Counted from the first letter of the stretch, positions 1-64,000 are shown. The stretch: 64,000 nucleotides of DNA from an uncultured Acidobacteriota bacterium (GCA_963740655.1 CAVUFF010000001.1:23442-87441), one strand, 5' to 3'. Translations and numbers: made by a program. Notes: generated by a model not told the origin, from the letters alone.

Positions 1-1404
1 GCCTTCGGCCTGGGCCTCGGCCTGGTCGCGGCCCTGGCCGGCTCTCTCGGCTACCTCGCGGGGGGCGGCGGCCGTGTGGGCGCACCGCCGGGCCCTCCTG
101 GCTTCTTCGGCTCGGCTCCTTCGTTTGCCGACGTCGTGGCCCAGGTGAACCCGGCGGTCGTCCACGTGGACGTGATCGAGGACGGCCCGGGCGTGCCCGA
201 CGAGGACGACGTCGACGCGCCGGCGCAGGACGTGCCGCGGCGCGGCGAGGGCTCGGGCTTCATCGTCGACGCGGAGGGCTACATCCTCACCAACCACCAC
301 CTGGTGCCGGGGCCCGGCCGCATCCGCGTGCGCCTCGCCGACCGGCGGGAGCTGCCCGCGCGCCTCGTGGGCTCGGATCCGAGCACCGACCTCGCGCTCC
401 TCAAGCTCGACGCGCGCGGGCTGCCCACGGTTCGGCTCGGCGACTCGGACCACCTGCGCGTCGGCGACTGGGTCTGCGCGATCGGCAACCCGCTCGAGTT
501 CGACCACACGGTCACGGTCGGCGTCGTGTCGTCGCTCGGCCGCAAGATCTGGAACCAGTCCTTCGACGCCTACATCCAGACCGACGCCGCCATCAACCCC
601 GGCAACTCGGGCGGGCCGCTCGTGAACCGCGAGGGCGAGGCGGTCGGGATCAGCGCGGCCGTGAGCAGCGAGGCGCAGGGGATCGGCTTCGCGGTGCCGA
701 TCAACGTGGCGCGCGCGGTGCTCGGCCAGCTGCGCGAGCGCGGCAAGGTCGAGCGCGGCTACCTCGGCATCGAGCTGCACGAGCTCGACCCGGACCTCGC
801 GCGCATGATGGGCCTCTCGGACACGCGCGGCGCGCTCGTGCTCGACGTGCAGCCGGGCGAGCCCGCGGCCAGGGCGGGGCTCAAGCGCTGGGACGTCGTC
901 AAGACCGTGTCGGGCCAGCCGGTGGCGGACGGCGACGAGCTCGTGCGCACGATCTCGGCTCTCAGGCCCGGGACCGAGGTGAGGCTGGGCGTGGTGCGCG
1001 ACGGGCGCGCGCTCGACCTCATGGCGCGGCTCGACGCGCGGGGCGCGGAGGAGGGGCCGATCGGTCCGCCCGCCGCGACGCCCGCGGTGGCGCCGGCGCG
1101 CAAGGGAGACGCGCTCGGGCTCGTGATCGCCAACCTCGCGGCGGCCACCCGGCAGGAGCTGCGTGTGCCTGCCGACCGCGTCGGCGTCGTGGTGCGCGAC
1201 GTGCTCGGCGACGAGCCGGGCGTCGACGACATCGAGGAGGGCGACCTGATCGTCGAGGTCAACCGGCGGCCGACTCCCGACGTCGCGACCTACAAGCGCG
1301 TGCTCGCGGCGCTCGAGCCGGGCGCGCCGGCCTGGCTCTACGTGTTCCGGCCGCGGCCCGCGAGCTCGTTCCTGACGCGCGTCTACGTGGAGCGGCGCCC
1401 TTGA
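1..1404 (+). CDS. HtrA/DegP-family serine protease with two PDZ domains (5' end runs off the window)
   Basis: LTNHH, DLALLK and [13 protein letters not shown] catalytic triad motifs followed by PDZ-like domains. The frame is open to base 1 with a hydrophobic anchor ([14 protein letters not shown]). Confidence 0.93.
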
Positions 1405-2765
1405 AGCCTCGCGTGCTGATCATCGACGACGAGGACGCCGTGCGCTCCTCGCTCAAGATGATCTTCGAGTACGAGGGCTACGACACGCTGCAGGCGGCCA
1501 ACGGGCCGGTCGGGCTGAAGCTCGCGGAGCAGGAGGCGCCCGACCTCGTGTTCCTCGACGTGCGCATGCCGCAGCTCGACGGGCTCGACGTGCTGAAGCG
1601 GCTCAAGGAGCGGGACCCGGCGCTGCCCGTCGTGATCCTGTCCGGCCACGGCACCGTCAAGACGGCGGTCGAAGCCGTCAAGCTCGGGGCGTTCGACTTC
1701 ATCGAGAAGCCGCCCGACAGCGAGCGGATCCTGATCGCGGCGCGCAACGCGCTCGGCCACAAGAAGCTCGCCGAGGAGAACCGGAGGCTGCGGCTCGAGT
1801 TCGACGACCGCTACCGGATGGTTGGCGAGAGCCCGGCGCTTTCGAAGGTGTGGGACGCGGTGCGGCGCGCGGCGCCCACGAGCGCGACGGTCCTGATCAC
1901 CGGCGAGAGCGGCGTGGGCAAGGAGCTCGTCGCGCGCGCGATCCACCGCAACTCGCTGCGCGCCGACGAGGCCTTCGTGCAGGTGAACTGCGCGGCGATC
2001 CCGGAGGAGCTGATCGAGAGCGAGCTGTTCGGGCACGAGAAGGGATCGTTCACGGGCGCGACCGAGAAGCAGATCGGCAAGTTCGAGCTGGCGCACCGCG
2101 GCACGATCTTCCTCGACGAGGTGGGCGACATGAGCCTGCGCACGCAGGCCAAGGTGCTGCGCGTGCTGCAGGAGGGCGAGGTCGAGCGCATCGGCTCGCA
2201 GAAGACGATCGAGGTGGACGTGCGCGTGATCGCCGCCACCAACAAGAACCTCGAGGAGGAGATCGCGCGGGACCGCTTCCGCGAGGACCTCTTCTTCCGG
2301 CTGTCGGTCGTGCCGGTCGCGGTTCCGGCGCTGCGCGAGCGGCCGGAGGACATCGCTCCGCTCGTCGAGCACTTCACGCGCCAGTTCCGCTCGGAGAACA
2401 ACGTGCGCCCGCGCGGCTTCACGAAGGAGGCGACGGGCGCGATGGCGCGCCACGCCTGGCGCGGCAACGTGCGCGAGCTCAAGAACGCCGTCGAGCGGCT
2501 CCTGATCATGGTGGAGGACGACGAGGTGCGGCCCGATCACCTCAAGGACGTCCTGCGCCGCCCGGCCGACGAGCCCGCAGCCGCCCCGCCCGCGGCCGCG
2601 ACGCTCCGCGACTTCAAGGAAGGCGCCGAGCGGGCGTTCCTGGTCCAGAAGCTGCGCGAGAGCGGCTGGAACATCTCGGCCACCGCCGCCGCGATCGGCA
2701 CGCCGCGCTCGAACCTCTACAAGAAGCTCGAGGCCTACGGCATCAGCCAGGAGAAGGACGGCTAG
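1401..2765 (+). CDS. Sigma54-dependent NtrC/NtrX-family response regulator
   Basis: Receiver domain (IIDDE, FLDVRMP, KP), AAA+ domain ([28 protein letters not shown]) and Fis-type HTH. Confidence 0.95.
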
Positions 2766-2767
2766 AG
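2744..2767 (+). repeat. attL, 24-bp direct repeat CAGCCAGGAGAAGGACGGCTAGAG
   Basis: Exact match to 17096-17119; overlaps the last codons and stop of the regulator gene. Confidence 0.9.
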
Positions 2768-2846
2768 GTAGCTCGCGTAAGTGCCATGCGGAGCATACGG
2801 TTGCTCCTGAGGGGTAGCCACGGATGTTGCCGCTTTTGCTCGGATG

Positions 2847-4000
2847 TTACCAACCGGGGTCGAAGGCCCCCCGCGCTAGGCTGTCCATAGCCCCCGGCGC
2901 GGTCAGGCTGAACCAGCTGCCGTAGACGTCGACGGTCATTTTGACGGAGGCGTGGCCGCCTGCTGCTGCACGTAGACGGGAGAGCAGCCGAGCGGATCAG
3001 CAGAGTGCAGAACGTGTGCCTGAGGCTGTGCGGAGTGAAGTGCGAGGGCAGCTTGCCGATCGCAGGCAGCGCTCCATCGCGCGGCGCACGATCTTGGCGG
3101 CCCGCTGCTCGTCGCGGCTGTAGGCTTCGCGGGAAGCCACGGGAACACGATCGCAAGGGCGAGAGTGCTCGCCGCGTACGGCTGCAAACTCTCCGCGCGA
3201 CGCCGGGCTAGAAGACCCGGAGGAGGTCCACGACGGAAGCGGCGATCTCGACGTTGCGCTCGACGCCGGATTTGGTAGAGGCCGACGTGATCTGCTCGTG
3301 CACACGGAGCGCGTCTTCAAAGTCGCACGAAGCCACTTCGAGTCCGAGCGCTTCACCGAGACGAAGCCCGCAGAGAGCCATCAGGAGGAACGCGGGGCAG
3401 ACGTCGGGCTCCCGCTCGGCGGCGATGGAGAAGAGGCGGTTGCGCTGCTAGAGGTTACATGGCCTTGACGTCTCGGCAGACGGCAGCAGATAGTACGCAT
3501 GTTGAGCCGCCTTGGTGCGGCGCCTTGACGGAACACCCCGAGGGCCGGGTTGCTCGGTGATCACTCGTCTAGAACGGCGAGAGCGAGCACGAGCGAGAGC
3601 ACGGGCGGATCTGCAGCGAGGTGTTCAGCGCGAGGAGCGCTCCGCGGTGTGCAGGTGCGATAGCCTTTCTGTCTCTGGCAGGTTAGTGCTCGGCTGGCGC
3701 TTAGAGATGCAGCAGCGATGCGGATGTAGGAGGGCGTCGATGTCGCGAATGCTTCATAGGGCAGAGAGTCGGGGAGGAGATGATTGATGAAGGATCTGCT
3801 GGTACGATGAGCAGTGCACGGCGCTACTCGTCTCGCTGACGGTAGGCGAGGAAGCGCGGGAGGTAGTGAGAGAGTGATGAACGGGTAGACGACGGGATGG
3901 CGTCTTCTGGGCTTGCGCAAGAGCTGGACTTGGCGTCGTCCGCTCGCTTGGTAAGGTAGAGCTTCACGACACGGCGACTGTGGATGAAGGCGTCCACGAC
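2847..4000 (-). CDS. Tyrosine recombinase/integrase (frameshifted in this sequence; 5' boundary approximate)
   Basis: Manual minus-strand translation across frames gives [15 protein letters not shown] (box I), [18 protein letters not shown] (HxxR) and [15 protein letters not shown] (H...Y). Confidence 0.85.
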
Positions 4001-4919
4001 AGGTGCGCGGCGCTTAGTGACTGGTATATAGATATAGCTGGTTAGAGAGATAGAAGAAATAGGTTGCTAGATGCAGGTAGCGCTTGTGGTTAGAGATGAG
4101 AGATATTTAGAAGTGTAGATAGCTAAGGGAGAGATGCGGTGGTTTGGTTATGGTAGCGCTGAGAGTTAGGTGAGAGTTTGGGGAGATATAAGTGGTTATG
4201 TTGGTGCGGATGGTGAGGTAAGGGAGGAGAGAGGGAGTAATATATAGAGAGAGAGATTGTTAGAGAATGGTGCTAGATAAGCTAAGAGCAAGTTAGAGTG
4301 GGGAGAGGTAGGTGGGAGCTTAGTGATATGTGTGGTGTATTAGTTATAGTATGGGGGAAGAAAGGGAGATTTTATAGAAAGTTTAGCGCATAGAGATAAC
4401 TGCGTTTGATGCTGAGAGCTTGGCTGTGAGGTAAGATAAGAAAGTTGAGGTGCGTGGTTGGTGAGCGAGGAAGTGGGGATAAACAGTGAAGGAGGTTGAG
4501 TGGTGAGCTAGGTGCTAGAGAGTTAGGTGCTGCGCGTGATTGTGCAAGCTTATAGGAGATAGTTAAGGGAGTTGCGAGCGCTAGGTAAGCTGATAGGGTA
4601 TAGAGGTGCTAGCGGTGGGTTTCACTTAGGCAGCGGTATACGCTTTACTCTATTGAGAGCTTGAAAGGAGCGCTGATTTGATGTTAATAATAATGGTATC
4701 AGGGAGCAGGTAAAGCAGAAAAAGGATGTAGGTAGGGGCGCACTACGCTGAGGCATTGGTACTGCTGTTGCAAAACGTAAGTGAATAGCTTACTTTCAAG
4801 GTATGGATATGACACACGGTGAAGTGTTGGGAGGGAGGGGAAAAAAAGAGCAAGGAGATAAAGAAGGAAAAGGTAATGAGCGCAATATGATTTATATGAG
4901 TGCAAAGACAAGGAGGGTA

Positions 4920-5246
4920 AGCACTTGGTGGGGTTAGGAAAACTAAAGGTATAGATCTAAGAGGACAAAGATAGGTGGATAGCTAAGGGATTAGATATAG
5001 ACTACTTCGCGGAGGGCGCGTTCCCTCGAGTCCGCTCAGAAGGCCTTAGAGAAGGGGCTCGCGGCTACAGTGAAGGAACACCTCAAGCTGTACGGCTCCA
5101 TCGAGAAGATGCTGGTTGTCGCTCAGAAGGAAGAGTGGGACGTCTTCTACTAGAACACCGGCGGTTTCCATACGCTCAGCGAGGTCAGCTTTCACGACAT
5201 GCAGCCGACCTTCGATGCGATCGTCTTTCTAGCCAAAGCAGCCTAG
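4920..5246 (+). CDS. HicB-like antitoxin-fold protein (degraded sequence)
   Basis: Traceable peptide WIAKGLDIDYFAEGA-SLESAQKALEKGLAATVKEHLKLYGSIEKML resembles the HicB N-terminal fold; internal stops and one frameshift. Confidence 0.4.
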
Positions 5247-5252
5247 GACGCC

Positions 5253-5507
5253 GTGTCCGACGGCGACGTACCAAAGCAGCATGTCATCAGGGTGTTCGAG
5301 GCCCACGGGGTAAGCTGCTATCCGCAGGCTGAGGATCCCAGCATGACGGTGATCACGGACGGCAAGGGCACGACCGACGCCTATGCTCTCATGGATCCCA
5401 TTGGCCGCCGGATGGTGTGCAAGCTAGCTCACAAGTTCGGTGTTCCGATCCACCTGATCCATAACCCACACCTGCTCCCGCCGCCTCCTGATCGAAAGCG
5501 CCCCTAA
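5253..5507 (+). CDS. Small protein, possibly HicA-like toxin
   Basis: 84 aa with a helix-strands-helix pattern (VIRVFEAHGV...RRMVCKLAHKFGVP); starts 6 bp after the HicB-like ORF. Confidence 0.4.
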   Translation: MSDGDVPKQHVIRVFEAHGVSCYPQAEDPSMTVITDGKGTTDAYALMDPIGRRMVCKLAHKFGVPIHLIHNPHLLPPPPDRKRP

Positions 5508-5652
5508 CTCGCAGCGCTGATCAGCACCCCGAGTTCAGCGCCAAGCGAGCCGACGAACTCGGGCACGAAGTAGACCGCGAGCTCAGAGCCAGCCGAGATC
5601 AGCTTCCCGCTGTCGTCCCGGACGAGCCAGGCACCCGCCGAGCCCCGCGCGC

Positions 5653-6015
5653 TCACCAAGAAAAAGAAGCGCTAGCGGCTTCCGGCAACGGCCCCGCGAC
5701 CGCTCTCGCGACGGGCAGCCTCGGCGGCGCCGGCTTCTCGAGCGGATAGAACTTCAGCACATAGCGCTCGCCGAGCATCGGGCGCGTCGTGCGTCGCCGA
5801 GACCAGCACCAGAAAAAGCGCCTTGAGTCCGCGGTCTCGAGCAGGGCGCCGACATTCCGCACTTGGACCACTCTGCGCGTCGTCTTTACAAGCCGCGCTG
5901 CGCGCTCACGAAAACACGACCGACAGGTTAGCGGCGGCAGCTCGAAGCGCAGGGCGTCGAATTCGAAGCTCGCGCCACAGGTCGCGCAGCGGCTCTCGCG
6001 GAACTCAGTTCTCAT
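5653..6015 (-). CDS. Zinc-ribbon protein (CxxC-x17-CxxC)
   Basis: CATC...CRSC motif at the N-terminus; co-oriented with the element's gene cluster. Confidence 0.5.
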   Translation of the reverse strand: MRTEFRESRCATCGASFEFDALRFELPPLTCRSCFRERAARLVKTTRRVVQVRNVGALLETADSRRFFWCWSRRRTTRPMLGERYVLKFYPLEKPAPPRLPVARAVAGPLPEAASASFSW

Positions 6016-6236
6016 CGGTCAGCGATACGACGGGCGGCGACGAGCAGCGTGCGCGCGGTGTTGTGATGCCGGCGGGTGCGGGCCGCGGAGGAGGCGCCGC
6101 GCGCCTCGGAGATCGAGTGCCACTCGCCGCCGCCCACGGGACGAGCACGTATCGTGACGTGTAGATCCCGCCACGATCATGCGCGCCCCGCTCCGCCTCC
6201 AGGACCGCCGCGAAGGTAGCGGCCTAAGAGAGTCCT

Positions 6237-6845
6237 TCACCGCGACGCACCTTCACGAATGACGCGTCCCGGATCATCCGTCGCCGCCGCGCTCTTTGCG
6301 ATGCGGACGATTCGCTTTGCCAGCTCGTGCGCGCGCGCGACGTGCTCGATTACTTCGGCCTCGGGGCGACCAGCCACAGCGGCACGGATCGCGGCGTGCC
6401 GTTCCTCATATAGCTGCGGCGCGTTCGCATAGATGGTGTTGAGCGCGGCCGCATCGTCGTCGTTGCCGGTCGCGCTCTTCACGAACGCGACGAGCTCGGC
6501 GCAGGCGATGTCGTCGAACAACAGCGCGATTTCGTCCCGCCGCAGCCGCGTGTCGCCCGTCGTATTGCGCACGTGCCGCTCGTAAAGCGCCGCACCGTCG
6601 CCTCGATAGAACTCGTCGCGCGCCTCGCTGCGCAATCGCTTCTCGGTCTCTGCCGCGCAGTGCTCTTCCAAAAACTTCGACGCGGCAGCGTAGCTCGCCT
6701 TGGCATCGGTAGCGCGCTCGAAGAACAGGCGCAGGGCTTCCTTCAAAGGCTTGCCCGGGAAACTCTCCTTGGCCTGCTCTTCGATACCCGAAATGATGCG
6801 GCGGCACGTCTCGGGATCGTGCGGCCGTGCGGAGAGCCCGCTCAT
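6237..6845 (-). CDS. Hypothetical helical protein with repeated A..(F/Y)....LY motif
   Basis: 202-aa ORF with natural composition; ATGA-coupled to the upstream ORF. Confidence 0.6.
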   Translation of the reverse strand: MSGLSARPHDPETCRRIISGIEEQAKESFPGKPLKEALRLFFERATDAKASYAAASKFLEEHCAAETEKRLRSEARDEFYRGDGAALYERHVRNTTGDTRLRRDEIALLFDDIACAELVAFVKSATGNDDDAAALNTIYANAPQLYEERHAAIRAAVAGRPEAEVIEHVARAHELAKRIVRIAKSAAATDDPGRVIREGASR

Positions 6846-7651
6846 GCCGCACCCCCAAGCCGCTGCGCCGCTTCGCGCTTCGCGTGTGCCGCGACGTTCG
6901 CGGCTCTGGCAGCCGCTTCGCGCCGCTCACGAAAGGTCACGAGATGTGCACCGACCAGCGGGCGCCACTCTTCACGAAGTCGGGGCTTCAGCACATTCCG
7001 GCTCACGATGAAATCGGGGGCCAGGCCCGTGAGGCGCCTGCGCTGGAGTTCCTCGCGCAAGTCGAAGGAGACGACAACGTCGGCGATGTCGCCGGTGGCG
7101 GCGAAGACTTCTTGCGCCGCGCTGTAATGCTCTCTGTAGGCATCCACGAAACGGAACACGTGGTCTTGGGACACTTCCCCTGCGTCGAAACGCGCGCGCG
7201 ACTTTGCGAGGGCTGCCGAAAGCTCGTAGCGCCAGGCCTTCATCAGCGCGACCGCGAGCGTCCCCAGCTCCGCCTCGACTTCGGGCAGCAGCCGCGCCAG
7301 GCCGCGAGCCTTCGCGCCGGCGTCGTTCAGCGTGCGCGCCGCGAGGGCCGTGCTCTGGCGCGCGGCGTCTGCGCCGATCTGGTCGCTCTTCGCCAAACAC
7401 ATCTCGCGCGCGTCGGCGAGCCGATCCATCTCGGCCCGCGACTCGGCCACGATGCGCTCGCACTCCGCGTTCGCGTCCCTGGCCTGCCGCACCCTACCCT
7501 CGAGCTCGCGCAGTCGCTGCTCGGCCGCCTCTCGTCCGGTTACTGTCTTCATGTCGTCCATCCTACGAAACCGCCTTGTCCGAGCCGCGTGTCTCCGCGA
7601 CACGAGCGCGCACCTAAACCGCCTCGGCATTCCGTCTACGTGCACGGCCAT
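6842..7651 (-). CDS. Hypothetical coiled-coil protein (true start probably near 7560)
   Basis: A/E/R-rich heptad-like segment (EQRLRELEGRVRQARDANAECERIVAESRAEMDRL). Confidence 0.55.
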   Translation of the reverse strand: MAVHVDGMPRRFRCALVSRRHAARTRRFRRMDDMKTVTGREAAEQRLRELEGRVRQARDANAECERIVAESRAEMDRLADAREMCLAKSDQIGADAARQSTALAARTLNDAGAKARGLARLLPEVEAELGTLAVALMKAWRYELSAALAKSRARFDAGEVSQDHVFRFVDAYREHYSAAQEVFAATGDIADVVVSFDLREELQRRRLTGLAPDFIVSRNVLKPRLREEWRPLVGAHLVTFRERREAAARAANVAAHAKREAAQRLGGAA

Positions 7652-7989
7652 GCTTGCCCGCGCCGTGCGCGTGCGTCCGCGCGCGAGTCAAGCGCTTGTT
7701 TTCGAGATAAGCGCGGAACTCCCGCTCGCGGATCCGCAGCGTGCGAGGCCCGAGATGCGAGGCCCACACCTTCGCGTCCCTCGCGCGCGACCACGACCAT
7801 ATGCGCCTGATCGGCACCTTCGCGATGGCTGCGGCGTCTGGGCCTCGAGCAAGTTCTCGGGCGCCGGCGTTCCCATCGCGGCTCCGAGAGCCGCGAGCCT
7901 GGCGGCGAGCGCGAGCACGAGCGCGCCACGCTCGACCGGCGTCGCGGCGGCGATGAGCGCGTAGAGCGTGGCGAAGGCGTAGTCGCGCA

Positions 7990-9535
7990 TCACCATCCGC
8001 TCGGCCAGCGCTTGCGCGAGAGTTCCGCGTGCGCGAGAAAGGTCCCGCCACTGTCGAGGACGGCGCCTTCGTGGTCGCGCATGTCGTCGGCTTGCTCGTC
8101 AGACGGGCCGCTCAGGTAGTCGGGCGCATATGAGCGCGCCGCGAGTACGCGCCGGCAGCAGCGACACGAGGCCGGCGAGCGCATTGGCGAGGTCGTCGTG
8201 GCTGCCGGGCCGATGGTCCACGCGGTCCTTTCCACTCGGCCCGCGTCTGCGCTCGAGCGCAGCGAAGCTCGCGCAAGTAGGTCGCGGCAGTTCTGGGAAT
8301 CTCGATGCCGGCCGCTTGTATGACGGGCAAGAGGCTCGAGGTAAAGCGCGCTGCGATCGTGCTCGGCGACCCTGTACGTGCGATGCTGCGCTTCCGGAAT
8401 TGCTCGACGCGGCCATTCGCCAGCGAAGCTGATCGCCCGTGACTTCGCGCACGTGATACGAGCGCAAGAGGTCCGCGCATTCGCTCGATGACGCCTTCGA
8501 AGGATTAAACGGCGCTTTCCAGGCGCGACACGCAGTCCGTCACGATCACGTCGCCGGCACGATGCCCAATGGCGCACGTGAACGAATCAGAGCGCCCGCC
8601 GGACGGATCAACGAAGCCGCGATAGGAACCCTCCGCCGCCGGCGGAAGTTCGCGGCGCCGCGTGACGACGCACGCCTGGAGCGCTTCGGGATCGAGCAAC
8701 GTGCGCAGAGGCCCGCGCGGAACTCGCCGAGCACCTCGGAGCGATAGGCCTCGGGATCGTCGCGCTCCATCCGCGCGATGTAGTCGCTCGGCAAGCCGGG
8801 GTTGAGGTCGAGCGCCGACGACTGCACGACAAACGCGGTCGGGTCGGGCTTGCCGAAGTTCTTCCCGAACGTGTCCCATGCCCAACCCGACTGAGCATAG
8901 GGCGAGGTCAACACGAGCAGCGGGCCGCCGGTCGTCGCGAGGCACGGCCAGGCCGCTCTAATCGTTTCGAGGTCGAGCGGACGCCCGTCCGTGCTCGTGA
9001 ACCATGCGGCCTCGTCTACGATCACCATGATCGCGACGAGGCCTCGGAGCGCGGCCGGCCTGCAGGGATAAACGCTGATGCAGACCCCGTTCTTTAGCTC
9101 GAGCGTGTCGCTGGTCCGTCGCACCACGAGGTCCCGAAAGGCGGGCACCGTGTCGAACACTTCGCACACGTAGCCGAACGCTACTCGCGTCGAGGCCCTC
9201 TGATCCTGAGCAATCAGAACGACGTGCTTGCCGCGCGCCGATGGTGGGGCGGTCGCCCCCACGAACGCAGCGAACGTCGTTGCCATGCGCGTCTTGCCAA
9301 CTTGCCGCGCGCAGATCAGCAGTAGCAATTTCAGGAAGCGCTGAAGCAAGGTCGGACGCCCCGTGTGCGCCAGGATCCACTCCGTCTCCCACGGATCGAG
9401 AGGAAGCGCGGCCCACGCCCGGAAGATCGCGATCCAGCCCCGCCACGACGACAGGTCCTTGAAGCAAGGCATGGCGCCCAGCAGCTTCGGGTCGCGAAGT
9501 GCCACGAGGAAGCGCTCGACGGTCGAAGCCTTCAC
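7990..9535 (-). CDS. Terminase large subunit (frameshifted)
   Basis: Walker A ICARQVGKT, Walker B VIVDEAAW and coupling motif LTSP in 8546-9535. RNase H-like nuclease motifs GFVDPSGGRSDSF and DHRPGSHDDLANA lie in adjacent frames. Confidence 0.82.
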
Positions 9536-9753
9536 TGGATCCCCCTATGCGGCATTCCGCTCTCGAACTGCTGCAGCGCTTCCACGAGCTCGACCGCATC
9601 GGCCAGGCGCACCATCTGCTCGTGCGTCACCTCGCGCAGCACGTAGCGCAAGAGCGCCCGCACCTCGTGCTCGTCCCAGATGAGAGCCACGACGCGCAGG
9701 ACTTCCGTGAGCGTGGCAAGCCTCTGCTCGGAGGTCACGAGGTACCTGCGCAT
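9532..9753 (-). CDS. Small helical hypothetical protein coupled to terL
   Basis: 73-aa ORF whose stop overlaps the terL GTG start. Confidence 0.45.
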   Translation of the reverse strand: MRRYLVTSEQRLATLTEVLRVVALIWDEHEVRALLRYVLREVTHEQMVRLADAVELVEALQQFESGMPHRGIQ

Positions 9754-10006
9754 GACGCACTCAACAGGGCACGCTCAGCAAGGCAATTGCAGATTAGCTA
9801 GAATGCCATCTGGCGCGGGTTTAAGCGAGGTACGCACGCCAGCGCAAGCGCACACATGCGCAAGGAATTCGCAGCATTAGCGCGGGCAGAATCACGCGGC
9901 GCTATGAATCAGGCAAATGCGGCAGAGGGTAGCGTTTGAAAGCACCTGGCGTAGAACACTTCGTAGTTCACGACAGGACGCCATTACATCGCTAGACACT
10001 CCACGC

Positions 10007-10620
10007 TCACGCGGCGGCGTTCTGCCATCGCCACACGGCCAATACAGACAGGAACACGTCGAACAACTCGGCCATCTGGTCGACCGGGATGATGCGCACC
10101 TCGACCACATCGCCGGCCACCTTGGGCACGCGGACGATGCAACCCGCGATCGGCCCGTCGATGATTCCCTGCTCGCGGGCCGCGAACTCGTAGGCGGCGA
10201 CTTGTAACCCGGCCTCCGGGTAGATCTGCCCGCGGTTGCTCTTCCAGTCCCCGATCACCCGCAACGGCGTGCCTCGTGCGTGATCTGGCCGATCCAGTCC
10301 GCAGTGCCGCGTAGCCGTAGCGCTCGCTGTAGACCGTGTGCTCGATCGACGTAGCCCACAGGCCCGCCGAACGCCGCCACTACCGCCACGCGGAGAAGGC
10401 GGACCAGACGCGGGGGTCGGTCAGTTCGGGCGACGAACCAGCACCGCCCAGGTCAATCCGCAGCGCGGGCTCGATCAGCGCGTGGATCTGGCTGCCCGTG
10501 TCGCCGCTTCACGCAACGCCTTGACGTGCGCCTTCTCCTGCGGCAGCAGACGCCGGATAGCGCTTCCGACGAAGCCCTACGGCGACAGCGCGCTGAAAGC
10601 TCGGTGTACGCGGTCGCCGC
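10007..10620 (-). CDS. PD-(D/E)xK (RecB/Cas4-like) phage nuclease, frameshifted, 5' end lost
   Basis: Motifs DTGSQIHALIE, EHTVYSERYGYA and VIGDWKS...LQVAAY across frames. Confidence 0.7.
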
Positions 10621-13047
10621 GAAGTATAAGAAAAGAGAAAGTTAGAGAAGAGAGATAAAGAAAAAGAGATGAGGATAGGAAATGAAGGAAAGAAAAGAAG
10701 TAAAGATAGGAAGATAAAGGTAAAAGAAGAGGTAGAAGAGAGTAGAAAAATGAGAGAGAGAAGGAAAGGAGAAGAAGAAGGAGTGGAGGTAGAGGAAAAT
10801 AAAGAAAAATAAGAATAAGGAAAAAAAGAGAGATGAAAGAGATGGATAAAGAAGAGAAAGATAAAGAGAAGAAGGGAAGAGAGAGAGAAAAAGAGTAGAA
10901 GGGAGAAAAGAAAAGAGGAGTAGGGAAGGGGAAAGTAGAGTAAAAATAAAGGAAGGAGGAATAAAGAGGGGTATAAAGAGGATAAAAGAAGGAAGATAAA
11001 GAAGAAAGAAAATAAGAGGGGAAAAAGAAGGAGAAAAAAAAGATGTGAAAATAATAGTAGAAATAAGTATGGAGAGGAAGGAAGAGAGGAAAGAGGGAGA
11101 GAAGAATAGAGAGAAAAAGGAAAAAGATAATATAAGAAGAGATAAGGTAGAGAGAGAGAGGAAAAAGAAAAAAAAGGAGGAAATAGAAAGAAAAAGTAAA
11201 AAATAGGAAAGATAATAAAAATAGAAGTAATGATAAGAAGAAAAATAGTAGGAGTAGAAAAAGATGTAGAAGTGATAGTAAGAGAAAGGAAGAAGGTAAA
11301 AAAAAAAGGGTAAAGAGAAAAGATAAGATTTAGTAAAGAATAAAAATAGATAAAGTAAGGAAGAGAGAGAAAATAGAGAGAAATGAAAAAGAGATAAAAG
11401 TAAAAAAAGGAGAAAAATAGAAAGAGAAAAGAGGATAGAAGATAAAGAGAAAAAATAGAGAGAAGAAAGAGGAAAGAGAAAGAAAGAAGGGGATAGAAAG
11501 AATAATAGAAGATATAGAAGTGATGATAGAAGTAAAGATAGTAATAGAGAAGAGAGTAAAAAGAGAGGAAAAAATAATTAGTGAAAAGAAGGAAAGAATG
11601 AGGATAAAAATAAGTATAGAAAAGGTAAAGATGAGTAGAAGGAAAGTAATAGTAAAGAATGGAGTATTAGAGAGAATAAGAAAAAAAAGTGAAGTAGAGA
11701 TAGAGATAATAGAGAGGAAAGAGAGTGGGGTATTGATAGAAATAAAAGAAAGAGGTGATGTGAGAGAATAGATAGAGAGGAAATAAAAGATGAAAAAAGA
11801 GTAAGAGAAATGATAAAGAAGTGTGAGAAAGAGAGGATAGAGATTAGTAAGAAAATAGAAGAGATAAGAGTAGAAAGAAGGAAAAGTGAAAGTATAGAGA
11901 GAGAGAGAAGTATAGTAGTTAGAAGTATAGCTCATCTCTCAAGATATAAGAGGATAAAGAGGCTCTATAAGTTAAAGATGTGATAGATTCCACCGGCTGG
12001 AAGCGGCACGCCTTGTGCACAGCGATGAAGCTTTCGCAGGCAGCGGTAAGGGCGCTGGCGCTCGCCCTCGGCGCGTGAGCCTCCGTGTCGCACTCCAAGC
12101 AACGCAGCACCGCGGCATCGAGCGTCATGTGCTTGTAGAGCGCCGAGAGCAACTGCGGCCCATGTAGGTATCGGCCACCTGCGCATACCGCGCCTCGCGC
12201 GCTCTGTCCCGCAGCATGTGGTAGCAGCTCTCCTCCACGAGCAGCGCCAGCACTGCCTCTCACTCCGGCTCGCTCGCCAGACGGCTGACCGCCGCCACGA
12301 ACGCAGGCGCTACGTCTCCGGCTCGCTCTGAGGCAGCTGGTACATCATCTCGGCCACGTAGCGCTTCGTCTCCCCTCGCGTCATCGCTCCTCCTCGCTCT
12401 GCTCGTCCGTAGGCTTTTCCACAGGCTCGCTGCTCTGCACGGCCTCGGGCTCCGGCTGCGCCTCGACGGCCTGCGCGCGGCGGCGCCTGCTCGGCTTCCT
12501 CCTGCGCCTGCGCGCGCTCAGCAACTGCTCGAGACTGGCGACGGGCTTGGGCGCGCGCTCGAGGCTGAGGGCGACAAGATCCTCACGGAGCGCTCGCGAC
12601 AGCATCACGTAGTCTTCGCAAGCTGGCTCACGTGCGACGCCTGCGGTTGACGATCCAGGCGGGCTTGGCATCAAGATCTCGGCGACGTGCTCGGCATCAC
12701 GTGCTTGACGTGGCCAGCTTGAGCAGCTCGAGGTAGCGACGCGAGCGACTCCTCGCGCTTGGTAGACGCGTAGTCGGCAGCTCACTGCGGGCCTCCCGGA
12801 CAAGCGGCATGCGATTGTCGAGACCTCCAGGCTGTGCGCCTCAGCGCTTGGCGAGCGCGGACGTGCGTGCTTCCGATGCTCGATCTTCCGCCTGTGCGGA
12901 TTCCTTGAGCGGGTCACGATGGCAACCACCCGGCAACATGGGCAGCTAACCGCTGATGCACAACGAGCGGAAAACGTCTGAATGAGGGCATTAGAGGACA
13001 GGAGGCCGCGAAACGCGATCGTCCGAGGCCTGGAAAGCCGCACGCTC

Positions 13048-13217
13048 GGGGGGTACTCCTGAGAAGGGGGGTACTCCTGAGGAGTAGTCCGCGGAGTAGT
13101 TGTCCGGAGTAGCACGGGAGGGTAGGGGGGTACTACTCCTCCCGACATCTGTTTAAGTCGGGAGGAGAGGAGTAGTACCCCCCCTCCTGTGGCGTCTCGG
13201 GAGTTGTCAGGAGTAGT
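13048..13217. repeat. Iteron-like GGAGTAG/TACTCC cluster with hairpin; putative replication origin
   Basis: GGAGTAG at 13081, 13093, 13106, 13169 and 13210; inverted TACTCCT at 13054, 13072 and 13134; directly downstream of the primase gene. Confidence 0.65.
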
Positions 13218-13221
13218 GTCG

Positions 13222-15360
13222 TCACGGGGCTTCCTCGGGGTTGCTGGAGGGCTTGAGCGTGAAGATGCGGATCTGGCCGCGGCTGGTCTTCACGGGCTCG
13301 ACGGCCAGGTGGCTCTCGCGGAAGGTCGACCAGCCGGACCAGTCGGAGGGGGCGGCGTAGTTCTTCTTGCCGGCGGTCTGGTAGACCTTCACGATGTCGG
13401 CGCTCATGAGTTGGTAGCCGGGGGCGCTGCGGAAGGCCATGAGCAGGGAATCCCTGATCTGGTCCTGCTGTTGGCTGGCGCGAGCGGAGCGGGCGTCGAG
13501 GGCCTTTTCCTTCTGCTGCTCGCGGGCCTTGGCGGCGGCGGCTCGCAGGGTCTCGTCGACCGGGCCTGCGGCGCACGGGACGAGCTCACAGAACGGGGTC
13601 GAGACTTCGGCTCGGAATGAGACCACGAAGGCGTGGGGCGGGGTCTTGCGCCAGTTGGTGTAGTTCGCCTTCACGAGGTAGACGAGGCGGCGTTCGCGGT
13701 CTTCGTCGGCGGGATCGAGCAGGATCAGGATCTGGGCGCGGGCGGTGCCGGTGAGCGCGACGGAGCCGCTGCCGAGTTGTGCGGCCGAGTCGGCGGAGGC
13801 TGCGCGCTGCTGGGTGTTGGTCTTGACCAGGTGTCGGATCCACCAGATGTTGCAGCCGGTGCGGTGGCAGATGCTGGCGAGGGCGGCCATGGTCTTGCGC
13901 GTCGCGGCGTCGGACACGGCCGACTCGGGGAGGGTTGCTGCGCCGGGGTCGAGGAAGACATGGCGCAGGTCGAGGGTGCGGATGGTCGTTCGAGCTTGGC
14001 GGCGCCGATGGTGGGCAGGAACTCGTCGTTCAGGACGAGCGGGATGTCGTCGGTCGCGAACACGAGACGGCGGTCGGCGCCGGCGGCGATCGCGCGCGAC
14101 ACGATCGCCTTCTTGACCGACTCCTCGATGGTGCAGATCAAGCTGCGCTCGGGCGGGCGGATGCCCGGTCGCGTGATGTCGATCGACTGCTCGTGCAGGG
14201 GCCAGCCACGGCTCAGGCGCGCGGCCTTGTCGATGTAGTAGAGGCCCTTGCCGAGGCCTGGGTCGGCGTCGATGATGATCGGCTCGCCGCGCGGAAACCA
14301 GTGTTCGGGCTCGTCGAGGAACTCGAGGGGCTCGGGCTCGATGTCGGCGAGGCACACGACGCCGGCGAGGCCCTCGGGCTCCGTCTCGGGGTCTGGGGAG
14401 TCCGGGTCCATCGGCTCCGCCTTCGTCGCCTTTGGCTCGTAGACGTCCGCCGCGTTCGCGACGGCACGCGACACGGTCCTTTCGCCGTAGGTCATCGCGC
14501 CGCGGCGCTCGTCCCACTTCGGACGCATGAGCTTCGAGCGGCGGAATAGCCTGTCGATCCGCTCGGCGTCGCGCCGGGTCCAGAACGCCAGGTTGGAGCA
14601 GAGCGCCATGTCGGCCGACGAGTGGTCGTCGGCGTGCCCAGATAGATCGCCGTCCCAGAGCGCGCGGAACCTCAAGCCGTTCGGCTGCCGCGCACGCACG
14701 CCGCAAGAGCTCGTCGTCCTCCAGCTGGAGCTCGAGCGGCAGCGATGGCGGCAGCGGCACGCTCGCTGCCATGGGCGGGAAATACTCCGTGACGAGCCGG
14801 TCGAGCCCGTCCTGGCAGTCTTCGACCGTGGGCGGGGTGCCCTTCAGGTGCCTCCCCGTCACCGTGAAGTAGCGTCCCTTCGAGTAGATCTCGATCTTCG
14901 AGCCGGGCGTCTTCATCGGGCCGACGCGCCCGGCGACGTCGCCGGGGATCTGCCCGTCCATGAGCACGTGCAAACCGTCTCCGGATGGCGTCACCTCGGC
15001 GTAGGTCTTGAAGTGCTTTAGGATCTCGACCGCTTCGGGGATCAGCTGCCCATTCACGATCACGTGATCGAGATCCATCCCGGTCTTGTCATCGTCGAAC
15101 ACGTAGCCGAGGCCAAACTGTCGACTACTCGCGCTTGACGTGGCGATGTCGAAGCTCGCCCATGTTGCCGGGTTCGTGCTCGAGGCACCCCCGGTGCTAT
15201 CGACGCGCAGCGGTGGCTTGTCCCACTTCTGCTTTTTGTCGCTCCACGTCGGCTGCCAGTTCACCCACTGCGCGCGCTCGCGCAACTCGTCGGGGATCAA
15301 CTCGACGTTGAAGGTGGGATCAGGCCGCGGCGGGCGCGGCTTGGGCGCCTCGGTGCTCAT
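13222..15360 (-). CDS. AEP primase-polymerase (NrS-1-like) fused to a helix bundle and a RecA-like AAA_25 ATPase; two frameshifts
   Basis: AEP motifs GMDLDH, EVTPSGDGLHV and EIYSKGRYFTVTG. Helix bundle DHSSADMALCSNLAFW...IDRLFRRSKL. Walker A DADPGLGKG and Walker B VFLDP. Confidence 0.85.
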   Translation of the reverse strand: MSTEAPKPRPPRPDPTFNVELIPDELRERAQWVNWQPTWSDKKQKWDKPPLRVDSTGGASSTNPATWASFDIATSSASSRQFGLGYVFDDDKTGMDLDHVIVNGQLIPEAVEILKHFKTYAEVTPSGDGLHVLMDGQIPGDVAGRVGPMKTPGSKIEIYSKGRYFTVTGRHLKGTPPTVEDCQDGLDRLVTEYFPPMAASVPLPPSLPLELQLEDDELLRRACAAAERLEVPRALGRRSIWARRRPLVGRHGALLQPGVLDPARRRADRQAIPPLEAHASEVGRAPRRDDLRRKDRVACRRERGGRLRAKGDEGGADGPGLPRPRDGARGPRRRRVPRRHRARAPRVPRRARTLVSARRADHHRRRPRPRQGPLLHRQGRAPEPWLAPARAVDRHHATGHPPARAQLDLHHRGVGQEGDRVARDRRRRRPPSRVRDRRHPARPERRVPAHHRRRQARTTIRTLDLRHVFLDPGAATLPESAVSDAATRKTMAALASICHRTGCNIWWIRHLVKTNTQQRAASADSAAQLGSGSVALTGTARAQILILLDPADEDRERRLVYLVKANYTNWRKTPPHAFVVSFRAEVSTPFCELVPCAAGPVDETLRAAAAKAREQQKEKALDARSARASQQQDQIRDSLLMAFRSAPGYQLMSADIVKVYQTAGKKNYAAPSDWSGWSTFRESHLAVEPVKTSRGQIRIFTLKPSSNPEEAP

Positions 15361-16934
15361 ACCGCTGCCCTCCGCGCGAACGCTGCGCTCAAGGCGTCGC
15401 TCGCTTCGCCCTTGGACATCCCGTGTCGCCAAAGACCCTTGCGCAGCAATAGGTCGCGTTGCTTCTGGCTCGCGGGTGCCTGACGCCAAGGCGCGGAGCG
15501 ATCGTTGAGCAACACCGCCCGCGCCTTGTGGACGAGATCCTCGGCGACACCCTGCGCGTAGCCGAGCGGCAAACCGGACGCGACCGTCACGCCAGCGGCG
15601 CCGCGAGCGACGCGCACGACGTCCCACGCCTCGCCGCCGCGCTGAACGAGCAGCAGCAGACCATCCGCACCGAGGCTCAACGAGAAGCGCCCGGCGTCCG
15701 CCTGCGTCCAGTGCAACTTGTGGCGGCGGAAGACGTCGACCGTCTCCGCCAACAGCTGAGCCGACGCCTGCTCCTTGCGTTCCTCCGCCTCGCGCGCCAT
15801 CTCGAAGCCGAGCACCGAATCACCAAGTTCGAGCGCCTCGACCGGGGTGTCGAACAGGATCGCCGCAGTGATGAGGTCGTGCCGGGACGTCGCTCCGACC
15901 AGGTCCAGGACGAGCAGGTCAGACTTGCCGGGAAAGCTTCGCGTGCCTCGGCCAATCATCTGGCAGTAGAGCGCCTTCGAGCGCGTCGGGCGCGCGACGA
16001 TCACGCAGTCGACCGACGGCTCGTCGAAGCCCTCGGTCAACACAGCGCAGTTCGCGACAACCGGTGTCGAGCCCTCCCGCAGCCGGCGCAGGATGCCGCG
16101 CCGCGCGTCGGTCGGCGTCGCGGCATCAATCGACTCCGCGGCGACCCCCTTCGCTTGAAACGCGGCAGCCGCCGCCTTCGCTACGGCCACGGTCGGCGTG
16201 AAGACCAACGCCTTGCGCCCCAGCGCGTGCTCTACGTAGGCCCGCGCCGCGTGCTCGGGTGCGTCGGCTCGCATGAGCTCGGCCTCGACTTCGCCGAGCG
16301 CGTAGTCTCCCGCCCGTACATGGAACGAGAAGTCGGCACCCGCAAGCCTGATCTGCTTCGCCTTGATGTCGGCCAGGTACTGACCCTTGATCATCGCGAG
16401 GATCGAGGACTCGTAGACCACCTCGTCGAAGATCTCGCCGAGGCTCTCGCCATCCGCACGAAACGCGGTCGCCGTTACACCCAGGACGAGAGGACCACCA
16501 TCGGCGAACGCACCGACGCCTTCGAGCACGCTGCGATAGCTCTCGGCCGTCGCGTGGTGCGCCTCGTCGACCACGGTCGTAGTGAGGGGGCCTGCCTCAA
16601 GGATGCGAGCGAGGCGGGCCTGCCGCATGACCGTTTGCACGCTGGCAACCACGACCGGAGCGTCGGCCTCGTCGCGCTCCGCCTTCACCACGCCGACGTG
16701 GACATCCGGCGCAACGATCCGGAGTTTCTCCACGGCCTGCTCGAGCAGTTCGTCGCGGTGCGCGAGCACGAGCGCCCGGCCTCGACGACGTCGGATCACC
16801 TCCGCGAAGACGATGGTCTTGCCCGTGCCTGTGGGCAGCGCGATCAGTGGGCGCCGAATGCCTCGGGCAGCGGCAGCCTCGACGGCCTCGACCGCTGCCG
16901 TCTGGTATGGCCGCAGACTGATGGCGCCGCTCAT
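15357..16934 (-). CDS. SF2 DEAH helicase (Irc3/RadD-like, phage type)
   Basis: LRPYQ, PTGTGKT, VDEAHH, GVTAT, LTEGFD and QMIGRGTR motifs. Confidence 0.92.
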   Translation of the reverse strand: MSGAISLRPYQTAAVEAVEAAAARGIRRPLIALPTGTGKTIVFAEVIRRRRGRALVLAHRDELLEQAVEKLRIVAPDVHVGVVKAERDEADAPVVVASVQTVMRQARLARILEAGPLTTTVVDEAHHATAESYRSVLEGVGAFADGGPLVLGVTATAFRADGESLGEIFDEVVYESSILAMIKGQYLADIKAKQIRLAGADFSFHVRAGDYALGEVEAELMRADAPEHAARAYVEHALGRKALVFTPTVAVAKAAAAAFQAKGVAAESIDAATPTDARRGILRRLREGSTPVVANCAVLTEGFDEPSVDCVIVARPTRSKALYCQMIGRGTRSFPGKSDLLVLDLVGATSRHDLITAAILFDTPVEALELGDSVLGFEMAREAEERKEQASAQLLAETVDVFRRHKLHWTQADAGRFSLSLGADGLLLLVQRGGEAWDVVRVARGAAGVTVASGLPLGYAQGVAEDLVHKARAVLLNDRSAPWRQAPASQKQRDLLLRKGLWRHGMSKGEASDALSAAFARRAAV

Positions 16935-17095
16935 CGGGCGCCATCCTTGCCGCCCGACGTGTTACCACCCGTGTTGCCAGTCCAACCGGCCGACCCCGGA
17001 CCAAGCGGGTCATGCTTCGACGAGCAGTCGGCTGGATCTTCGGTTGGAGCGGCAGTTACGGCGTTTGGGTCGTCTTGGTCGGGTCCCCGTCACTA

Positions 17096-17119
17096 CAGCC
17101 AGGAGAAGGACGGCTAGAG
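17096..17119 (+). repeat. attR, second copy of the 24-bp repeat
   Basis: Identical to 2744-2767. Confidence 0.9.
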
Positions 17120-17382
17120 CCGGGGGGCCAGCTTCCCCTCGTCAACCCGACGCGGCAAAGTTTGCCCTTGACTCCTGTGCCTGTGGAGGGCAAATTCCCG
17201 CTGACCATCAGCGCCTCCCTCTCTTCATCATTCGTTGCTCATGGACAGCGCGACTGAGGCGCCTCACACCGTTCGTCCGTCAACGGGGAGGTGGCAATGT
17301 CCAGGCTAGTCCCACCGAATCAAAGCCAGCGGTGGGCGCACCCCAATGGTTTCGACAAGAACCAGACAAGGGAGGGAGAGTG

Positions 17383-17790
17383 ATGAAGGTAGGGTATTGG
17401 GTGGCCTGTCTTGGTGTCGCGTCCGTCGTCCTGATGGGTGCGGCGGGCAGCGCGAGAGCGGCTGACGAGTGGTACGTGCTTGCCGAGAAGACGCTCAAGT
17501 CCAGTGATCCAAGCACGGAAATCAAGAGCAAAGGGGATCGCTGGGAGAACGACATCAAGAAGATGAGGATCTCCGTCCAGGGCGCTGACGTGGAGATCAC
17601 GAAGGTCGTCCTCCGCTGGAGCGGTCGCCCAGACGACACCATCAGCAACGTCGGAGTCCTGAAGTCGGGAGGAGAAACGGCTCCGAAGGACGCTCCGGGA
17701 CTCAAGGCGCGCCTCGATTCGGTGATCGTCCAGTACAAGATCCTTGGTGGTGCACCGACGGCCACGCTCAAGCTCTGGGGATTCGACTGA
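17383..17790 (+). CDS. Secreted beta-rich protein (DUF2541/YaaI-like)
   Basis: GGAGG RBS, signal peptide ending ARA-A, alternating beta-strand pattern. Confidence 0.65.
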   Translation: MKVGYWVACLGVASVVLMGAAGSARAADEWYVLAEKTLKSSDPSTEIKSKGDRWENDIKKMRISVQGADVEITKVVLRWSGRPDDTISNVGVLKSGGETAPKDAPGLKARLDSVIVQYKILGGAPTATLKLWGFD

Positions 17791-17888
17791 GCGAACGCCG
17801 ACCGGCGGGGATGTTGGGGCTCGGCTTGGTCGGGGCCGCTGTTGGCCACGAGTAGGGCGGCTAGAGTCGGTCGGTGCGAGATCGGCCG

Positions 17889-18074
17889 CTAGTCGGACGT
17901 CTCGAGTGCCTTCAAGCGCTTGAGCGCCTGCTTCATGAGTTCTGCCGCATCATGGGCGATCTTTGCTTCGCCCGCGCGTTCGATGTGCGGCACTCGCCGG
18001 TTCAGCGCGTCGATGAGCTGCCGCAGATGCCGTATGGTGCGCTTCTTCTCGGCGTCGTCACTCCTGGCCGTCAT
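17889..18074 (-). CDS. Small helical hypothetical protein
   Basis: 61-aa ORF with TGCTAGAAT extended -10 just upstream. Confidence 0.55.
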   Translation of the reverse strand: MTARSDDAEKKRTIRHLRQLIDALNRRVPHIERAGEAKIAHDAAELMKQALKRLKALETSD

Positions 18075-18142
18075 GACGGCGCGATTCTAGCATCGCCGGA
18101 CGCATCAGCCACCCGATGTAGACTCCGCGCCGGAGGTGGGAG

Positions 18143-19831
18143 ATGCGCCAGGTGGCCACGACTGTGGTGCTCTTGGCTCTCGGCCTCGGGCCGGTCGGCG
18201 CGAGGGCTGCGTCCGGACCGGGCTTCGAGGTCCGGCTGGCGGCGCCGGCTCGAACGACGCCCGTGGACGGGCGGCTCGTGTTGATCGTGTCCCGGGAGCT
18301 CGAGGGCGAGCCGCGCCAGCAGGTGAAGTGGGGCAAGGACACGCAGCAGATCTTCGCCGTCGACGTCGAGGGTCTCCGGCACGGGCAGAGCGTGCGTGTG
18401 GACGCGTCCGCGCTCGGTTATCCGCTCGCGAGCCTGCACGAGCTTCCGGCCGGGACTTACAACGTGCAGGCGGTGCTGAACGTGTACGAGACCGTCCACC
18501 GGGCCGATGGCCACGTCCTCAAGGTGCCGTGGGACGACGGTGAGGGGCAGTCGTGGGACAGCTCCCCGGGCAACCTGAGGAGCAAGCCCAGGCAGGTCGC
18601 CTTGGACGCGCGCAGCGTGATCGCTCTGGATCTCACCGAGACGATCCCGCCGATCCCGCTGCCGGCGGACACGAAGTACGTGCGCAGCGTGACGGTCGAG
18701 AGCGCGCGGCTCTCGCGCTTCTGGGGGCACCCGGTGTCGCTGCGCGCGATCGTGCTGGTGCCCGAGGGCTTCGACGAGCACCCCGAGCGGCGCTACCCGG
18801 TCGCGTTCGAGCAGGGCCACTTCGAGCGGGGCTTCCCCCTGTTCCGCGAGACGCCGCCCGACCCGAGCGCCCAGGGCGACGCGCGACGCCACCAGGACCT
18901 GGGTTATCGGGCCTTCCAGGACTGGACGAATGACCGGCTGCCGCGGATCCTCGTGGTCCTCACCCAGCATCCCACGCCCTACTACGACGACTCCTACGGT
19001 GTGAACACCGCCAACATGGGACCCTACGGCGATGCGCTCACGCAGGAGCTCTACCCGGAGGTCGAGCGGCGCTTCCGCGCGATCGGCGAGCCGTGGGCAC
19101 GCGTGCTCTTCGGCGGGTCGACGGGCGGCTGGATGAGCCTCGCGCAGCAGATCTTCTATCCCGACTACTTCGGCGGCACGTGGAGCCTCTGCCCGGACCC
19201 CGTGGACTTCCACGCGTTCCAGCTCGTCAACGTCTACGAGGAGAAGAGCGCGTACTTCGACGTCGGTCCCTTCGACCGCATTCCCAAGCCGCTCGGGCGG
19301 CTGCGGGACGGCCGGACGCTCGCCACCATGGAAGGGTTCAGCCGCCAGGAGGCCGTGCTCGGCACGCGCGGCCGCTCGGGCGGCCAGATGGACGCGTTCC
19401 ACGCCGTGTTCGGCCCGGTCGGCCCCGACGGCTACCCGGCGAAGCTATGGAAGGCGGATACGGGCGAGATCGACCCCGATGTCGCCCGCTACTGGCGCGA
19501 GCACTTCGACCTCACCGCCATCCTGCAGCGCGACTGGCCGACGCTCGGGCCGAAGCTCGTCGGCAGGCTCCACTTGACGATGGGCACCAAGGACACCTTC
19601 TACCTGGACGGCGCCGCGCACCTGCTCGAGAACTTCCTCGACGGCACGAAGCGACCCGGCAGGGGTCCTTACTGGGGCGGCACGTTCGAGTGGGGAGCCG
19701 ACGAGCCTCACTGCTACTCGGGCAAGTTTGCGCCGGGCGAGACCTTCGAGACGCACTACCTGCCGATCTTCGCCGCGCACGTGCGTGGAATGGCGCCCGC
19801 CGACGCCGACGTCCAGGGCTGGGCTAGATAG
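18143..19831 (+). CDS. Secreted alpha/beta-hydrolase (putative esterase family)
   Basis: Signal peptide; nucleophile elbow GGSTGG; MGTKD and a C-terminal His. Confidence 0.8.
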   Translation: MRQVATTVVLLALGLGPVGARAASGPGFEVRLAAPARTTPVDGRLVLIVSRELEGEPRQQVKWGKDTQQIFAVDVEGLRHGQSVRVDASALGYPLASLHELPAGTYNVQAVLNVYETVHRADGHVLKVPWDDGEGQSWDSSPGNLRSKPRQVALDARSVIALDLTETIPPIPLPADTKYVRSVTVESARLSRFWGHPVSLRAIVLVPEGFDEHPERRYPVAFEQGHFERGFPLFRETPPDPSAQGDARRHQDLGYRAFQDWTNDRLPRILVVLTQHPTPYYDDSYGVNTANMGPYGDALTQELYPEVERRFRAIGEPWARVLFGGSTGGWMSLAQQIFYPDYFGGTWSLCPDPVDFHAFQLVNVYEEKSAYFDVGPFDRIPKPLGRLRDGRTLATMEGFSRQEAVLGTRGRSGGQMDAFHAVFGPVGPDGYPAKLWKADTGEIDPDVARYWREHFDLTAILQRDWPTLGPKLVGRLHLTMGTKDTFYLDGAAHLLENFLDGTKRPGRGPYWGGTFEWGADEPHCYSGKFAPGETFETHYLPIFAAHVRGMAPADADVQGWAR

Positions 19832-19910
19832 GACGGCGCTCGAGGCCCGATGTTCCATCGGCGAGCCAGGCAAGACCCGCGCGGGCTTCGAGTGCTACCC
19901 TGAGGTGTTC

Positions 19911-20295
19911 GCGGAGCGGGCCGGGCGGTCGCCGCGGCGGCGTTATAGCCGGGGAGGAAAGTCCGGACTCCATAGGGCAGCGTGCTGGTTAACGGCCAGC
20001 GGGGGCGACCCCAGGGAAAGTGCCACAGAAAGCGATACCGCCGAACTCGCGGGGGTGACTCCGCGGGTGGCAAGGGTGAAAAGGTGCGGTAAGAGCGCAC
20101 CGCCGCCGTGGTGACACGGCGGGACAGGGAAAACCCCACGCGGAGCAAGGCCGAATAGGGGGGCGTTTGAGGTCGGCCCGGCCGAAGCCCCCGGGTTGGT
20201 CGCTCGATCCCGCGGGTAACCGCGGGGCTAGAGGAATGATCGCCGCCCGCCGCGCGAGCGGCGGGGACAGGATCCGGCTTACAGGCCCGCTCCGC
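19911..20295 (+). ncRNA. rnpB: RNase P RNA (type A)
   Basis: GAGGAAAGTCCGG, AGTGCCACAGAAA, GGTAAGAG and ACAGGATCCGGCTTA conserved segments; complementary ends GCGGAGCGGGCC/GGCCCGCTCCGC followed by a T-run. Confidence 0.96.
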
Positions 20296-20310
20296 GAACG
20301 CTTCTTTTTT

Positions 20311-20422
20311 CTGGGGGGTGTTGCGTCACACCCCCCAGACCCCCCGCTCGCTCCGGTGGAGTGAATCCACCTTCGCTCGCAGCCCGTTGCTTGCAAGGGG
20401 GTGTTGCGTCACACCCCCCAGA
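20311..20422. repeat. Structured dispersed repeat, copy A (20311-20390) plus a partial copy (20397-20422)
   Basis: 71/80 ungapped identity to 59584-59663 by manual alignment; two hairpins. Confidence 0.85.
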
Positions 20423-21655
20423 TCAGCGGCTGGCGGCTATGGTCTTTTCCCAGGAGCGCTGGAGGTCGGCGTAGCCGACTCCGAGCGCGGTGGGCAGGGC
20501 TTCGGAGGCCGATCGGCCGAGCGCGAGCGAGGCGATCACGCGCCGCAGGCCGTCGAGGCCGTACTGCTTCACCAGGTAGGACACGGCCGACAGGCTTCCG
20601 GCGTAGGCGAGCAGCGCCTGCCCTTCCGACAGCCCGACGAACGGCTCCTCGAGCGCCTCGAGGCGCGGCAGCGGGCTCGAGCGCGCGATGCGTGCGAGCG
20701 CCGCGTCCTCGCGCCACGGGTCGCCGCCTTCGAGCCACTGCGCGAGGCCCTCCTGCAGCCAGGTCGGGCAGTTCGCCCCGGTGCGCGAGGCCACGAACGA
20801 GTGCGCGAGCTCGTGGCGGAGCACGCGCACGAGGCCCGGCGTCGGCCGATCGAGCCCCGCAACGGGCACGCGGATCGTGCCGTCGTTCCAGGCCGCCACC
20901 CAGCCGGGAGCGCGCGTCGTGTCGTAGAACGCCTTCGCTGTCTGCAGCACCACGGTGACGGGCCGCTCCGGCACGAAGCCGAGCTTGGTCCCGAGGTCGT
21001 CCCAGGTCTCGTCGATCACCTTCACGACCGCGAGGCCGAGCGGCTCGTCGGCGGCGCCGTCGAAGCGGACGCTGTACCGTGCGCTCGAGGGCAGGCCCGG
21101 CGTCGCGACGAGCGTCTCGAGCTTCCGCTGGAGCGCGGGCGTGGGGGCGAGCGCTCGCGCGGCCTCGTACCTCTCGCGCGCTGCCGCGAAGTCCCCGGCC
21201 TCGACCAGCGCGTCGCCGAGCAGCTCGAGCGCCGGCGCGCTCGCGGGCGCAAGCGCGAGCGCGTCGGCGAGCGACTGGCGCGCGCGCACGAAATCGGCGA
21301 GCGCGAGCTGCGCCGCGCCGAGCGCCACGAGCGCGCCCGGCGACTTCGGGTCGCGGAAGAGCGCGAGCCGCGCGGAGCGCAACGCCTCCTGCGGCTCTCC
21401 CGCGGCCAGTCGCTCGCGGCTGCGGCGCAGGTCCGGGTCCTCGAGGCCCAGGCCGCCGCCCGCCGCCTCGACGCGGACGACGAGCTCGCGCGGGATCGAG
21501 TAGATCGTGGCGTCGCGGCGGTAACGGACCTCCGCGCCCTCGATCCAGGCCTGCTCCGCATCGATCCTGCGCCCGCTCGTCAGCACGATCGAGTCGGCTG
21601 CCAGCGGAAGGGAGACCAGGGCGAGAGCCCCGGAGAAGAGGGCGCGGCGGCGCAC
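20423..21655 (-). CDS. Secreted TPR protein with peptidase MA-family metalloprotease domain
   Basis: Signal peptide, TPR-like helices, HELAH and WLQEGLAQW motifs. Confidence 0.8.
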   Translation of the reverse strand: MRRRALFSGALALVSLPLAADSIVLTSGRRIDAEQAWIEGAEVRYRRDATIYSIPRELVVRVEAAGGGLGLEDPDLRRSRERLAAGEPQEALRSARLALFRDPKSPGALVALGAAQLALADFVRARQSLADALALAPASAPALELLGDALVEAGDFAAARERYEAARALAPTPALQRKLETLVATPGLPSSARYSVRFDGAADEPLGLAVVKVIDETWDDLGTKLGFVPERPVTVVLQTAKAFYDTTRAPGWVAAWNDGTIRVPVAGLDRPTPGLVRVLRHELAHSFVASRTGANCPTWLQEGLAQWLEGGDPWREDAALARIARSSPLPRLEALEEPFVGLSEGQALLAYAGSLSAVSYLVKQYGLDGLRRVIASLALGRSASEALPTALGVGYADLQRSWEKTIAASR

Positions 21656-21657
21656 GG

Positions 21658-23913
21658 TCAGGGGATGAGTTCGTTGAGCGGCGAGAGTCTGGGTGTCGTC
21701 CCGCCCTGGAGGAAGTAGGCCGGCACGCCGTGGCGCGCCGCCTCCGCGGCCGCGCGCGTGTCGTAGACGCCCCAGCACAGGCGATAGCAGCTGCGTCCCT
21801 GGAACGTGACGGGCAGGATGAAGAGCTCTTCGCCGGGCACGGCCTGCACGGCCTTCGCGATCGTGTCGGTCGAGCACGCCGTGAGCAGCTGCTGGCTGAA
21901 GCGGCCGCGCGCGCCGGGCGCGAGCGAGCTCGCGAATGAGCGGGCGGCCTCCGGGAACGATCCCTGCCGGAGCAGCGCATGGCCGTCTCCCGCGCCCTGC
22001 GCGGCGGCGCGCGGCGGTGGCGGGGCGGCCGCGTGCGGCGTGGCAAGCGGTGTCGGCGCGGGCGTGGGCACCGAAGGCGTGGGCGAAACCGCTGCCACGG
22101 GTGCCGGGGTCGAGGCCGCGACCGGCGCTGCGGTCGCAGCCGTCGCCGGGGCGACCGACGGCGGCGCGCTCGGCGCGAGCGTCGCGGGCGGCAGCGTGGT
22201 CGTTGGCCCTGCGGACAATGTGGTGGGGGGCGGAGGCGACGGACGCGCCTCGGGCGTGCGCAGCAGGAAGTACCAGGCCGCGACGGTGGCCAGCAGCACG
22301 CCGGCCAGACCGGCGGCGATCAGCGGGACGCGCGACCCCACGCTGGGGGCGCTGCGGGCGGCGGCGCGCCGCGGCGGCGTCGTGCTCGGCCGGAACTGCG
22401 GCTCGAACTTGTCCTGCCGCGGGCGCTCGGCGCTGCTGCGCTGGGCGGCGGTCGCCGGATTGAGCAGCGCGTCGAGCGCCGCGAGATCCTCCTGGCTCGG
22501 CCGCGAGGCCGGCGCCGGGGCGGCCACCTGGGGCTCCGGGAGCACCGCGGGCGGCTCGCCGGCGCTCGCCGCGTACGCCGCGTAAGACGGCACGGGCGGC
22601 TCGGGCTCCTGCTCCGGGTCCGGCCCCGGCACGACGATCGTCGTCGCGGGCACGGTCGCGGTGAAGGGGTTGTAGAGCGTCTCGCTCTGCGGCTCGGGAG
22701 CGAAGGCGGGGACCTCAGGGCGGCTCGCAGGGGGGGCGTAGAGCGTCTCGGCCTCGGATTCCGGCACCGGAGGCGGTGAGGACGACATCGGCGGCGGCGG
22801 CGAGGGCGGCGCATAGAGCGTCTCGGGCGGCTCCTCGCTCTTCGGCTCGAATGCCATCCGCTCCTCGGCCTTCGTCTCGGCCTCGGCGCGCTTGAGGTAG
22901 TCCGCCATCGTGAAGATCGGCGCCGCGCCGGGCAGCATCGTGGTCTCGCCGATGAAGACCGGCGGCTCGTCGGGAACGGGCTCGACCTCGGGGAAGGGCG
23001 CCGGGGCGGCGGAAGCCACGGCCGCCGCAGCCGGCTCGGGCTCGGGAGCCACGAAGCTCGGCGCGCTCTCGGTGAAGGCGAACCCGCTCGAGACCGGCAT
23101 GTCCGCCGCGGCGACGGGGTTGAGCGGCACGGTGTACATCGAGGGGTCGTCCGGCCCGAAGCCGCTCTGCGCCTGCTCGGCGAGGTCGACCTCGCCTCCG
23201 CTCACGGCCCCGTCCTTCTTGCGCACGATGCCGAGGAACAGCATCGCGCAGGCGGTCTTCACGGCCTCGAACTCGTCGAGCCGGGTGAGCGCGATCGCGT
23301 CCTTGAGCGTGCGGTGCCCGTCGAGCCGCTCGAGCAGCGGCCACACGTCGGCGCGGACCTCCGAGAGCGCGCCCTCGCCCAAAGGCGCCGGCTCGAGCAC
23401 CGTCGACAGCTCCAGGTGCCGCAGCGCGAAGGGCCGGTCGCCCACGCGCTGCACGGCGGCGAGCAGCAGCTTCTCGGTCGAGAGCTTCAGGTCCACCGCG
23501 CCCTTCGGCAGCACACCGTCCTCGAACTCGAAGGTGCCGGAGTCCCACGCCAGCACGTCGGCGAGGATCCGCTCGACCTTCATGCGCGCGGCCTCGCCCA
23601 GCTCGCGCTGGTTGACGAAGCCGCTCTCGGCCAGCACCTTGGCGAGCGGGTTGCCGGGCCCGACCTTCGCGTTCACCTCGTCGAGCTGGTCGCGCGTGAT
23701 GCGGCCGCTCTCGATCAGGATCGCGCCGAGCTGGTCGCGCGGGTCGTTGGACGAGCCGAACAGCACGCGACCCCCGCGGAAGTAGAGCGCCTTGGGGTGC
23801 ACGGGGCCATTGACTTTGAGAGAGCCCGTGGCCCCGTGACGGTGCAGGTCCACGAGGAGATGGGGGAACGACTGAGGGTCAATGTTCCCGCTCACCGGGA
23901 ACGGTTCCGCCAT
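21658..23913 (-). CDS. DUF4388-domain membrane protein with Pro-rich linkers and SPOR-like C-terminus
   Basis: TGSLKV...KALYFRGGRV...LGAIL N-terminal domain; one TM helix; C-terminal YRLCWGVYDTRAAA. Confidence 0.7.
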   Translation of the reverse strand: MAEPFPVSGNIDPQSFPHLLVDLHRHGATGSLKVNGPVHPKALYFRGGRVLFGSSNDPRDQLGAILIESGRITRDQLDEVNAKVGPGNPLAKVLAESGFVNQRELGEAARMKVERILADVLAWDSGTFEFEDGVLPKGAVDLKLSTEKLLLAAVQRVGDRPFALRHLELSTVLEPAPLGEGALSEVRADVWPLLERLDGHRTLKDAIALTRLDEFEAVKTACAMLFLGIVRKKDGAVSGGEVDLAEQAQSGFGPDDPSMYTVPLNPVAAADMPVSSGFAFTESAPSFVAPEPEPAAAAVASAAPAPFPEVEPVPDEPPVFIGETTMLPGAAPIFTMADYLKRAEAETKAEERMAFEPKSEEPPETLYAPPSPPPPMSSSPPPVPESEAETLYAPPASRPEVPAFAPEPQSETLYNPFTATVPATTIVVPGPDPEQEPEPPVPSYAAYAASAGEPPAVLPEPQVAAPAPASRPSQEDLAALDALLNPATAAQRSSAERPRQDKFEPQFRPSTTPPRRAAARSAPSVGSRVPLIAAGLAGVLLATVAAWYFLLRTPEARPSPPPPTTLSAGPTTTLPPATLAPSAPPSVAPATAATAAPVAASTPAPVAAVSPTPSVPTPAPTPLATPHAAAPPPPRAAAQGAGDGHALLRQGSFPEAARSFASSLAPGARGRFSQQLLTACSTDTIAKAVQAVPGEELFILPVTFQGRSCYRLCWGVYDTRAAAEAARHGVPAYFLQGGTTPRLSPLNELIP

Positions 23914-24005
23914 TCCGTCCCTCCAAACCTCGACCGCGCGTCCTTGGGGACGCGTCGCTTCCACGACGAAAAGTCCAGAAATCATAGCACGTTCGGAGTC
24001 ATTTG

Positions 24006-24035
24006 TTGACATGATTTCGAGACGGCGCGTACACT
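24006..24035 (+). promoter_or_regulatory. Sigma70-type promoter
   Basis: TTGACA-18 bp-TACACT upstream of GGAGG and the 24054 start. Confidence 0.6.
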
Positions 24036-24053
24036 CGCGGCGGAGGTGGGGTC

Positions 24054-24386
24054 TTGGTCGAAACGGGTCGCGGGCGCGAGGACGACTGGTTCCGGGAGAA
24101 CGAGAAGAAGCTCCTCGAGGAGGCCCGAAGGGCGCGCGAAGCCCGCGAGGCCGACCGAAAGGCCCACCAGGACAAGGCCGAGCGCGAGCGGCTGAAGGCC
24201 CTCCACTTCATGAAGTGCCCGAAGTGCGGCCACGACCTCAAGGCCGAGACGCTCGAGGGGATCGAGATCGACCGCTGCTCGTTCTGCGAGGGCTTCTTCA
24301 TGGACGCCGGGGAGCTCGAGCAGCTCTACCTCACGCGGGACCAGTCGAAGCGCGTGGGCTTCCTGAAGGGTCTGCTCGGCATCTGA
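24054..24386 (+). CDS. zf-TFIIB-type zinc-finger protein
   Basis: MKCPKCG...IEIDRCSFCEGFFMDAGELE. Confidence 0.85.
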   Translation: MVETGRGREDDWFRENEKKLLEEARRAREAREADRKAHQDKAERERLKALHFMKCPKCGHDLKAETLEGIEIDRCSFCEGFFMDAGELEQLYLTRDQSKRVGFLKGLLGI

Positions 24387-24411
24387 AGCTCCTCGGCCCG
24401 CGGGAGCGGCC

Positions 24412-24900
24412 GTGCCCTACCTGATCGACGGCAACAACCTCCTCGGCTCGTGGGGAGGGCCGGCCGTCCGAGGCGACGGCCGGGTCGAGGTCGTGCGGCG
24501 GGTCGCCGCCTTCTGCCGTGCGAAGGGCGCCCGGGCCACGATCGTCTTCGACGGCGCTCCGTTCCGGCCGGAGCTCGGGGGCCAGGAGCTGGGCGCCGTC
24601 TCCGTGCGCTTTCCGCGCGAGGGCCAGGACGCCGACTCGCTGATCCGCGCGATCGTCGACACCGCGGAGCGGCCGGGCGAGCTCGTCGTCGTCACCTCGG
24701 ACAAGCCGGTCTACTCCTACGCGCGAACCCGCGGAGCGCGCGCGATGACCGCCCGCGAGTGGAACGCGCTCGGCCGCACGGAGGCGACGCTGCCGCGCGG
24801 CGCGTCGTCGCGCCGCTCTCGCGCGCGCGGCGAGCCGAAGGAGAAGCCCGAGCGCGAGACCGACGTCCTGGGATGGCTGAAGAAGTTCTCGCGCGAGTAG
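24412..24900 (+). CDS. NYN-domain (YacP-like) ribonuclease
   Basis: YLIDGNN, IVFDG, DADSLI and VVTSD motifs. Confidence 0.85.
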   Translation: MPYLIDGNNLLGSWGGPAVRGDGRVEVVRRVAAFCRAKGARATIVFDGAPFRPELGGQELGAVSVRFPREGQDADSLIRAIVDTAERPGELVVVTSDKPVYSYARTRGARAMTAREWNALGRTEATLPRGASSRRSRARGEPKEKPERETDVLGWLKKFSRE

Positions 24901-25098
24901 CGCTCTTCCGTCGTTCCGGTCAACGCGGCGCGGCGGCGTCGCCTGGAGTTGACGCGCGCTAAGACGCGATCGCGGCTCGCCTTTCGCGCGCTGAGCCTCG
25001 CGCGCGTCAAACGCTATTGACCGCGGCCCCGCCGGCCGCTTCTCGGCCGATTCGCGCAACGCACTGACCCGAACGTGCTTCGCGCGGCGATGGCCTCC

Positions 25099-25113
25099 TG
25101 GCACCGCCGTTGC
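25099..25113 (+). promoter_or_regulatory. Sigma54 (-24/-12) promoter
   Basis: TGGCAC-CGCCG-TTGC with canonical spacing, in the intergenic region upstream of comEA. Confidence 0.6.
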
Positions 25114-25282
25114 CTCTGGAGAGAAGCGTCGTGCGGCGGCGCGGTGCCCGGGCGCCGGCGGGGAGAGACGGTGCTCGGGCGCCGCGGCGCCGTGGAGGCG
25201 ACGTCGACGAAGGGCGGTCCGCGAGGCCGAGTCTCCTTCGCGCTGGCGTCCGCCGCACGGCAGGAACCTGAGGAGGAAAACC

Positions 25283-25600
25283 ATGAAGATCCGTCGCCTC
25301 GTCGCCGCCGTTCTCGCCGTCGCGATCGCCGTCCTCGCCGCTCCGGGCTTCGCCGCCGCCGCGGACAAGCCCAACCCGACCGCGAAGGTCAACATCAACA
25401 CCGCCACCGTCGACCAGCTCACGGCGCTGCCGGGCGTCGGGCCGAAGCTGGCCGCCCGCATCGTCGAGCACCGCCAGAAGTCCGGAAGCTTCCGCAGCAC
25501 CCAGGACCTGATGGCGGTGAAGGGCATCGGCGAGAAGAACTACGCGCGGATCGAGCCCTGGCTGAGCGTCGGGGACGCGAAGGCCGCGTCGTCGAAGTGA
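25283..25600 (+). CDS. comEA: ComEA-family helix-hairpin-helix DNA-binding protein
   Basis: Signal peptide; KVNINTA, LPGVGPKLAARI and VKGIGEK. Confidence 0.9.
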   Translation: MKIRRLVAAVLAVAIAVLAAPGFAAAADKPNPTAKVNINTATVDQLTALPGVGPKLAARIVEHRQKSGSFRSTQDLMAVKGIGEKNYARIEPWLSVGDAKAASSK

Positions 25601-25670
25601 GCCAGGCGGCGGCCCGCGCCTCCTGCCGTCGCGAGGCGACGCGGGCCGCCTCCCGCTCGGAGAACCGGCC

Positions 25671-26246
25671 ATGCGCGACCGCGGTATCTCGCTCGTCGAG
25701 ATGACGATCTCGATCCTGATCATCCTCGTGATGGCGGCGGTCGCGGTGCCCATGTTCCGGGCGCGCTTCGCCGACGCCCACCTCGTCGGCGCCGGCGAGC
25801 AGTTCAAGACGCGTTTCAGGCTGGCCCACTCGATGGCCGTGCGCTCGGGCGTCTACACCGCCATCCGCTTCAACCGGCGCGACGACGGCGGCGTGACGTA
25901 CGCGATCTACGCCGACGGCAACTACAACGGCGTGCTCTCCGCCGACATCGCCAAGGGCACGGACCGCCTGGTCGAGGGGCCGATCGCCCTCTCGGGCGGC
26001 GCGCCGGGCGTCTTCGTCGGCTTCAACCCCGGGGTGCCCGAGATCCCGCCCGATCGCGGCCTGCTCTCGGGAGATCCGGTCCGCTTCGGCTCCTCCGACC
26101 TGCTCTCGTTCTCGCCGCTCGGCACCGCCACGCCCGGCACCTTCTACCTCGCGGGCGACCACGCGCAGGCCGCCGTGCGCGTGACGGGCGGCAGCGCCCG
26201 CGTCCGGCTGATGCTCTGGCGCGGGGGCCGCTGGCAGGAGCGCTGA
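25671..26246 (+). CDS. Prepilin-type (FimT/GspH-like) minor pilin
   Basis: RG-ISLVE class III signal followed by a hydrophobic helix; FSPLGTATPGTFYL. Confidence 0.85.
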   Translation: MRDRGISLVEMTISILIILVMAAVAVPMFRARFADAHLVGAGEQFKTRFRLAHSMAVRSGVYTAIRFNRRDDGGVTYAIYADGNYNGVLSADIAKGTDRLVEGPIALSGGAPGVFVGFNPGVPEIPPDRGLLSGDPVRFGSSDLLSFSPLGTATPGTFYLAGDHAQAAVRVTGGSARVRLMLWRGGRWQER

Positions 26247-26271
26247 GGCCGCGGCTGAGAAGGGAGTCACC

Positions 26272-27858
26272 GTGGGCAGGATCATCGGCATCGACCTCGG
26301 GACGACCTGCAGCCGTGTCGCGGTGATGGATCGTGGCCGGCCGCGGTCGGTCCCGAGCCGCGAGGGTGCTCCGGCGGTGCCGTCGATCGTGGGCTTCTCC
26401 GCGGGACGCGAGCCGCTCGTGGGCGACAGCGCACGGCGGCTGGCGGTGGCGAGTCCCGAGCGCGCCGTCTCGGCGATCGTGCGCCTCGTGGGACGCACGC
26501 TCGACCGCGCGACGATCCGGGAGGCGGCCCGCTACATGCCCTTCCGGCTCGCGGCCGCTCCCAACGGCGACGTCCGCCTCGTGCTCGAGGGCGAGTCCTT
26601 CTCGCCACCCGAGCTCGCCGCGATGCTGCTGCGTGAGCTGAAGGCCTCCGCCGAGGAGCACCTCCGCGAGACGATCGACGAGGCCGTCGTCGGCGTTCCG
26701 TCGTCGTTCGACGACCTGCAGCGCCAGGCCGTGCGGGACGCGGCCCGGATCGCAGGGCTCGCCTGTCGCCTCGTCAACGCCTCGACCGCGGCCGCCCTCA
26801 GCTACGCGCTCGGCAGCGGCCGTCAGAGCGGCTGTGTCGCCGTGTGCGATCTCGGCGGCGGCACGCTCGACGTGTCGATCGTGGAGCTGGCCGACGGGCT
26901 CGTGCAGGTTCGCGCGACGGGCGGCGACGCGTCCCTCGGCGGTCTCGACTTCGACCGGCGGATCGCCGAGTCCCTGGTCGGCGAGCTCCGGAAGCAGGCG
27001 GGAGCCGGCTCCGAGCTCGACGCGCGCATCCTGCGAGGGTTGAGCGATGCCGCCGAGAGTGCCAAGCGCGAGCTGTCGATCGCGCTGCGCACCGAGATGG
27101 CACTTCCCACCTCGGGCGATGGCCTCGGCACGCGGCGAGAGCTGACACGTCGGCAGCTCGAGGACGCGACCGCACCGCTCGTCGAGCGCGTGGCCGAGGT
27201 CTGCCGGCGCTGCCTGGCCGAGGCGCGGCTCACCGAGCCCGTCGACGACGTCCTGCTCCTGGGCGGCCAGTCGCGCGCGCCACGGGTGATCGACGTCGTG
27301 AGCGAGGCGTTCGGGAGGCCGCCGAGCCGCGCCGTCAGCATGGACGAGCGCGTCGCGATGGGCGCGGCGATCCTGGCCGGGATCGTCCAGGGCGAGGTCG
27401 ACGGCCTGCTGCTCGTCGACGCGACGGCCCACACCCTGGGCATCGAGACGCGGGACGGGACCTTCACGCCTCTCGTCGAGCGCAACAGCCGGATCCCGAC
27501 GCGCAAGACCCGCGTCTTCACGACGATCCACGACAACCAGACGCGGGTGCTCGTCCACGTGCTGCAAGGGGAGAGCGACCTCGCCGCCTACAACAGGAGC
27601 CTCCAGAAGTTCGAGCTCGTCGAGATCCCGAAGGCCCCGCGGGGCCAGCCGCAGATCGACGTCGCCTTCGCCATCGACGTCAACGGCAGGATGTCGGTGG
27701 AGGCGACCGACCAGGCGACCGGCCGGCGACAAGCGATCCAGGTCCATCCGTCGGGCGGCCTGAGCCCGGAGGAGGTCGACCGCCTGGCGGAGGACGCGCG
27801 CCGGAGCGAGGTCGAGCGCCGGGCCCGCCGATTCGCGCTCATGGGCCGAACCGCCTGA
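26272..27858 (+). CDS. Hsp70/DnaK-like protein, divergent, truncated lid
   Basis: IGIDLGTT, DLGGGTLDVS, LGGLDFD and FTTIHDNQT motifs. Confidence 0.9.
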   Translation: MGRIIGIDLGTTCSRVAVMDRGRPRSVPSREGAPAVPSIVGFSAGREPLVGDSARRLAVASPERAVSAIVRLVGRTLDRATIREAARYMPFRLAAAPNGDVRLVLEGESFSPPELAAMLLRELKASAEEHLRETIDEAVVGVPSSFDDLQRQAVRDAARIAGLACRLVNASTAAALSYALGSGRQSGCVAVCDLGGGTLDVSIVELADGLVQVRATGGDASLGGLDFDRRIAESLVGELRKQAGAGSELDARILRGLSDAAESAKRELSIALRTEMALPTSGDGLGTRRELTRRQLEDATAPLVERVAEVCRRCLAEARLTEPVDDVLLLGGQSRAPRVIDVVSEAFGRPPSRAVSMDERVAMGAAILAGIVQGEVDGLLLVDATAHTLGIETRDGTFTPLVERNSRIPTRKTRVFTTIHDNQTRVLVHVLQGESDLAAYNRSLQKFELVEIPKAPRGQPQIDVAFAIDVNGRMSVEATDQATGRRQAIQVHPSGGLSPEEVDRLAEDARRSEVERRARRFALMGRTA

Positions 27859-27972
27859 CGCAGGGAAAGGCACGGGGGCGCACGGCCGATTCGGGCCGAA
27901 TGGATCAATTCGCCTGAAGCAAACGAATCGCGCGAGGCCCGGAGCGAGCGTGGTAGATTGGCCTTTGCGGCC

Positions 27973-28788
27973 ATGGGCTCGCGCGCCTACCTGCTCATCA
28001 CGCTCGTTCTGTACGCGGCGGGAGCGCTGCACGCGCTGATGCACGCGCTCTTCCGGCGCAGCGCGCTCACCGCTGTCAGCCTCGGGGCGACGCTGCTCGG
28101 CTTCGCCTTCCACACGGCGGCGCTCGCGCTGCGCTGGAACGAGGCCGGCCACTTCCCCGCGGTCGGGACGCACGACGCCGCCTCGCTTCTGGCGTGGGGC
28201 ATCGTGCTCGTGTTCCTGCTCGTCCACGCGACGACGCGCGTCGAGGCGGCGTCGCTCTTCGCGTACCCGTTCGTGTTCGCGCTGCTCTTCGTCGCGAACC
28301 TGAGCGCCGACTCCGAGCGCACCGACCCGGTGCTGCGGAGCCTCTACCTGCCGGTCCACGTGGTGCTCGCGGTGTTCGGCTACGGCGCGCTGTTCGTGGC
28401 CTTCAGCATGGGCGTGCTCTACCTGTTCCAGGAGCGCGAGCTCCTGGCTCGCTCGCCGCGCCGCTTCTACTACCTGATCCCGAGCCTCGAGCGCTCCGAC
28501 ACGATCGGCGGCCGCAGCGTCGTGAGCGGCTTCGGCTTCCTCACGCTGGCGATCGTCACGGGCTTCCTCTGGAACCACAGCCTGCATGGCCGCTACTGGA
28601 CGGGCGATCCCAAGGAGTGGGCGGCGCTCGTCGCCTGGGCGATCTACATCGCGATCCTGGTGGCGCGCGCGCGCTGGGGCTGGGGCGGGCGACGCGCGGC
28701 CTGGCTGCAGGTGGCGGGCTTCACCGTCGTCGTGTTCACGTTCGGCTGGGCGACGCTCGCGCCCTCGCTCGCGGTGGCGTCGCGATGA
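27973..28788 (+). CDS. Cytochrome c biogenesis CcsA/HemX-family membrane protein
   Basis: Multiple TM helices; WTGDPKE (WWD domain); upstream of hemA. Confidence 0.85.
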   Translation: MGSRAYLLITLVLYAAGALHALMHALFRRSALTAVSLGATLLGFAFHTAALALRWNEAGHFPAVGTHDAASLLAWGIVLVFLLVHATTRVEAASLFAYPFVFALLFVANLSADSERTDPVLRSLYLPVHVVLAVFGYGALFVAFSMGVLYLFQERELLARSPRRFYYLIPSLERSDTIGGRSVVSGFGFLTLAIVTGFLWNHSLHGRYWTGDPKEWAALVAWAIYIAILVARARWGWGGRRAAWLQVAGFTVVVFTFGWATLAPSLAVASR

Positions 28789-30032
28789 TCGTCGTCGTCG
28801 GGCTGAGCCACGAGACGGCGCCCGTCGCCGTGCGCGAGGCGCTCGCGTTCCCGAAGGAGACGCTGGCGGCGGCGCTGGAGCGGGCGCGCAGCGAGGCCGG
28901 GCTCGACGAGGCGATGATCCTCTCGACCTGCAACCGTGTCGAGGTGTACGGCCGCTCGGCCCAGAACGCGGTGCGGCCGGTGGTGGAGTTCCTCGCGCGC
29001 GCGCACGGCCGCGCCGCGGCGGAGATCGAGACGCACCTCTACTGCCTCGAGGGCGAGGCGGCGGTACGCCACGCGTTCCGGGTGGCGGCGAGCCTCGAGT
29101 CGATGGTGCTGGGCGAGTCGCAGATCCTGGGCCAGGTGAAGGAGGCCTATCTCGCGGCCGAGGGGGCGCGCAGCCTGGGTGCGGTGCTGAACGGCCTGCG
29201 AACGCGCTCGATCGCCGCGGCCAAGCGCGCGCGCAGCGAGACGGCGATCGGCAAGAACGCGGTGTCGGTCTCGCACGTGGCGGTGGAGCTCGCGAGCAAG
29301 ATCTTCGGCGATCTCGACGGCCGCTCGGTGCTCCTCGTCGGCGCGGGCAAGATGAGCGAGGTCGCGGCGCGGCAGATGGTGAAGCGCGGCGCGCGCGCCT
29401 CGGTGCTGGGCGGGCGAACCTTCGTGAAGGCGGAGCAGCTCGCCGCCAGTCTGGGCGGCAGGGCTGCGCCCTTCGAGTCGCTCCGCGCCGAGCTGGCGCA
29501 CGCCGACATCGTGATCAGCGGCACCGGGGCGACGGGCGTCGTGATCCAGCGCGAGGACGTCGAGGTGGCGCAGGAGCTGCGCCACGGCCGCCCGCTGTTC
29601 CTGATCGACATCGCGGTGCCGCGCGACATCGCCGCGGACGCCGGCCGGGTGGCCGGCGTGTTCCGCTACGACATCGACGACCTGCAGAAGGTCGCGGCCG
29701 CCAACCTGCGCGAGCGCAAGAAGGAAGCGGCGGCCGCCGAGGCGATCGTCGACCACGCGGTTCGCGAGTTCATCGAGTGGCGCCGCTCGCTCGAGGTCGT
29801 CCCGCTGCTCGCCGAGCTGCGCCGGCGAGCGGACGAGATCCGCAAGGCCGAGATCGCCAAGGCGCGCCACCGGCTGGGCCCGCTCACTCCCGAGCAGGAG
29901 AGCGCCCTCGAGGCGGCGACCTCCGCGATCGTCAACAAGCTGCTCCACGCGCCCACGGTGCGGCTCAAGGAGCTGGCGGGCCACGAGCAGGCGGAGCAGG
30001 TGGGCTTCGTGCGCCGCCTCTTCGACCTGTGA
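28785..30032 (+). CDS. hemA: Glutamyl-tRNA reductase
   Basis: GLSHETAPV, LSTCNRVE, GESQILGQV and DIAVPRDI. Confidence 0.96.
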   Translation: MIVVVGLSHETAPVAVREALAFPKETLAAALERARSEAGLDEAMILSTCNRVEVYGRSAQNAVRPVVEFLARAHGRAAAEIETHLYCLEGEAAVRHAFRVAASLESMVLGESQILGQVKEAYLAAEGARSLGAVLNGLRTRSIAAAKRARSETAIGKNAVSVSHVAVELASKIFGDLDGRSVLLVGAGKMSEVAARQMVKRGARASVLGGRTFVKAEQLAASLGGRAAPFESLRAELAHADIVISGTGATGVVIQREDVEVAQELRHGRPLFLIDIAVPRDIAADAGRVAGVFRYDIDDLQKVAAANLRERKKEAAAAEAIVDHAVREFIEWRRSLEVVPLLAELRRRADEIRKAEIAKARHRLGPLTPEQESALEAATSAIVNKLLHAPTVRLKELAGHEQAEQVGFVRRLFDL

Positions 30033-30925
30033 GCCGGATCCGGATCGGGACCCGCGGCAGCGCGCTCGCGCTGTGGCAGGCGCGCCACGTCCAGGCGCGC
30101 CTCGAGTCGCTGGGCCACGAGGTGAGCCTCCAGGAGATCACGACCACCGGCGACCGCCTGCAGGACAAGCGGCTCGAGGTGGTGGGCGGCAAGGGCGCCT
30201 TCCTGAAGGAGATCGAGGAAGCGCTGCTGGCGCGCGAGGTGGACCTCGCGGTGCACTCGCTCAAGGACGTGCCGACGGCGCTGCCGTCCGCGCTGCGGCT
30301 CTGCGCGATCCTCGAGCGCGCGGACCCGCGTGACGCTTTCGTCTCGTCGGGCCCGGGGCTGCGCGAGCTTCCGGCCGGTGCGCGGGTCGGGACGACCAGC
30401 CTCAGGCGGCGTGCGCTCGTCACCGCGCTGCGGCCGGACCTGCGGCTCGAGGACCTGCGCGGCAACGTGGACACGCGCCTGCGGCGGCTGCGCGAGGGCC
30501 GCTTCGACGCGATCCTGCTGGCGATGGCGGGCCTCGCGCGGCTCGGCCGCGCCGACGAGGTGACGGAGCCGCTCGACGCGCGCGCGTTCGTGCCCGCGCC
30601 CGGGCAGGGCGCGATCGCGCTCGAGTGCCGCGAGGACGATGCCGCGCTGCGGGCGGCCATGGCACCGCTCGACCATGCCCCGACGGCGCGCGCCGTGGCG
30701 GCGGAGCGCGCCTTCCTCGGCGGGCTCGGCGGCGGCTGCAACGTGCCGCTCGGAGCCCACGCCTTCGAGGCGGCGGGTGCGCTCGAGCTCGTCGCCTTCG
30801 TGGCGGCTCCGGACGGGAGCGGGCTCGTCCGCGGCGAGCGGCGCGGAAGCGACCCCACGGCGCTCGGCCGCGAGCTCGCGGACGAGATGGCCCGGCGGGG
30901 CGCGCGCGCGCTCATCGGCAGCTGA
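30029..30925 (+). CDS. hemC: Hydroxymethylbilane synthase
   Basis: GTRGSALALWQ, AVHSLKDVP, RGNVDTRL and GGCNVP. Confidence 0.96.
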   Translation: MSRIRIGTRGSALALWQARHVQARLESLGHEVSLQEITTTGDRLQDKRLEVVGGKGAFLKEIEEALLAREVDLAVHSLKDVPTALPSALRLCAILERADPRDAFVSSGPGLRELPAGARVGTTSLRRRALVTALRPDLRLEDLRGNVDTRLRRLREGRFDAILLAMAGLARLGRADEVTEPLDARAFVPAPGQGAIALECREDDAALRAAMAPLDHAPTARAVAAERAFLGGLGGGCNVPLGAHAFEAAGALELVAFVAAPDGSGLVRGERRGSDPTALGRELADEMARRGARALIGS

Positions 30926-30928
30926 CCG

Positions 30929-31696
30929 GTGAGCGCACTGCGCGGCCGGCGCGTGGTGGTCACGCGCCAGAAGAGCCAGTCCGAGGGCCTCGCGGAGCGG
31001 CTCGAGGCGCGTGGAGCAGAGGTCCTGCAGGTGGCCGCGCTCGAGATCGTGGCGCCCGCCGACATCGGCCCGCTCGACGAGGCGCTCGAGGCGCTCGAGC
31101 GCTACGACTGGGTCGTGCTCACGAGCGCCAACGCGGTGAAGGCGGTGCTGTCGCGCCTCACGGTGCTCGGGCTCTACCCGAAGCTCGGCGGTGACGGGCG
31201 CCGGATCGCCTCGGTGGGGCCGTCGACGACGGCGGCGCTGCGCGCCTCGTTCCCCGAGGACAGAGTCGCGCTCGAGCCCGGGCACGATGCGCGGGCGGCC
31301 GGCCTCGTGGCGGCATTCGCGAGCGAAAAGCTCGCCGGCCGGCGCGTGCTGGTTCCGTCCTCCTCCGAGGCGCGCGAGGAGCTGGCGGCGGGCCTGCGCG
31401 AGCGGGGGGCCGTCGTGGAGGTCGTGGCGGCCTACAGGCCCGTCGAGCCGCCGGGGCTGGCGCAGAGCGTGGCCGAGGCCCTGGCGCGGGGCTTCGACCT
31501 GGCGCTCTTCGCATCTCCCTCTGCCGTAGAGGCTTTTGCCCGCGCTGCGGGCGAGCGGGCGCGCGGCCTGCCGGCAGTCGTGATCGGCCCCACGACCGAG
31601 GCGGCCGCCCGGGAGGCGGGGCTCGACGTGCGGGGGATCGCCTCGCCTTCGACGGCCGAGGGCCTCCTCGAGGCCGCCGAGCGGGCGCTCGCGTGA
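30929..31696 (+). CDS. hemD: Uroporphyrinogen-III synthase
   Basis: VVVTR, LTSANAV, FASPSAV and IGPTT. Confidence 0.92.
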   Translation: MSALRGRRVVVTRQKSQSEGLAERLEARGAEVLQVAALEIVAPADIGPLDEALEALERYDWVVLTSANAVKAVLSRLTVLGLYPKLGGDGRRIASVGPSTTAALRASFPEDRVALEPGHDARAAGLVAAFASEKLAGRRVLVPSSSEAREELAAGLRERGAVVEVVAAYRPVEPPGLAQSVAEALARGFDLALFASPSAVEAFARAAGERARGLPAVVIGPTTEAAAREAGLDVRGIASPSTAEGLLEAAERALA

Positions 31697-31707
31697 TCGA
31701 CCGTTCC

Positions 31708-31737
31708 TTGACAGCATCCCGCTGAACCGCCTAGAAT
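31708..31737 (+). promoter_or_regulatory. Sigma70 promoter of rpsA
   Basis: TTGACA-18 bp-TAGAAT. Confidence 0.7.
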
Positions 31738-31838
31738 TCGGCGTTTGGCGTGGACGGTTGTGGGCCCCTTCGGGGCGTCCGAGCCGCTTCCCCCTGCCGG
31801 ACGAAATCTCGAGAAAGCTGGAGGACCAGAGTCCCCTC

Positions 31839-33635
31839 ATGCCGGAGACCGAAAAGACACGTAAGGCCGTCGCCCCCGTCGCCTCGCGAGCCGCAGCGCC
31901 CGCCCCGATCGAGGACGAAACGAACGAGCCGGGCGTCGACCCGGCCGAGTACGAGAAGCTCCTCGACATGTACGACGTCAGCTTCCGCAACTTCGCCGAG
32001 GGCGAGGTGGTGCGCGGCGTCGTGCTGCGGGTTTCCGAGTCCGAGGTGATCGTCGACGTCGGCTACAAGTCCGAGGGCATGATCGCGCTCGAGGAGTTCC
32101 GCGACGAGAACGGGCAGATCGTGGTGAAGGCGGGCGACTCGGTCGACGTGCTGATCGAGAAGACCGAGGACCGCGAAGGCTACGTCGTGCTGTCCAAGGA
32201 AAAAGCCGAGAAGATGAAGGTCTGGGACGACGTGGAGCGCGCCTACCAGGAGCGCCGCGTCGTCGTGGGCCGTGTCATCGAGCGGGTGAAGGGCGGGCTC
32301 GCCGTCGACATCGGCGTGCGCGCCTTCCTGCCCGGCAGCCAGGTGGACGTGCGGCCGGTCCGCAATCTCGACGCGCTCAAGGGGCAGGAGCTCCGCATGC
32401 GCGTGATCAAGGTCAACAAGAAGCGCGGCAACATCGTGCTGTCGCGCAAGGCGGTCCTCGAGGAGGAGAACGCCGAGCGCAAGACGCAGACGCTCGAGAC
32501 GCTCGAGGAGGGCAAGGTGCTCACCGGCTCGGTCAAGAACATCACCGAGTACGGCGCCTTCGTGGACCTGGGCGGCATCGACGGCCTGCTGCACATCACC
32601 GACATGTCGTGGGGCCGCATCAACCACCCGAGCGAGGTCATCGCCGTCGGCGACGACGTGAAGGTGGTGGTGCTGAAGTTCGACCGCGACACCGAGCGCG
32701 TCTCGCTCGGCATGAAGCAGCTGCTGGCCGACCCCTGGACGACCGCGACCATCAAGTACCCGGTGGGCGCGCGCGTGAAGGGCAAGGTCGTGAGCCTCAC
32801 CGACTACGGCGCCTTCGTCGAGCTCGAGCAGGGCGTCGAGGGCCTGATCCACGTCTCCGAGATGTCCTGGTCGAAGAAGGTCAAGCACCCCTCGAAGCTG
32901 CTGAGCGTGGGGCAGGAGGTCGAGTGCCAGGTGCTCGGCCTCGACCAGGAGGCGCACAGGATCAGCCTCGGCCTGAAGCAGGTCGAGCCGAACCCGTGGG
33001 AGCAGCTCGCCGAGAAGTACCCGATCGGCTCGCGGCTCAAGGGCAAGGTGCGCAACCTCACCGAGTTCGGCGCCTTCGTCGAGGTCGAGGAGGGCATCGA
33101 CGGGCTCGTGCACATCTCCGACATGTCGTGGACCAAGCGCATCAAGCACCCCTCCGAGGTGCTGAAGAAGGGCGACACGGTCGACGCCGTGGTGCTCAAC
33201 ATCGACGCCGAGAACCAGCGGCTGTCGCTGGGCCTCAAGCAGCTGTCGACCGACGTGTGGGACGACTACTTCTCGCACCACAAGGCCGGCGACATCGTCG
33301 AGGGCAAGATCGTGCGGCTCACGACCTTCGGCGCCTTCGTCGAGCTCGCGGAGGGCGTCGAGGGCCTGGTGCACGTCTCGGAGCTCGACGAGAAGCGCGT
33401 CGACAAGCCCGAGGAGCATTTCAAGCCGGGCGACACCTTCCCGATGAAGATCATCAAGGTGCAGGAAGCCGACAAGAAGATCGGGCTGTCGATCCGCGCG
33501 GTGAAGTCGGACGAGTACGCGCAGGACGTGCAGGCCTATCGCCAGTCTTCCGGAAGCGATCGCTCGACCCTCGGCGACGTGTTCCGTGCCGCGCAGCAGG
33601 CCGCCCAGAAGGAGTCCGAGTCCGAGAAGGAGTAG
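31839..33635 (+). CDS. rpsA: 30S ribosomal protein S1
   Basis: Six S1 repeats (YGAFVDLGGIDGLLHI and similar). Confidence 0.97.
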   Translation: MPETEKTRKAVAPVASRAAAPAPIEDETNEPGVDPAEYEKLLDMYDVSFRNFAEGEVVRGVVLRVSESEVIVDVGYKSEGMIALEEFRDENGQIVVKAGDSVDVLIEKTEDREGYVVLSKEKAEKMKVWDDVERAYQERRVVVGRVIERVKGGLAVDIGVRAFLPGSQVDVRPVRNLDALKGQELRMRVIKVNKKRGNIVLSRKAVLEEENAERKTQTLETLEEGKVLTGSVKNITEYGAFVDLGGIDGLLHITDMSWGRINHPSEVIAVGDDVKVVVLKFDRDTERVSLGMKQLLADPWTTATIKYPVGARVKGKVVSLTDYGAFVELEQGVEGLIHVSEMSWSKKVKHPSKLLSVGQEVECQVLGLDQEAHRISLGLKQVEPNPWEQLAEKYPIGSRLKGKVRNLTEFGAFVEVEEGIDGLVHISDMSWTKRIKHPSEVLKKGDTVDAVVLNIDAENQRLSLGLKQLSTDVWDDYFSHHKAGDIVEGKIVRLTTFGAFVELAEGVEGLVHVSELDEKRVDKPEEHFKPGDTFPMKIIKVQEADKKIGLSIRAVKSDEYAQDVQAYRQSSGSDRSTLGDVFRAAQQAAQKESESEKE

Positions 33636-33642
33636 CGAGGCG

Positions 33643-33921
33643 ATGACCAAGGCCGAGCTGGTGGACGAGGTCGGGCGCGAGGCCACCCTCACCCGCAAGC
33701 ATTCCGAGGTCATCGTCGACGCCGTCTTCTCGACGATCGTCGAGGCCCTGCAGCGCGGCGACAAGATCGAGCTGCGGGGCTTCGGCAGCTTCCGCGTGCG
33801 GCGGCGCAAGAGCCGCACCGGTCGCAACCCGAAGACCGGCCAGGGCGTCGTGGTTCCGGCCAAGACGGTGCCGTACTTCAAGCCGGGCAAGGAGCTGCGC
33901 GAGCTTTTGAACCGCGACTAG
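33643..33921 (+). CDS. ihfB: Integration host factor beta / HU-family protein
   Basis: MTKAEL, IELRGFGSF, GRNPKTG and PYFKPGKEL. Confidence 0.85.
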   Translation: MTKAELVDEVGREATLTRKHSEVIVDAVFSTIVEALQRGDKIELRGFGSFRVRRRKSRTGRNPKTGQGVVVPAKTVPYFKPGKELRELLNRD

Positions 33922-33933
33922 GCGCGCGCACGC

Positions 33934-35700
33934 ATGTTCGCCGCCCTCTTCCTGAAGGACCCGGCTGCCGCGCGCTACGCGGCCGGCGGGCTCGCCGAGG
34001 CCGAGGAGCTGTTCGGCTCGCCGCTGCCCGACCTGCCGGCCCTCGAGCTCGACGCAGGGCGCGAGGTGTTCCTCGTGCACGTGCACTCGAAGCTGCGCGT
34101 GCTGCAGCAGCGCTTCATCGAGGCCCAGCTCGGGCAGATCGGCGCGCTCACGCTGCGGGGCGGCGACCCGGCGCGCGACTTCTCGGAGTTCGAGAGGACG
34201 CTCGCGCGCGTCGTCGGCTCCGTGCGCGAGTCGGACCGGCGCCAGGGCCTGCTGAACCTGTTCTGGCTGGCGCTCAGCCTGGACGCCGCCGAGCACCTGC
34301 GCGCGCTCGAGACCCGCAGCCAGTCGCTGCGCAAGGGCAAGCAGTCCCTGCACCCGCTGCTGCAGTCGTTCTACCGCCGGATCGACCAGGACTGCCGCCG
34401 CGCCCAGCACAACGGCGGCGGCGCCTTCTCCGAGAATCCCGCGCTCGTGGCGTCGATCATCGAAGACGGCTTCGCTTTCACCGAGACGAGCTCGGACGAG
34501 CTCGACGTCGGCCGCTTCCTGGCGGCGAACAAGCGCTACCGCATCGCGCCCGAGGCCTTCTACGAGATCCAGCAGGTGCTGGTGCGCGAAGCCGAGCGGC
34601 GGCTGCGCGAAGGCGACCGTGGCCTGCTGGCGCGCGTCTCGCGGCACCTGCCGCTCGTGCCGCGCGAGCACTACTTGAGGCCGCAGACGCTGGTGCGGAT
34701 CGTGCTGAGCCCGCGAGTGCAGACCTACCTGATGGGGGACTGGACGACGGGCGCGCGGCTCGTCGCGGCGCCCGCGATCAAAGCCGAGGCCGAGCGCCGT
34801 CGGGGCGCCGAGGTGCTCGACGCCTTCCTCGACCTGTCGGCGGGGCTGCGCCGCTTCGAGCTCGTCTCGCAGGTGCGCGACCGCATCGAGGCGCTCGGCG
34901 CCGAGCGCTCGCTCGAGCTCGAGGAGAAGACGCGCCAGGGCCTGCGCGTGTACGAGTTCGGCGAGTCGGCGCAGGTGCTCAACAACGCCGTCGCCGCGAC
35001 CGTGCTGTTCCTGGACCTGCGCGGCTTCACGCGCACCGCGGAGGGCCAGATCTCGGAGGGCGACCTGACGCGCGAGCTCTACGGAGTGTTCGACGACTTC
35101 GTGCCGATCGTCGAGCGCTTCGGGGGCACCGTCGACAAGTACCTCGGCGACGGCATGATGGTGACCTGGGGCACCAAGCGCGCTGACCCGCTCGACCCGC
35201 TGCACGCGCTGCGGACCGCGGTGCTGTGCCAGGAGTCGCTGCGCCGCAAGCGCGAGGCGGGCCGGACCTTCTTCAAGATGGGCGTCGCGATCCACCACGG
35301 CCGCGTGTACCTGGCGCGCTTCGTCGCCTGCCACGGCGAGCTGCACTCGACCGTGATCGGGCGCAACGTGAACCTGGCCGGGCGGCTGTCCTCGGCGGCC
35401 AAGCGCGGGATCGAGGAGGACGGCGTGCCCGTCGCGAAGCCGAAGCGCTCGAAGGCGGAGCCGGGGGTGAGCGTCGATCCGGACGGCACGCTGTTCAACG
35501 AAGGCATAGCACTCAGCCGCGACGCCGTGAACCAGCTCGAGGCGCACCTGGCGCTCACGCACAACGAGGGTGGCGTCATGGAGTACGAGGACGAGGCGAT
35601 CGGGCGCCGGATCCTGATCCGCTATGCGGGCGACGCACGCTTCAAGGGCGTGAGCGCCAGCCTGCCGGTGTACGACGCGAGCTTCGAGGAGCGGGCGTAG
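33934..35700 (+). CDS. Class III adenylate/guanylate cyclase with uncharacterised N-terminus
   Basis: FLDLRGFT, DKYLGDG and TVIGRNVNLAGRL. Confidence 0.85.
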   Translation: MFAALFLKDPAAARYAAGGLAEAEELFGSPLPDLPALELDAGREVFLVHVHSKLRVLQQRFIEAQLGQIGALTLRGGDPARDFSEFERTLARVVGSVRESDRRQGLLNLFWLALSLDAAEHLRALETRSQSLRKGKQSLHPLLQSFYRRIDQDCRRAQHNGGGAFSENPALVASIIEDGFAFTETSSDELDVGRFLAANKRYRIAPEAFYEIQQVLVREAERRLREGDRGLLARVSRHLPLVPREHYLRPQTLVRIVLSPRVQTYLMGDWTTGARLVAAPAIKAEAERRRGAEVLDAFLDLSAGLRRFELVSQVRDRIEALGAERSLELEEKTRQGLRVYEFGESAQVLNNAVAATVLFLDLRGFTRTAEGQISEGDLTRELYGVFDDFVPIVERFGGTVDKYLGDGMMVTWGTKRADPLDPLHALRTAVLCQESLRRKREAGRTFFKMGVAIHHGRVYLARFVACHGELHSTVIGRNVNLAGRLSSAAKRGIEEDGVPVAKPKRSKAEPGVSVDPDGTLFNEGIALSRDAVNQLEAHLALTHNEGGVMEYEDEAIGRRILIRYAGDARFKGVSASLPVYDASFEERA

Positions 35701-35717
35701 CATGGAGCGGCGCTAGC

Positions 35718-36200
35718 GTGGAGCGCCTGTTCACGCCGTGGAGGCTGAGCTACGTGACGAGCCAGGACGCGGTCTCGGGCTGTGCGCTCTGCCGGGCGCG
35801 CGACGGCGCGGAAGGGGCGGACCGGCTCGTGGTCCACGCGGGCGAGCACTGCTTCGTGGTGATGAACCTGTACCCCTACACCGGGGGCCACGTGATGGTG
35901 ACGCCGAAGCGCCACATCGCGACGCTGCGCGAGGCGACCGCCGAGGAGCTCGGTGAGATGATGAGCCTGGCGCGCCGGCTCGAGGAGGTGTACCGCGAGG
36001 TGTACCGGCCCGACGGTCTCAACGTGGGGATGAACCTCGGACGCGCGGCAGGCGCGGGGATCGCCGACCACATCCACCTGCACGTGGTGCCGCGCTGGAG
36101 CGGCGACACCAACTTCATGACCTCGATCTCGGGCACGCGCGTGATTCCCGAGGACCCGGAGCAGTCGTGCCTGCGGCTGCGCCCGTACTTCCAGAAATGA
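35718..36200 (+). CDS. HIT-family hydrolase
   Basis: NLYPYTGGH and HIHLHVVPRW. Confidence 0.93.
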   Translation: MERLFTPWRLSYVTSQDAVSGCALCRARDGAEGADRLVVHAGEHCFVVMNLYPYTGGHVMVTPKRHIATLREATAEELGEMMSLARRLEEVYREVYRPDGLNVGMNLGRAAGAGIADHIHLHVVPRWSGDTNFMTSISGTRVIPEDPEQSCLRLRPYFQK

Positions 36201-37225
36201 GCGGCCGGGGCGGGCGGTCGTCGGGACGCGCGCTCGTGGTGCTCGGGCTCGCCGCGCTGCTGCTGGCGGCGCCGGCCGCTCCGCAGCAGGCTCCGAGCGG
36301 CCCGGTGGTGACGAGCCTCATGCTGTTCGCCGGCACCGGCGCGGGGCTCCATCGCTCGACCGACTGGGCGCGGACCTGGAAACTGGTCGAGGGACGCCCC
36401 TCGGGCGTCCACCTCGACGGCATGGGCGCCGCGCGCGCGCTCGTGCTGCTCACGACCGAGATCTGGGTCGGCGGCGAGGGCGTCTACGTCTCCGACGACT
36501 TCGGCGACACCTGGACGAAGCGCGGCGACACGGGCGGCGTCCGCGTGCTGCTTCCCGCGCGCTGGCCCCAGTCCGACCCGACGGTCTTCGCGGGCACGGC
36601 CGCCGGGCTGCTGCGCTCGCGCGACGCCGGCAAGAGCTTCGAGCCGACGGCACTCGCGGGAACGGCGGTCCATCGCGTCGAGTGGCCGGGGCCCGCGCTC
36701 GTCGTCGCGTGCGACCGCGGCGTGCTCGTGAGCACGGACGAGGGTCGCAGCTTCACCGGGCCCGGCGCGGGACTGCCGGAGGGGCCCGTGCACGCAATAG
36801 TGCTCTCGACCTTCTTCGCCGCCGACCCGGTGCTCTTCGCTGCGCCGGCCTCGGGCGGCGTCTACCGCTCCTCGGACGGCGGCAAGAGCTGGCAGGCTTC
36901 CGGCCTGGTGGGCGAGACGGTGGGCGACCTCGTGTGGCTCGGGCCGTTCCTCTACGCGGCGGGCGCCTCGGGCTTCTTCCGCAGCCAGGACGCGGGGGCG
37001 ACCTGGTCGCGGCTCTCCGACAGCCCGGGGCGGCCGTCGCGGCTCCTGTTTCCGCTCGCGCCGGGCGCGGGGCTCGAAGCCTTCCTCGCGACCGAGCGGG
37101 GCCTGTTCCGGACGCGCGACGCGGGCGAGCGCTGGGAGATCGCCGGCTTCGCCGGGCAGGACGTGCTGACGGTCGCCACCTTCCCGGCGCCCGAGCCGCT
37201 CGCCCAGTCGAAGCGGCGCAAATGA
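36197..37225 (+). CDS. Secreted BNR/Asp-box beta-propeller protein
   Basis: Repeated SxDxGxTW motifs; signal peptide. Confidence 0.85.
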   Translation: MSGRGGRSSGRALVVLGLAALLLAAPAAPQQAPSGPVVTSLMLFAGTGAGLHRSTDWARTWKLVEGRPSGVHLDGMGAARALVLLTTEIWVGGEGVYVSDDFGDTWTKRGDTGGVRVLLPARWPQSDPTVFAGTAAGLLRSRDAGKSFEPTALAGTAVHRVEWPGPALVVACDRGVLVSTDEGRSFTGPGAGLPEGPVHAIVLSTFFAADPVLFAAPASGGVYRSSDGGKSWQASGLVGETVGDLVWLGPFLYAAGASGFFRSQDAGATWSRLSDSPGRPSRLLFPLAPGAGLEAFLATERGLFRTRDAGERWEIAGFAGQDVLTVATFPAPEPLAQSKRRK

Positions 37226-38067
37226 GGTTCGCCAAGGCGCACGGGCTCGGGAACGACTTCATCCTGGTGGCGGCGGCCGCGGCCCCGGCCGACGGCGCGG
37301 CGCCGGCCTCGGAGTGGGCGGTGCGGCTCTGCGACCGCCACCGCGGCATCGGCGGCGACGGGGTGGTGCTCCACGCGCCGACGAGCGACGGCGTGTCGTT
37401 CCGGCTGATCAACGCCGACGGCCTGCCGGGCGAGATCTCGGGCAACGGTGTCCGCTGCCTCGCCGCGCTCGCGGTGCGCGAGGGCTGGGCCGAGGCGCGG
37501 CACGTGGTGAGCACGGTCGTCGGCGCCAAGGCGGTCGAGGTCACGAAGGTCGCCGGCAACCGCTACGTCGTCGATACCGATCTCGGAAAGCCGGCGCTCG
37601 GCAGCCGCGACGTTCCCGTCGCGCTCGAGCCGGCGGCGGAGCGGGTCGTCGACCATCCGCTCCAGGCCGGCAGCCGACAAGTGGCCGTCACCGCCACGTC
37701 GATGGGCAATCCTCACTGCGCCCTGTTCCTGGAGGAGGAGGTGGACGACCACCTGCTCTACGAGCTCGGGCCGCTCCTCGAGCGCCACCCGTTCTTCCCG
37801 AAGCGCACGAACGTCGAGTTCGTGACGGTCAGGAGCCGGGACGAGATCCGCGTCCGCTTCTGGGAGCGCGGGGTCGGCTACACGATGGCGTCGGGCACCG
37901 GGTCGGCGAGCGCGGCCGTCGCCGCGATCGTCACGGGTCGCTGCGGCCGCCGGGTGAAGGCGGTCTGCGACGGCGGCACGCTGCAGATCGAGTGGCCCGA
38001 CGGCGGCAGCGTGCGCCAGACGGGCGAGGTCGAGATCCTGTACGTGGCGGACTGGCTCGGCGCGTAG
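37222..38067 (+). CDS. dapF: Diaminopimelate epimerase
   Basis: KAHGLGNDF, SMGNPH, TNVEF and WERGVG. The catalytic positions read Ser (EISGNG, ASGTGS) rather than Cys. Confidence 0.9.
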   Translation: MRFAKAHGLGNDFILVAAAAAPADGAAPASEWAVRLCDRHRGIGGDGVVLHAPTSDGVSFRLINADGLPGEISGNGVRCLAALAVREGWAEARHVVSTVVGAKAVEVTKVAGNRYVVDTDLGKPALGSRDVPVALEPAAERVVDHPLQAGSRQVAVTATSMGNPHCALFLEEEVDDHLLYELGPLLERHPFFPKRTNVEFVTVRSRDEIRVRFWERGVGYTMASGTGSASAAVAAIVTGRCGRRVKAVCDGGTLQIEWPDGGSVRQTGEVEILYVADWLGA

Positions 38068-38077
38068 CGGCGCGGGG

Positions 38078-40330
38078 CTACTGGACGACCGTGAACGCGA
38101 CGCGGCGCGTCGCGAGGGCGTTGGCGTTCTCGTCGCTCACCGTCATCCGGAGCTCGTAGTCGCCCGGCTCGAAGCGGCCGAGCTTGATGCGGCTCGTGTG
38201 GGGGACGGGTGGGCCATTGGGGCCGCCCCACTCCATCGCCTCGGGCGCGGCCTTGCCGAGCGTCACGCCCTGCCTCAGGATCTCGGCCTGCGCGAAGAGC
38301 CGCGTGGCGCCTCCGGCGTCGAGCTTCGGGTTGTAGGCGTAGATCTGCGCGTAGAGGCTCTCTCCCTTGCGGTAGCGGCGCAGTGCCTGAGCGTTCTTCA
38401 GGTCCGGCGCGTCGCCTTCGGTCCTGGCCGCCTCGGCCGTCGGCTGCGCTGCGCCGGCCTCGTGCAGCAGGAACAGGCTGCTGAGCGTGAGATGGCCGGG
38501 TGCGATGTCGGGGATCTCGACCCACTGCCAGGCGCTGCCGAGCAGGCCCGTGCCCTCCTCGCGGACCGCGAGGCGGACCTGGTAGCGCCCCGGCTTCAGC
38601 GCGGCGGCCTTCTGGTACGCGACGCCGTCCTGCGCGACGCGCTCGTAGTCGGCGTCGCGCAGGTCCATCGTCGTGCGCTCGGTCGCGAGCGTCGCGGCGC
38701 TCGCGCCCTCCTCGTCGAAGGCCACGGCCACGCTCTCGAGCGTCGCCTTGCGCCGGTCGGGCAGCCGCACGAACGGCAGCGTGCTGACGTCGATGTTGCC
38801 GCTCACCACGAGCTGGGTGCTGCCGTCCGCGAGCCCGACGAAATCGGCCGAGACGCGCACCGGGATGCCCTCGAGCGGCGCGAGCGAGTGGAGCGCCGAG
38901 GTCATCTCCGCGCGGCGCTGCTCGGCGCGGCGCGCCTCGTCGGCCGCCGTGGCGGCGGCCGCGAGCTGACGGCGGCGGTCGTCGGGAGCGAAGTAGCCCG
39001 AGCGCGTGCGCAGCTTGACGCCGTGCACGTTCGGCACGCGCACCTCGATCTTGCGGAAGCTGCCGTCGCGCTTCGCATTGGTGGGCTCGTACGCCAGCAC
39101 GTAGTAGGTCTCGGTGTCCTTCAACACCTCGTGCAGGCCGCTGCGCAGGTCGTTCGAGTTCTCGATCATGAAGCCGCCGGTGTCCGCCGCCAGCGCGTTC
39201 ATGGCGTCCCGCGTCGCTTCCTCGCCGCGATGCCGCATCGCCTCCACGTTGCCGGACGTCGCGGGAAGGATGCGCGTGAGGCTCGAGGCGCTCGCGACCG
39301 GCGGGCTCGCGATCAGGCCGCGGGTGTCGAGCGCGTAGATGACGACTGCCGCACGCGTCGCGGCGTCCGCGATGCGGCGCACGTCGAAGCCCGTCGAGGC
39401 GCGGTTGGTCGTCATCCCGGTCAGGAATCCGTCCGAGAAGAAGAAGATCGCCTTGCGGCCCGAGAGCCCCGACAGCCCGCGGCACAGGCCCTCGAGCGAC
39501 TCGAGCACCAGGCGCGAGTTGTAGACGCCCTCCTCGGTGATCGCGCGCGCCTTGTTGCGCGCGATCGACTCGGCCGCGCCGGCGTCCTGCTCGATGCCCG
39601 AGGCCAGGATCTCCTGCACGGCGGCGTCGAGCGCCGTCGGGTCGCCGGCCTCGATGAGCTCGGCCTGGTAGTCGCTCAGGTACGGCACGCCCGTCCACGC
39701 GGCGCGGCGGTCCTGCACGGACAGACGCGACAGCGTCTGGCGCAGCGCGGCGCGGTCGGCGCTGAACTCCTGCGAGATCGCCCCGGCGCCGCTCGTGGTG
39801 ACGAGCGCCAGCTGATCCTCGGTCAGCAGGTCCTGGTCGATGAAGCGGCCGAGCGCCTTCTTGGTGCGCACCAGGCTCTCGAAAGACATGTGGACGTCGT
39901 CGATCGCCAGCACGACGTAGCGCCCGGGCAGGAGGCCTTCGGTCGCGTCGTTCCCCGCGGGCTCCTGCGTCTCGGCGGGGGCGGGGGAGCCCTTGGGAGG
40001 CGGCGTGGGGCGCGTGAACGCCTGGAACTGGACGATCGGCTGGGGCTTGCCGTCCTCGAGCACGACGAAGTCGTCGCGCGTCAGCCCCGCCCGCGCGCGG
40101 CGCTTCTCGGTCGCGACCACGTCGATGCGCACGACCTCGACGCTCGCGGGCGGGAGCGTCTGGATCGGCTGCGCGTCCGGCTCCGCCTGCGGCTTGGGCT
40201 GCGGCGCCTGGGCCGGCTGCTGGGCGGCCTGGTCCGGCTGCTGCGCGCGCAGCCCCGGCGGACCCGCGAGCGCGCCGAGGACGAGGCCCGATAGGACGCA
40301 GGAGCGGAGCCGGAGCCGTCGCGAGCGCAT
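38078..40330 (-). CDS. Secreted VWA-domain protein (Acidobacterial VWFA-related type)
   Basis: VRIDVV, GLTRDDFVVLEDG, GRKAIFFFSDG, LAADTGG and YYVLAY. Confidence 0.85.
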   Translation of the reverse strand: MRSRRLRLRSCVLSGLVLGALAGPPGLRAQQPDQAAQQPAQAPQPKPQAEPDAQPIQTLPPASVEVVRIDVVATEKRRARAGLTRDDFVVLEDGKPQPIVQFQAFTRPTPPPKGSPAPAETQEPAGNDATEGLLPGRYVVLAIDDVHMSFESLVRTKKALGRFIDQDLLTEDQLALVTTSGAGAISQEFSADRAALRQTLSRLSVQDRRAAWTGVPYLSDYQAELIEAGDPTALDAAVQEILASGIEQDAGAAESIARNKARAITEEGVYNSRLVLESLEGLCRGLSGLSGRKAIFFFSDGFLTGMTTNRASTGFDVRRIADAATRAAVVIYALDTRGLIASPPVASASSLTRILPATSGNVEAMRHRGEEATRDAMNALAADTGGFMIENSNDLRSGLHEVLKDTETYYVLAYEPTNAKRDGSFRKIEVRVPNVHGVKLRTRSGYFAPDDRRRQLAAAATAADEARRAEQRRAEMTSALHSLAPLEGIPVRVSADFVGLADGSTQLVVSGNIDVSTLPFVRLPDRRKATLESVAVAFDEEGASAATLATERTTMDLRDADYERVAQDGVAYQKAAALKPGRYQVRLAVREEGTGLLGSAWQWVEIPDIAPGHLTLSSLFLLHEAGAAQPTAEAARTEGDAPDLKNAQALRRYRKGESLYAQIYAYNPKLDAGGATRLFAQAEILRQGVTLGKAAPEAMEWGGPNGPPVPHTSRIKLGRFEPGDYELRMTVSDENANALATRRVAFTVVQ

Positions 40331-40395
40331 GTGCGAGTCTAGGCCGGGTCGCGGCGGCGTTCCAAGCGGGTCGGGTCCGTGCGGCACGCGCGCGC

Positions 40396-40779
40396 TCAAT
40401 TGAGCGCCGTCGGCACCGCCAGCGAGAACGGCGCGATCTGGGCGTCGAAAGCGCTGCCGCCCGAGGTGACCATCTGATAGGTGCCCTGCATCGAGCCGAT
40501 CTTCGTCGGCAGCGGGCAGAAGCTCGAGTACTCGAAGCTCTCCCCCGGCTCGAGCACGGGCTGCTCGCCGACGACGCCCGGGCCCTGCACCTCCTCGACG
40601 TGGCCGTCGCCGTCGGTGATCACCCAGTGCCGGCTCACGAGCTGCACGGTCTCCTCGCCGATGTTCGAGATGCGGATCCGGTAGGCGAAGAAGTAGTGCG
40701 AGTCGCGCGGCGAGCTGCGCTCGGGCAGGTAGCTGCTCCGCACCTGCACCCGGACTCCGCGGGTCGTGGCGTCGGACAT
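40396..40779 (-). CDS. apaG: ApaG protein
   Basis: QLVSRHWVITD, GPGVVGEQP and GSMQGTY. Confidence 0.95.
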   Translation of the reverse strand: MSDATTRGVRVQVRSSYLPERSSPRDSHYFFAYRIRISNIGEETVQLVSRHWVITDGDGHVEEVQGPGVVGEQPVLEPGESFEYSSFCPLPTKIGSMQGTYQMVTSGGSAFDAQIAPFSLAVPTALN

Positions 40780-40786
40780 TCCTATT

Positions 40787-40866
40787 CAGGGGGGCGCTGC
40801 GCCGCGCCCGCCTGCCCCCCCGCTCCGCTCGCCGGATTCGATCCGGCTCGCTTCGCAGCCCGTTGC
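40787..40866. repeat. Diverged copy C of the structured dispersed repeat
   Basis: Same layout (G6 hairpin, C-run, GCTC, second hairpin GCCGGA/TCCGGC) and shared end CGCAGCCCGTTGC. Confidence 0.65.
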
Positions 40867-40867
40867 A

Positions 40868-41377
40868 TCAGGCTCCCGCCCCAGCCCGCTCGGCGCTCGG
40901 CGACGGAACGGCCACGGTCGCCTGCGGCCGCACGAAGGCGATGGCGAGGGCCGCGGCGAGCATCAACAGGTTGCGGACGATCAGGAACCAGCCGACCCCC
41001 TTCGTCCAGGCCGGCGGCCAGGCCGAGTCGGCGGATTCCTTCGCGACCGAGACGCAGCCGCAGTTCACGACGTCGATCCCGCGCGCGAGCACCGACGTCG
41101 CGGCGCCCAGGAAGACCAGGAGCAGCAGCGCGACGACGAGCGCCGCCTCGCGCCGCCAGACGCCCGCGACGAGCAGCAGGCCGGCCACGAGCTCGACCCA
41201 GGGCAGCGTGACCGCGACCAGGTTCGCGGGCACGGGCCCCGCCACCTGCCACTGGTAGACGATCTTCGCGAAGCCCGCCGGGCTCGCGATCTTGTCGAGG
41301 CTGGCGTAGACGAAGAACGCCCCGAGCAGCAGCCGCAGCACGAGCTGGACGCGCGGGCTCGCGACGAGCGCCGTCAC
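40868..41377 (-). CDS. MauE/DoxX-family membrane protein
   Basis: LPWVELVAG and GIDVVNCGC; TM helices. Confidence 0.85.
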   Translation of the reverse strand: MTALVASPRVQLVLRLLLGAFFVYASLDKIASPAGFAKIVYQWQVAGPVPANLVAVTLPWVELVAGLLLVAGVWRREAALVVALLLLVFLGAATSVLARGIDVVNCGCVSVAKESADSAWPPAWTKGVGWFLIVRNLLMLAAALAIAFVRPQATVAVPSPSAERAGAGA

Positions 41378-41829
41378 TGCTTCTTCTCCGTGTCGAGCGG
41401 CAGCCGCGCGTCTTCCCACGCCGGCAGCCCCTCGTCGAGGACGAGCGCGGCTATGCCCTTCTCGCGCAGCTTGCGGGCCACGACGTGGCTCGCGTCGCAG
41501 CCGTAGCCGCTGCAGTAGACGACGATCGGCCTCGCGCGGCGCAGGCGGCCCTCGACCTCGCCGAAGGCTTTGTCGAACTCCTCCTCGGGCAGGGGAAGCG
41601 AGCCCGGGATGCGGGAGAGGCGCCAGAAGTCGCGCGGTCGCGCGTCGAGGAAGAGCGCTCCCTTGTCGAGCAGCGCCTTGGCGTCGGGCGCCTTCACCAG
41701 GTCGTCGCCGGCCTGCGTCAGCACGCTCTGACCGAGCACGATGCCGCGGCCGGAGAGCGCGTTCCACGCGAAGCCGAGCAAGGTGCCGCCAGCCAGTATC
41801 ACGATGAATCGCTTCCAGTCCACGGGCAT
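41374..41829 (-). CDS. Rhodanese-like domain protein
   Basis: FLDAR, IPGS, VVYCSG and GLPAW. Confidence 0.85.
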   Translation of the reverse strand: MPVDWKRFIVILAGGTLLGFAWNALSGRGIVLGQSVLTQAGDDLVKAPDAKALLDKGALFLDARPRDFWRLSRIPGSLPLPEEEFDKAFGEVEGRLRRARPIVVYCSGYGCDASHVVARKLREKGIAALVLDEGLPAWEDARLPLDTEKKQ

Positions 41830-41927
41830 ATCGAAAAAAGGTAGCACGCGTGCTCCCGCTGCATCAAGAAATGCCGGGAGCGGTGTGTTACTTTAGCCCG
41901 GTTTTGCCATTCGACCGCATCCTTCCC

Positions 41928-42683
41928 ATGGCCCTCTTCTCCACCGAGGCCCTGGTGCTCCGGGGCCACAAGCTGGGCGAGACGAGCCGGATCGTCGTGC
42001 TGCTCACGCGCGAGCGTGGCAAGCTGCGCGCCGTCGCGCGCGGGGCACGCGGCGGCCGCCCGCGCTACCGCTCCGCGCTCGAGCCGCTGTCCGAGGTGCG
42101 CGTGTCGCTCTACGGCCGCCAGGGCGCCGAGCTGCTGCGGCTCGGGGAGGCGGAGCTCCTGCACTCGGCGTTCCGCGCCAGCGAGCGCAGCCTCGAAGCC
42201 GCGCTCTTCCTCTCGAGCTGCGCGGAGCTCGTCGACGCCTTCAGCCCGGAGGGCGAGGCGGAGGACAAGGTCTATCGCCTCGCGCTCGCCGTGGTGCGCG
42301 CGACCGAGGCCGGTGCGAACCCGGCGCTGCTCGGGCGTTACCTCGAAGCGTGGCTGCTCAAGCTGCACGGCCTCTACCCGCCCCTCGACCGCTGCGCGAG
42401 CTGCTCCAAATGGCTCGCGGCCGGCGCTCTCCACTACCACCGCGCCGCGCAGGGCTTCGTGTGCGCCGAGTGCGGGCCGGGCTCGGGTCCCGACCTCTCG
42501 GTCGAGGCGCGCACGCTGCTCGGGCTCGTCTTCTCGAAGCCGCCCGACGCGCTCGCGGGCGACGGCGGCCCTTGCGTGCAGCCGCTCGAGGCGTTCCACC
42601 GCGATCTCGTCTCCGCCCATCTCGAACGGGACCTGCGCGCGCCGCGCGTGATCCGCGAGGTGGGGCGGGGAGGCGCTCCGTGA
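41928..42683 (+). CDS. recO: DNA repair protein RecO
   Basis: [22 protein letters not shown] and a CxxC...CxxC zinc finger. Confidence 0.92.
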
Positions 42684-43567
42684 CGCTCCAGGAGCTCGTC
42701 TTCCTGCTCGAGCGCTTCTGGTCCGAGCGCGGCTGCCTGATCCACCAGCCGTGGGACGCCGAGGTGGGAGCGGGCACGATGCACCCGGAGACGTTCTTCC
42801 GTGTGCTGGGGCCGAAGCCCTGGCGGGTGGGATACGTCCAGCCGTCGCGGCGGCCCGGCGACGGACGCTACGGCGAGAACCCGAACCGCCTCTACAAGCA
42901 CGAGCAGTTCCAGGTGATCCTGAAGCCGCCGCCGGACGACATCCAGGACCTCTACCTCGCGTCGCTCACGGCGATCGGCATCGACCCCTCGCAGCACGAC
43001 GTGCGCTTCGAGGAGGACAACTGGGAGTCGCCGACGCTCGGGGCCTGGGGCATCGGCTGGCAGGTGCTGCTCGACGGGCAGGAGATCACGCAGTTCACCT
43101 ACTTCCAGCAGGCGGGCGGCATCGACCTCGCGCCGATCTCGGGCGAGATCACCTACGGCCTCGAGCGGATCGCGATGTACCTGCAGCAGAAGGACGACGT
43201 CTACGACCTCGCCTGGTGCGCGGGCACGAGCTACGGCGACGTGCGGCACGAGGAGGAGTTCCAGCTGTCGCGCTACTCGTTCGAGCTCGCCGACGTGGAG
43301 CTCCACCGGCGCCTCTTCGAGAGCGCTCTCGCCGAGGGCACGCGCCTGCTGGGGATCGAGGGTGGCCGAGCCTACCTGCCGGCCTACGACTGGACGCTCA
43401 AGAGCTCGCACGCGTTCAACGTGCTCGACGCGCGCGGGGCGATCTCCGTGAGCGAGCGCGCCGGGATGATCCTGCGGATCCGCAAGCTCGCGTGCGCGGT
43501 GGCGAAGGCCTACGTCGACGCCGTCACGGCGGTGCCGGCCGCGGCTGCCGAGGCCGAGCGTGCCTGA
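42680..43567 (+). CDS. glyQ: Glycine-tRNA ligase alpha subunit
   Basis: [29 protein letters not shown] and EITYGLER. Confidence 0.97.
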
Positions 43568-45732
43568 GCTCCTGGTCGAGATCGGCTTCGAGGAGATGCC
43601 GGCGCCTTGGCTGCCCGGCCTCGCGGAGCAGCTGCGCGCGCGGTTCGTGGACGCAGCCGCACGCGAGTTCCTGGAGGCGAAGGACGCGGCCGTGGCCTGG
43701 ACGCCGCGGCGGCTGGTGCTGCGCGCCGAGCTGCCCGCGCGCCAGTCCGATCGCGAGGAGCCGGTCTGGGGCCCGGCGCTGAAGGTCGCGAAAGACGCCT
43801 CGGGCGCCTGGACCGCGGCGGCGCAGGGCTTCGCGAAGAAGAATGGCGTCGCCGTCGAAGCGCTCGTCCAGAAGCCGAAGGACGCATCGAAGCCCGGCGA
43901 GCTCAACCTGCTCTTCGTCAAGAAGGTCGCGGGCCGCGCCACGAGCGAGCTCGTGGCGGGCCTGCTGGCCGGCCTGCTGAGAGCGCTCGCGTTCCCGAAG
44001 CGCATGAGCTGGGATGCCTGGCTCGAGGACGGCCGCGGGGCGTTCCCGTTCGGGCGGCCGATCCGCTGGCTGGTCGTGACCTTCGACAGGAGGGTGGTGC
44101 CGTTCGCGATCCATGCCCTCGAAGCGGGGGCCAAGGGCCGCATGATCGTGGAGAGCGGCACTGCCACGCGCGGCCACCGCTTCCTGCCGAAGGGCCGAGG
44201 CCATGAGCGCACGGCCGTGGCCATCTACGCCGAGCTGCGCGAGACGCTGCGCGAGCGTTTCGTCCTGGTCGAGCCCGAGGCCCGCACCGCCCGCATCGAC
44301 GAGGGGCTGATGGCGGCCGCCGTGGGCCGGACCTTCGACGACCATGGCCTGCGCCTCGAGTGGCGCGACCTCGTCGAGTACCCGACGGTGCTGGTGGGGG
44401 AGGTCCCTGAGGAGTTCCGCGGCCTGCCGTCCGAGGTGCTCGAGACGGTGCTGGTGCACCACCAGAAGTACATCGCGCTCAACGCGGGCGGACGGATCGA
44501 TCGCTTCGCCGCCGTGACGAACGGCGACGGCGCAGCCGGGGCGCAGATCGTCCGCGGCATGGAACGGGTGGTGGTGGCGCGGCTGCGCGACGCGTCGTTC
44601 TTCCTGGCCGAAGACAAGAAGCGCCCGCTCGAGGAACGCGTCGCCGACCTCGCCGGCGTCACGTTCCACCAGGGCCTCGGGACGTACGAGGACAAGTCCG
44701 ACGCGCATGGTCGCGCTCGTCGAGGCGATGGGACGCCGCGCGTTGCTGGCAGGGGAGACGCTTACCCAGGCGAAGGACGCCGCGCGGCTCGCGAAGGCCG
44801 ACCTCGTCACGCTCATGGTCCGCGAGTTCCCGGAGCTGCAGGGCGTGATGGGCGGTATCTACCTCGAGGCCAACGGCGCGCCGCGCGACGTGGCGACGGC
44901 TGTGCGCTACCACTACCATCCGATCGCGGTCGAGCCGGACGCGGAGCCGGCCGGGGCCTTCGTCGGAAAGGAAGCCGCGGCGCGCGTCTTCGCGGCGGTG
45001 GCACTCGCCGACAAGCTCGACACGCTCTGTGGCTACTTCGGCCTGGGCGAAAGCCCGACCGGGAGCCGCGACCCCTACGGCCTGCGCCGCGCCGGGCAGG
45101 GCGCCGTGCGCGCGGTGCTCGACTTCTGGCGTCCGAAGGCGGGGGAGAAGGCCCCGGACCTCGAGGCGCTGGTGGCGGATGCGTCCGGGGGCTACAGCGG
45201 GCTCAAGCAGCCGCCCGAGGCCGTCGCGAAGAACGTCTCGGCCTTCCTGCTCGATCGCCTCGCGTACGTGCTCACGGCGCGCGGCTATGCGGCCGACGAG
45301 GTCGCCGCCGTGGTCGAGGCGCCGGGCGCGCTCGCCGATCCAACCGACGCGCAGCGCCGTGCCGAGGCGCTGCAACACGCCCGCCGCGAGCGGCCCGACG
45401 ACTTCGCGGCGCTGGCCGAGGCCTTCAAGCGCGCCAAGAACATCGTCGCGCATGCGGCGCCCGGCGCGGCGGTGGACCCGAAGCTGTTCGAGGCCGACGC
45501 CGAGCGCGGGCTCTTCGAGGCGATCGCGCGTCTCGGCCAGGACGGCGGGGCCTACGAGGATCGCCTGCGCGCCCTGGCGGAGCTGCGCGCGCCGATCGCC
45601 CGCTTCTTCGAGGACGTTCTCGTGATGGCCGAGGATCCGCGCGTGCGCGCGAACCGCATGGCACTTCTGCAGAAAACCCTCTCGCACTTCTACCGCATCG
45701 CGGACATTTCCAGGCTCGGAGGAACATCGTGA
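43560..45732 (+). CDS. glyS: Glycine-tRNA ligase beta subunit (frameshift near 44700)
   Basis: [16 protein letters not shown] and ARLRDA, then [14 protein letters not shown] and [10 protein letters not shown] in the next frame. Confidence 0.93.
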
Positions 45733-48571
45733 CCCAGTACGTCTACTTCTTCGGCGGCGGCAAGGCCGACGGCAACAAGGACATGAAGGACACGCTCGGC
45801 GGCAAGGGCGCGGGCCTCGCCGAGATGACGAACGCCGGCGTGCCGGTGCCGCCCGGCTTCACGATCTCCACCCAGGCCTGCAACGCCTACTACGCGAGCG
45901 GCGGCAAGCTGCCCGCCGAGGTCGACCAGCAGATGGACGCAGGCGCTCGACCAAGCTCGAGGCGCTCCAGGGCAAGAAGCTGGGCGATCCCGCAGATCCG
46001 CTGCTGGTGTCGGTCCGCAGCGGCTCGAAGTTCTCGATGCCCGGGATGATGGACACGATCCTGAACCTCGGCATGAACGACCGCTCGGTGGAGGGCCTGA
46101 AGGCGAAGACGGGCAATCCGCCGCTTTGCGAAGGACAGCTACCGCCGCTTCATCCAGATGTACGGCAACGTCGTGCTCGACATCGACAAGGACAAGTTCG
46201 AGCACGAGCTCGCCGCCGCCAAGAAGAAGTACAAGGCGAAGACGGACGTCGAGCTCGACGAGAAGGCGCTCGACGAGGTGATCGCGCGCTACAAGGCGGT
46301 CGTGCTGCGCGAGACGAAGGCGCCCTTCCCGCAGGGCCCGCGCGAGCAGCTGGTGGGCGCGCGCGACGCCGTCTTCAAGTCGTGGATGAACCCGCGCGCC
46401 ATCACCTACCGCAAGCTGAACGACATCCCGCACGACCTCGGCACCGCGGTCAACGTACAGGCGATGGTGTTCGGCAACATGGGCGACACCTCGGCGACGG
46501 GCGTCGGCTTCACCCGCAACCCCTCGACGGGGGCGAAGGAGTTCTACGGCGAGTTCCTGCAGAACGCGCAGGGCGAGGACGTGGTAGCGGGCATCCGTAC
46601 GCCGCACCCGATCACCGATCTCGAGAAGGTGATGCCGAAGGCCTACCGCCAGCTGCGCGAGATCACGACCCGGCTCGAGCGCCACTACAAGGACGTGCAG
46701 GACTTCGAGTTCACGATCCAGGACAACGCGCTCTACATGCTCCAGACCCGGAACGGCAAGCGCACGGGGCTCGCCGCGATCAACATCGCGGTGGACATGT
46801 GCGAAGAGGGTCTGATCACGAAGCAGGAGGCGCTGCTCAAGGTCGAGCCGCAGGCGCTCGACCAGCTGCTGCACCCGATCTTCGACCCGAAGGCGAGGAA
46901 GGGCGTCGAGGTCGCCGCCAAGGGCCTGCCGGCCTCGCCGGGAGCGGCGACCGGGGCGATCGTGTTCACCGCCGACGAGGCGGTGGCCTGGACGCAGAAG
47001 GGCAAGCGCGTGCTGCTGGTACGCATGGAGACGGTGCCCGACGACATCCACGGCATGTCGGTCGCGCAGGGCGTACTGACGGCGACCGGCGGCATGACGT
47101 CGCACGCGGCCGTCGTGGGCCGCCAGATGGGCAAGCCCTCGGTCGTGGGCTGCGGGCGCTTTGGACATCAACGCCAAGGCCCGGACGCTCAAGGTCGGCG
47201 GCAAGACGCTCAAGGAAGGCGATCCGGTCTCGATCGACGGCTCGACCGGCGAGGTGCTGCTGACGGCGCTGCCGACCAGCGCCTCCGAAGTGATCCAGGT
47301 GGTCGAGGGGCGGCTCAAGGCCGAGAAGTCGCCCATCTACCAGAAGTTCGAGAAGCTCCTGGGCTGGGCCGACGAGGTGCGCCGGCTCGGGATCCGCGCC
47401 AACGCCGACGTGCCGAAGGACGCCAAGGTGGCGTTCGGCTTCGGGGCTCGCGGCATCGGCCTGTGCCGTACAGAGCACATGTTCTTCGCCGAAGAGCGGC
47501 TGCCGCACGTCGTGAAGATGATCCTGGCGGCCGCGCGCGGCCAGCGGGGGATCGACCTCAAGGCGCGGCTCAAGGAGCGGCTCAAGGAGGCGAAGGGCAG
47601 CCAGGCGGCCGAGATCAAGAAGGAGCTCGCCAAGGTCGAGAAGGAGTACGGCCGCTACGTCAAGGACTACACGACGGCGCTGCAAAGCTGAAGCCGATGC
47701 AGAAGCGCCGACTTCACCGGTCTCTTCAAGGAGATGCACGGCTCGCCGGTCACGATCCGCACGCTCGACCCGCCGCTGCACGAGTTCCTGCCGAAGCGCG
47801 AAGAGCTGATGGTCGAGGTGGCCATCGCTCAAGGCGAAGGGCGGCTCGAAGCACAAGCGGACGATCGAGCAGAAGGAGAAGCTGCTGCGGGCCGTCGAGG
47901 AGCTGCACGAGTTCAACCCGATGCTCGGGCACCGTGGCTGCCGGCTCGGCATCACCTACCCCGAGATCACGAAGATGCAGGCGCGCGCGATCTTCGAGGC
48001 GGCGCTCGCGGTCTCGAAGCAGGGCATCCCCGTGAAGCCCGAGGTGATGATCCCGCTCGTCGGCCACGTCGAGGAGCTGAAGCGCCAGAAGGCGATCGTG
48101 CTCGAGGCCGCCCACGAGGTGCTCGGAAAGGACGGCTCGGGCGTCGAGTACCTGATCGGCACGATGATCGAGGTGCCGCGCGGCGCCGTGACCGCGGACG
48201 AGATCGCGAAGGAGGCCGAGTTCTTCTCGTTCGGCACCAACGACCTCACGCAGATGGGCTTCGGCCTGTCGCGAGACGACGCCTCGAAGTTCCTGCTCTA
48301 CTACCAGGAGCACGGGCTTCTCGAGAAGGACCCCTTCGTGACGATCGACGCCGCGGGCGTCGGGCTGCTCGTCAAGACCGGCGTCGAGAAGGGCCGCAGC
48401 GTCAAGAAGAACCTGAAGATCGGCGTCTGCGGCGAGCACGGCGGCGACCCCGCGTCGATCCGGTTCTTCCACGCGGTCGGCCTCGACTACGTCTCGTGCT
48501 CGCCCTACCGCGTGCCGATCGCCCGGCTTGCGGCGGCTCAGGCGGCGCTCGAGCAGAAGGCCAGCGATTGA
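45729..48571 (+). CDS. ppdK: Pyruvate phosphate dikinase (several frameshifts)
   Basis: [46 protein letters not shown] and GVCGEHGG. Confidence 0.95.
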
Positions 48572-48596
48572 CCTCCCTAGTTTGACCAACTAGACT
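48568..48596 (+). promoter_or_regulatory. TA promoter with operator palindrome
   Basis: TTGACC-17 bp-TAGACT; inverted repeat CTAGTT/AACTAG at 48577-48593. Confidence 0.7.
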
Positions 48597-48603
48597 AGAC
48601 CCC

Positions 48604-48840
48604 GTGAAGAAGGTCAACATCTACGAGGCCAAGACGCGACTCTCCCAGCTCGTCGACGAGGCCGCGTCGGGGCAGGACGTGGTGATCGCACGGGCCGGGC
48701 GGCCGGTCGCGCGGCTCACGCGTCTCGGTGCAGCGGGCGGCAAGCGGCGCCTGGGAGTCCTCGACGGCCGCTTCCGGATCCCGAAGGACTTCAATCGACC
48801 CCTGCCGCGCGGCGTCCTGCGAGGTTTCGAGGGCGACTGA
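48604..48840 (+). CDS. Phd/YefM-family antitoxin
   Basis: NIYEAKTRLSQLVDEA...VVIARAGRPVARL. Confidence 0.92.
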   Translation: MKKVNIYEAKTRLSQLVDEAASGQDVVIARAGRPVARLTRLGAAGGKRRLGVLDGRFRIPKDFNRPLPRGVLRGFEGD

Positions 48841-49226
48841 TGCGCCTGCTCGTGGACACCCAGCTGCTGCTGTGGGCGACTGCCAGCAGTCGTCGCTTGC
48901 CGCGGGAGGCCCGCGAGCTCCTCCAGGATCCCTCGAACGAGGTCCTGTGGAGCGCGGCGAGCCTGTGGGAGATCGTGATCAAGGCGGCCCTGCACAAGCC
49001 CGACTTGAAGGTGGACGTCGCGGCGCTGCGCCCGGCTTTCGCCGAGATGGGCTTTGCCGAGCTACCGGTGTCGGGCGCTCATGCCGAGCGGCTGGCGAGC
49101 CTTCCGCCGCACCACAAGGACCCGTTCGACCGGATGCTCGTGGCTCAGAGCCTGGCCGAGCCGCTCGTCCTGCTCACGAACGACTCGGCGCTCGCTGCGT
49201 ACGGCGAGGTCGTCCGGGTCGTTTGA
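48840..49226 (+). CDS. vapC: VapC-family PIN toxin
   Basis: LLVDT, SLWEI, HKDPFDR and TND. Confidence 0.92.
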   Translation: MRLLVDTQLLLWATASSRRLPREARELLQDPSNEVLWSAASLWEIVIKAALHKPDLKVDVAALRPAFAEMGFAELPVSGAHAERLASLPPHHKDPFDRMLVAQSLAEPLVLLTNDSALAAYGEVVRVV

Positions 49227-49248
49227 GCCTCGCCGAACGAGTGCCGGC

Positions 49249-51011
<1,763 letters not shown>

Positions 51012-51967
51012 GCGCCGCCCGGCCGCAGTGCGCGGGCGCGTAGGCGTGGAACGCGTCCATCAGCTGGCAGGTGTACGGTCCCGGGCGGCCGTCGCCGACG
51101 AGGTCGTCGTCGACCTGCCGGACGGGCACGATCTCGCGCGTCGTGCTCGTCAGGAAGGCTTCGTCGGCGCCCAGCAGCGCGTCGAGGTGCAGCGGCTTCT
51201 GGTGGCAGGCGGTGCCGAGCGAGGCGGCGAGCTCGAGCACCACCTCGCGCGTGATCCCGGCCAGGATGCCGGCCGAGAGCGGCGGCGTGAGCAGCGCTCC
51301 CTCGAGCACGATGAACACGTTCGTGCTCGCGCCCTCGGCGAGGAGGCCGTCGTGGTTCAGGAGCAGCGGCTCGTCGCCGCCGCGCGCCTGCGCCTCGCGC
51401 ACCGCCAGGATGTTGTTGAGCAGGTTGCTCGACTTGATCGCGGGGTCGAGCGAGCGCGGGTGGTTGCGGCGGACGTCGACCGCGGCCACGCGTACGCCCT
51501 CGCTCGTAGTGCGCTCGGGGATAGGCGGGCAGCGGCTTCTGGATCATCACGAGCGTCGGGCGCTCGATCCGGCTCGAAGTCGTAGCTGCAGTCGCCGACG
51601 CCGCGCGAGACCACGATGCGCACGTAGGACTCGCCCGCCCCGGCCTTCTCGAGCAGCGCCTCGACCTGGCCGAGCAGCTCGAGGTCGGAGCCCGGCACCT
51701 CGAAGCCGAGCCGCCACGCCGAGGCGCGCAGCCTGCGGAAGTGGCGTCCCGGCTCGAAGGGGCTGCCGCCGTAGGTCCGCATCACCTCGTATACGCTGTC
51801 GCCGAACGCGAAGCCGTTGTCGAGCACCGACACGCGCGCTTCCGCGGCGGGTACCACAATTCCGTTCACGGAGGCGAAGTTCATATGGCTGGAGCTCCAG
51901 GCCGATCGGGACGCGAGGAGGCGAGGCTAGCACCCGTCCTCGCGAGGCGTCAACGCGGGGTGGCGTC

Positions 51968-52777
51968 GTGAGCACGCTCCACGCGCTGGTGCTCGGCGTG
52001 CTGCAGGGGCTCGGCGAGTTCCTGCCGATCAGCAGCTCCGGCCACCTGATCGTCGTGCCGTGGCTCGTCGGCTGGGCCGACAGCGGGCTCGCGTTCGACG
52101 TGGCGCTCCACCTCGGGACGCTGGTCGCCGTGGCGCTCGCGTTCTGGCGCGACTGGCTGCGCCTCGCGCGTGGCGGCGCGCGCGGGCTGCTGTCGGGCCG
52201 CCCGCTCGCCGACCCCGACGTGCGGATGCTGCTCTACCTGGCGCTCGCCACCGTCCCCGGCGCGCTCGCCGGGCTGCTGCTGGACAAGTGGGCCGAGACG
52301 GTGTTCCGCGCGCCCGGGCTCGTGGCCCTGATGATGGCGCTGATGGGCGCCGTGCTGTGGGCGGCGGACCGCCGCGCCGGGACGGGGCCGGCCGCGGACG
52401 GGCTGACGGTAAGCCTGCGCGACGCGTTGCTGATCGGGTTCGCGCAGGCGCTCGCGATCGTCCCGGGCACCTCGCGCTCGGGCGCCACCATCAGCGCGGC
52501 GCTCTTCCTCGGGCACCGGCGCGAGGCCGCGGCGCGCTTCAGCTTCCTGCTCGCGCTGCCGATCACCGCCGGCGCCGCGCTCGTGAAGGTGCCGGCGCTC
52601 GTCCGGAGCGGGGCCGACACGACTCCCGTGCTGGTGGGGATGGCGGCGGCGGCGGTGTCGGGTCTTTTCGCCATCCGGCTGCTGCTCGGCTACGTGCGGA
52701 CGCGCACCTACGTGCCGTTCGCGCTCTACCGCTTCGCGTTCGCGACGCTCGTGTGGCTCGTGCTGTTTCTCCGCTGA
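51968..52777 (+). CDS. uppP: Undecaprenyl-diphosphate phosphatase
   Basis: QGLGEFLPISSSGH and PGTSRSGATI. Confidence 0.95.
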   Translation: MSTLHALVLGVLQGLGEFLPISSSGHLIVVPWLVGWADSGLAFDVALHLGTLVAVALAFWRDWLRLARGGARGLLSGRPLADPDVRMLLYLALATVPGALAGLLLDKWAETVFRAPGLVALMMALMGAVLWAADRRAGTGPAADGLTVSLRDALLIGFAQALAIVPGTSRSGATISAALFLGHRREAAARFSFLLALPITAGAALVKVPALVRSGADTTPVLVGMAAAAVSGLFAIRLLLGYVRTRTYVPFALYRFAFATLVWLVLFLR

Positions 52778-52802
52778 CGCGTCCGTCTGCTAGATTCCTG
52801 AG

Positions 52803-54405
52803 GTGATTCCCGTCCTCACCGCCGACGAGATGCGGCGGGCCGACCGCCACGCCATCTCCGAGGCCGGCATCCCGGGGACGACGCTCATGGAGAACGCGGG
52901 CGGCGCGGTCGCGCGCGTCGTGGAGGAGCGTCATCCGGGCGCGAGCCGCATCGTCGTGCTCTGCGGGCGAGGGATGAACGGCGGGGACGGCTTCGTCGTG
53001 ACGCGGCGGCTGTCGCTGCGGGCCGAAGCGCTCCTGCTCGGGCGGCGCGACGACGTGCAGGGCGACGCCCGCCACCACCTCGAAGCGTGCGAGCGGGACG
53101 GCGGCCGCGTCGTCGAGATCCGCGGCGAGGACGCCTGGCCGAAGGCGCTCGCCCGCATCGAGGTCGCCGACCTGATCGTCGACGCGGTGCTCGGCACGGG
53201 GCTGCGTTCCGCGCCGAGCGGGCTCGCGGCGCTCGCGATCGCGGGCATGCGCGCGCGGCGCGAGGCGGGCGTCCCGATCGTCGCCGTGGACCTGCCGTCG
53301 GGCCTGCCTTCGGACTCGGGAGCGCTCGAGTGGCCGGTGGCCGGCGCCAGCTGCACCGTGACCTTCGCGGCCGCCAAGCGCGGCCACGTGCTGCCTCCCG
53401 CCTGCGACGCGGTCGGCGAGCTCGTGGTGGCCGACATCGGCATCCCACCGGCGAGCGTGGCATCGGTCGGACCGACGCTCTTCCTGATCGAGGCGAGGGA
53501 CGCCGCGGCGGCCTTCCCGCGCCGGCCGCGCGGCGCCCACAAGGGCGACTTCGGCCACGTGCTCGTGGTCGCCGGCTCGCTCGGCAAGTCGGGCGCCGCG
53601 GTGCTGGCGGCTTCCGGCGCGCTGCGCTCGGGCGCGGGGCTCGTCACGGTGGCGACGCCCGAGCCCTGTCTCGCGCTCGTAGCCGCCGCCCGCGCCGAGC
53701 TCATGACCGAGCCGCTCGCGGTGACGGGCACGGGCGGGCTGGATCCCGCCGGGCTCGCGCGCCTGCTGGCGCTCGCGCGCGAGCGCGACGCCGTCGTGCT
53801 CGGGCCGGGCCTCGGACAGGACGACGGGACGCGCGAGCTCGTACGCCGCTTCGTGCGCGAGTGCCCGGTGCCGGTGGTGGTCGACGCGGACGGGCTGAAC
53901 GCGCTCGCGCCGCTCGGGGGCGAGGGACGCGCGCTCGTCCGGGGGCGCGCGGCCGCGACGATCCTGACGCCGCACCCGGGGGAGATGGCGCGGCTCGTCG
54001 GGCGCGGCACGCCCGAGGTGCAGCGCGATCGGTCTGGCGCGGGCGCTTGAGCTCGCGCGCGAAACGGGCGCGATCGTGGTGCTGAAGGGCGAGCGGACGC
54101 TGGTGGCCGAGCCGGACGGGCGCGCGGCGGTCTCGCCGACCGGCAATCCCGGGATGGCGACCGGCGGCACGGGCGACGTGCTGGCCGGCGTGGCGGGCTC
54201 GCTGCTGGCCCGTCACGGGGCGCTGCTCGCTGCGACCGCGGCGCCCTACGTGCACGGCCGCGCGGGCGACCTCGCGGCGCTTCGCCGTGGCGAGGACGGC
54301 CTCACGGCCGGCGACGTGGTCGAGGCGCTTCCCGAGGCCATCGAGGACGTCCGGGCCGCGGCCGGCCGCGCGGACCGGGGGGGTGCGGCATCCGCGAGCT
54401 CGTGA
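52803..54405 (+). CDS. nnr: Bifunctional NAD(P)HX epimerase/dehydratase (frameshift near 54040)
   Basis: LMENAG, GMNGGDG, HKGDFG, LTPHPGE and MATGGTGDVLAG. Confidence 0.92.
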
Positions 54406-54812
54406 CCCGGAGCGAGGACGAGACGGAGGCAGTTGCCTCCGGCCTCGCGGCCGATTTCCGCGGCGGTGAGGTGGTGCTGCTGAGCGGCGAGCTCGGGGCG
54501 GGGAAGACTACCTTCGTGCGCGGCCTCGCGCGCGGGCTCGGCGCCGACCCCGCCTTTGTGTCGAGCCCGACCTTCGTGCTGCTGACGGCTTATCCCGGGC
54601 GGCTGACGCTGCACCACGCCGACCTCTACCGGCTGCGCGGGGACGGCGACGAGCGGGAGCTCGGGCTCGAGGAGCTGCCGGGAGCCGAGGGCGTCCTGGC
54701 GGTCGAGTGGGCCGAGCGACTGCGCGAGGCGCCGTGGCCGCGCGCGCTGCGCGTCCGCCTCGCGCACGCCGGCGAGGAGCGGCGCGCGATCCGCATCGAG
54801 GGCGAGGCGTGA
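54402..54812 (+). CDS. tsaE: t6A biosynthesis ATPase TsaE
   Basis: GELGAGKTTF, SSPTF, HADLYR and VEWAE. Confidence 0.94.
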   Translation: MTRSEDETEAVASGLAADFRGGEVVLLSGELGAGKTTFVRGLARGLGADPAFVSSPTFVLLTAYPGRLTLHHADLYRLRGDGDERELGLEELPGAEGVLAVEWAERLREAPWPRALRVRLAHAGEERRAIRIEGEA

Positions 54813-56230
54813 GGCGCGCGCTCGTCGCCGCGGCCGCGCTCGCCGCTCTCGGCTGCCCGGGAGCCGGCTCGCGGCCGGACGAGCCGCGCGCCACCGCACG
54901 CAGCGTCGCGGCCGGCAACCGGCTGAACGTGCTGCTGATCACGATCGACACCCTGCGGGCCGACCACCTGGGCGCCTACGGCTACCGGCGCGCGACGAGC
55001 CCCCGGATCGACGCGCTGGCCCGCCGCGGCGCGCTCTTCGAGCAGGCCTACACCTACTGGCCGAAGACACGCGGCAGCTTCGTGGCGCTCCTGACCGGGC
55101 GGCTCGCGGCGCAGAGCGGCTACGGCAAGTCGCACCCGACGCTCGTGGACTTCAACCCCACGCTCGCGAGTGTCCTCCAGGACGCCGGCTACGACACCGC
55201 CGCCGTGGTCGACAACGCGAACGTCGCCGCCTCGCTCGGCTACTCCAAGGGCTTCAAGCGCTATCGCGAGACCTGGGAGGAAAAGGCGCTTCGGACCGAG
55301 ACCGACAAGGCGCGCGCGATCACGCAGGACGCGACCGCGTTCCTGGCCGCCGCCGATCCCGCGCGCGCCTTCCTGCTCTGGCTGCACTACGTGAGCCCGC
55401 ACGCGCCCTACGAGCCGCCGGCGCCTTTCGACACGGCCTTCCTCGACGAGGCGTCCCGCAGCGGGCCCGTGCTGCAGCCGGTCGCGGGCTTCCACGGCGG
55501 AGTGCCGCGCGAGTGGGCCAGGGGCGCGCGCACGCTCGGCTACTACGTGGCGCAGTACGACGGCGAGATCGCGGCCGCCGACGCCGAGGTGGGGTCCGTG
55601 CTCGACGCGCTCGAGCGCTCGGGCGTGCGCGACCGCACGCTCGTGCTCCTCGCCTCCGACCACGGCGAGAGCCTGGGCGAGCACGACTACTACTTCGACC
55701 ACGGCGAGAACCTGTTCGACCCGTCGCTGCGCATCCCGCTGATCCTGGCCGGGCCGGGGATCAAGGCCGGCGCGCGCTCGCGCGAGCTCGCGAGCACGCT
55801 CGACATCGTGCCGACGCTGCTCGACGCGCTCAAGGTCTCGTACCCGCCCGACCTCGCGGGCGTGAGCCTGCTGGGCGCCGCGCGCGGCGAGCCGCTCGCG
55901 CGCCAGAGGCTGCCCGGGCAGAACGACCGCAATCTGCTCGCCGCCTGGGACCGGCGCTTCAAGCTGGTGGCGACGCCGGTCGAGAGCGGGGCGCGCTACG
56001 CGCTCTACGACCGGCTCTCCGACCCCGGCGAGACGCACGACGCGGGACCCGCGAACGCGAGCGTGCTGCGCGAGCAAAGGCGCGAGCTGGAGCTTTTCCG
56101 TGAGAGGATCGATGCGCAGCTCGTCCGCACCCGGCGGCTGCTCGAGGGCCGGCCGGGAACCGAGACGCTCACCCTCGAAGCGTGCGAGAGGCTGAAGGCC
56201 CTGGGCTACCTCGTGCCGGGCTGCAGCTGA
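54809..56230 (+). CDS. Sulfatase-like alkaline-phosphatase-superfamily lipoprotein
   Basis: NVLLITIDTLRADHL, PHAPY, YDGEI and SDHGE; lipobox-like ALGC. Confidence 0.85.
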   Translation: MRRALVAAAALAALGCPGAGSRPDEPRATARSVAAGNRLNVLLITIDTLRADHLGAYGYRRATSPRIDALARRGALFEQAYTYWPKTRGSFVALLTGRLAAQSGYGKSHPTLVDFNPTLASVLQDAGYDTAAVVDNANVAASLGYSKGFKRYRETWEEKALRTETDKARAITQDATAFLAAADPARAFLLWLHYVSPHAPYEPPAPFDTAFLDEASRSGPVLQPVAGFHGGVPREWARGARTLGYYVAQYDGEIAAADAEVGSVLDALERSGVRDRTLVLLASDHGESLGEHDYYFDHGENLFDPSLRIPLILAGPGIKAGARSRELASTLDIVPTLLDALKVSYPPDLAGVSLLGAARGEPLARQRLPGQNDRNLLAAWDRRFKLVATPVESGARYALYDRLSDPGETHDAGPANASVLREQRRELELFRERIDAQLVRTRRLLEGRPGTETLTLEACERLKALGYLVPGCS

Positions 56231-56277
56231 GGGCCGAGCCGAGGCCGGCGAGCGGTCTCATCGCGGGAGAAGGGGAC

Positions 56278-57459
56278 GTGGAGACGAGGCAGGAGGTCGC
56301 CGACCTGTCGCGCGTGCTCGCAGCCGACGAGATCGGCCGCGTGCGCAACCTGGGCTGGTCCGGCGTGCTGGCGCTCAGCCAGGGCGAGGTGTCCAAGGGC
56401 ATCTATTTCCTCGACGGCGCGATCGTCTTCGCCGCCTCGACGGTGGAGGAGGATCGGCTGGGCGCCTGCCTGTTCCGCGCCGGCCGGATCTCCGAGTCGC
56501 AGTTCCGCGCCGCGATGCGCGAGGTCGAGGCGTCGGGCTACCCGCTCGGCTACGTGCTGGTCGAGTCGCGCGTGCTGCGCCCGGACGAGCTCAAGGGCGC
56601 CCTCGCGGCCCAGGTCGAGAGGATCGTGCTGTCGGTCCTGCGCTGGACGAGCGGCTCGCTCCGCCAGCAGCCGATGGACCGGCCGCTGCCCGCCGACCAG
56701 GCGCTGGAGGTCGACACCAACCGGCTGCTGCTGCTCGGCATGCGCCAGTTCCCGGACGCCGAGCGGCTGGAGCGCGCGCTCGGCGATCCCGGCCGCCGGC
56801 TGCGGCGCGTCTCGCCGCCGTCCTTCGACTACGAGCAGATCGAGGCTTCGCCCGCGGAGCGCGCGGCGCTGGCGCTCTGCGCGCGCGGCGCCCCGCTCGG
56901 GCAGCTCCTGGCCCTGCCGCACCCGCGCCCCCAGATGGTGCGCGCGGTCCACGCTCTGCTGTCGGGCTGCCTGATCGAGGACGCTCCCTCGCTGCCCGAG
57001 CCGGCGCGGCGGAGCGAGCCCGCCCCGGACGCCCGCGAGGAGGCCGAGGCCCCGCCCGAGGACGAGGAAACGCCGCCACGCACGGCCGAGGAAGCGGAGC
57101 AGCTCGCGCGGCGGCTGCTCGAGCGCGGCCAGCGCGACCGGGCGGTCGTGCTGCTGCGCGAGATCCTGGAGCGCCATCCCGCGGCGCGCGGGCCAAAGCG
57201 GCTGCTGGCGCTCACGCTCGCGCGCGACGGCGGCTTCCAGGCCCCGGTCGAGCGCCTGCTGCTCGACCTGCTCGAGGTCGACCCGCACGACAACGAGCTG
57301 CGCTACGCGCTCGCCACCTACTACCGCAAGGCGGGCATGACCGCGCGCGCGATCCTGCAGCTGCGGATCGTGCTCTCCGCCGACTCCAGCCACGCGGCGG
57401 CGTGGCGCGACCTGGGCGAGCTCGAGGCCGGGCCGGCGTCGCCTCCGCGCCGCCGCTAG
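56278..57459 (+). CDS. DUF4388-domain protein with C-terminal TPR-like helices
   Basis: SGVLAL...KGIYFLDGAIVFAAS...RLGACL. Confidence 0.75.
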   Translation: METRQEVADLSRVLAADEIGRVRNLGWSGVLALSQGEVSKGIYFLDGAIVFAASTVEEDRLGACLFRAGRISESQFRAAMREVEASGYPLGYVLVESRVLRPDELKGALAAQVERIVLSVLRWTSGSLRQQPMDRPLPADQALEVDTNRLLLLGMRQFPDAERLERALGDPGRRLRRVSPPSFDYEQIEASPAERAALALCARGAPLGQLLALPHPRPQMVRAVHALLSGCLIEDAPSLPEPARRSEPAPDAREEAEAPPEDEETPPRTAEEAEQLARRLLERGQRDRAVVLLREILERHPAARGPKRLLALTLARDGGFQAPVERLLLDLLEVDPHDNELRYALATYYRKAGMTARAILQLRIVLSADSSHAAAWRDLGELEAGPASPPRRR

Positions 57460-57463
57460 AGCC

Positions 57464-58090
57464 TCAGCGCTCCTCGCCTCCTGCGCGCGACGTCGTCACC
57501 CCCAGCGCCTGGACCGCGTCGAGGTCCGCGCCTTCGGTCTTCGTGCCGCCGGGGCACGGGAAGAGCTCGCCGTCCTCGACGCGCACGTAGCGCGCCTGCG
57601 TCACGCCGGCCGTAGCGAGGTCGAAGTCGCAATAGCCCTGGATGCCGTGGTAGGGGTTGCCGCAGGCCTTGAAGGCCTCGACGAGCGTGAACGGGCCGTC
57701 GGGTCCGGTCGAGACGTAGACGCTCACCGGCTCGCTCGAGACCGCCTGGAAGACCCGGAGGTCGGCGCCGGAGCGGTCGTCGATGCAGCCGCCGAGGTCC
57801 AGCGTCACGTGGCCCCCGAAGCCGAGGCTGATGAAGCCGCTGTAGCTCACCGGCCCGCTGCCGGCGGCGTCGGGAGGGCCGAGCGCGGCCTGCGGGTCGG
57901 TGTAGATGTTCTGGGCGAGCGAGCAGGCGGGCAGCCACGACTCGACGACCGCCCTGGCGTACGCCGATGGCGTCCCGGTACAGGCGACGGGCGACGCGGA
58001 GGGCGACGGCGACGGCATCGGCATCGGGTCCGTTCCGCAGGCGGTCGCGAGCAGGAAGGGGGCGAGCCGCAGCCCGAGGCTGCGCCTCAC
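57464..58090 (-). CDS. Putative surface lipoprotein
   Basis: Lipobox ATAC, Pro/Ser linker, ALGPPD...SLGFGG...RYVRVED...GADLDAV. Confidence 0.7.
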   Translation of the reverse strand: MRRSLGLRLAPFLLATACGTDPMPMPSPSPSASPVACTGTPSAYARAVVESWLPACSLAQNIYTDPQAALGPPDAAGSGPVSYSGFISLGFGGHVTLDLGGCIDDRSGADLRVFQAVSSEPVSVYVSTGPDGPFTLVEAFKACGNPYHGIQGYCDFDLATAGVTQARYVRVEDGELFPCPGGTKTEGADLDAVQALGVTTSRAGGEER

Positions 58091-58788
58091 CGCGCCCCGC
58101 TGCGGCCGCAGGCCCGAAACGCCGCGCCGCCGCGCTCTCCGGCCAGGAAGTCGAGGAACGCGCGGACCGCGTCCGGCCGAGCGCTCGCGCGCACGCCGAG
58201 CGCCCTCGCCCGCAGCGGTGGCACGTCGAGGCGCGTGACGGGCATCGAGCCGGCGAGGCTCAGCGGAACGACCACGGCCTCGCCGGGCTGGAGGCGGATC
58301 GGCTCACGCGGCTCGCGCCCCGAGCGGTCGCCGCGCTCGGAGCGCGCGGGGGCCACGCCCTGGAGCGCCAGCCGGCGCCAGGTCTCGCGCGCCACCGTGC
58401 CCCCGAGCACGTCCACGAGCCGGGACGGATGGGCGACCGACTGGAGGCTCGGCGCCTCGCCGCCGATCGGGCCGGCCAGCACCCACGGGATGCTGGCGAC
58501 GTCCAGCTCCTGGTCGGGATGCGTCATGCCCGACTCGATCACGCGGTTGAGCTCGGAGTCGGCGGCCACCACGACGTCGGCGCCGGCCACGGAGTCTGGG
58601 CTGAAGATGGCCGCGGTCTCGACCGCCGCAGCACGCCCGGTCGCGCGCTGGTACTCGGAGGCTGCCGCGGCCGCGCAGGGCTCCACGGCCGGGCTCGCCT
58701 TGATCCTGAGCGGCGCTCCGGCGGGGGCGGCAGCCGCGGCCAGCGCGAGGAGGGCGGCGAGCGTGGGCGTCACGCTGAGCCGCCTCAT
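58087..58788 (-). CDS. Secreted protein, degenerate solute-binding-like
   Basis: Signal peptide; C-terminal AVRAFLDFLAGERGGAAF resembles ModA-type ends. Confidence 0.5.
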   Translation of the reverse strand: MRRLSVTPTLAALLALAAAAAPAGAPLRIKASPAVEPCAAAAASEYQRATGRAAAVETAAIFSPDSVAGADVVVAADSELNRVIESGMTHPDQELDVASIPWVLAGPIGGEAPSLQSVAHPSRLVDVLGGTVARETWRRLALQGVAPARSERGDRSGREPREPIRLQPGEAVVVPLSLAGSMPVTRLDVPPLRARALGVRASARPDAVRAFLDFLAGERGGAAFRACGRSGAR

Positions 58789-59324
58789 GCCGGCTCCAGC
58801 GACCACTGGTGGTCGCTCGCGAACAGGCAGTAGCCGCCTTCGATCGGGTTGCCCGTGGGATCCGAGGCGAGGCTCAGCTCGATCTCGCCGAACGCCGTGC
58901 CGCTCGCGCGCGCGCGACCGCCCGAGGCCGTGGCCGCGGTGCCGTCGGTCATGACCCGCATCCAGATCCGGTACTGGCCCTCGGTGTCGAGGCCGAGTTC
59001 GCTCGTCGAGGCGGCGGACGGACCGTGCAGGCGCGTCCCCTGCCGCAGCAGCACGAAGCGGCCGTTGTCGGGAGTCTGCGTCGACGACGCGGGAATCCCG
59101 GACACCTCGGCGCCGGCGCTCACCGGCGCCTCCGCCACGTTCATCACGACGCTGAGCGGACCGACCTGCGTACCGGCCGGACAGCTGCGGCTCACGGTGA
59201 GGGTGAGCCGGTAGCGGCCCGAGAACGCCGGCACCGACTGTGCTCCCGTCGGCGTCGCCACGAACAGCCCGAGCAGCAGGCCCGCAACGGCAGTGGGCCA
59301 CGGAGACGATGTCCTCGGCTTCAT
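58785..59324 (-). CDS. Secreted hypothetical protein
   Basis: Signal peptide ending TGA-Q; beta-rich; coupled stop/start. Confidence 0.6.
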   Translation of the reverse strand: MKPRTSSPWPTAVAGLLLGLFVATPTGAQSVPAFSGRYRLTLTVSRSCPAGTQVGPLSVVMNVAEAPVSAGAEVSGIPASSTQTPDNGRFVLLRQGTRLHGPSAASTSELGLDTEGQYRIWMRVMTDGTAATASGGRARASGTAFGEIELSLASDPTGNPIEGGYCLFASDHQWSLEPA

Positions 59325-59353
59325 ACTGCTGACGCGAGGGCGATCGTGCACGC

Positions 59354-60987
59354 TCACTTCACCCCCATGCAGCGCGCGCAGACGTCGAGCAGGCGGCCGT
59401 CGACCATGTCCTCGAGGCGCTTCTTGCGGGTCTCGCCGCGCCAGACCGCCTCGATCGAGCTCGCGAAGACGTTCGCGGTCTTGGTGCGGCCCTCGTAGTC
59501 CGTGCAGCAGCTCACCACGTCCCCGTTCCACAGCACGACGAACTGGTCGTGCGGCGCCGGGCAATAGGTGTCGACGACCTTTTCCGGGGGGTGTTGCGCC
59601 ACACCCCCCGGACCCCCCGCTCGCTCCGGCGGAGTGAATTCGCCTCCGCTCGCAGCCTGTGGCTGTGGGTCATCGTGCGTCCCGATCACGTTGCCCCAGG
59701 TGTGGCAGCGCTTCCAGATGAGGTGCACGCCTTCGAGCAGCTCGTAGCGGCTGCCGTTCTCGTCGCGGTCGAGCAGGTGCGCGGCGCGGACCTTGTCGAT
59801 GTCGTGCGCGCGCGGCTCGAGGCCGTAGCGCGTCTCGAGCTCGCGGCAGTAGGCGATCCAGTCCGCGAGGAAGCTGAGGGCCTGCTCGTCCTCGCTGACG
59901 ATGCGGTAGCCGTCCGCGTACTTCGTGTTCATGATGTCGATCTCGATGTTCGTGCGCGCGCCGAGCGCGACCTTGCGCTCGAGGGCCAGGCGCACCTTGT
60001 CGCGGTACTCGTCGAACACGAGCTTCGGAGCCTTGCGCGTCTTGAAGCTCTCCGGGTCGGGCGTCTGGTAGGAGAGGATCAGGTTGGTGAGCCCGGCGCG
60101 GTAGAGCGCCTCGACGCGCTCCTCGGTGATGAGGCCGCAGTTCGTGTTCAGCTCGATCGGGACGCCGCGCTCTTCCGCGTACGCCACGATCTCGGGCAGC
60201 TCGGGATGCAGCATCGGCTCGCCCATCTGGTGCAGCTTCACGGGGAAGAGCGGCCCCAGGAACGAGCGCTTCTGCGCGATCTCGTCCACCAGCCGGAACA
60301 CGCGCTCCTTCTTCATGAAGCCGCGGCGGCGGTCCATGATCTCGTCCGGGCACCAGGTGCACTTGAAGTTGCAGGCGTTCGTGATCTCCACGAACAGGTA
60401 GTTGATCGGGTAGAAGCGGCCCGGCAGCTTTCGAAGCTCGGGCACGGGCGCCGTGGCCGAAAGGCTCGCGAGGTCGGGCGGGGGAGCGAGGCTCACCGCG
60501 ACCCGCGTGATCAGAAGCTCGCGGCGGAACTCGAAGCGGAACGACGCCCCGAGGTTCTGGCTGCGCGCCGCCTCGAAGTCCGGCAGCTCGAACACGGCGC
60601 GCCGGAAGCGCTTCAGGCCCACGGCGTCCGGCTGCCAGCGCTGCGCGGCCGCCTTGTAGAGCCCCTCCTCGGTAGCAGCGCGGTCTGTCGAGGCGTACTG
60701 CAGCCGGAACTCCCCGTAGTTGGCTGCCGAAGTACTCGACCTCGACGAAGAGCCGGCCCTGCGCGCGTCTGCGGAAGCCCTCCGGCAGCACGCGTACAGG
60801 TAGTACGCGGACTGCGTCGGACGCAGGCAGGAGCGGCCGGCGACCGTCGTCGTCTCCCAGGTCCCGTCGTGGTCCGACGGGATGGCGAAGTCGCCGGCGG
60901 GGCCTTGGGGTCCGACGCGGACCTCGAGCCGGTCCGTGCCGCCGAGCAGGCGCGCGAGGCCGCTGCCGAAGCGGGCGAGCGCGGTGC

Positions 60988-60991
<4 letters not shown>
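59354..60991 (-). CDS. Radical SAM protein with SPASM/twitch domain and N-terminal beta-sandwich-like domain (local compensating frameshift)
   Basis: [20 protein letters not shown]...WNGDVVSCC and CARC. Confidence 0.88.
59584..59663. repeat. Structured dispersed repeat copy B, inside the radical SAM CDS
   Basis: 71/80 identity to 20311-20390. Confidence 0.85.

Positions 60992-64000
<3,009 letters not shown>

Follow-up and report, generated by a model that had tools for sequence, protein, structure and literature searches.

Can an integrated genetic element encode a tailed-phage large terminase subunit (TerL) and no capsid or portal? This question was raised by a 14.35-kb insertion in a soil acidobacterium, which an initial annotation had proposed as a new type of phage satellite. 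We analyzed a stretch of 64,000 nucleotides of this uncultured Acidobacteriota bacterium (GCA_963740655.1, CAVUFF010000001.1:23442-87441), hereafter the window, and all coordinates are counted from its first letter. In the available portions of the published accounts, the helper TerL is borrowed by P4, PICI, PICMI and VEIMEs (for the latter this is presumed by the authors), and the whole head is brought by cfPICI and Streptomyces satellites. The initial annotation had set PICI with TerS at most against cfPICI with TerL and head genes. This contrast agrees with the consulted part of PMC10085698, in which PICI have at most TerS and cfPICI have TerL, capsid and head-tail genes.

Insertion at the 3' end of a response regulator gene

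The insertion lies between perfect 24-nt direct repeats, the attL core at 2744..2767 and the attR core at 17096..17119, in agreement with the initial annotation. The att core contains the last 22 nt and the stop codon of a gene for a sigma-54-dependent, NtrC-like response regulator (1401..2765, plus strand; Sigma54_activat 2.5e-73, Response_reg 1e-31 and HTH_8 in Pfam), so that the insertion coincides with the 3' end of this gene. The tyrosine integrase put the element at a 24-nt site overlapping the stop codon, and the att repeat leaves the regulator gene whole after insertion. On the right side, the attR core and the 5 nt that follow it match the end of the orthologous regulator gene in a related genome (G015) at 29/29 nt.

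Orthologues of the regulator gene were found in 14 genomes of the same genus (DNA identity 83-92%). Related genomes with an empty insertion site exist: of 11 orthologous loci compared within the genus, three (G014, G002 and G003) have only 55-120 nt between the regulator gene and the RNase P RNA gene (rnpB), its ancestral right neighbor, which in the window lies at 19913..20297 on the plus strand (RF00010, 275.9 bits). The element is single-copy within its own genome.

Assembly quality of the window copy

Two tracts of aberrant composition lie within the element. Tract 1 (about 3998..5055) is C-poor, rich in G, A and T and low in GC (C 0.09), and tract 2 (about 10550..12063) is A/G-rich (A 0.53, G 0.30, C 0.04). 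Besides these two purine-rich tracts, of about 1.1 and 1.5 kb, the 4.99-Mb MAG contains no other tract of this kind above 1 kb, which indicates that the window copy is badly assembled and makes its gene breaks look like sequencing error; the assembly is too poor for gene integrity to be judged in this copy. Tract 1 is probably a long-read artefact, and each tract could conceal up to one mid-sized or capsid-sized gene. The initial annotation had recognized the unreadable DNA but put it at about 2.3 kb, against about 2.4-2.6 kb measured here. It had also placed neither tract downstream of terL, which we have to correct. As the element genes are read on the minus strand throughout, save for a plus-strand gene fragment at 5030..5507, tract 1 is downstream, about 3 kb past terL, and tract 2 is upstream.

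Integration and replication genes

The integrase, SF2 helicase, AEP primase-ATPase and origin-like repeats listed in the initial annotation were all recovered. The tyrosine integrase (2743..3998, minus strand) is degraded by frame changes and one in-frame TAG, and its N-terminal part fades into tract 1. It was recognized by PF00589 (36.5 bits at 2986-3393, cut-off 27.1), by tblastn with an integrase of the family (matches at 3447-2977 and 2957-2877) and by an HSLRHTF motif in the ORF at 2743-3156. The SF2 (ResIII/DEAD) helicase of 525 aa is intact (15357..16934, minus strand; ResIII 1.5e-26, Helicase_C 1.7e-14, phrog_16 1.8e-88). A search for sibling elements with this helicase, covering 400 further genomes of the phylum, gave best matches of 41-42% identity, whose neighbors were otherwise unlike those of the window.

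The AEP-type primase-polymerase gene (13222..15350, minus strand) encodes an NrS-1-like helix-bundle domain and a RepA/AAA_25-like ATPase, and is split over two frames by two frame changes. It matched phrog_1829 (4.7e-39), phrog_13901 (3.6e-37) and PF22763 (NrS-1 polymerase HBD, 7.1e-31), with AAA_25 signals of 24.7 and 18.2 bits that are under the cut-off of 27. Just downstream of it, a cluster of iterons (13048..13183) forms a putative origin with three direct copies and one inverted copy of GGGGGGTACTMCT; these four copies compare with 0.08 expected, and four were reached in 0/100 shuffles. The nuclease of the initial annotation was retained in part: a C-terminal PD-(D/E)XK-like piece (10010..10420, minus strand) with D-x-K and QxxxY motifs can be read, but its PDDEXK_1 match (E 0.024, 15 bits) is under the cut-off and its N-terminus disappears into tract 2.

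The large terminase subunit

The terL gene (8102..9535, minus strand) encodes ATPase and nuclease domains (phrog_2 6.5e-17, phrog_7579 8.2e-13), and its product is 44% identical to residues 31-474 of the 487-aa TerL of genome G006 (tblastn, window 9502-8147). It had been described as full-length. It does span the length of its relatives and has their motifs, but only the first 329 aa form a single open frame, and the nuclease half needs at least four frame changes as assembled. The tblastn alignment contains ARQVGKT, VIVDEAAW and DRVDH...HDD, which we take to be Walker A, Walker B and the C-terminal DxxDH...HDD nuclease motif with the catalytic Asp; these catalytic columns are kept in 31-35 of 35 full-length relatives. 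The window TerL therefore combines the Walker A/B ATPase and the RNase H-like nuclease with catalytic Asp by which a tailed-phage terminase is recognized. The nearest TerL among 50,697 phage genomes shares 27% identity over 63% of the query. In the wider TerL tree, phage-borne and island-borne proteins are interleaved, and the window TerL, on a long branch (1.29), joins a clade of small islands at an SH-aLRT of 84%.

Other ORFs and the search for head genes

Overlapping the start of terL is an ORF of 73 aa (9532..9753, minus strand) with a strong coding signal (GC3 0.90) and no Pfam or PHROG match, TerS families included; tract 2 lies 1 kb upstream. A complex prediction of this ORF with the TerL ATPase domain gave an uninformative score of 0.00.

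On the other side of terL, a short frame-ambiguous stretch (7617..8111, minus strand) had no PHROG or Pfam match; its very weak excisionase/HTH_17-like signal (PF12728, 15 bits, E 0.175 at 7695-7838) is not significant. The AlpA profile PF05930 had no match in the element, and no AlpA, Stl or MerR regulator was recognized in the window, where tract 1 beside the integrase is unreadable. Next comes a near-orphan of 236-269 aa (6842..7651, minus strand), modeled by AlphaFold2 as a long helical hairpin of helices only (pLDDT 84.6 for the 236-aa ORF), with one relative besides itself in a 5.8-billion-entry search and no PDB match at E<=0.001. Its look-alikes in the Atlas are unnamed clusters and one cluster with 20% Psu members, a weak, feature-level resemblance at low recognition. 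Speculatively, this protein is a candidate capsid-assembly or interference factor. The following protein of 202 aa (6237..6845, minus strand) is also a near-orphan, and both intact ORFs after terL are all-alpha in the AlphaFold2 models. Further on are an ORF of 120 aa with a CxxC...CxxC zinc-ribbon-like N-terminus (5653..6015, minus strand; Zn_ribbon_8 E 0.013, under the cut-off; no PHROG match) and, detected by codon-position GC and translation, the C-terminal part (about 160 aa) of the plus-strand gene at 5030..5507. The latter has two in-frame stops and its N-terminus in tract 1, and its last 84 aa matched no Pfam or PHROG family.

The description of the ORFs after terL as small or helical proteins without family matches thus held against Pfam, PHROGs and AlphaFold2, and the readable space there contains only ORFs of up to 269 aa. 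Besides TerL, capsid, portal, head and tail families gave no match in Pfam or PHROGs among the minus-strand frames of at least about 70 aa and one plus-strand ORF, and neither an HK97 capsid nor a portal was found in the readable ORFs scanned. A six-frame search of the 86%-complete genome of the host with capsid and protease profiles (PF05065, PF04586, phrog_283) and portal or head-tail profiles (PF04860, phrog_145) also gave no match. These genome-wide negatives are weak, since the same search missed the known TerL with phrog_2; to that extent, no resident helper was seen.

Related islands in many phyla

Relatives of the window TerL (35-64% identity) are encoded at 42 loci of species-representative genomes, in small islands of Acidobacteriota, Planctomycetota, Nitrospirota, Verrucomicrobiota, Gemmatimonadota, Alpha- and Gammaproteobacteria and Actinomycetota. 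Together with one additional locus (L012) they made up a clustering set of 43 loci, in which the TerL cluster was present in 40 and one tyrosine-integrase cluster lay within 10 kb in 26. No portal or capsid cluster was common to the 43 loci at >=27% identity. In these islands the integrase gene is followed by the replication genes, then by a small conserved ORF and terL, and the accessory ORFs are unknowns. The small ORF, of roughly 130 aa and directly upstream of terL, was found in 13/43 loci by clustering and in 22/43 by an HMM. This HMM was built from the 13 members and used in a single-round search, as iteration drifted into TerL via over-extended terL frames. The nearest named look-alikes of this ORF are Terminase_4 small subunits (score 0.89, a lead only). 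The HMM matched no frame of the window, where the ORF may be hidden in tract 2 or the 73-aa ORF may stand in its place.

Eight islands are delimited by att repeats of 25-66 nt and have sizes of 8.3-17.0 kb. Among their 83 proteins of at least 90 aa, eight match integrase families and eight match TerL families; no portal or head family was among the 25 of 110 families listed. As a positive control, a phage fragment with a 39%-identical TerL gave a portal (1.8e-86) and a major head protein (1.1e-60) by the same method, and the portal, gp7-like and head proteins of this phage had no relative in the other loci or in the window. Head genes are not entirely absent from the group: an S78 prohead-protease-like gene occurs in two members, and an iterated HMM from these proteins recovered the two seeds and nothing further. 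Of 18 loci in IMG/VR, the best six (38-59% identity) are carried by contigs 4.7-15 kb long, apart from one contig of 48 kb. These six closest contigs have no terminal repeats and hence give no sign of complete packaged genomes.

The closest TerL relatives of the element are found in small integrase-bearing islands and not in full-size prophages. Of the two findings that the initial annotation had named as refuting it, an HK97-fold capsid or portal and full-size prophages as closest relatives, neither emerged from the readable ORFs scanned or from the TerL relatives. The window element has the features by which we informally define the group (att-bounded at 8-17 kb, integrase, replication module, TerL of the clade, no portal or capsid seen) and is a divergent, badly assembled member of this widespread group of 8-17-kb islands. 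It is TerL alone that ties it to the other islands, the helicase relatives (best 42%) being in unrelated contexts.

Comparison with known satellites

As with PICI, whose median size is 9.5 kb in the consulted part of de Sousa et al. (2023; PMC10085698; SatelliteFinder models), the element is a small att-bounded island of similar size range. The integrase gene is at one of its ends and the packaging module at the other, a primase-replicase comes together with an origin of its own, and dependence on a helper is presumed. Among the PICI core features, the integrase and primase-replicase are present in the window (PHROG/Pfam profiles), whereas the absence of other packaging genes does not hold because of TerL. 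PICI redirect packaging by a small terminase or cos site and use the helper TerL, whereas the window element and its group have a full TerL. In addition, no AlpA/Stl/MerR regulator, capsid-morphogenesis gene or recognized TerS was found in the window, and the hosts of the group are mainly soil and water phyla, in contrast to the Proteobacteria and Firmicutes of described PICI.

A satellite with its own TerL is otherwise known in cfPICI, which, in the available parts of the reports, encode TerL, major capsid protein, protease, portal, head-tail adaptor and connector and rely on a helper for nothing but tails (10.1101/2022.09.08.507074; PMC10085698; PMC10690885). Unlike in cfPICI, no capsid, protease, portal, adaptor or connector was found in the readable ORFs of the window, and a protease-like gene is restricted to two group members. 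P4, as far as the consulted parts of PMC10690885 and PMC4936722 describe it, has an integrase, a large primase-helicase and small helical proteins acting on the helper capsid (Sid, Psu). The window element resembles it in the integrase, large primase-helicase and few small helical proteins, with the Psu link as a weak lead, but P4 has a cos site, uses the P2 terminase and lacks TerL. Compared with tailed-phage TerL of the phrog_2 type, the Walker A/B ATPase and RNase H-like nuclease with conserved Asp are shared, whereas no portal gene comes after the window terL, whose nearest phage counterpart is only 27% identical. According to the portions of the sources at hand, AH14b lacks a terminase, VEIMEs have small-subunit homologues and 'motor-like ATPases', and 8% of VEIMEs encode terminases (table note, PMC12822802). 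Nowhere in the article text searched did we find a class of satellites described that has a TerL and lacks a capsid; terminase-bearing VEIMEs might be listed in supplementary files.

A satellite with its own packaging motor?

We lean towards reading the element as a phage satellite that integrates, replicates itself and depends on a helper, and that has its own TerL but neither capsid nor portal. Such an element would excise upon infection by, or induction of, a helper tailed phage, and would be replicated from the iteron origin by the AEP primase-helicase and the SF2 helicase. TerL, possibly with a small partner not visible in the window copy, would then cut the element DNA and pump it into helper procapsids, and the helper would also supply tails and lysis. 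More speculatively, a role in remodeling helper capsid assembly, or in interfering with it, may fall to the all-alpha proteins whose genes follow terL. For the group as a whole, we give an even chance that it represents a widespread satellite class with a complete terminase (TerL and small partner) and no capsid or portal, seizing helper procapsids at the portal-motor step and not via TerS mimicry or capsid resizing, of which the window would be a divergent member with AEP primase, SF2 helicase and novel helical proteins.

It is also conceivable, albeit rather unlikely, that the element is an integrative island other than a satellite, whose TerL-like ATPase-nuclease poisons or competes with the packaging of infecting phages, or processes replication products of the island, and which spreads by another route. 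Satellites and prophages aimed at packaging are known from the literature consulted in part, the accessory ORFs of the group would leave room for such a role, neither a helper, a pac or cos site nor a partner protein is established, and the weak six-frame search matched no resident phage head genes in the host genome. However, conservation of ATPase and nuclease catalytic residues in 31-35 of 35 members suits a working terminase better than a decoy, and pairing of the small upstream ORF with terL in 22/43 loci mirrors the terS-terL order, with the Terminase_4 look-alikes pointing in the same direction as a lead. A much smaller probability is given to a decayed full-size prophage, that is, a deletion derivative retaining integrase, replication genes and TerL. 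The interruptions of integrase, TerL and primase as assembled could be decay instead of sequencing error, and the wider tree intersperses TerLs from phages with those from islands; yet this compact arrangement is found repeatedly across many phyla, where the genes are intact and the att-delimited islands measure 8.3-17 kb, no close TerL relative lies within a full-size prophage, and the junk tracts are unique to one spot in 5 Mb.

Hardly more credible, and if anything slightly less so, is a very small but complete virus with a capsid and portal that escape recognition, either as novel folds in the ORFs or as genes in the junk tracts. About 2.5 kb are unreadable, several ORFs lack relatives and the plus-strand gene runs into tract 1. 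Against this, the readable ORFs without assignment are short and all-alpha, the remaining space could not accommodate portal, capsid and tail genes at once, and well-assembled relatives likewise lack capsid and portal. The least probable explanation is an assembly artefact, in which one or few noisy, possibly chimeric long reads would have produced a gene set that is not one real element. The restriction of two junk tracts and numerous frame changes to the element region would fit such an origin, but the att repeat is perfect at both ends, the right junction equals the gene end of a relative, and the one-strand gene order is coherent and matches the layout of the group.

If the satellite reading is true, an island bringing the motor only would be a third strategy beside borrowing TerL or bringing the whole head, and it would raise the question of how a foreign TerL docks on the helper portal and excludes the helper terminase. 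The group is hosted by soil, groundwater and marine phyla without studied satellites, and tools that require known core sets would miss it. A lone terminase next to an integrase need not mean a dead prophage, which calls for caution in annotation.

A degenerate att-like site beside the element

Directly to the right of the attR core, sequence comparison revealed a 0.75-kb remnant (17120..17866) that contains an ORF for a secreted-looking protein of 132 aa and ends in a third att-like site (17843-17866). This site is degenerate and matches the core at 19/24 nt. Aligned to the element-side arm, it has 46 identical columns out of 63, with a score of 53 against a shuffle maximum of 35. The remnant is multi-copy in the related genomes G015 and G001.

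Insertion site and boundaries of the element

The host MAG comprises 4.99 Mb in 11 contigs, with a completeness of 86% and a G+C content of 71%. In the window, the element is delimited by a perfect 24-nt direct repeat (2744-2767 and 17096-17119). The left att copy covers the end of a sigma-54 response-regulator gene (1401-2765; Pfam Sigma54_activat, 2.5e-73), including its final codons and its stop, and the regulator gene was therefore left whole by the insertion. In three of the 11 orthologous loci compared (G003, G002 and G014, genomes of the same genus), rnpB follows the regulator gene after 55-120 nt, and 0.6-1.3 kb or more of different DNA was found in the gap at other orthologous loci (G011, G008 and G015). 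The window has its rnpB at 19913-20297 (RF00010, 275.9 bits), and the regulator-rnpB gap (2766-19912) measures 17.1 kb; compared with the spacing in the same-genus genomes, the window thus holds 17.1 kb of extra DNA. The end of the G015 regulator gene plus 5 nt is identical to the attR junction of the window (29/29 nt). The element is integrated at this site, and its insertion is real.

The extra DNA has three parts: the element itself (14.35 kb), a 0.75-kb remnant directly after attR (17120-17866) with a third, degenerate att-like site at its end, and approximately 2 kb with an esterase-like ORF. The degenerate site resembles the element-side arm (46 of 63 columns identical; score 53 versus a shuffle maximum of 35), and the 0.75-kb piece resembles a leftover of an earlier, related insertion. 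The regulator-rnpB gap is an insertion hotspot with tandem accretion. The remnant also contains a 132-aa secreted-looking ORF on a segment of ~640 nt, several copies of which (84-93% identity) are present in G015 and G001 of the same genus.

Gene content and sequence quality

The genes of the element are all on the minus strand and are described here from right to left. The order begins with an intact SF2 helicase of 525 aa (15357-16934; ResIII, 1.5e-26; phrog_16, 1.8e-88) and a primase-helicase lying in two frames (13222-15350; phrog_1829, 4.7e-39; NrS-1 polymerase helix-bundle domain, 7.1e-31; AAA_25 below the cut-off), followed by four iteron copies of GGGGGGTACTMCT within 13048-13183, where 0.08 would be expected by chance. 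No family matches were found in the stretch between the iterons and junk tract 2 (about 10550-12063), beyond which lies the C-terminal part of a PD-(D/E)XK-like nuclease (10010-10420; E 0.024, below the cut-off). A 73-aa ORF overlaps the start of terL (9535-8102, corresponding to positions 31544-32976 of contig C1 in the genome, G000). After a short stretch of unclear frame, terL is followed by ORFs of 236-269 aa and 202 aa, a 120-aa zinc-ribbon-like ORF, a converging gene fragment on the plus strand (5030-5507), junk tract 1 (about 3998-5055) and a degraded tyrosine integrase with one TAG (match at 2986-3393; PF00589, 36.5 bits), which dissolves into tract 1.

Both tracts are nearly devoid of C and are not tandem repeats. 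When the whole 5-Mb genome was scanned, these were the only C-depleted tracts longer than 1 kb, both inside the element; the five further spots flagged were 211-361 nt in length and of balanced composition. The tracts are probably a basecalling or assembly artefact, which may be tied to low coverage or to DNA modification in the element. The quality of the bases appears to worsen as the tracts are approached. Reading TerL through requires at least four frame changes (pieces 9535-8715, 8715-8527, 8533-8430, about 8380-8300 and 8275-8147), and two are needed for the primase. These breaks may represent real decay of the genes; we take them to be long-read errors at a place of poor coverage, the poor coverage perhaps arising from an element carried by only part of the population. 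Flanking genes run into both tracts and occupy part of each, and the unreadable DNA has room for no more than roughly one concealed mid-sized gene in either tract.

Search for capsid, portal and tail genes

The initial annotation had described the element as carrying no visible capsid, portal or tail gene beside TerL, and this description held: with TerL set aside, none of the scanned ORFs of the element (minus-strand frames of at least approximately 70 aa and one plus-strand ORF) matched a head, portal or tail family in Pfam or PHROGs, tracts 3998-5055 and 10550-12063 being unreadable. Both intact ORFs downstream of terL are near-orphans: the 236-269-aa ORF has one relative beside itself in a search of 5.8 billion proteins, and the 202-aa ORF has five among 1.84 billion representatives. 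Their AlphaFold2 models consist of helices only (pLDDT 84.6 and 77.0, respectively) and gave only generic structural matches. Judged from these models, neither ORF is predicted to adopt the HK97 fold, and neither is long enough to encode a portal.

A six-frame search of the whole genome gave no match to PF05065, PF04860, PF04586, phrog_145 or phrog_283. The same search also missed the known TerL with phrog_2, yet its 329-aa frame scores 6.5e-17 against this family by hmmscan. The six-frame negatives for capsid, portal and protease are therefore weak, and such negatives need caution where genes are frame-shifted.

A group of small TerL-bearing islands

TerL relatives at 34-50% identity were present in three of 60 related genomes. 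G035 contains a 10.85-kb island bounded by 46-nt repeats at tRNA-Cys, with an integrase, DnaB, a 167-aa ORF, TerL and unknowns. In G006, an integrase, a primase-helicase, an S78 protease-like gene and TerL lie beside tRNA-Cys in a locus truncated at the end of its contig. With one genome scanned per species, 42 loci were identified in at least eight phyla, and ORFs were clustered across 43 loci (these 42 plus L012). Of the 43, 40 have the TerL cluster and 26 share one tyrosine-integrase cluster; an ORF of ~130 aa immediately upstream of terL occurs in 13 by clustering and 22 by single-round HMM. The nearest named look-alikes of this upstream ORF are Terminase_4 small subunits (score 0.89), a likeness that we regard only as a lead. 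Replication proteins across the group are of several kinds, such as D5_N/DUF5906 and AAA_25. Walker A, Walker B and the three Asp columns of the nuclease are conserved in 31-35 of the 35 full-length TerL members, and the best TerL match among 50,697 deposited phage genomes had 27% identity over 63% of the query.

No candidate portal or capsid cluster was found among the 43 loci, except for one post-terL cluster shared by three loci of the most distant set (23-24% identity). For eight islands, att repeats of 25-66 nt mark both ends; these islands measure 8.35, 9.0, 10.45, 10.85, 12.3, 12.86, 13.66 and 16.96 kb. Their 83 proteins of at least 90 aa gave eight integrase and eight TerL matches as well as primases and regulators, and the 25 families listed, out of 110, included neither a portal nor a head family. 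Ten post-terL proteins of the group, scanned singly, matched no head family. As a positive control, an IMG/VR fragment whose TerL is 39% identical yielded a portal (1.8e-86), a gp7-like protein (2.7e-58) and a major head protein (1.1e-60); a search at E<=1 found no relative of these three proteins in the window or among the other loci.

In a quick maximum-likelihood tree, the window TerL grouped with nine TerLs, all in small integrase-bearing islands (SH-aLRT 84%), on a long branch (1.29) that perhaps results partly from sequence error. TerL is the only tie between the window element and the group. The window helicase and primase are unlike those of other members, relatives of the helicase sit in unrelated contexts, and the att site is the end of a protein gene rather than a tRNA. 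The upstream ORF of the group was not found in the window by HMM search.

Relation to known satellites

PICIs are described by core genes, without other phage structural genes (PMC10085698), and the core of cfPICIs comprises terL plus head and head-tail genes (PMC10085698 and PMC10690885). The element breaks the PICI rule by carrying TerL, and the head features of cfPICIs were not found in it. A TerL-bearing, capsid-less satellite class was not described in the passages covered by our literature search. We lean towards the view that the element is a helper-dependent satellite bringing its own packaging motor. Such a satellite would be excised, would replicate from the iterons and would have its DNA packaged by TerL into helper procapsids; the helical proteins might also have some role. 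A resident helper is not visible in the incomplete (86%) window MAG. Among five host genomes of other members, an HK97 capsid gene was found in one; it sits on a contig of 109,457 nt, and the island on one of 133,835 nt. Cultured carriers of group members include Erythrobacter sp. T5W1-R, with an 8.35-kb island, and Nocardioides caeni DSM 23134, with a 12.9-kb island and an HK97 capsid gene on a separate contig.

Other features of the TerL loci

A Peptidase_S78 (prohead protease)-like gene adjoins terL in two loci (L011, 11155-11724, 3.7e-12; L018, 11913-12899, 2.6e-21), with no capsid gene nearby. Neighbouring ORFs of ~257 and 499 aa (clusters c7 and c8) are common to L017, L018 and L044 and possibly represent cargo, for example a defence pair. 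Locus L057 is GenBank KX853514.1 (Virus Rctr16k), a 16.7-kb 'partial genome' from an enrichment culture, whose annotation lists a tail protein, an integrase, a replication protein and two ORFs after a terminase-like frame, and no capsid or portal. This frame has 27.7% identity to the G006 TerL over 47%, and L057 is possibly a small element of a related kind. At L043, a large serine recombinase (phrog_95, 2.4e-54) takes the place of the tyrosine integrase near the TerL relative (13135-14817), and in L040 (12663-17212) the genes after terL encode a phrog_6216 protein and a baseplate-hub-like protein; thus, other layouts exist in the wider TerL clade.
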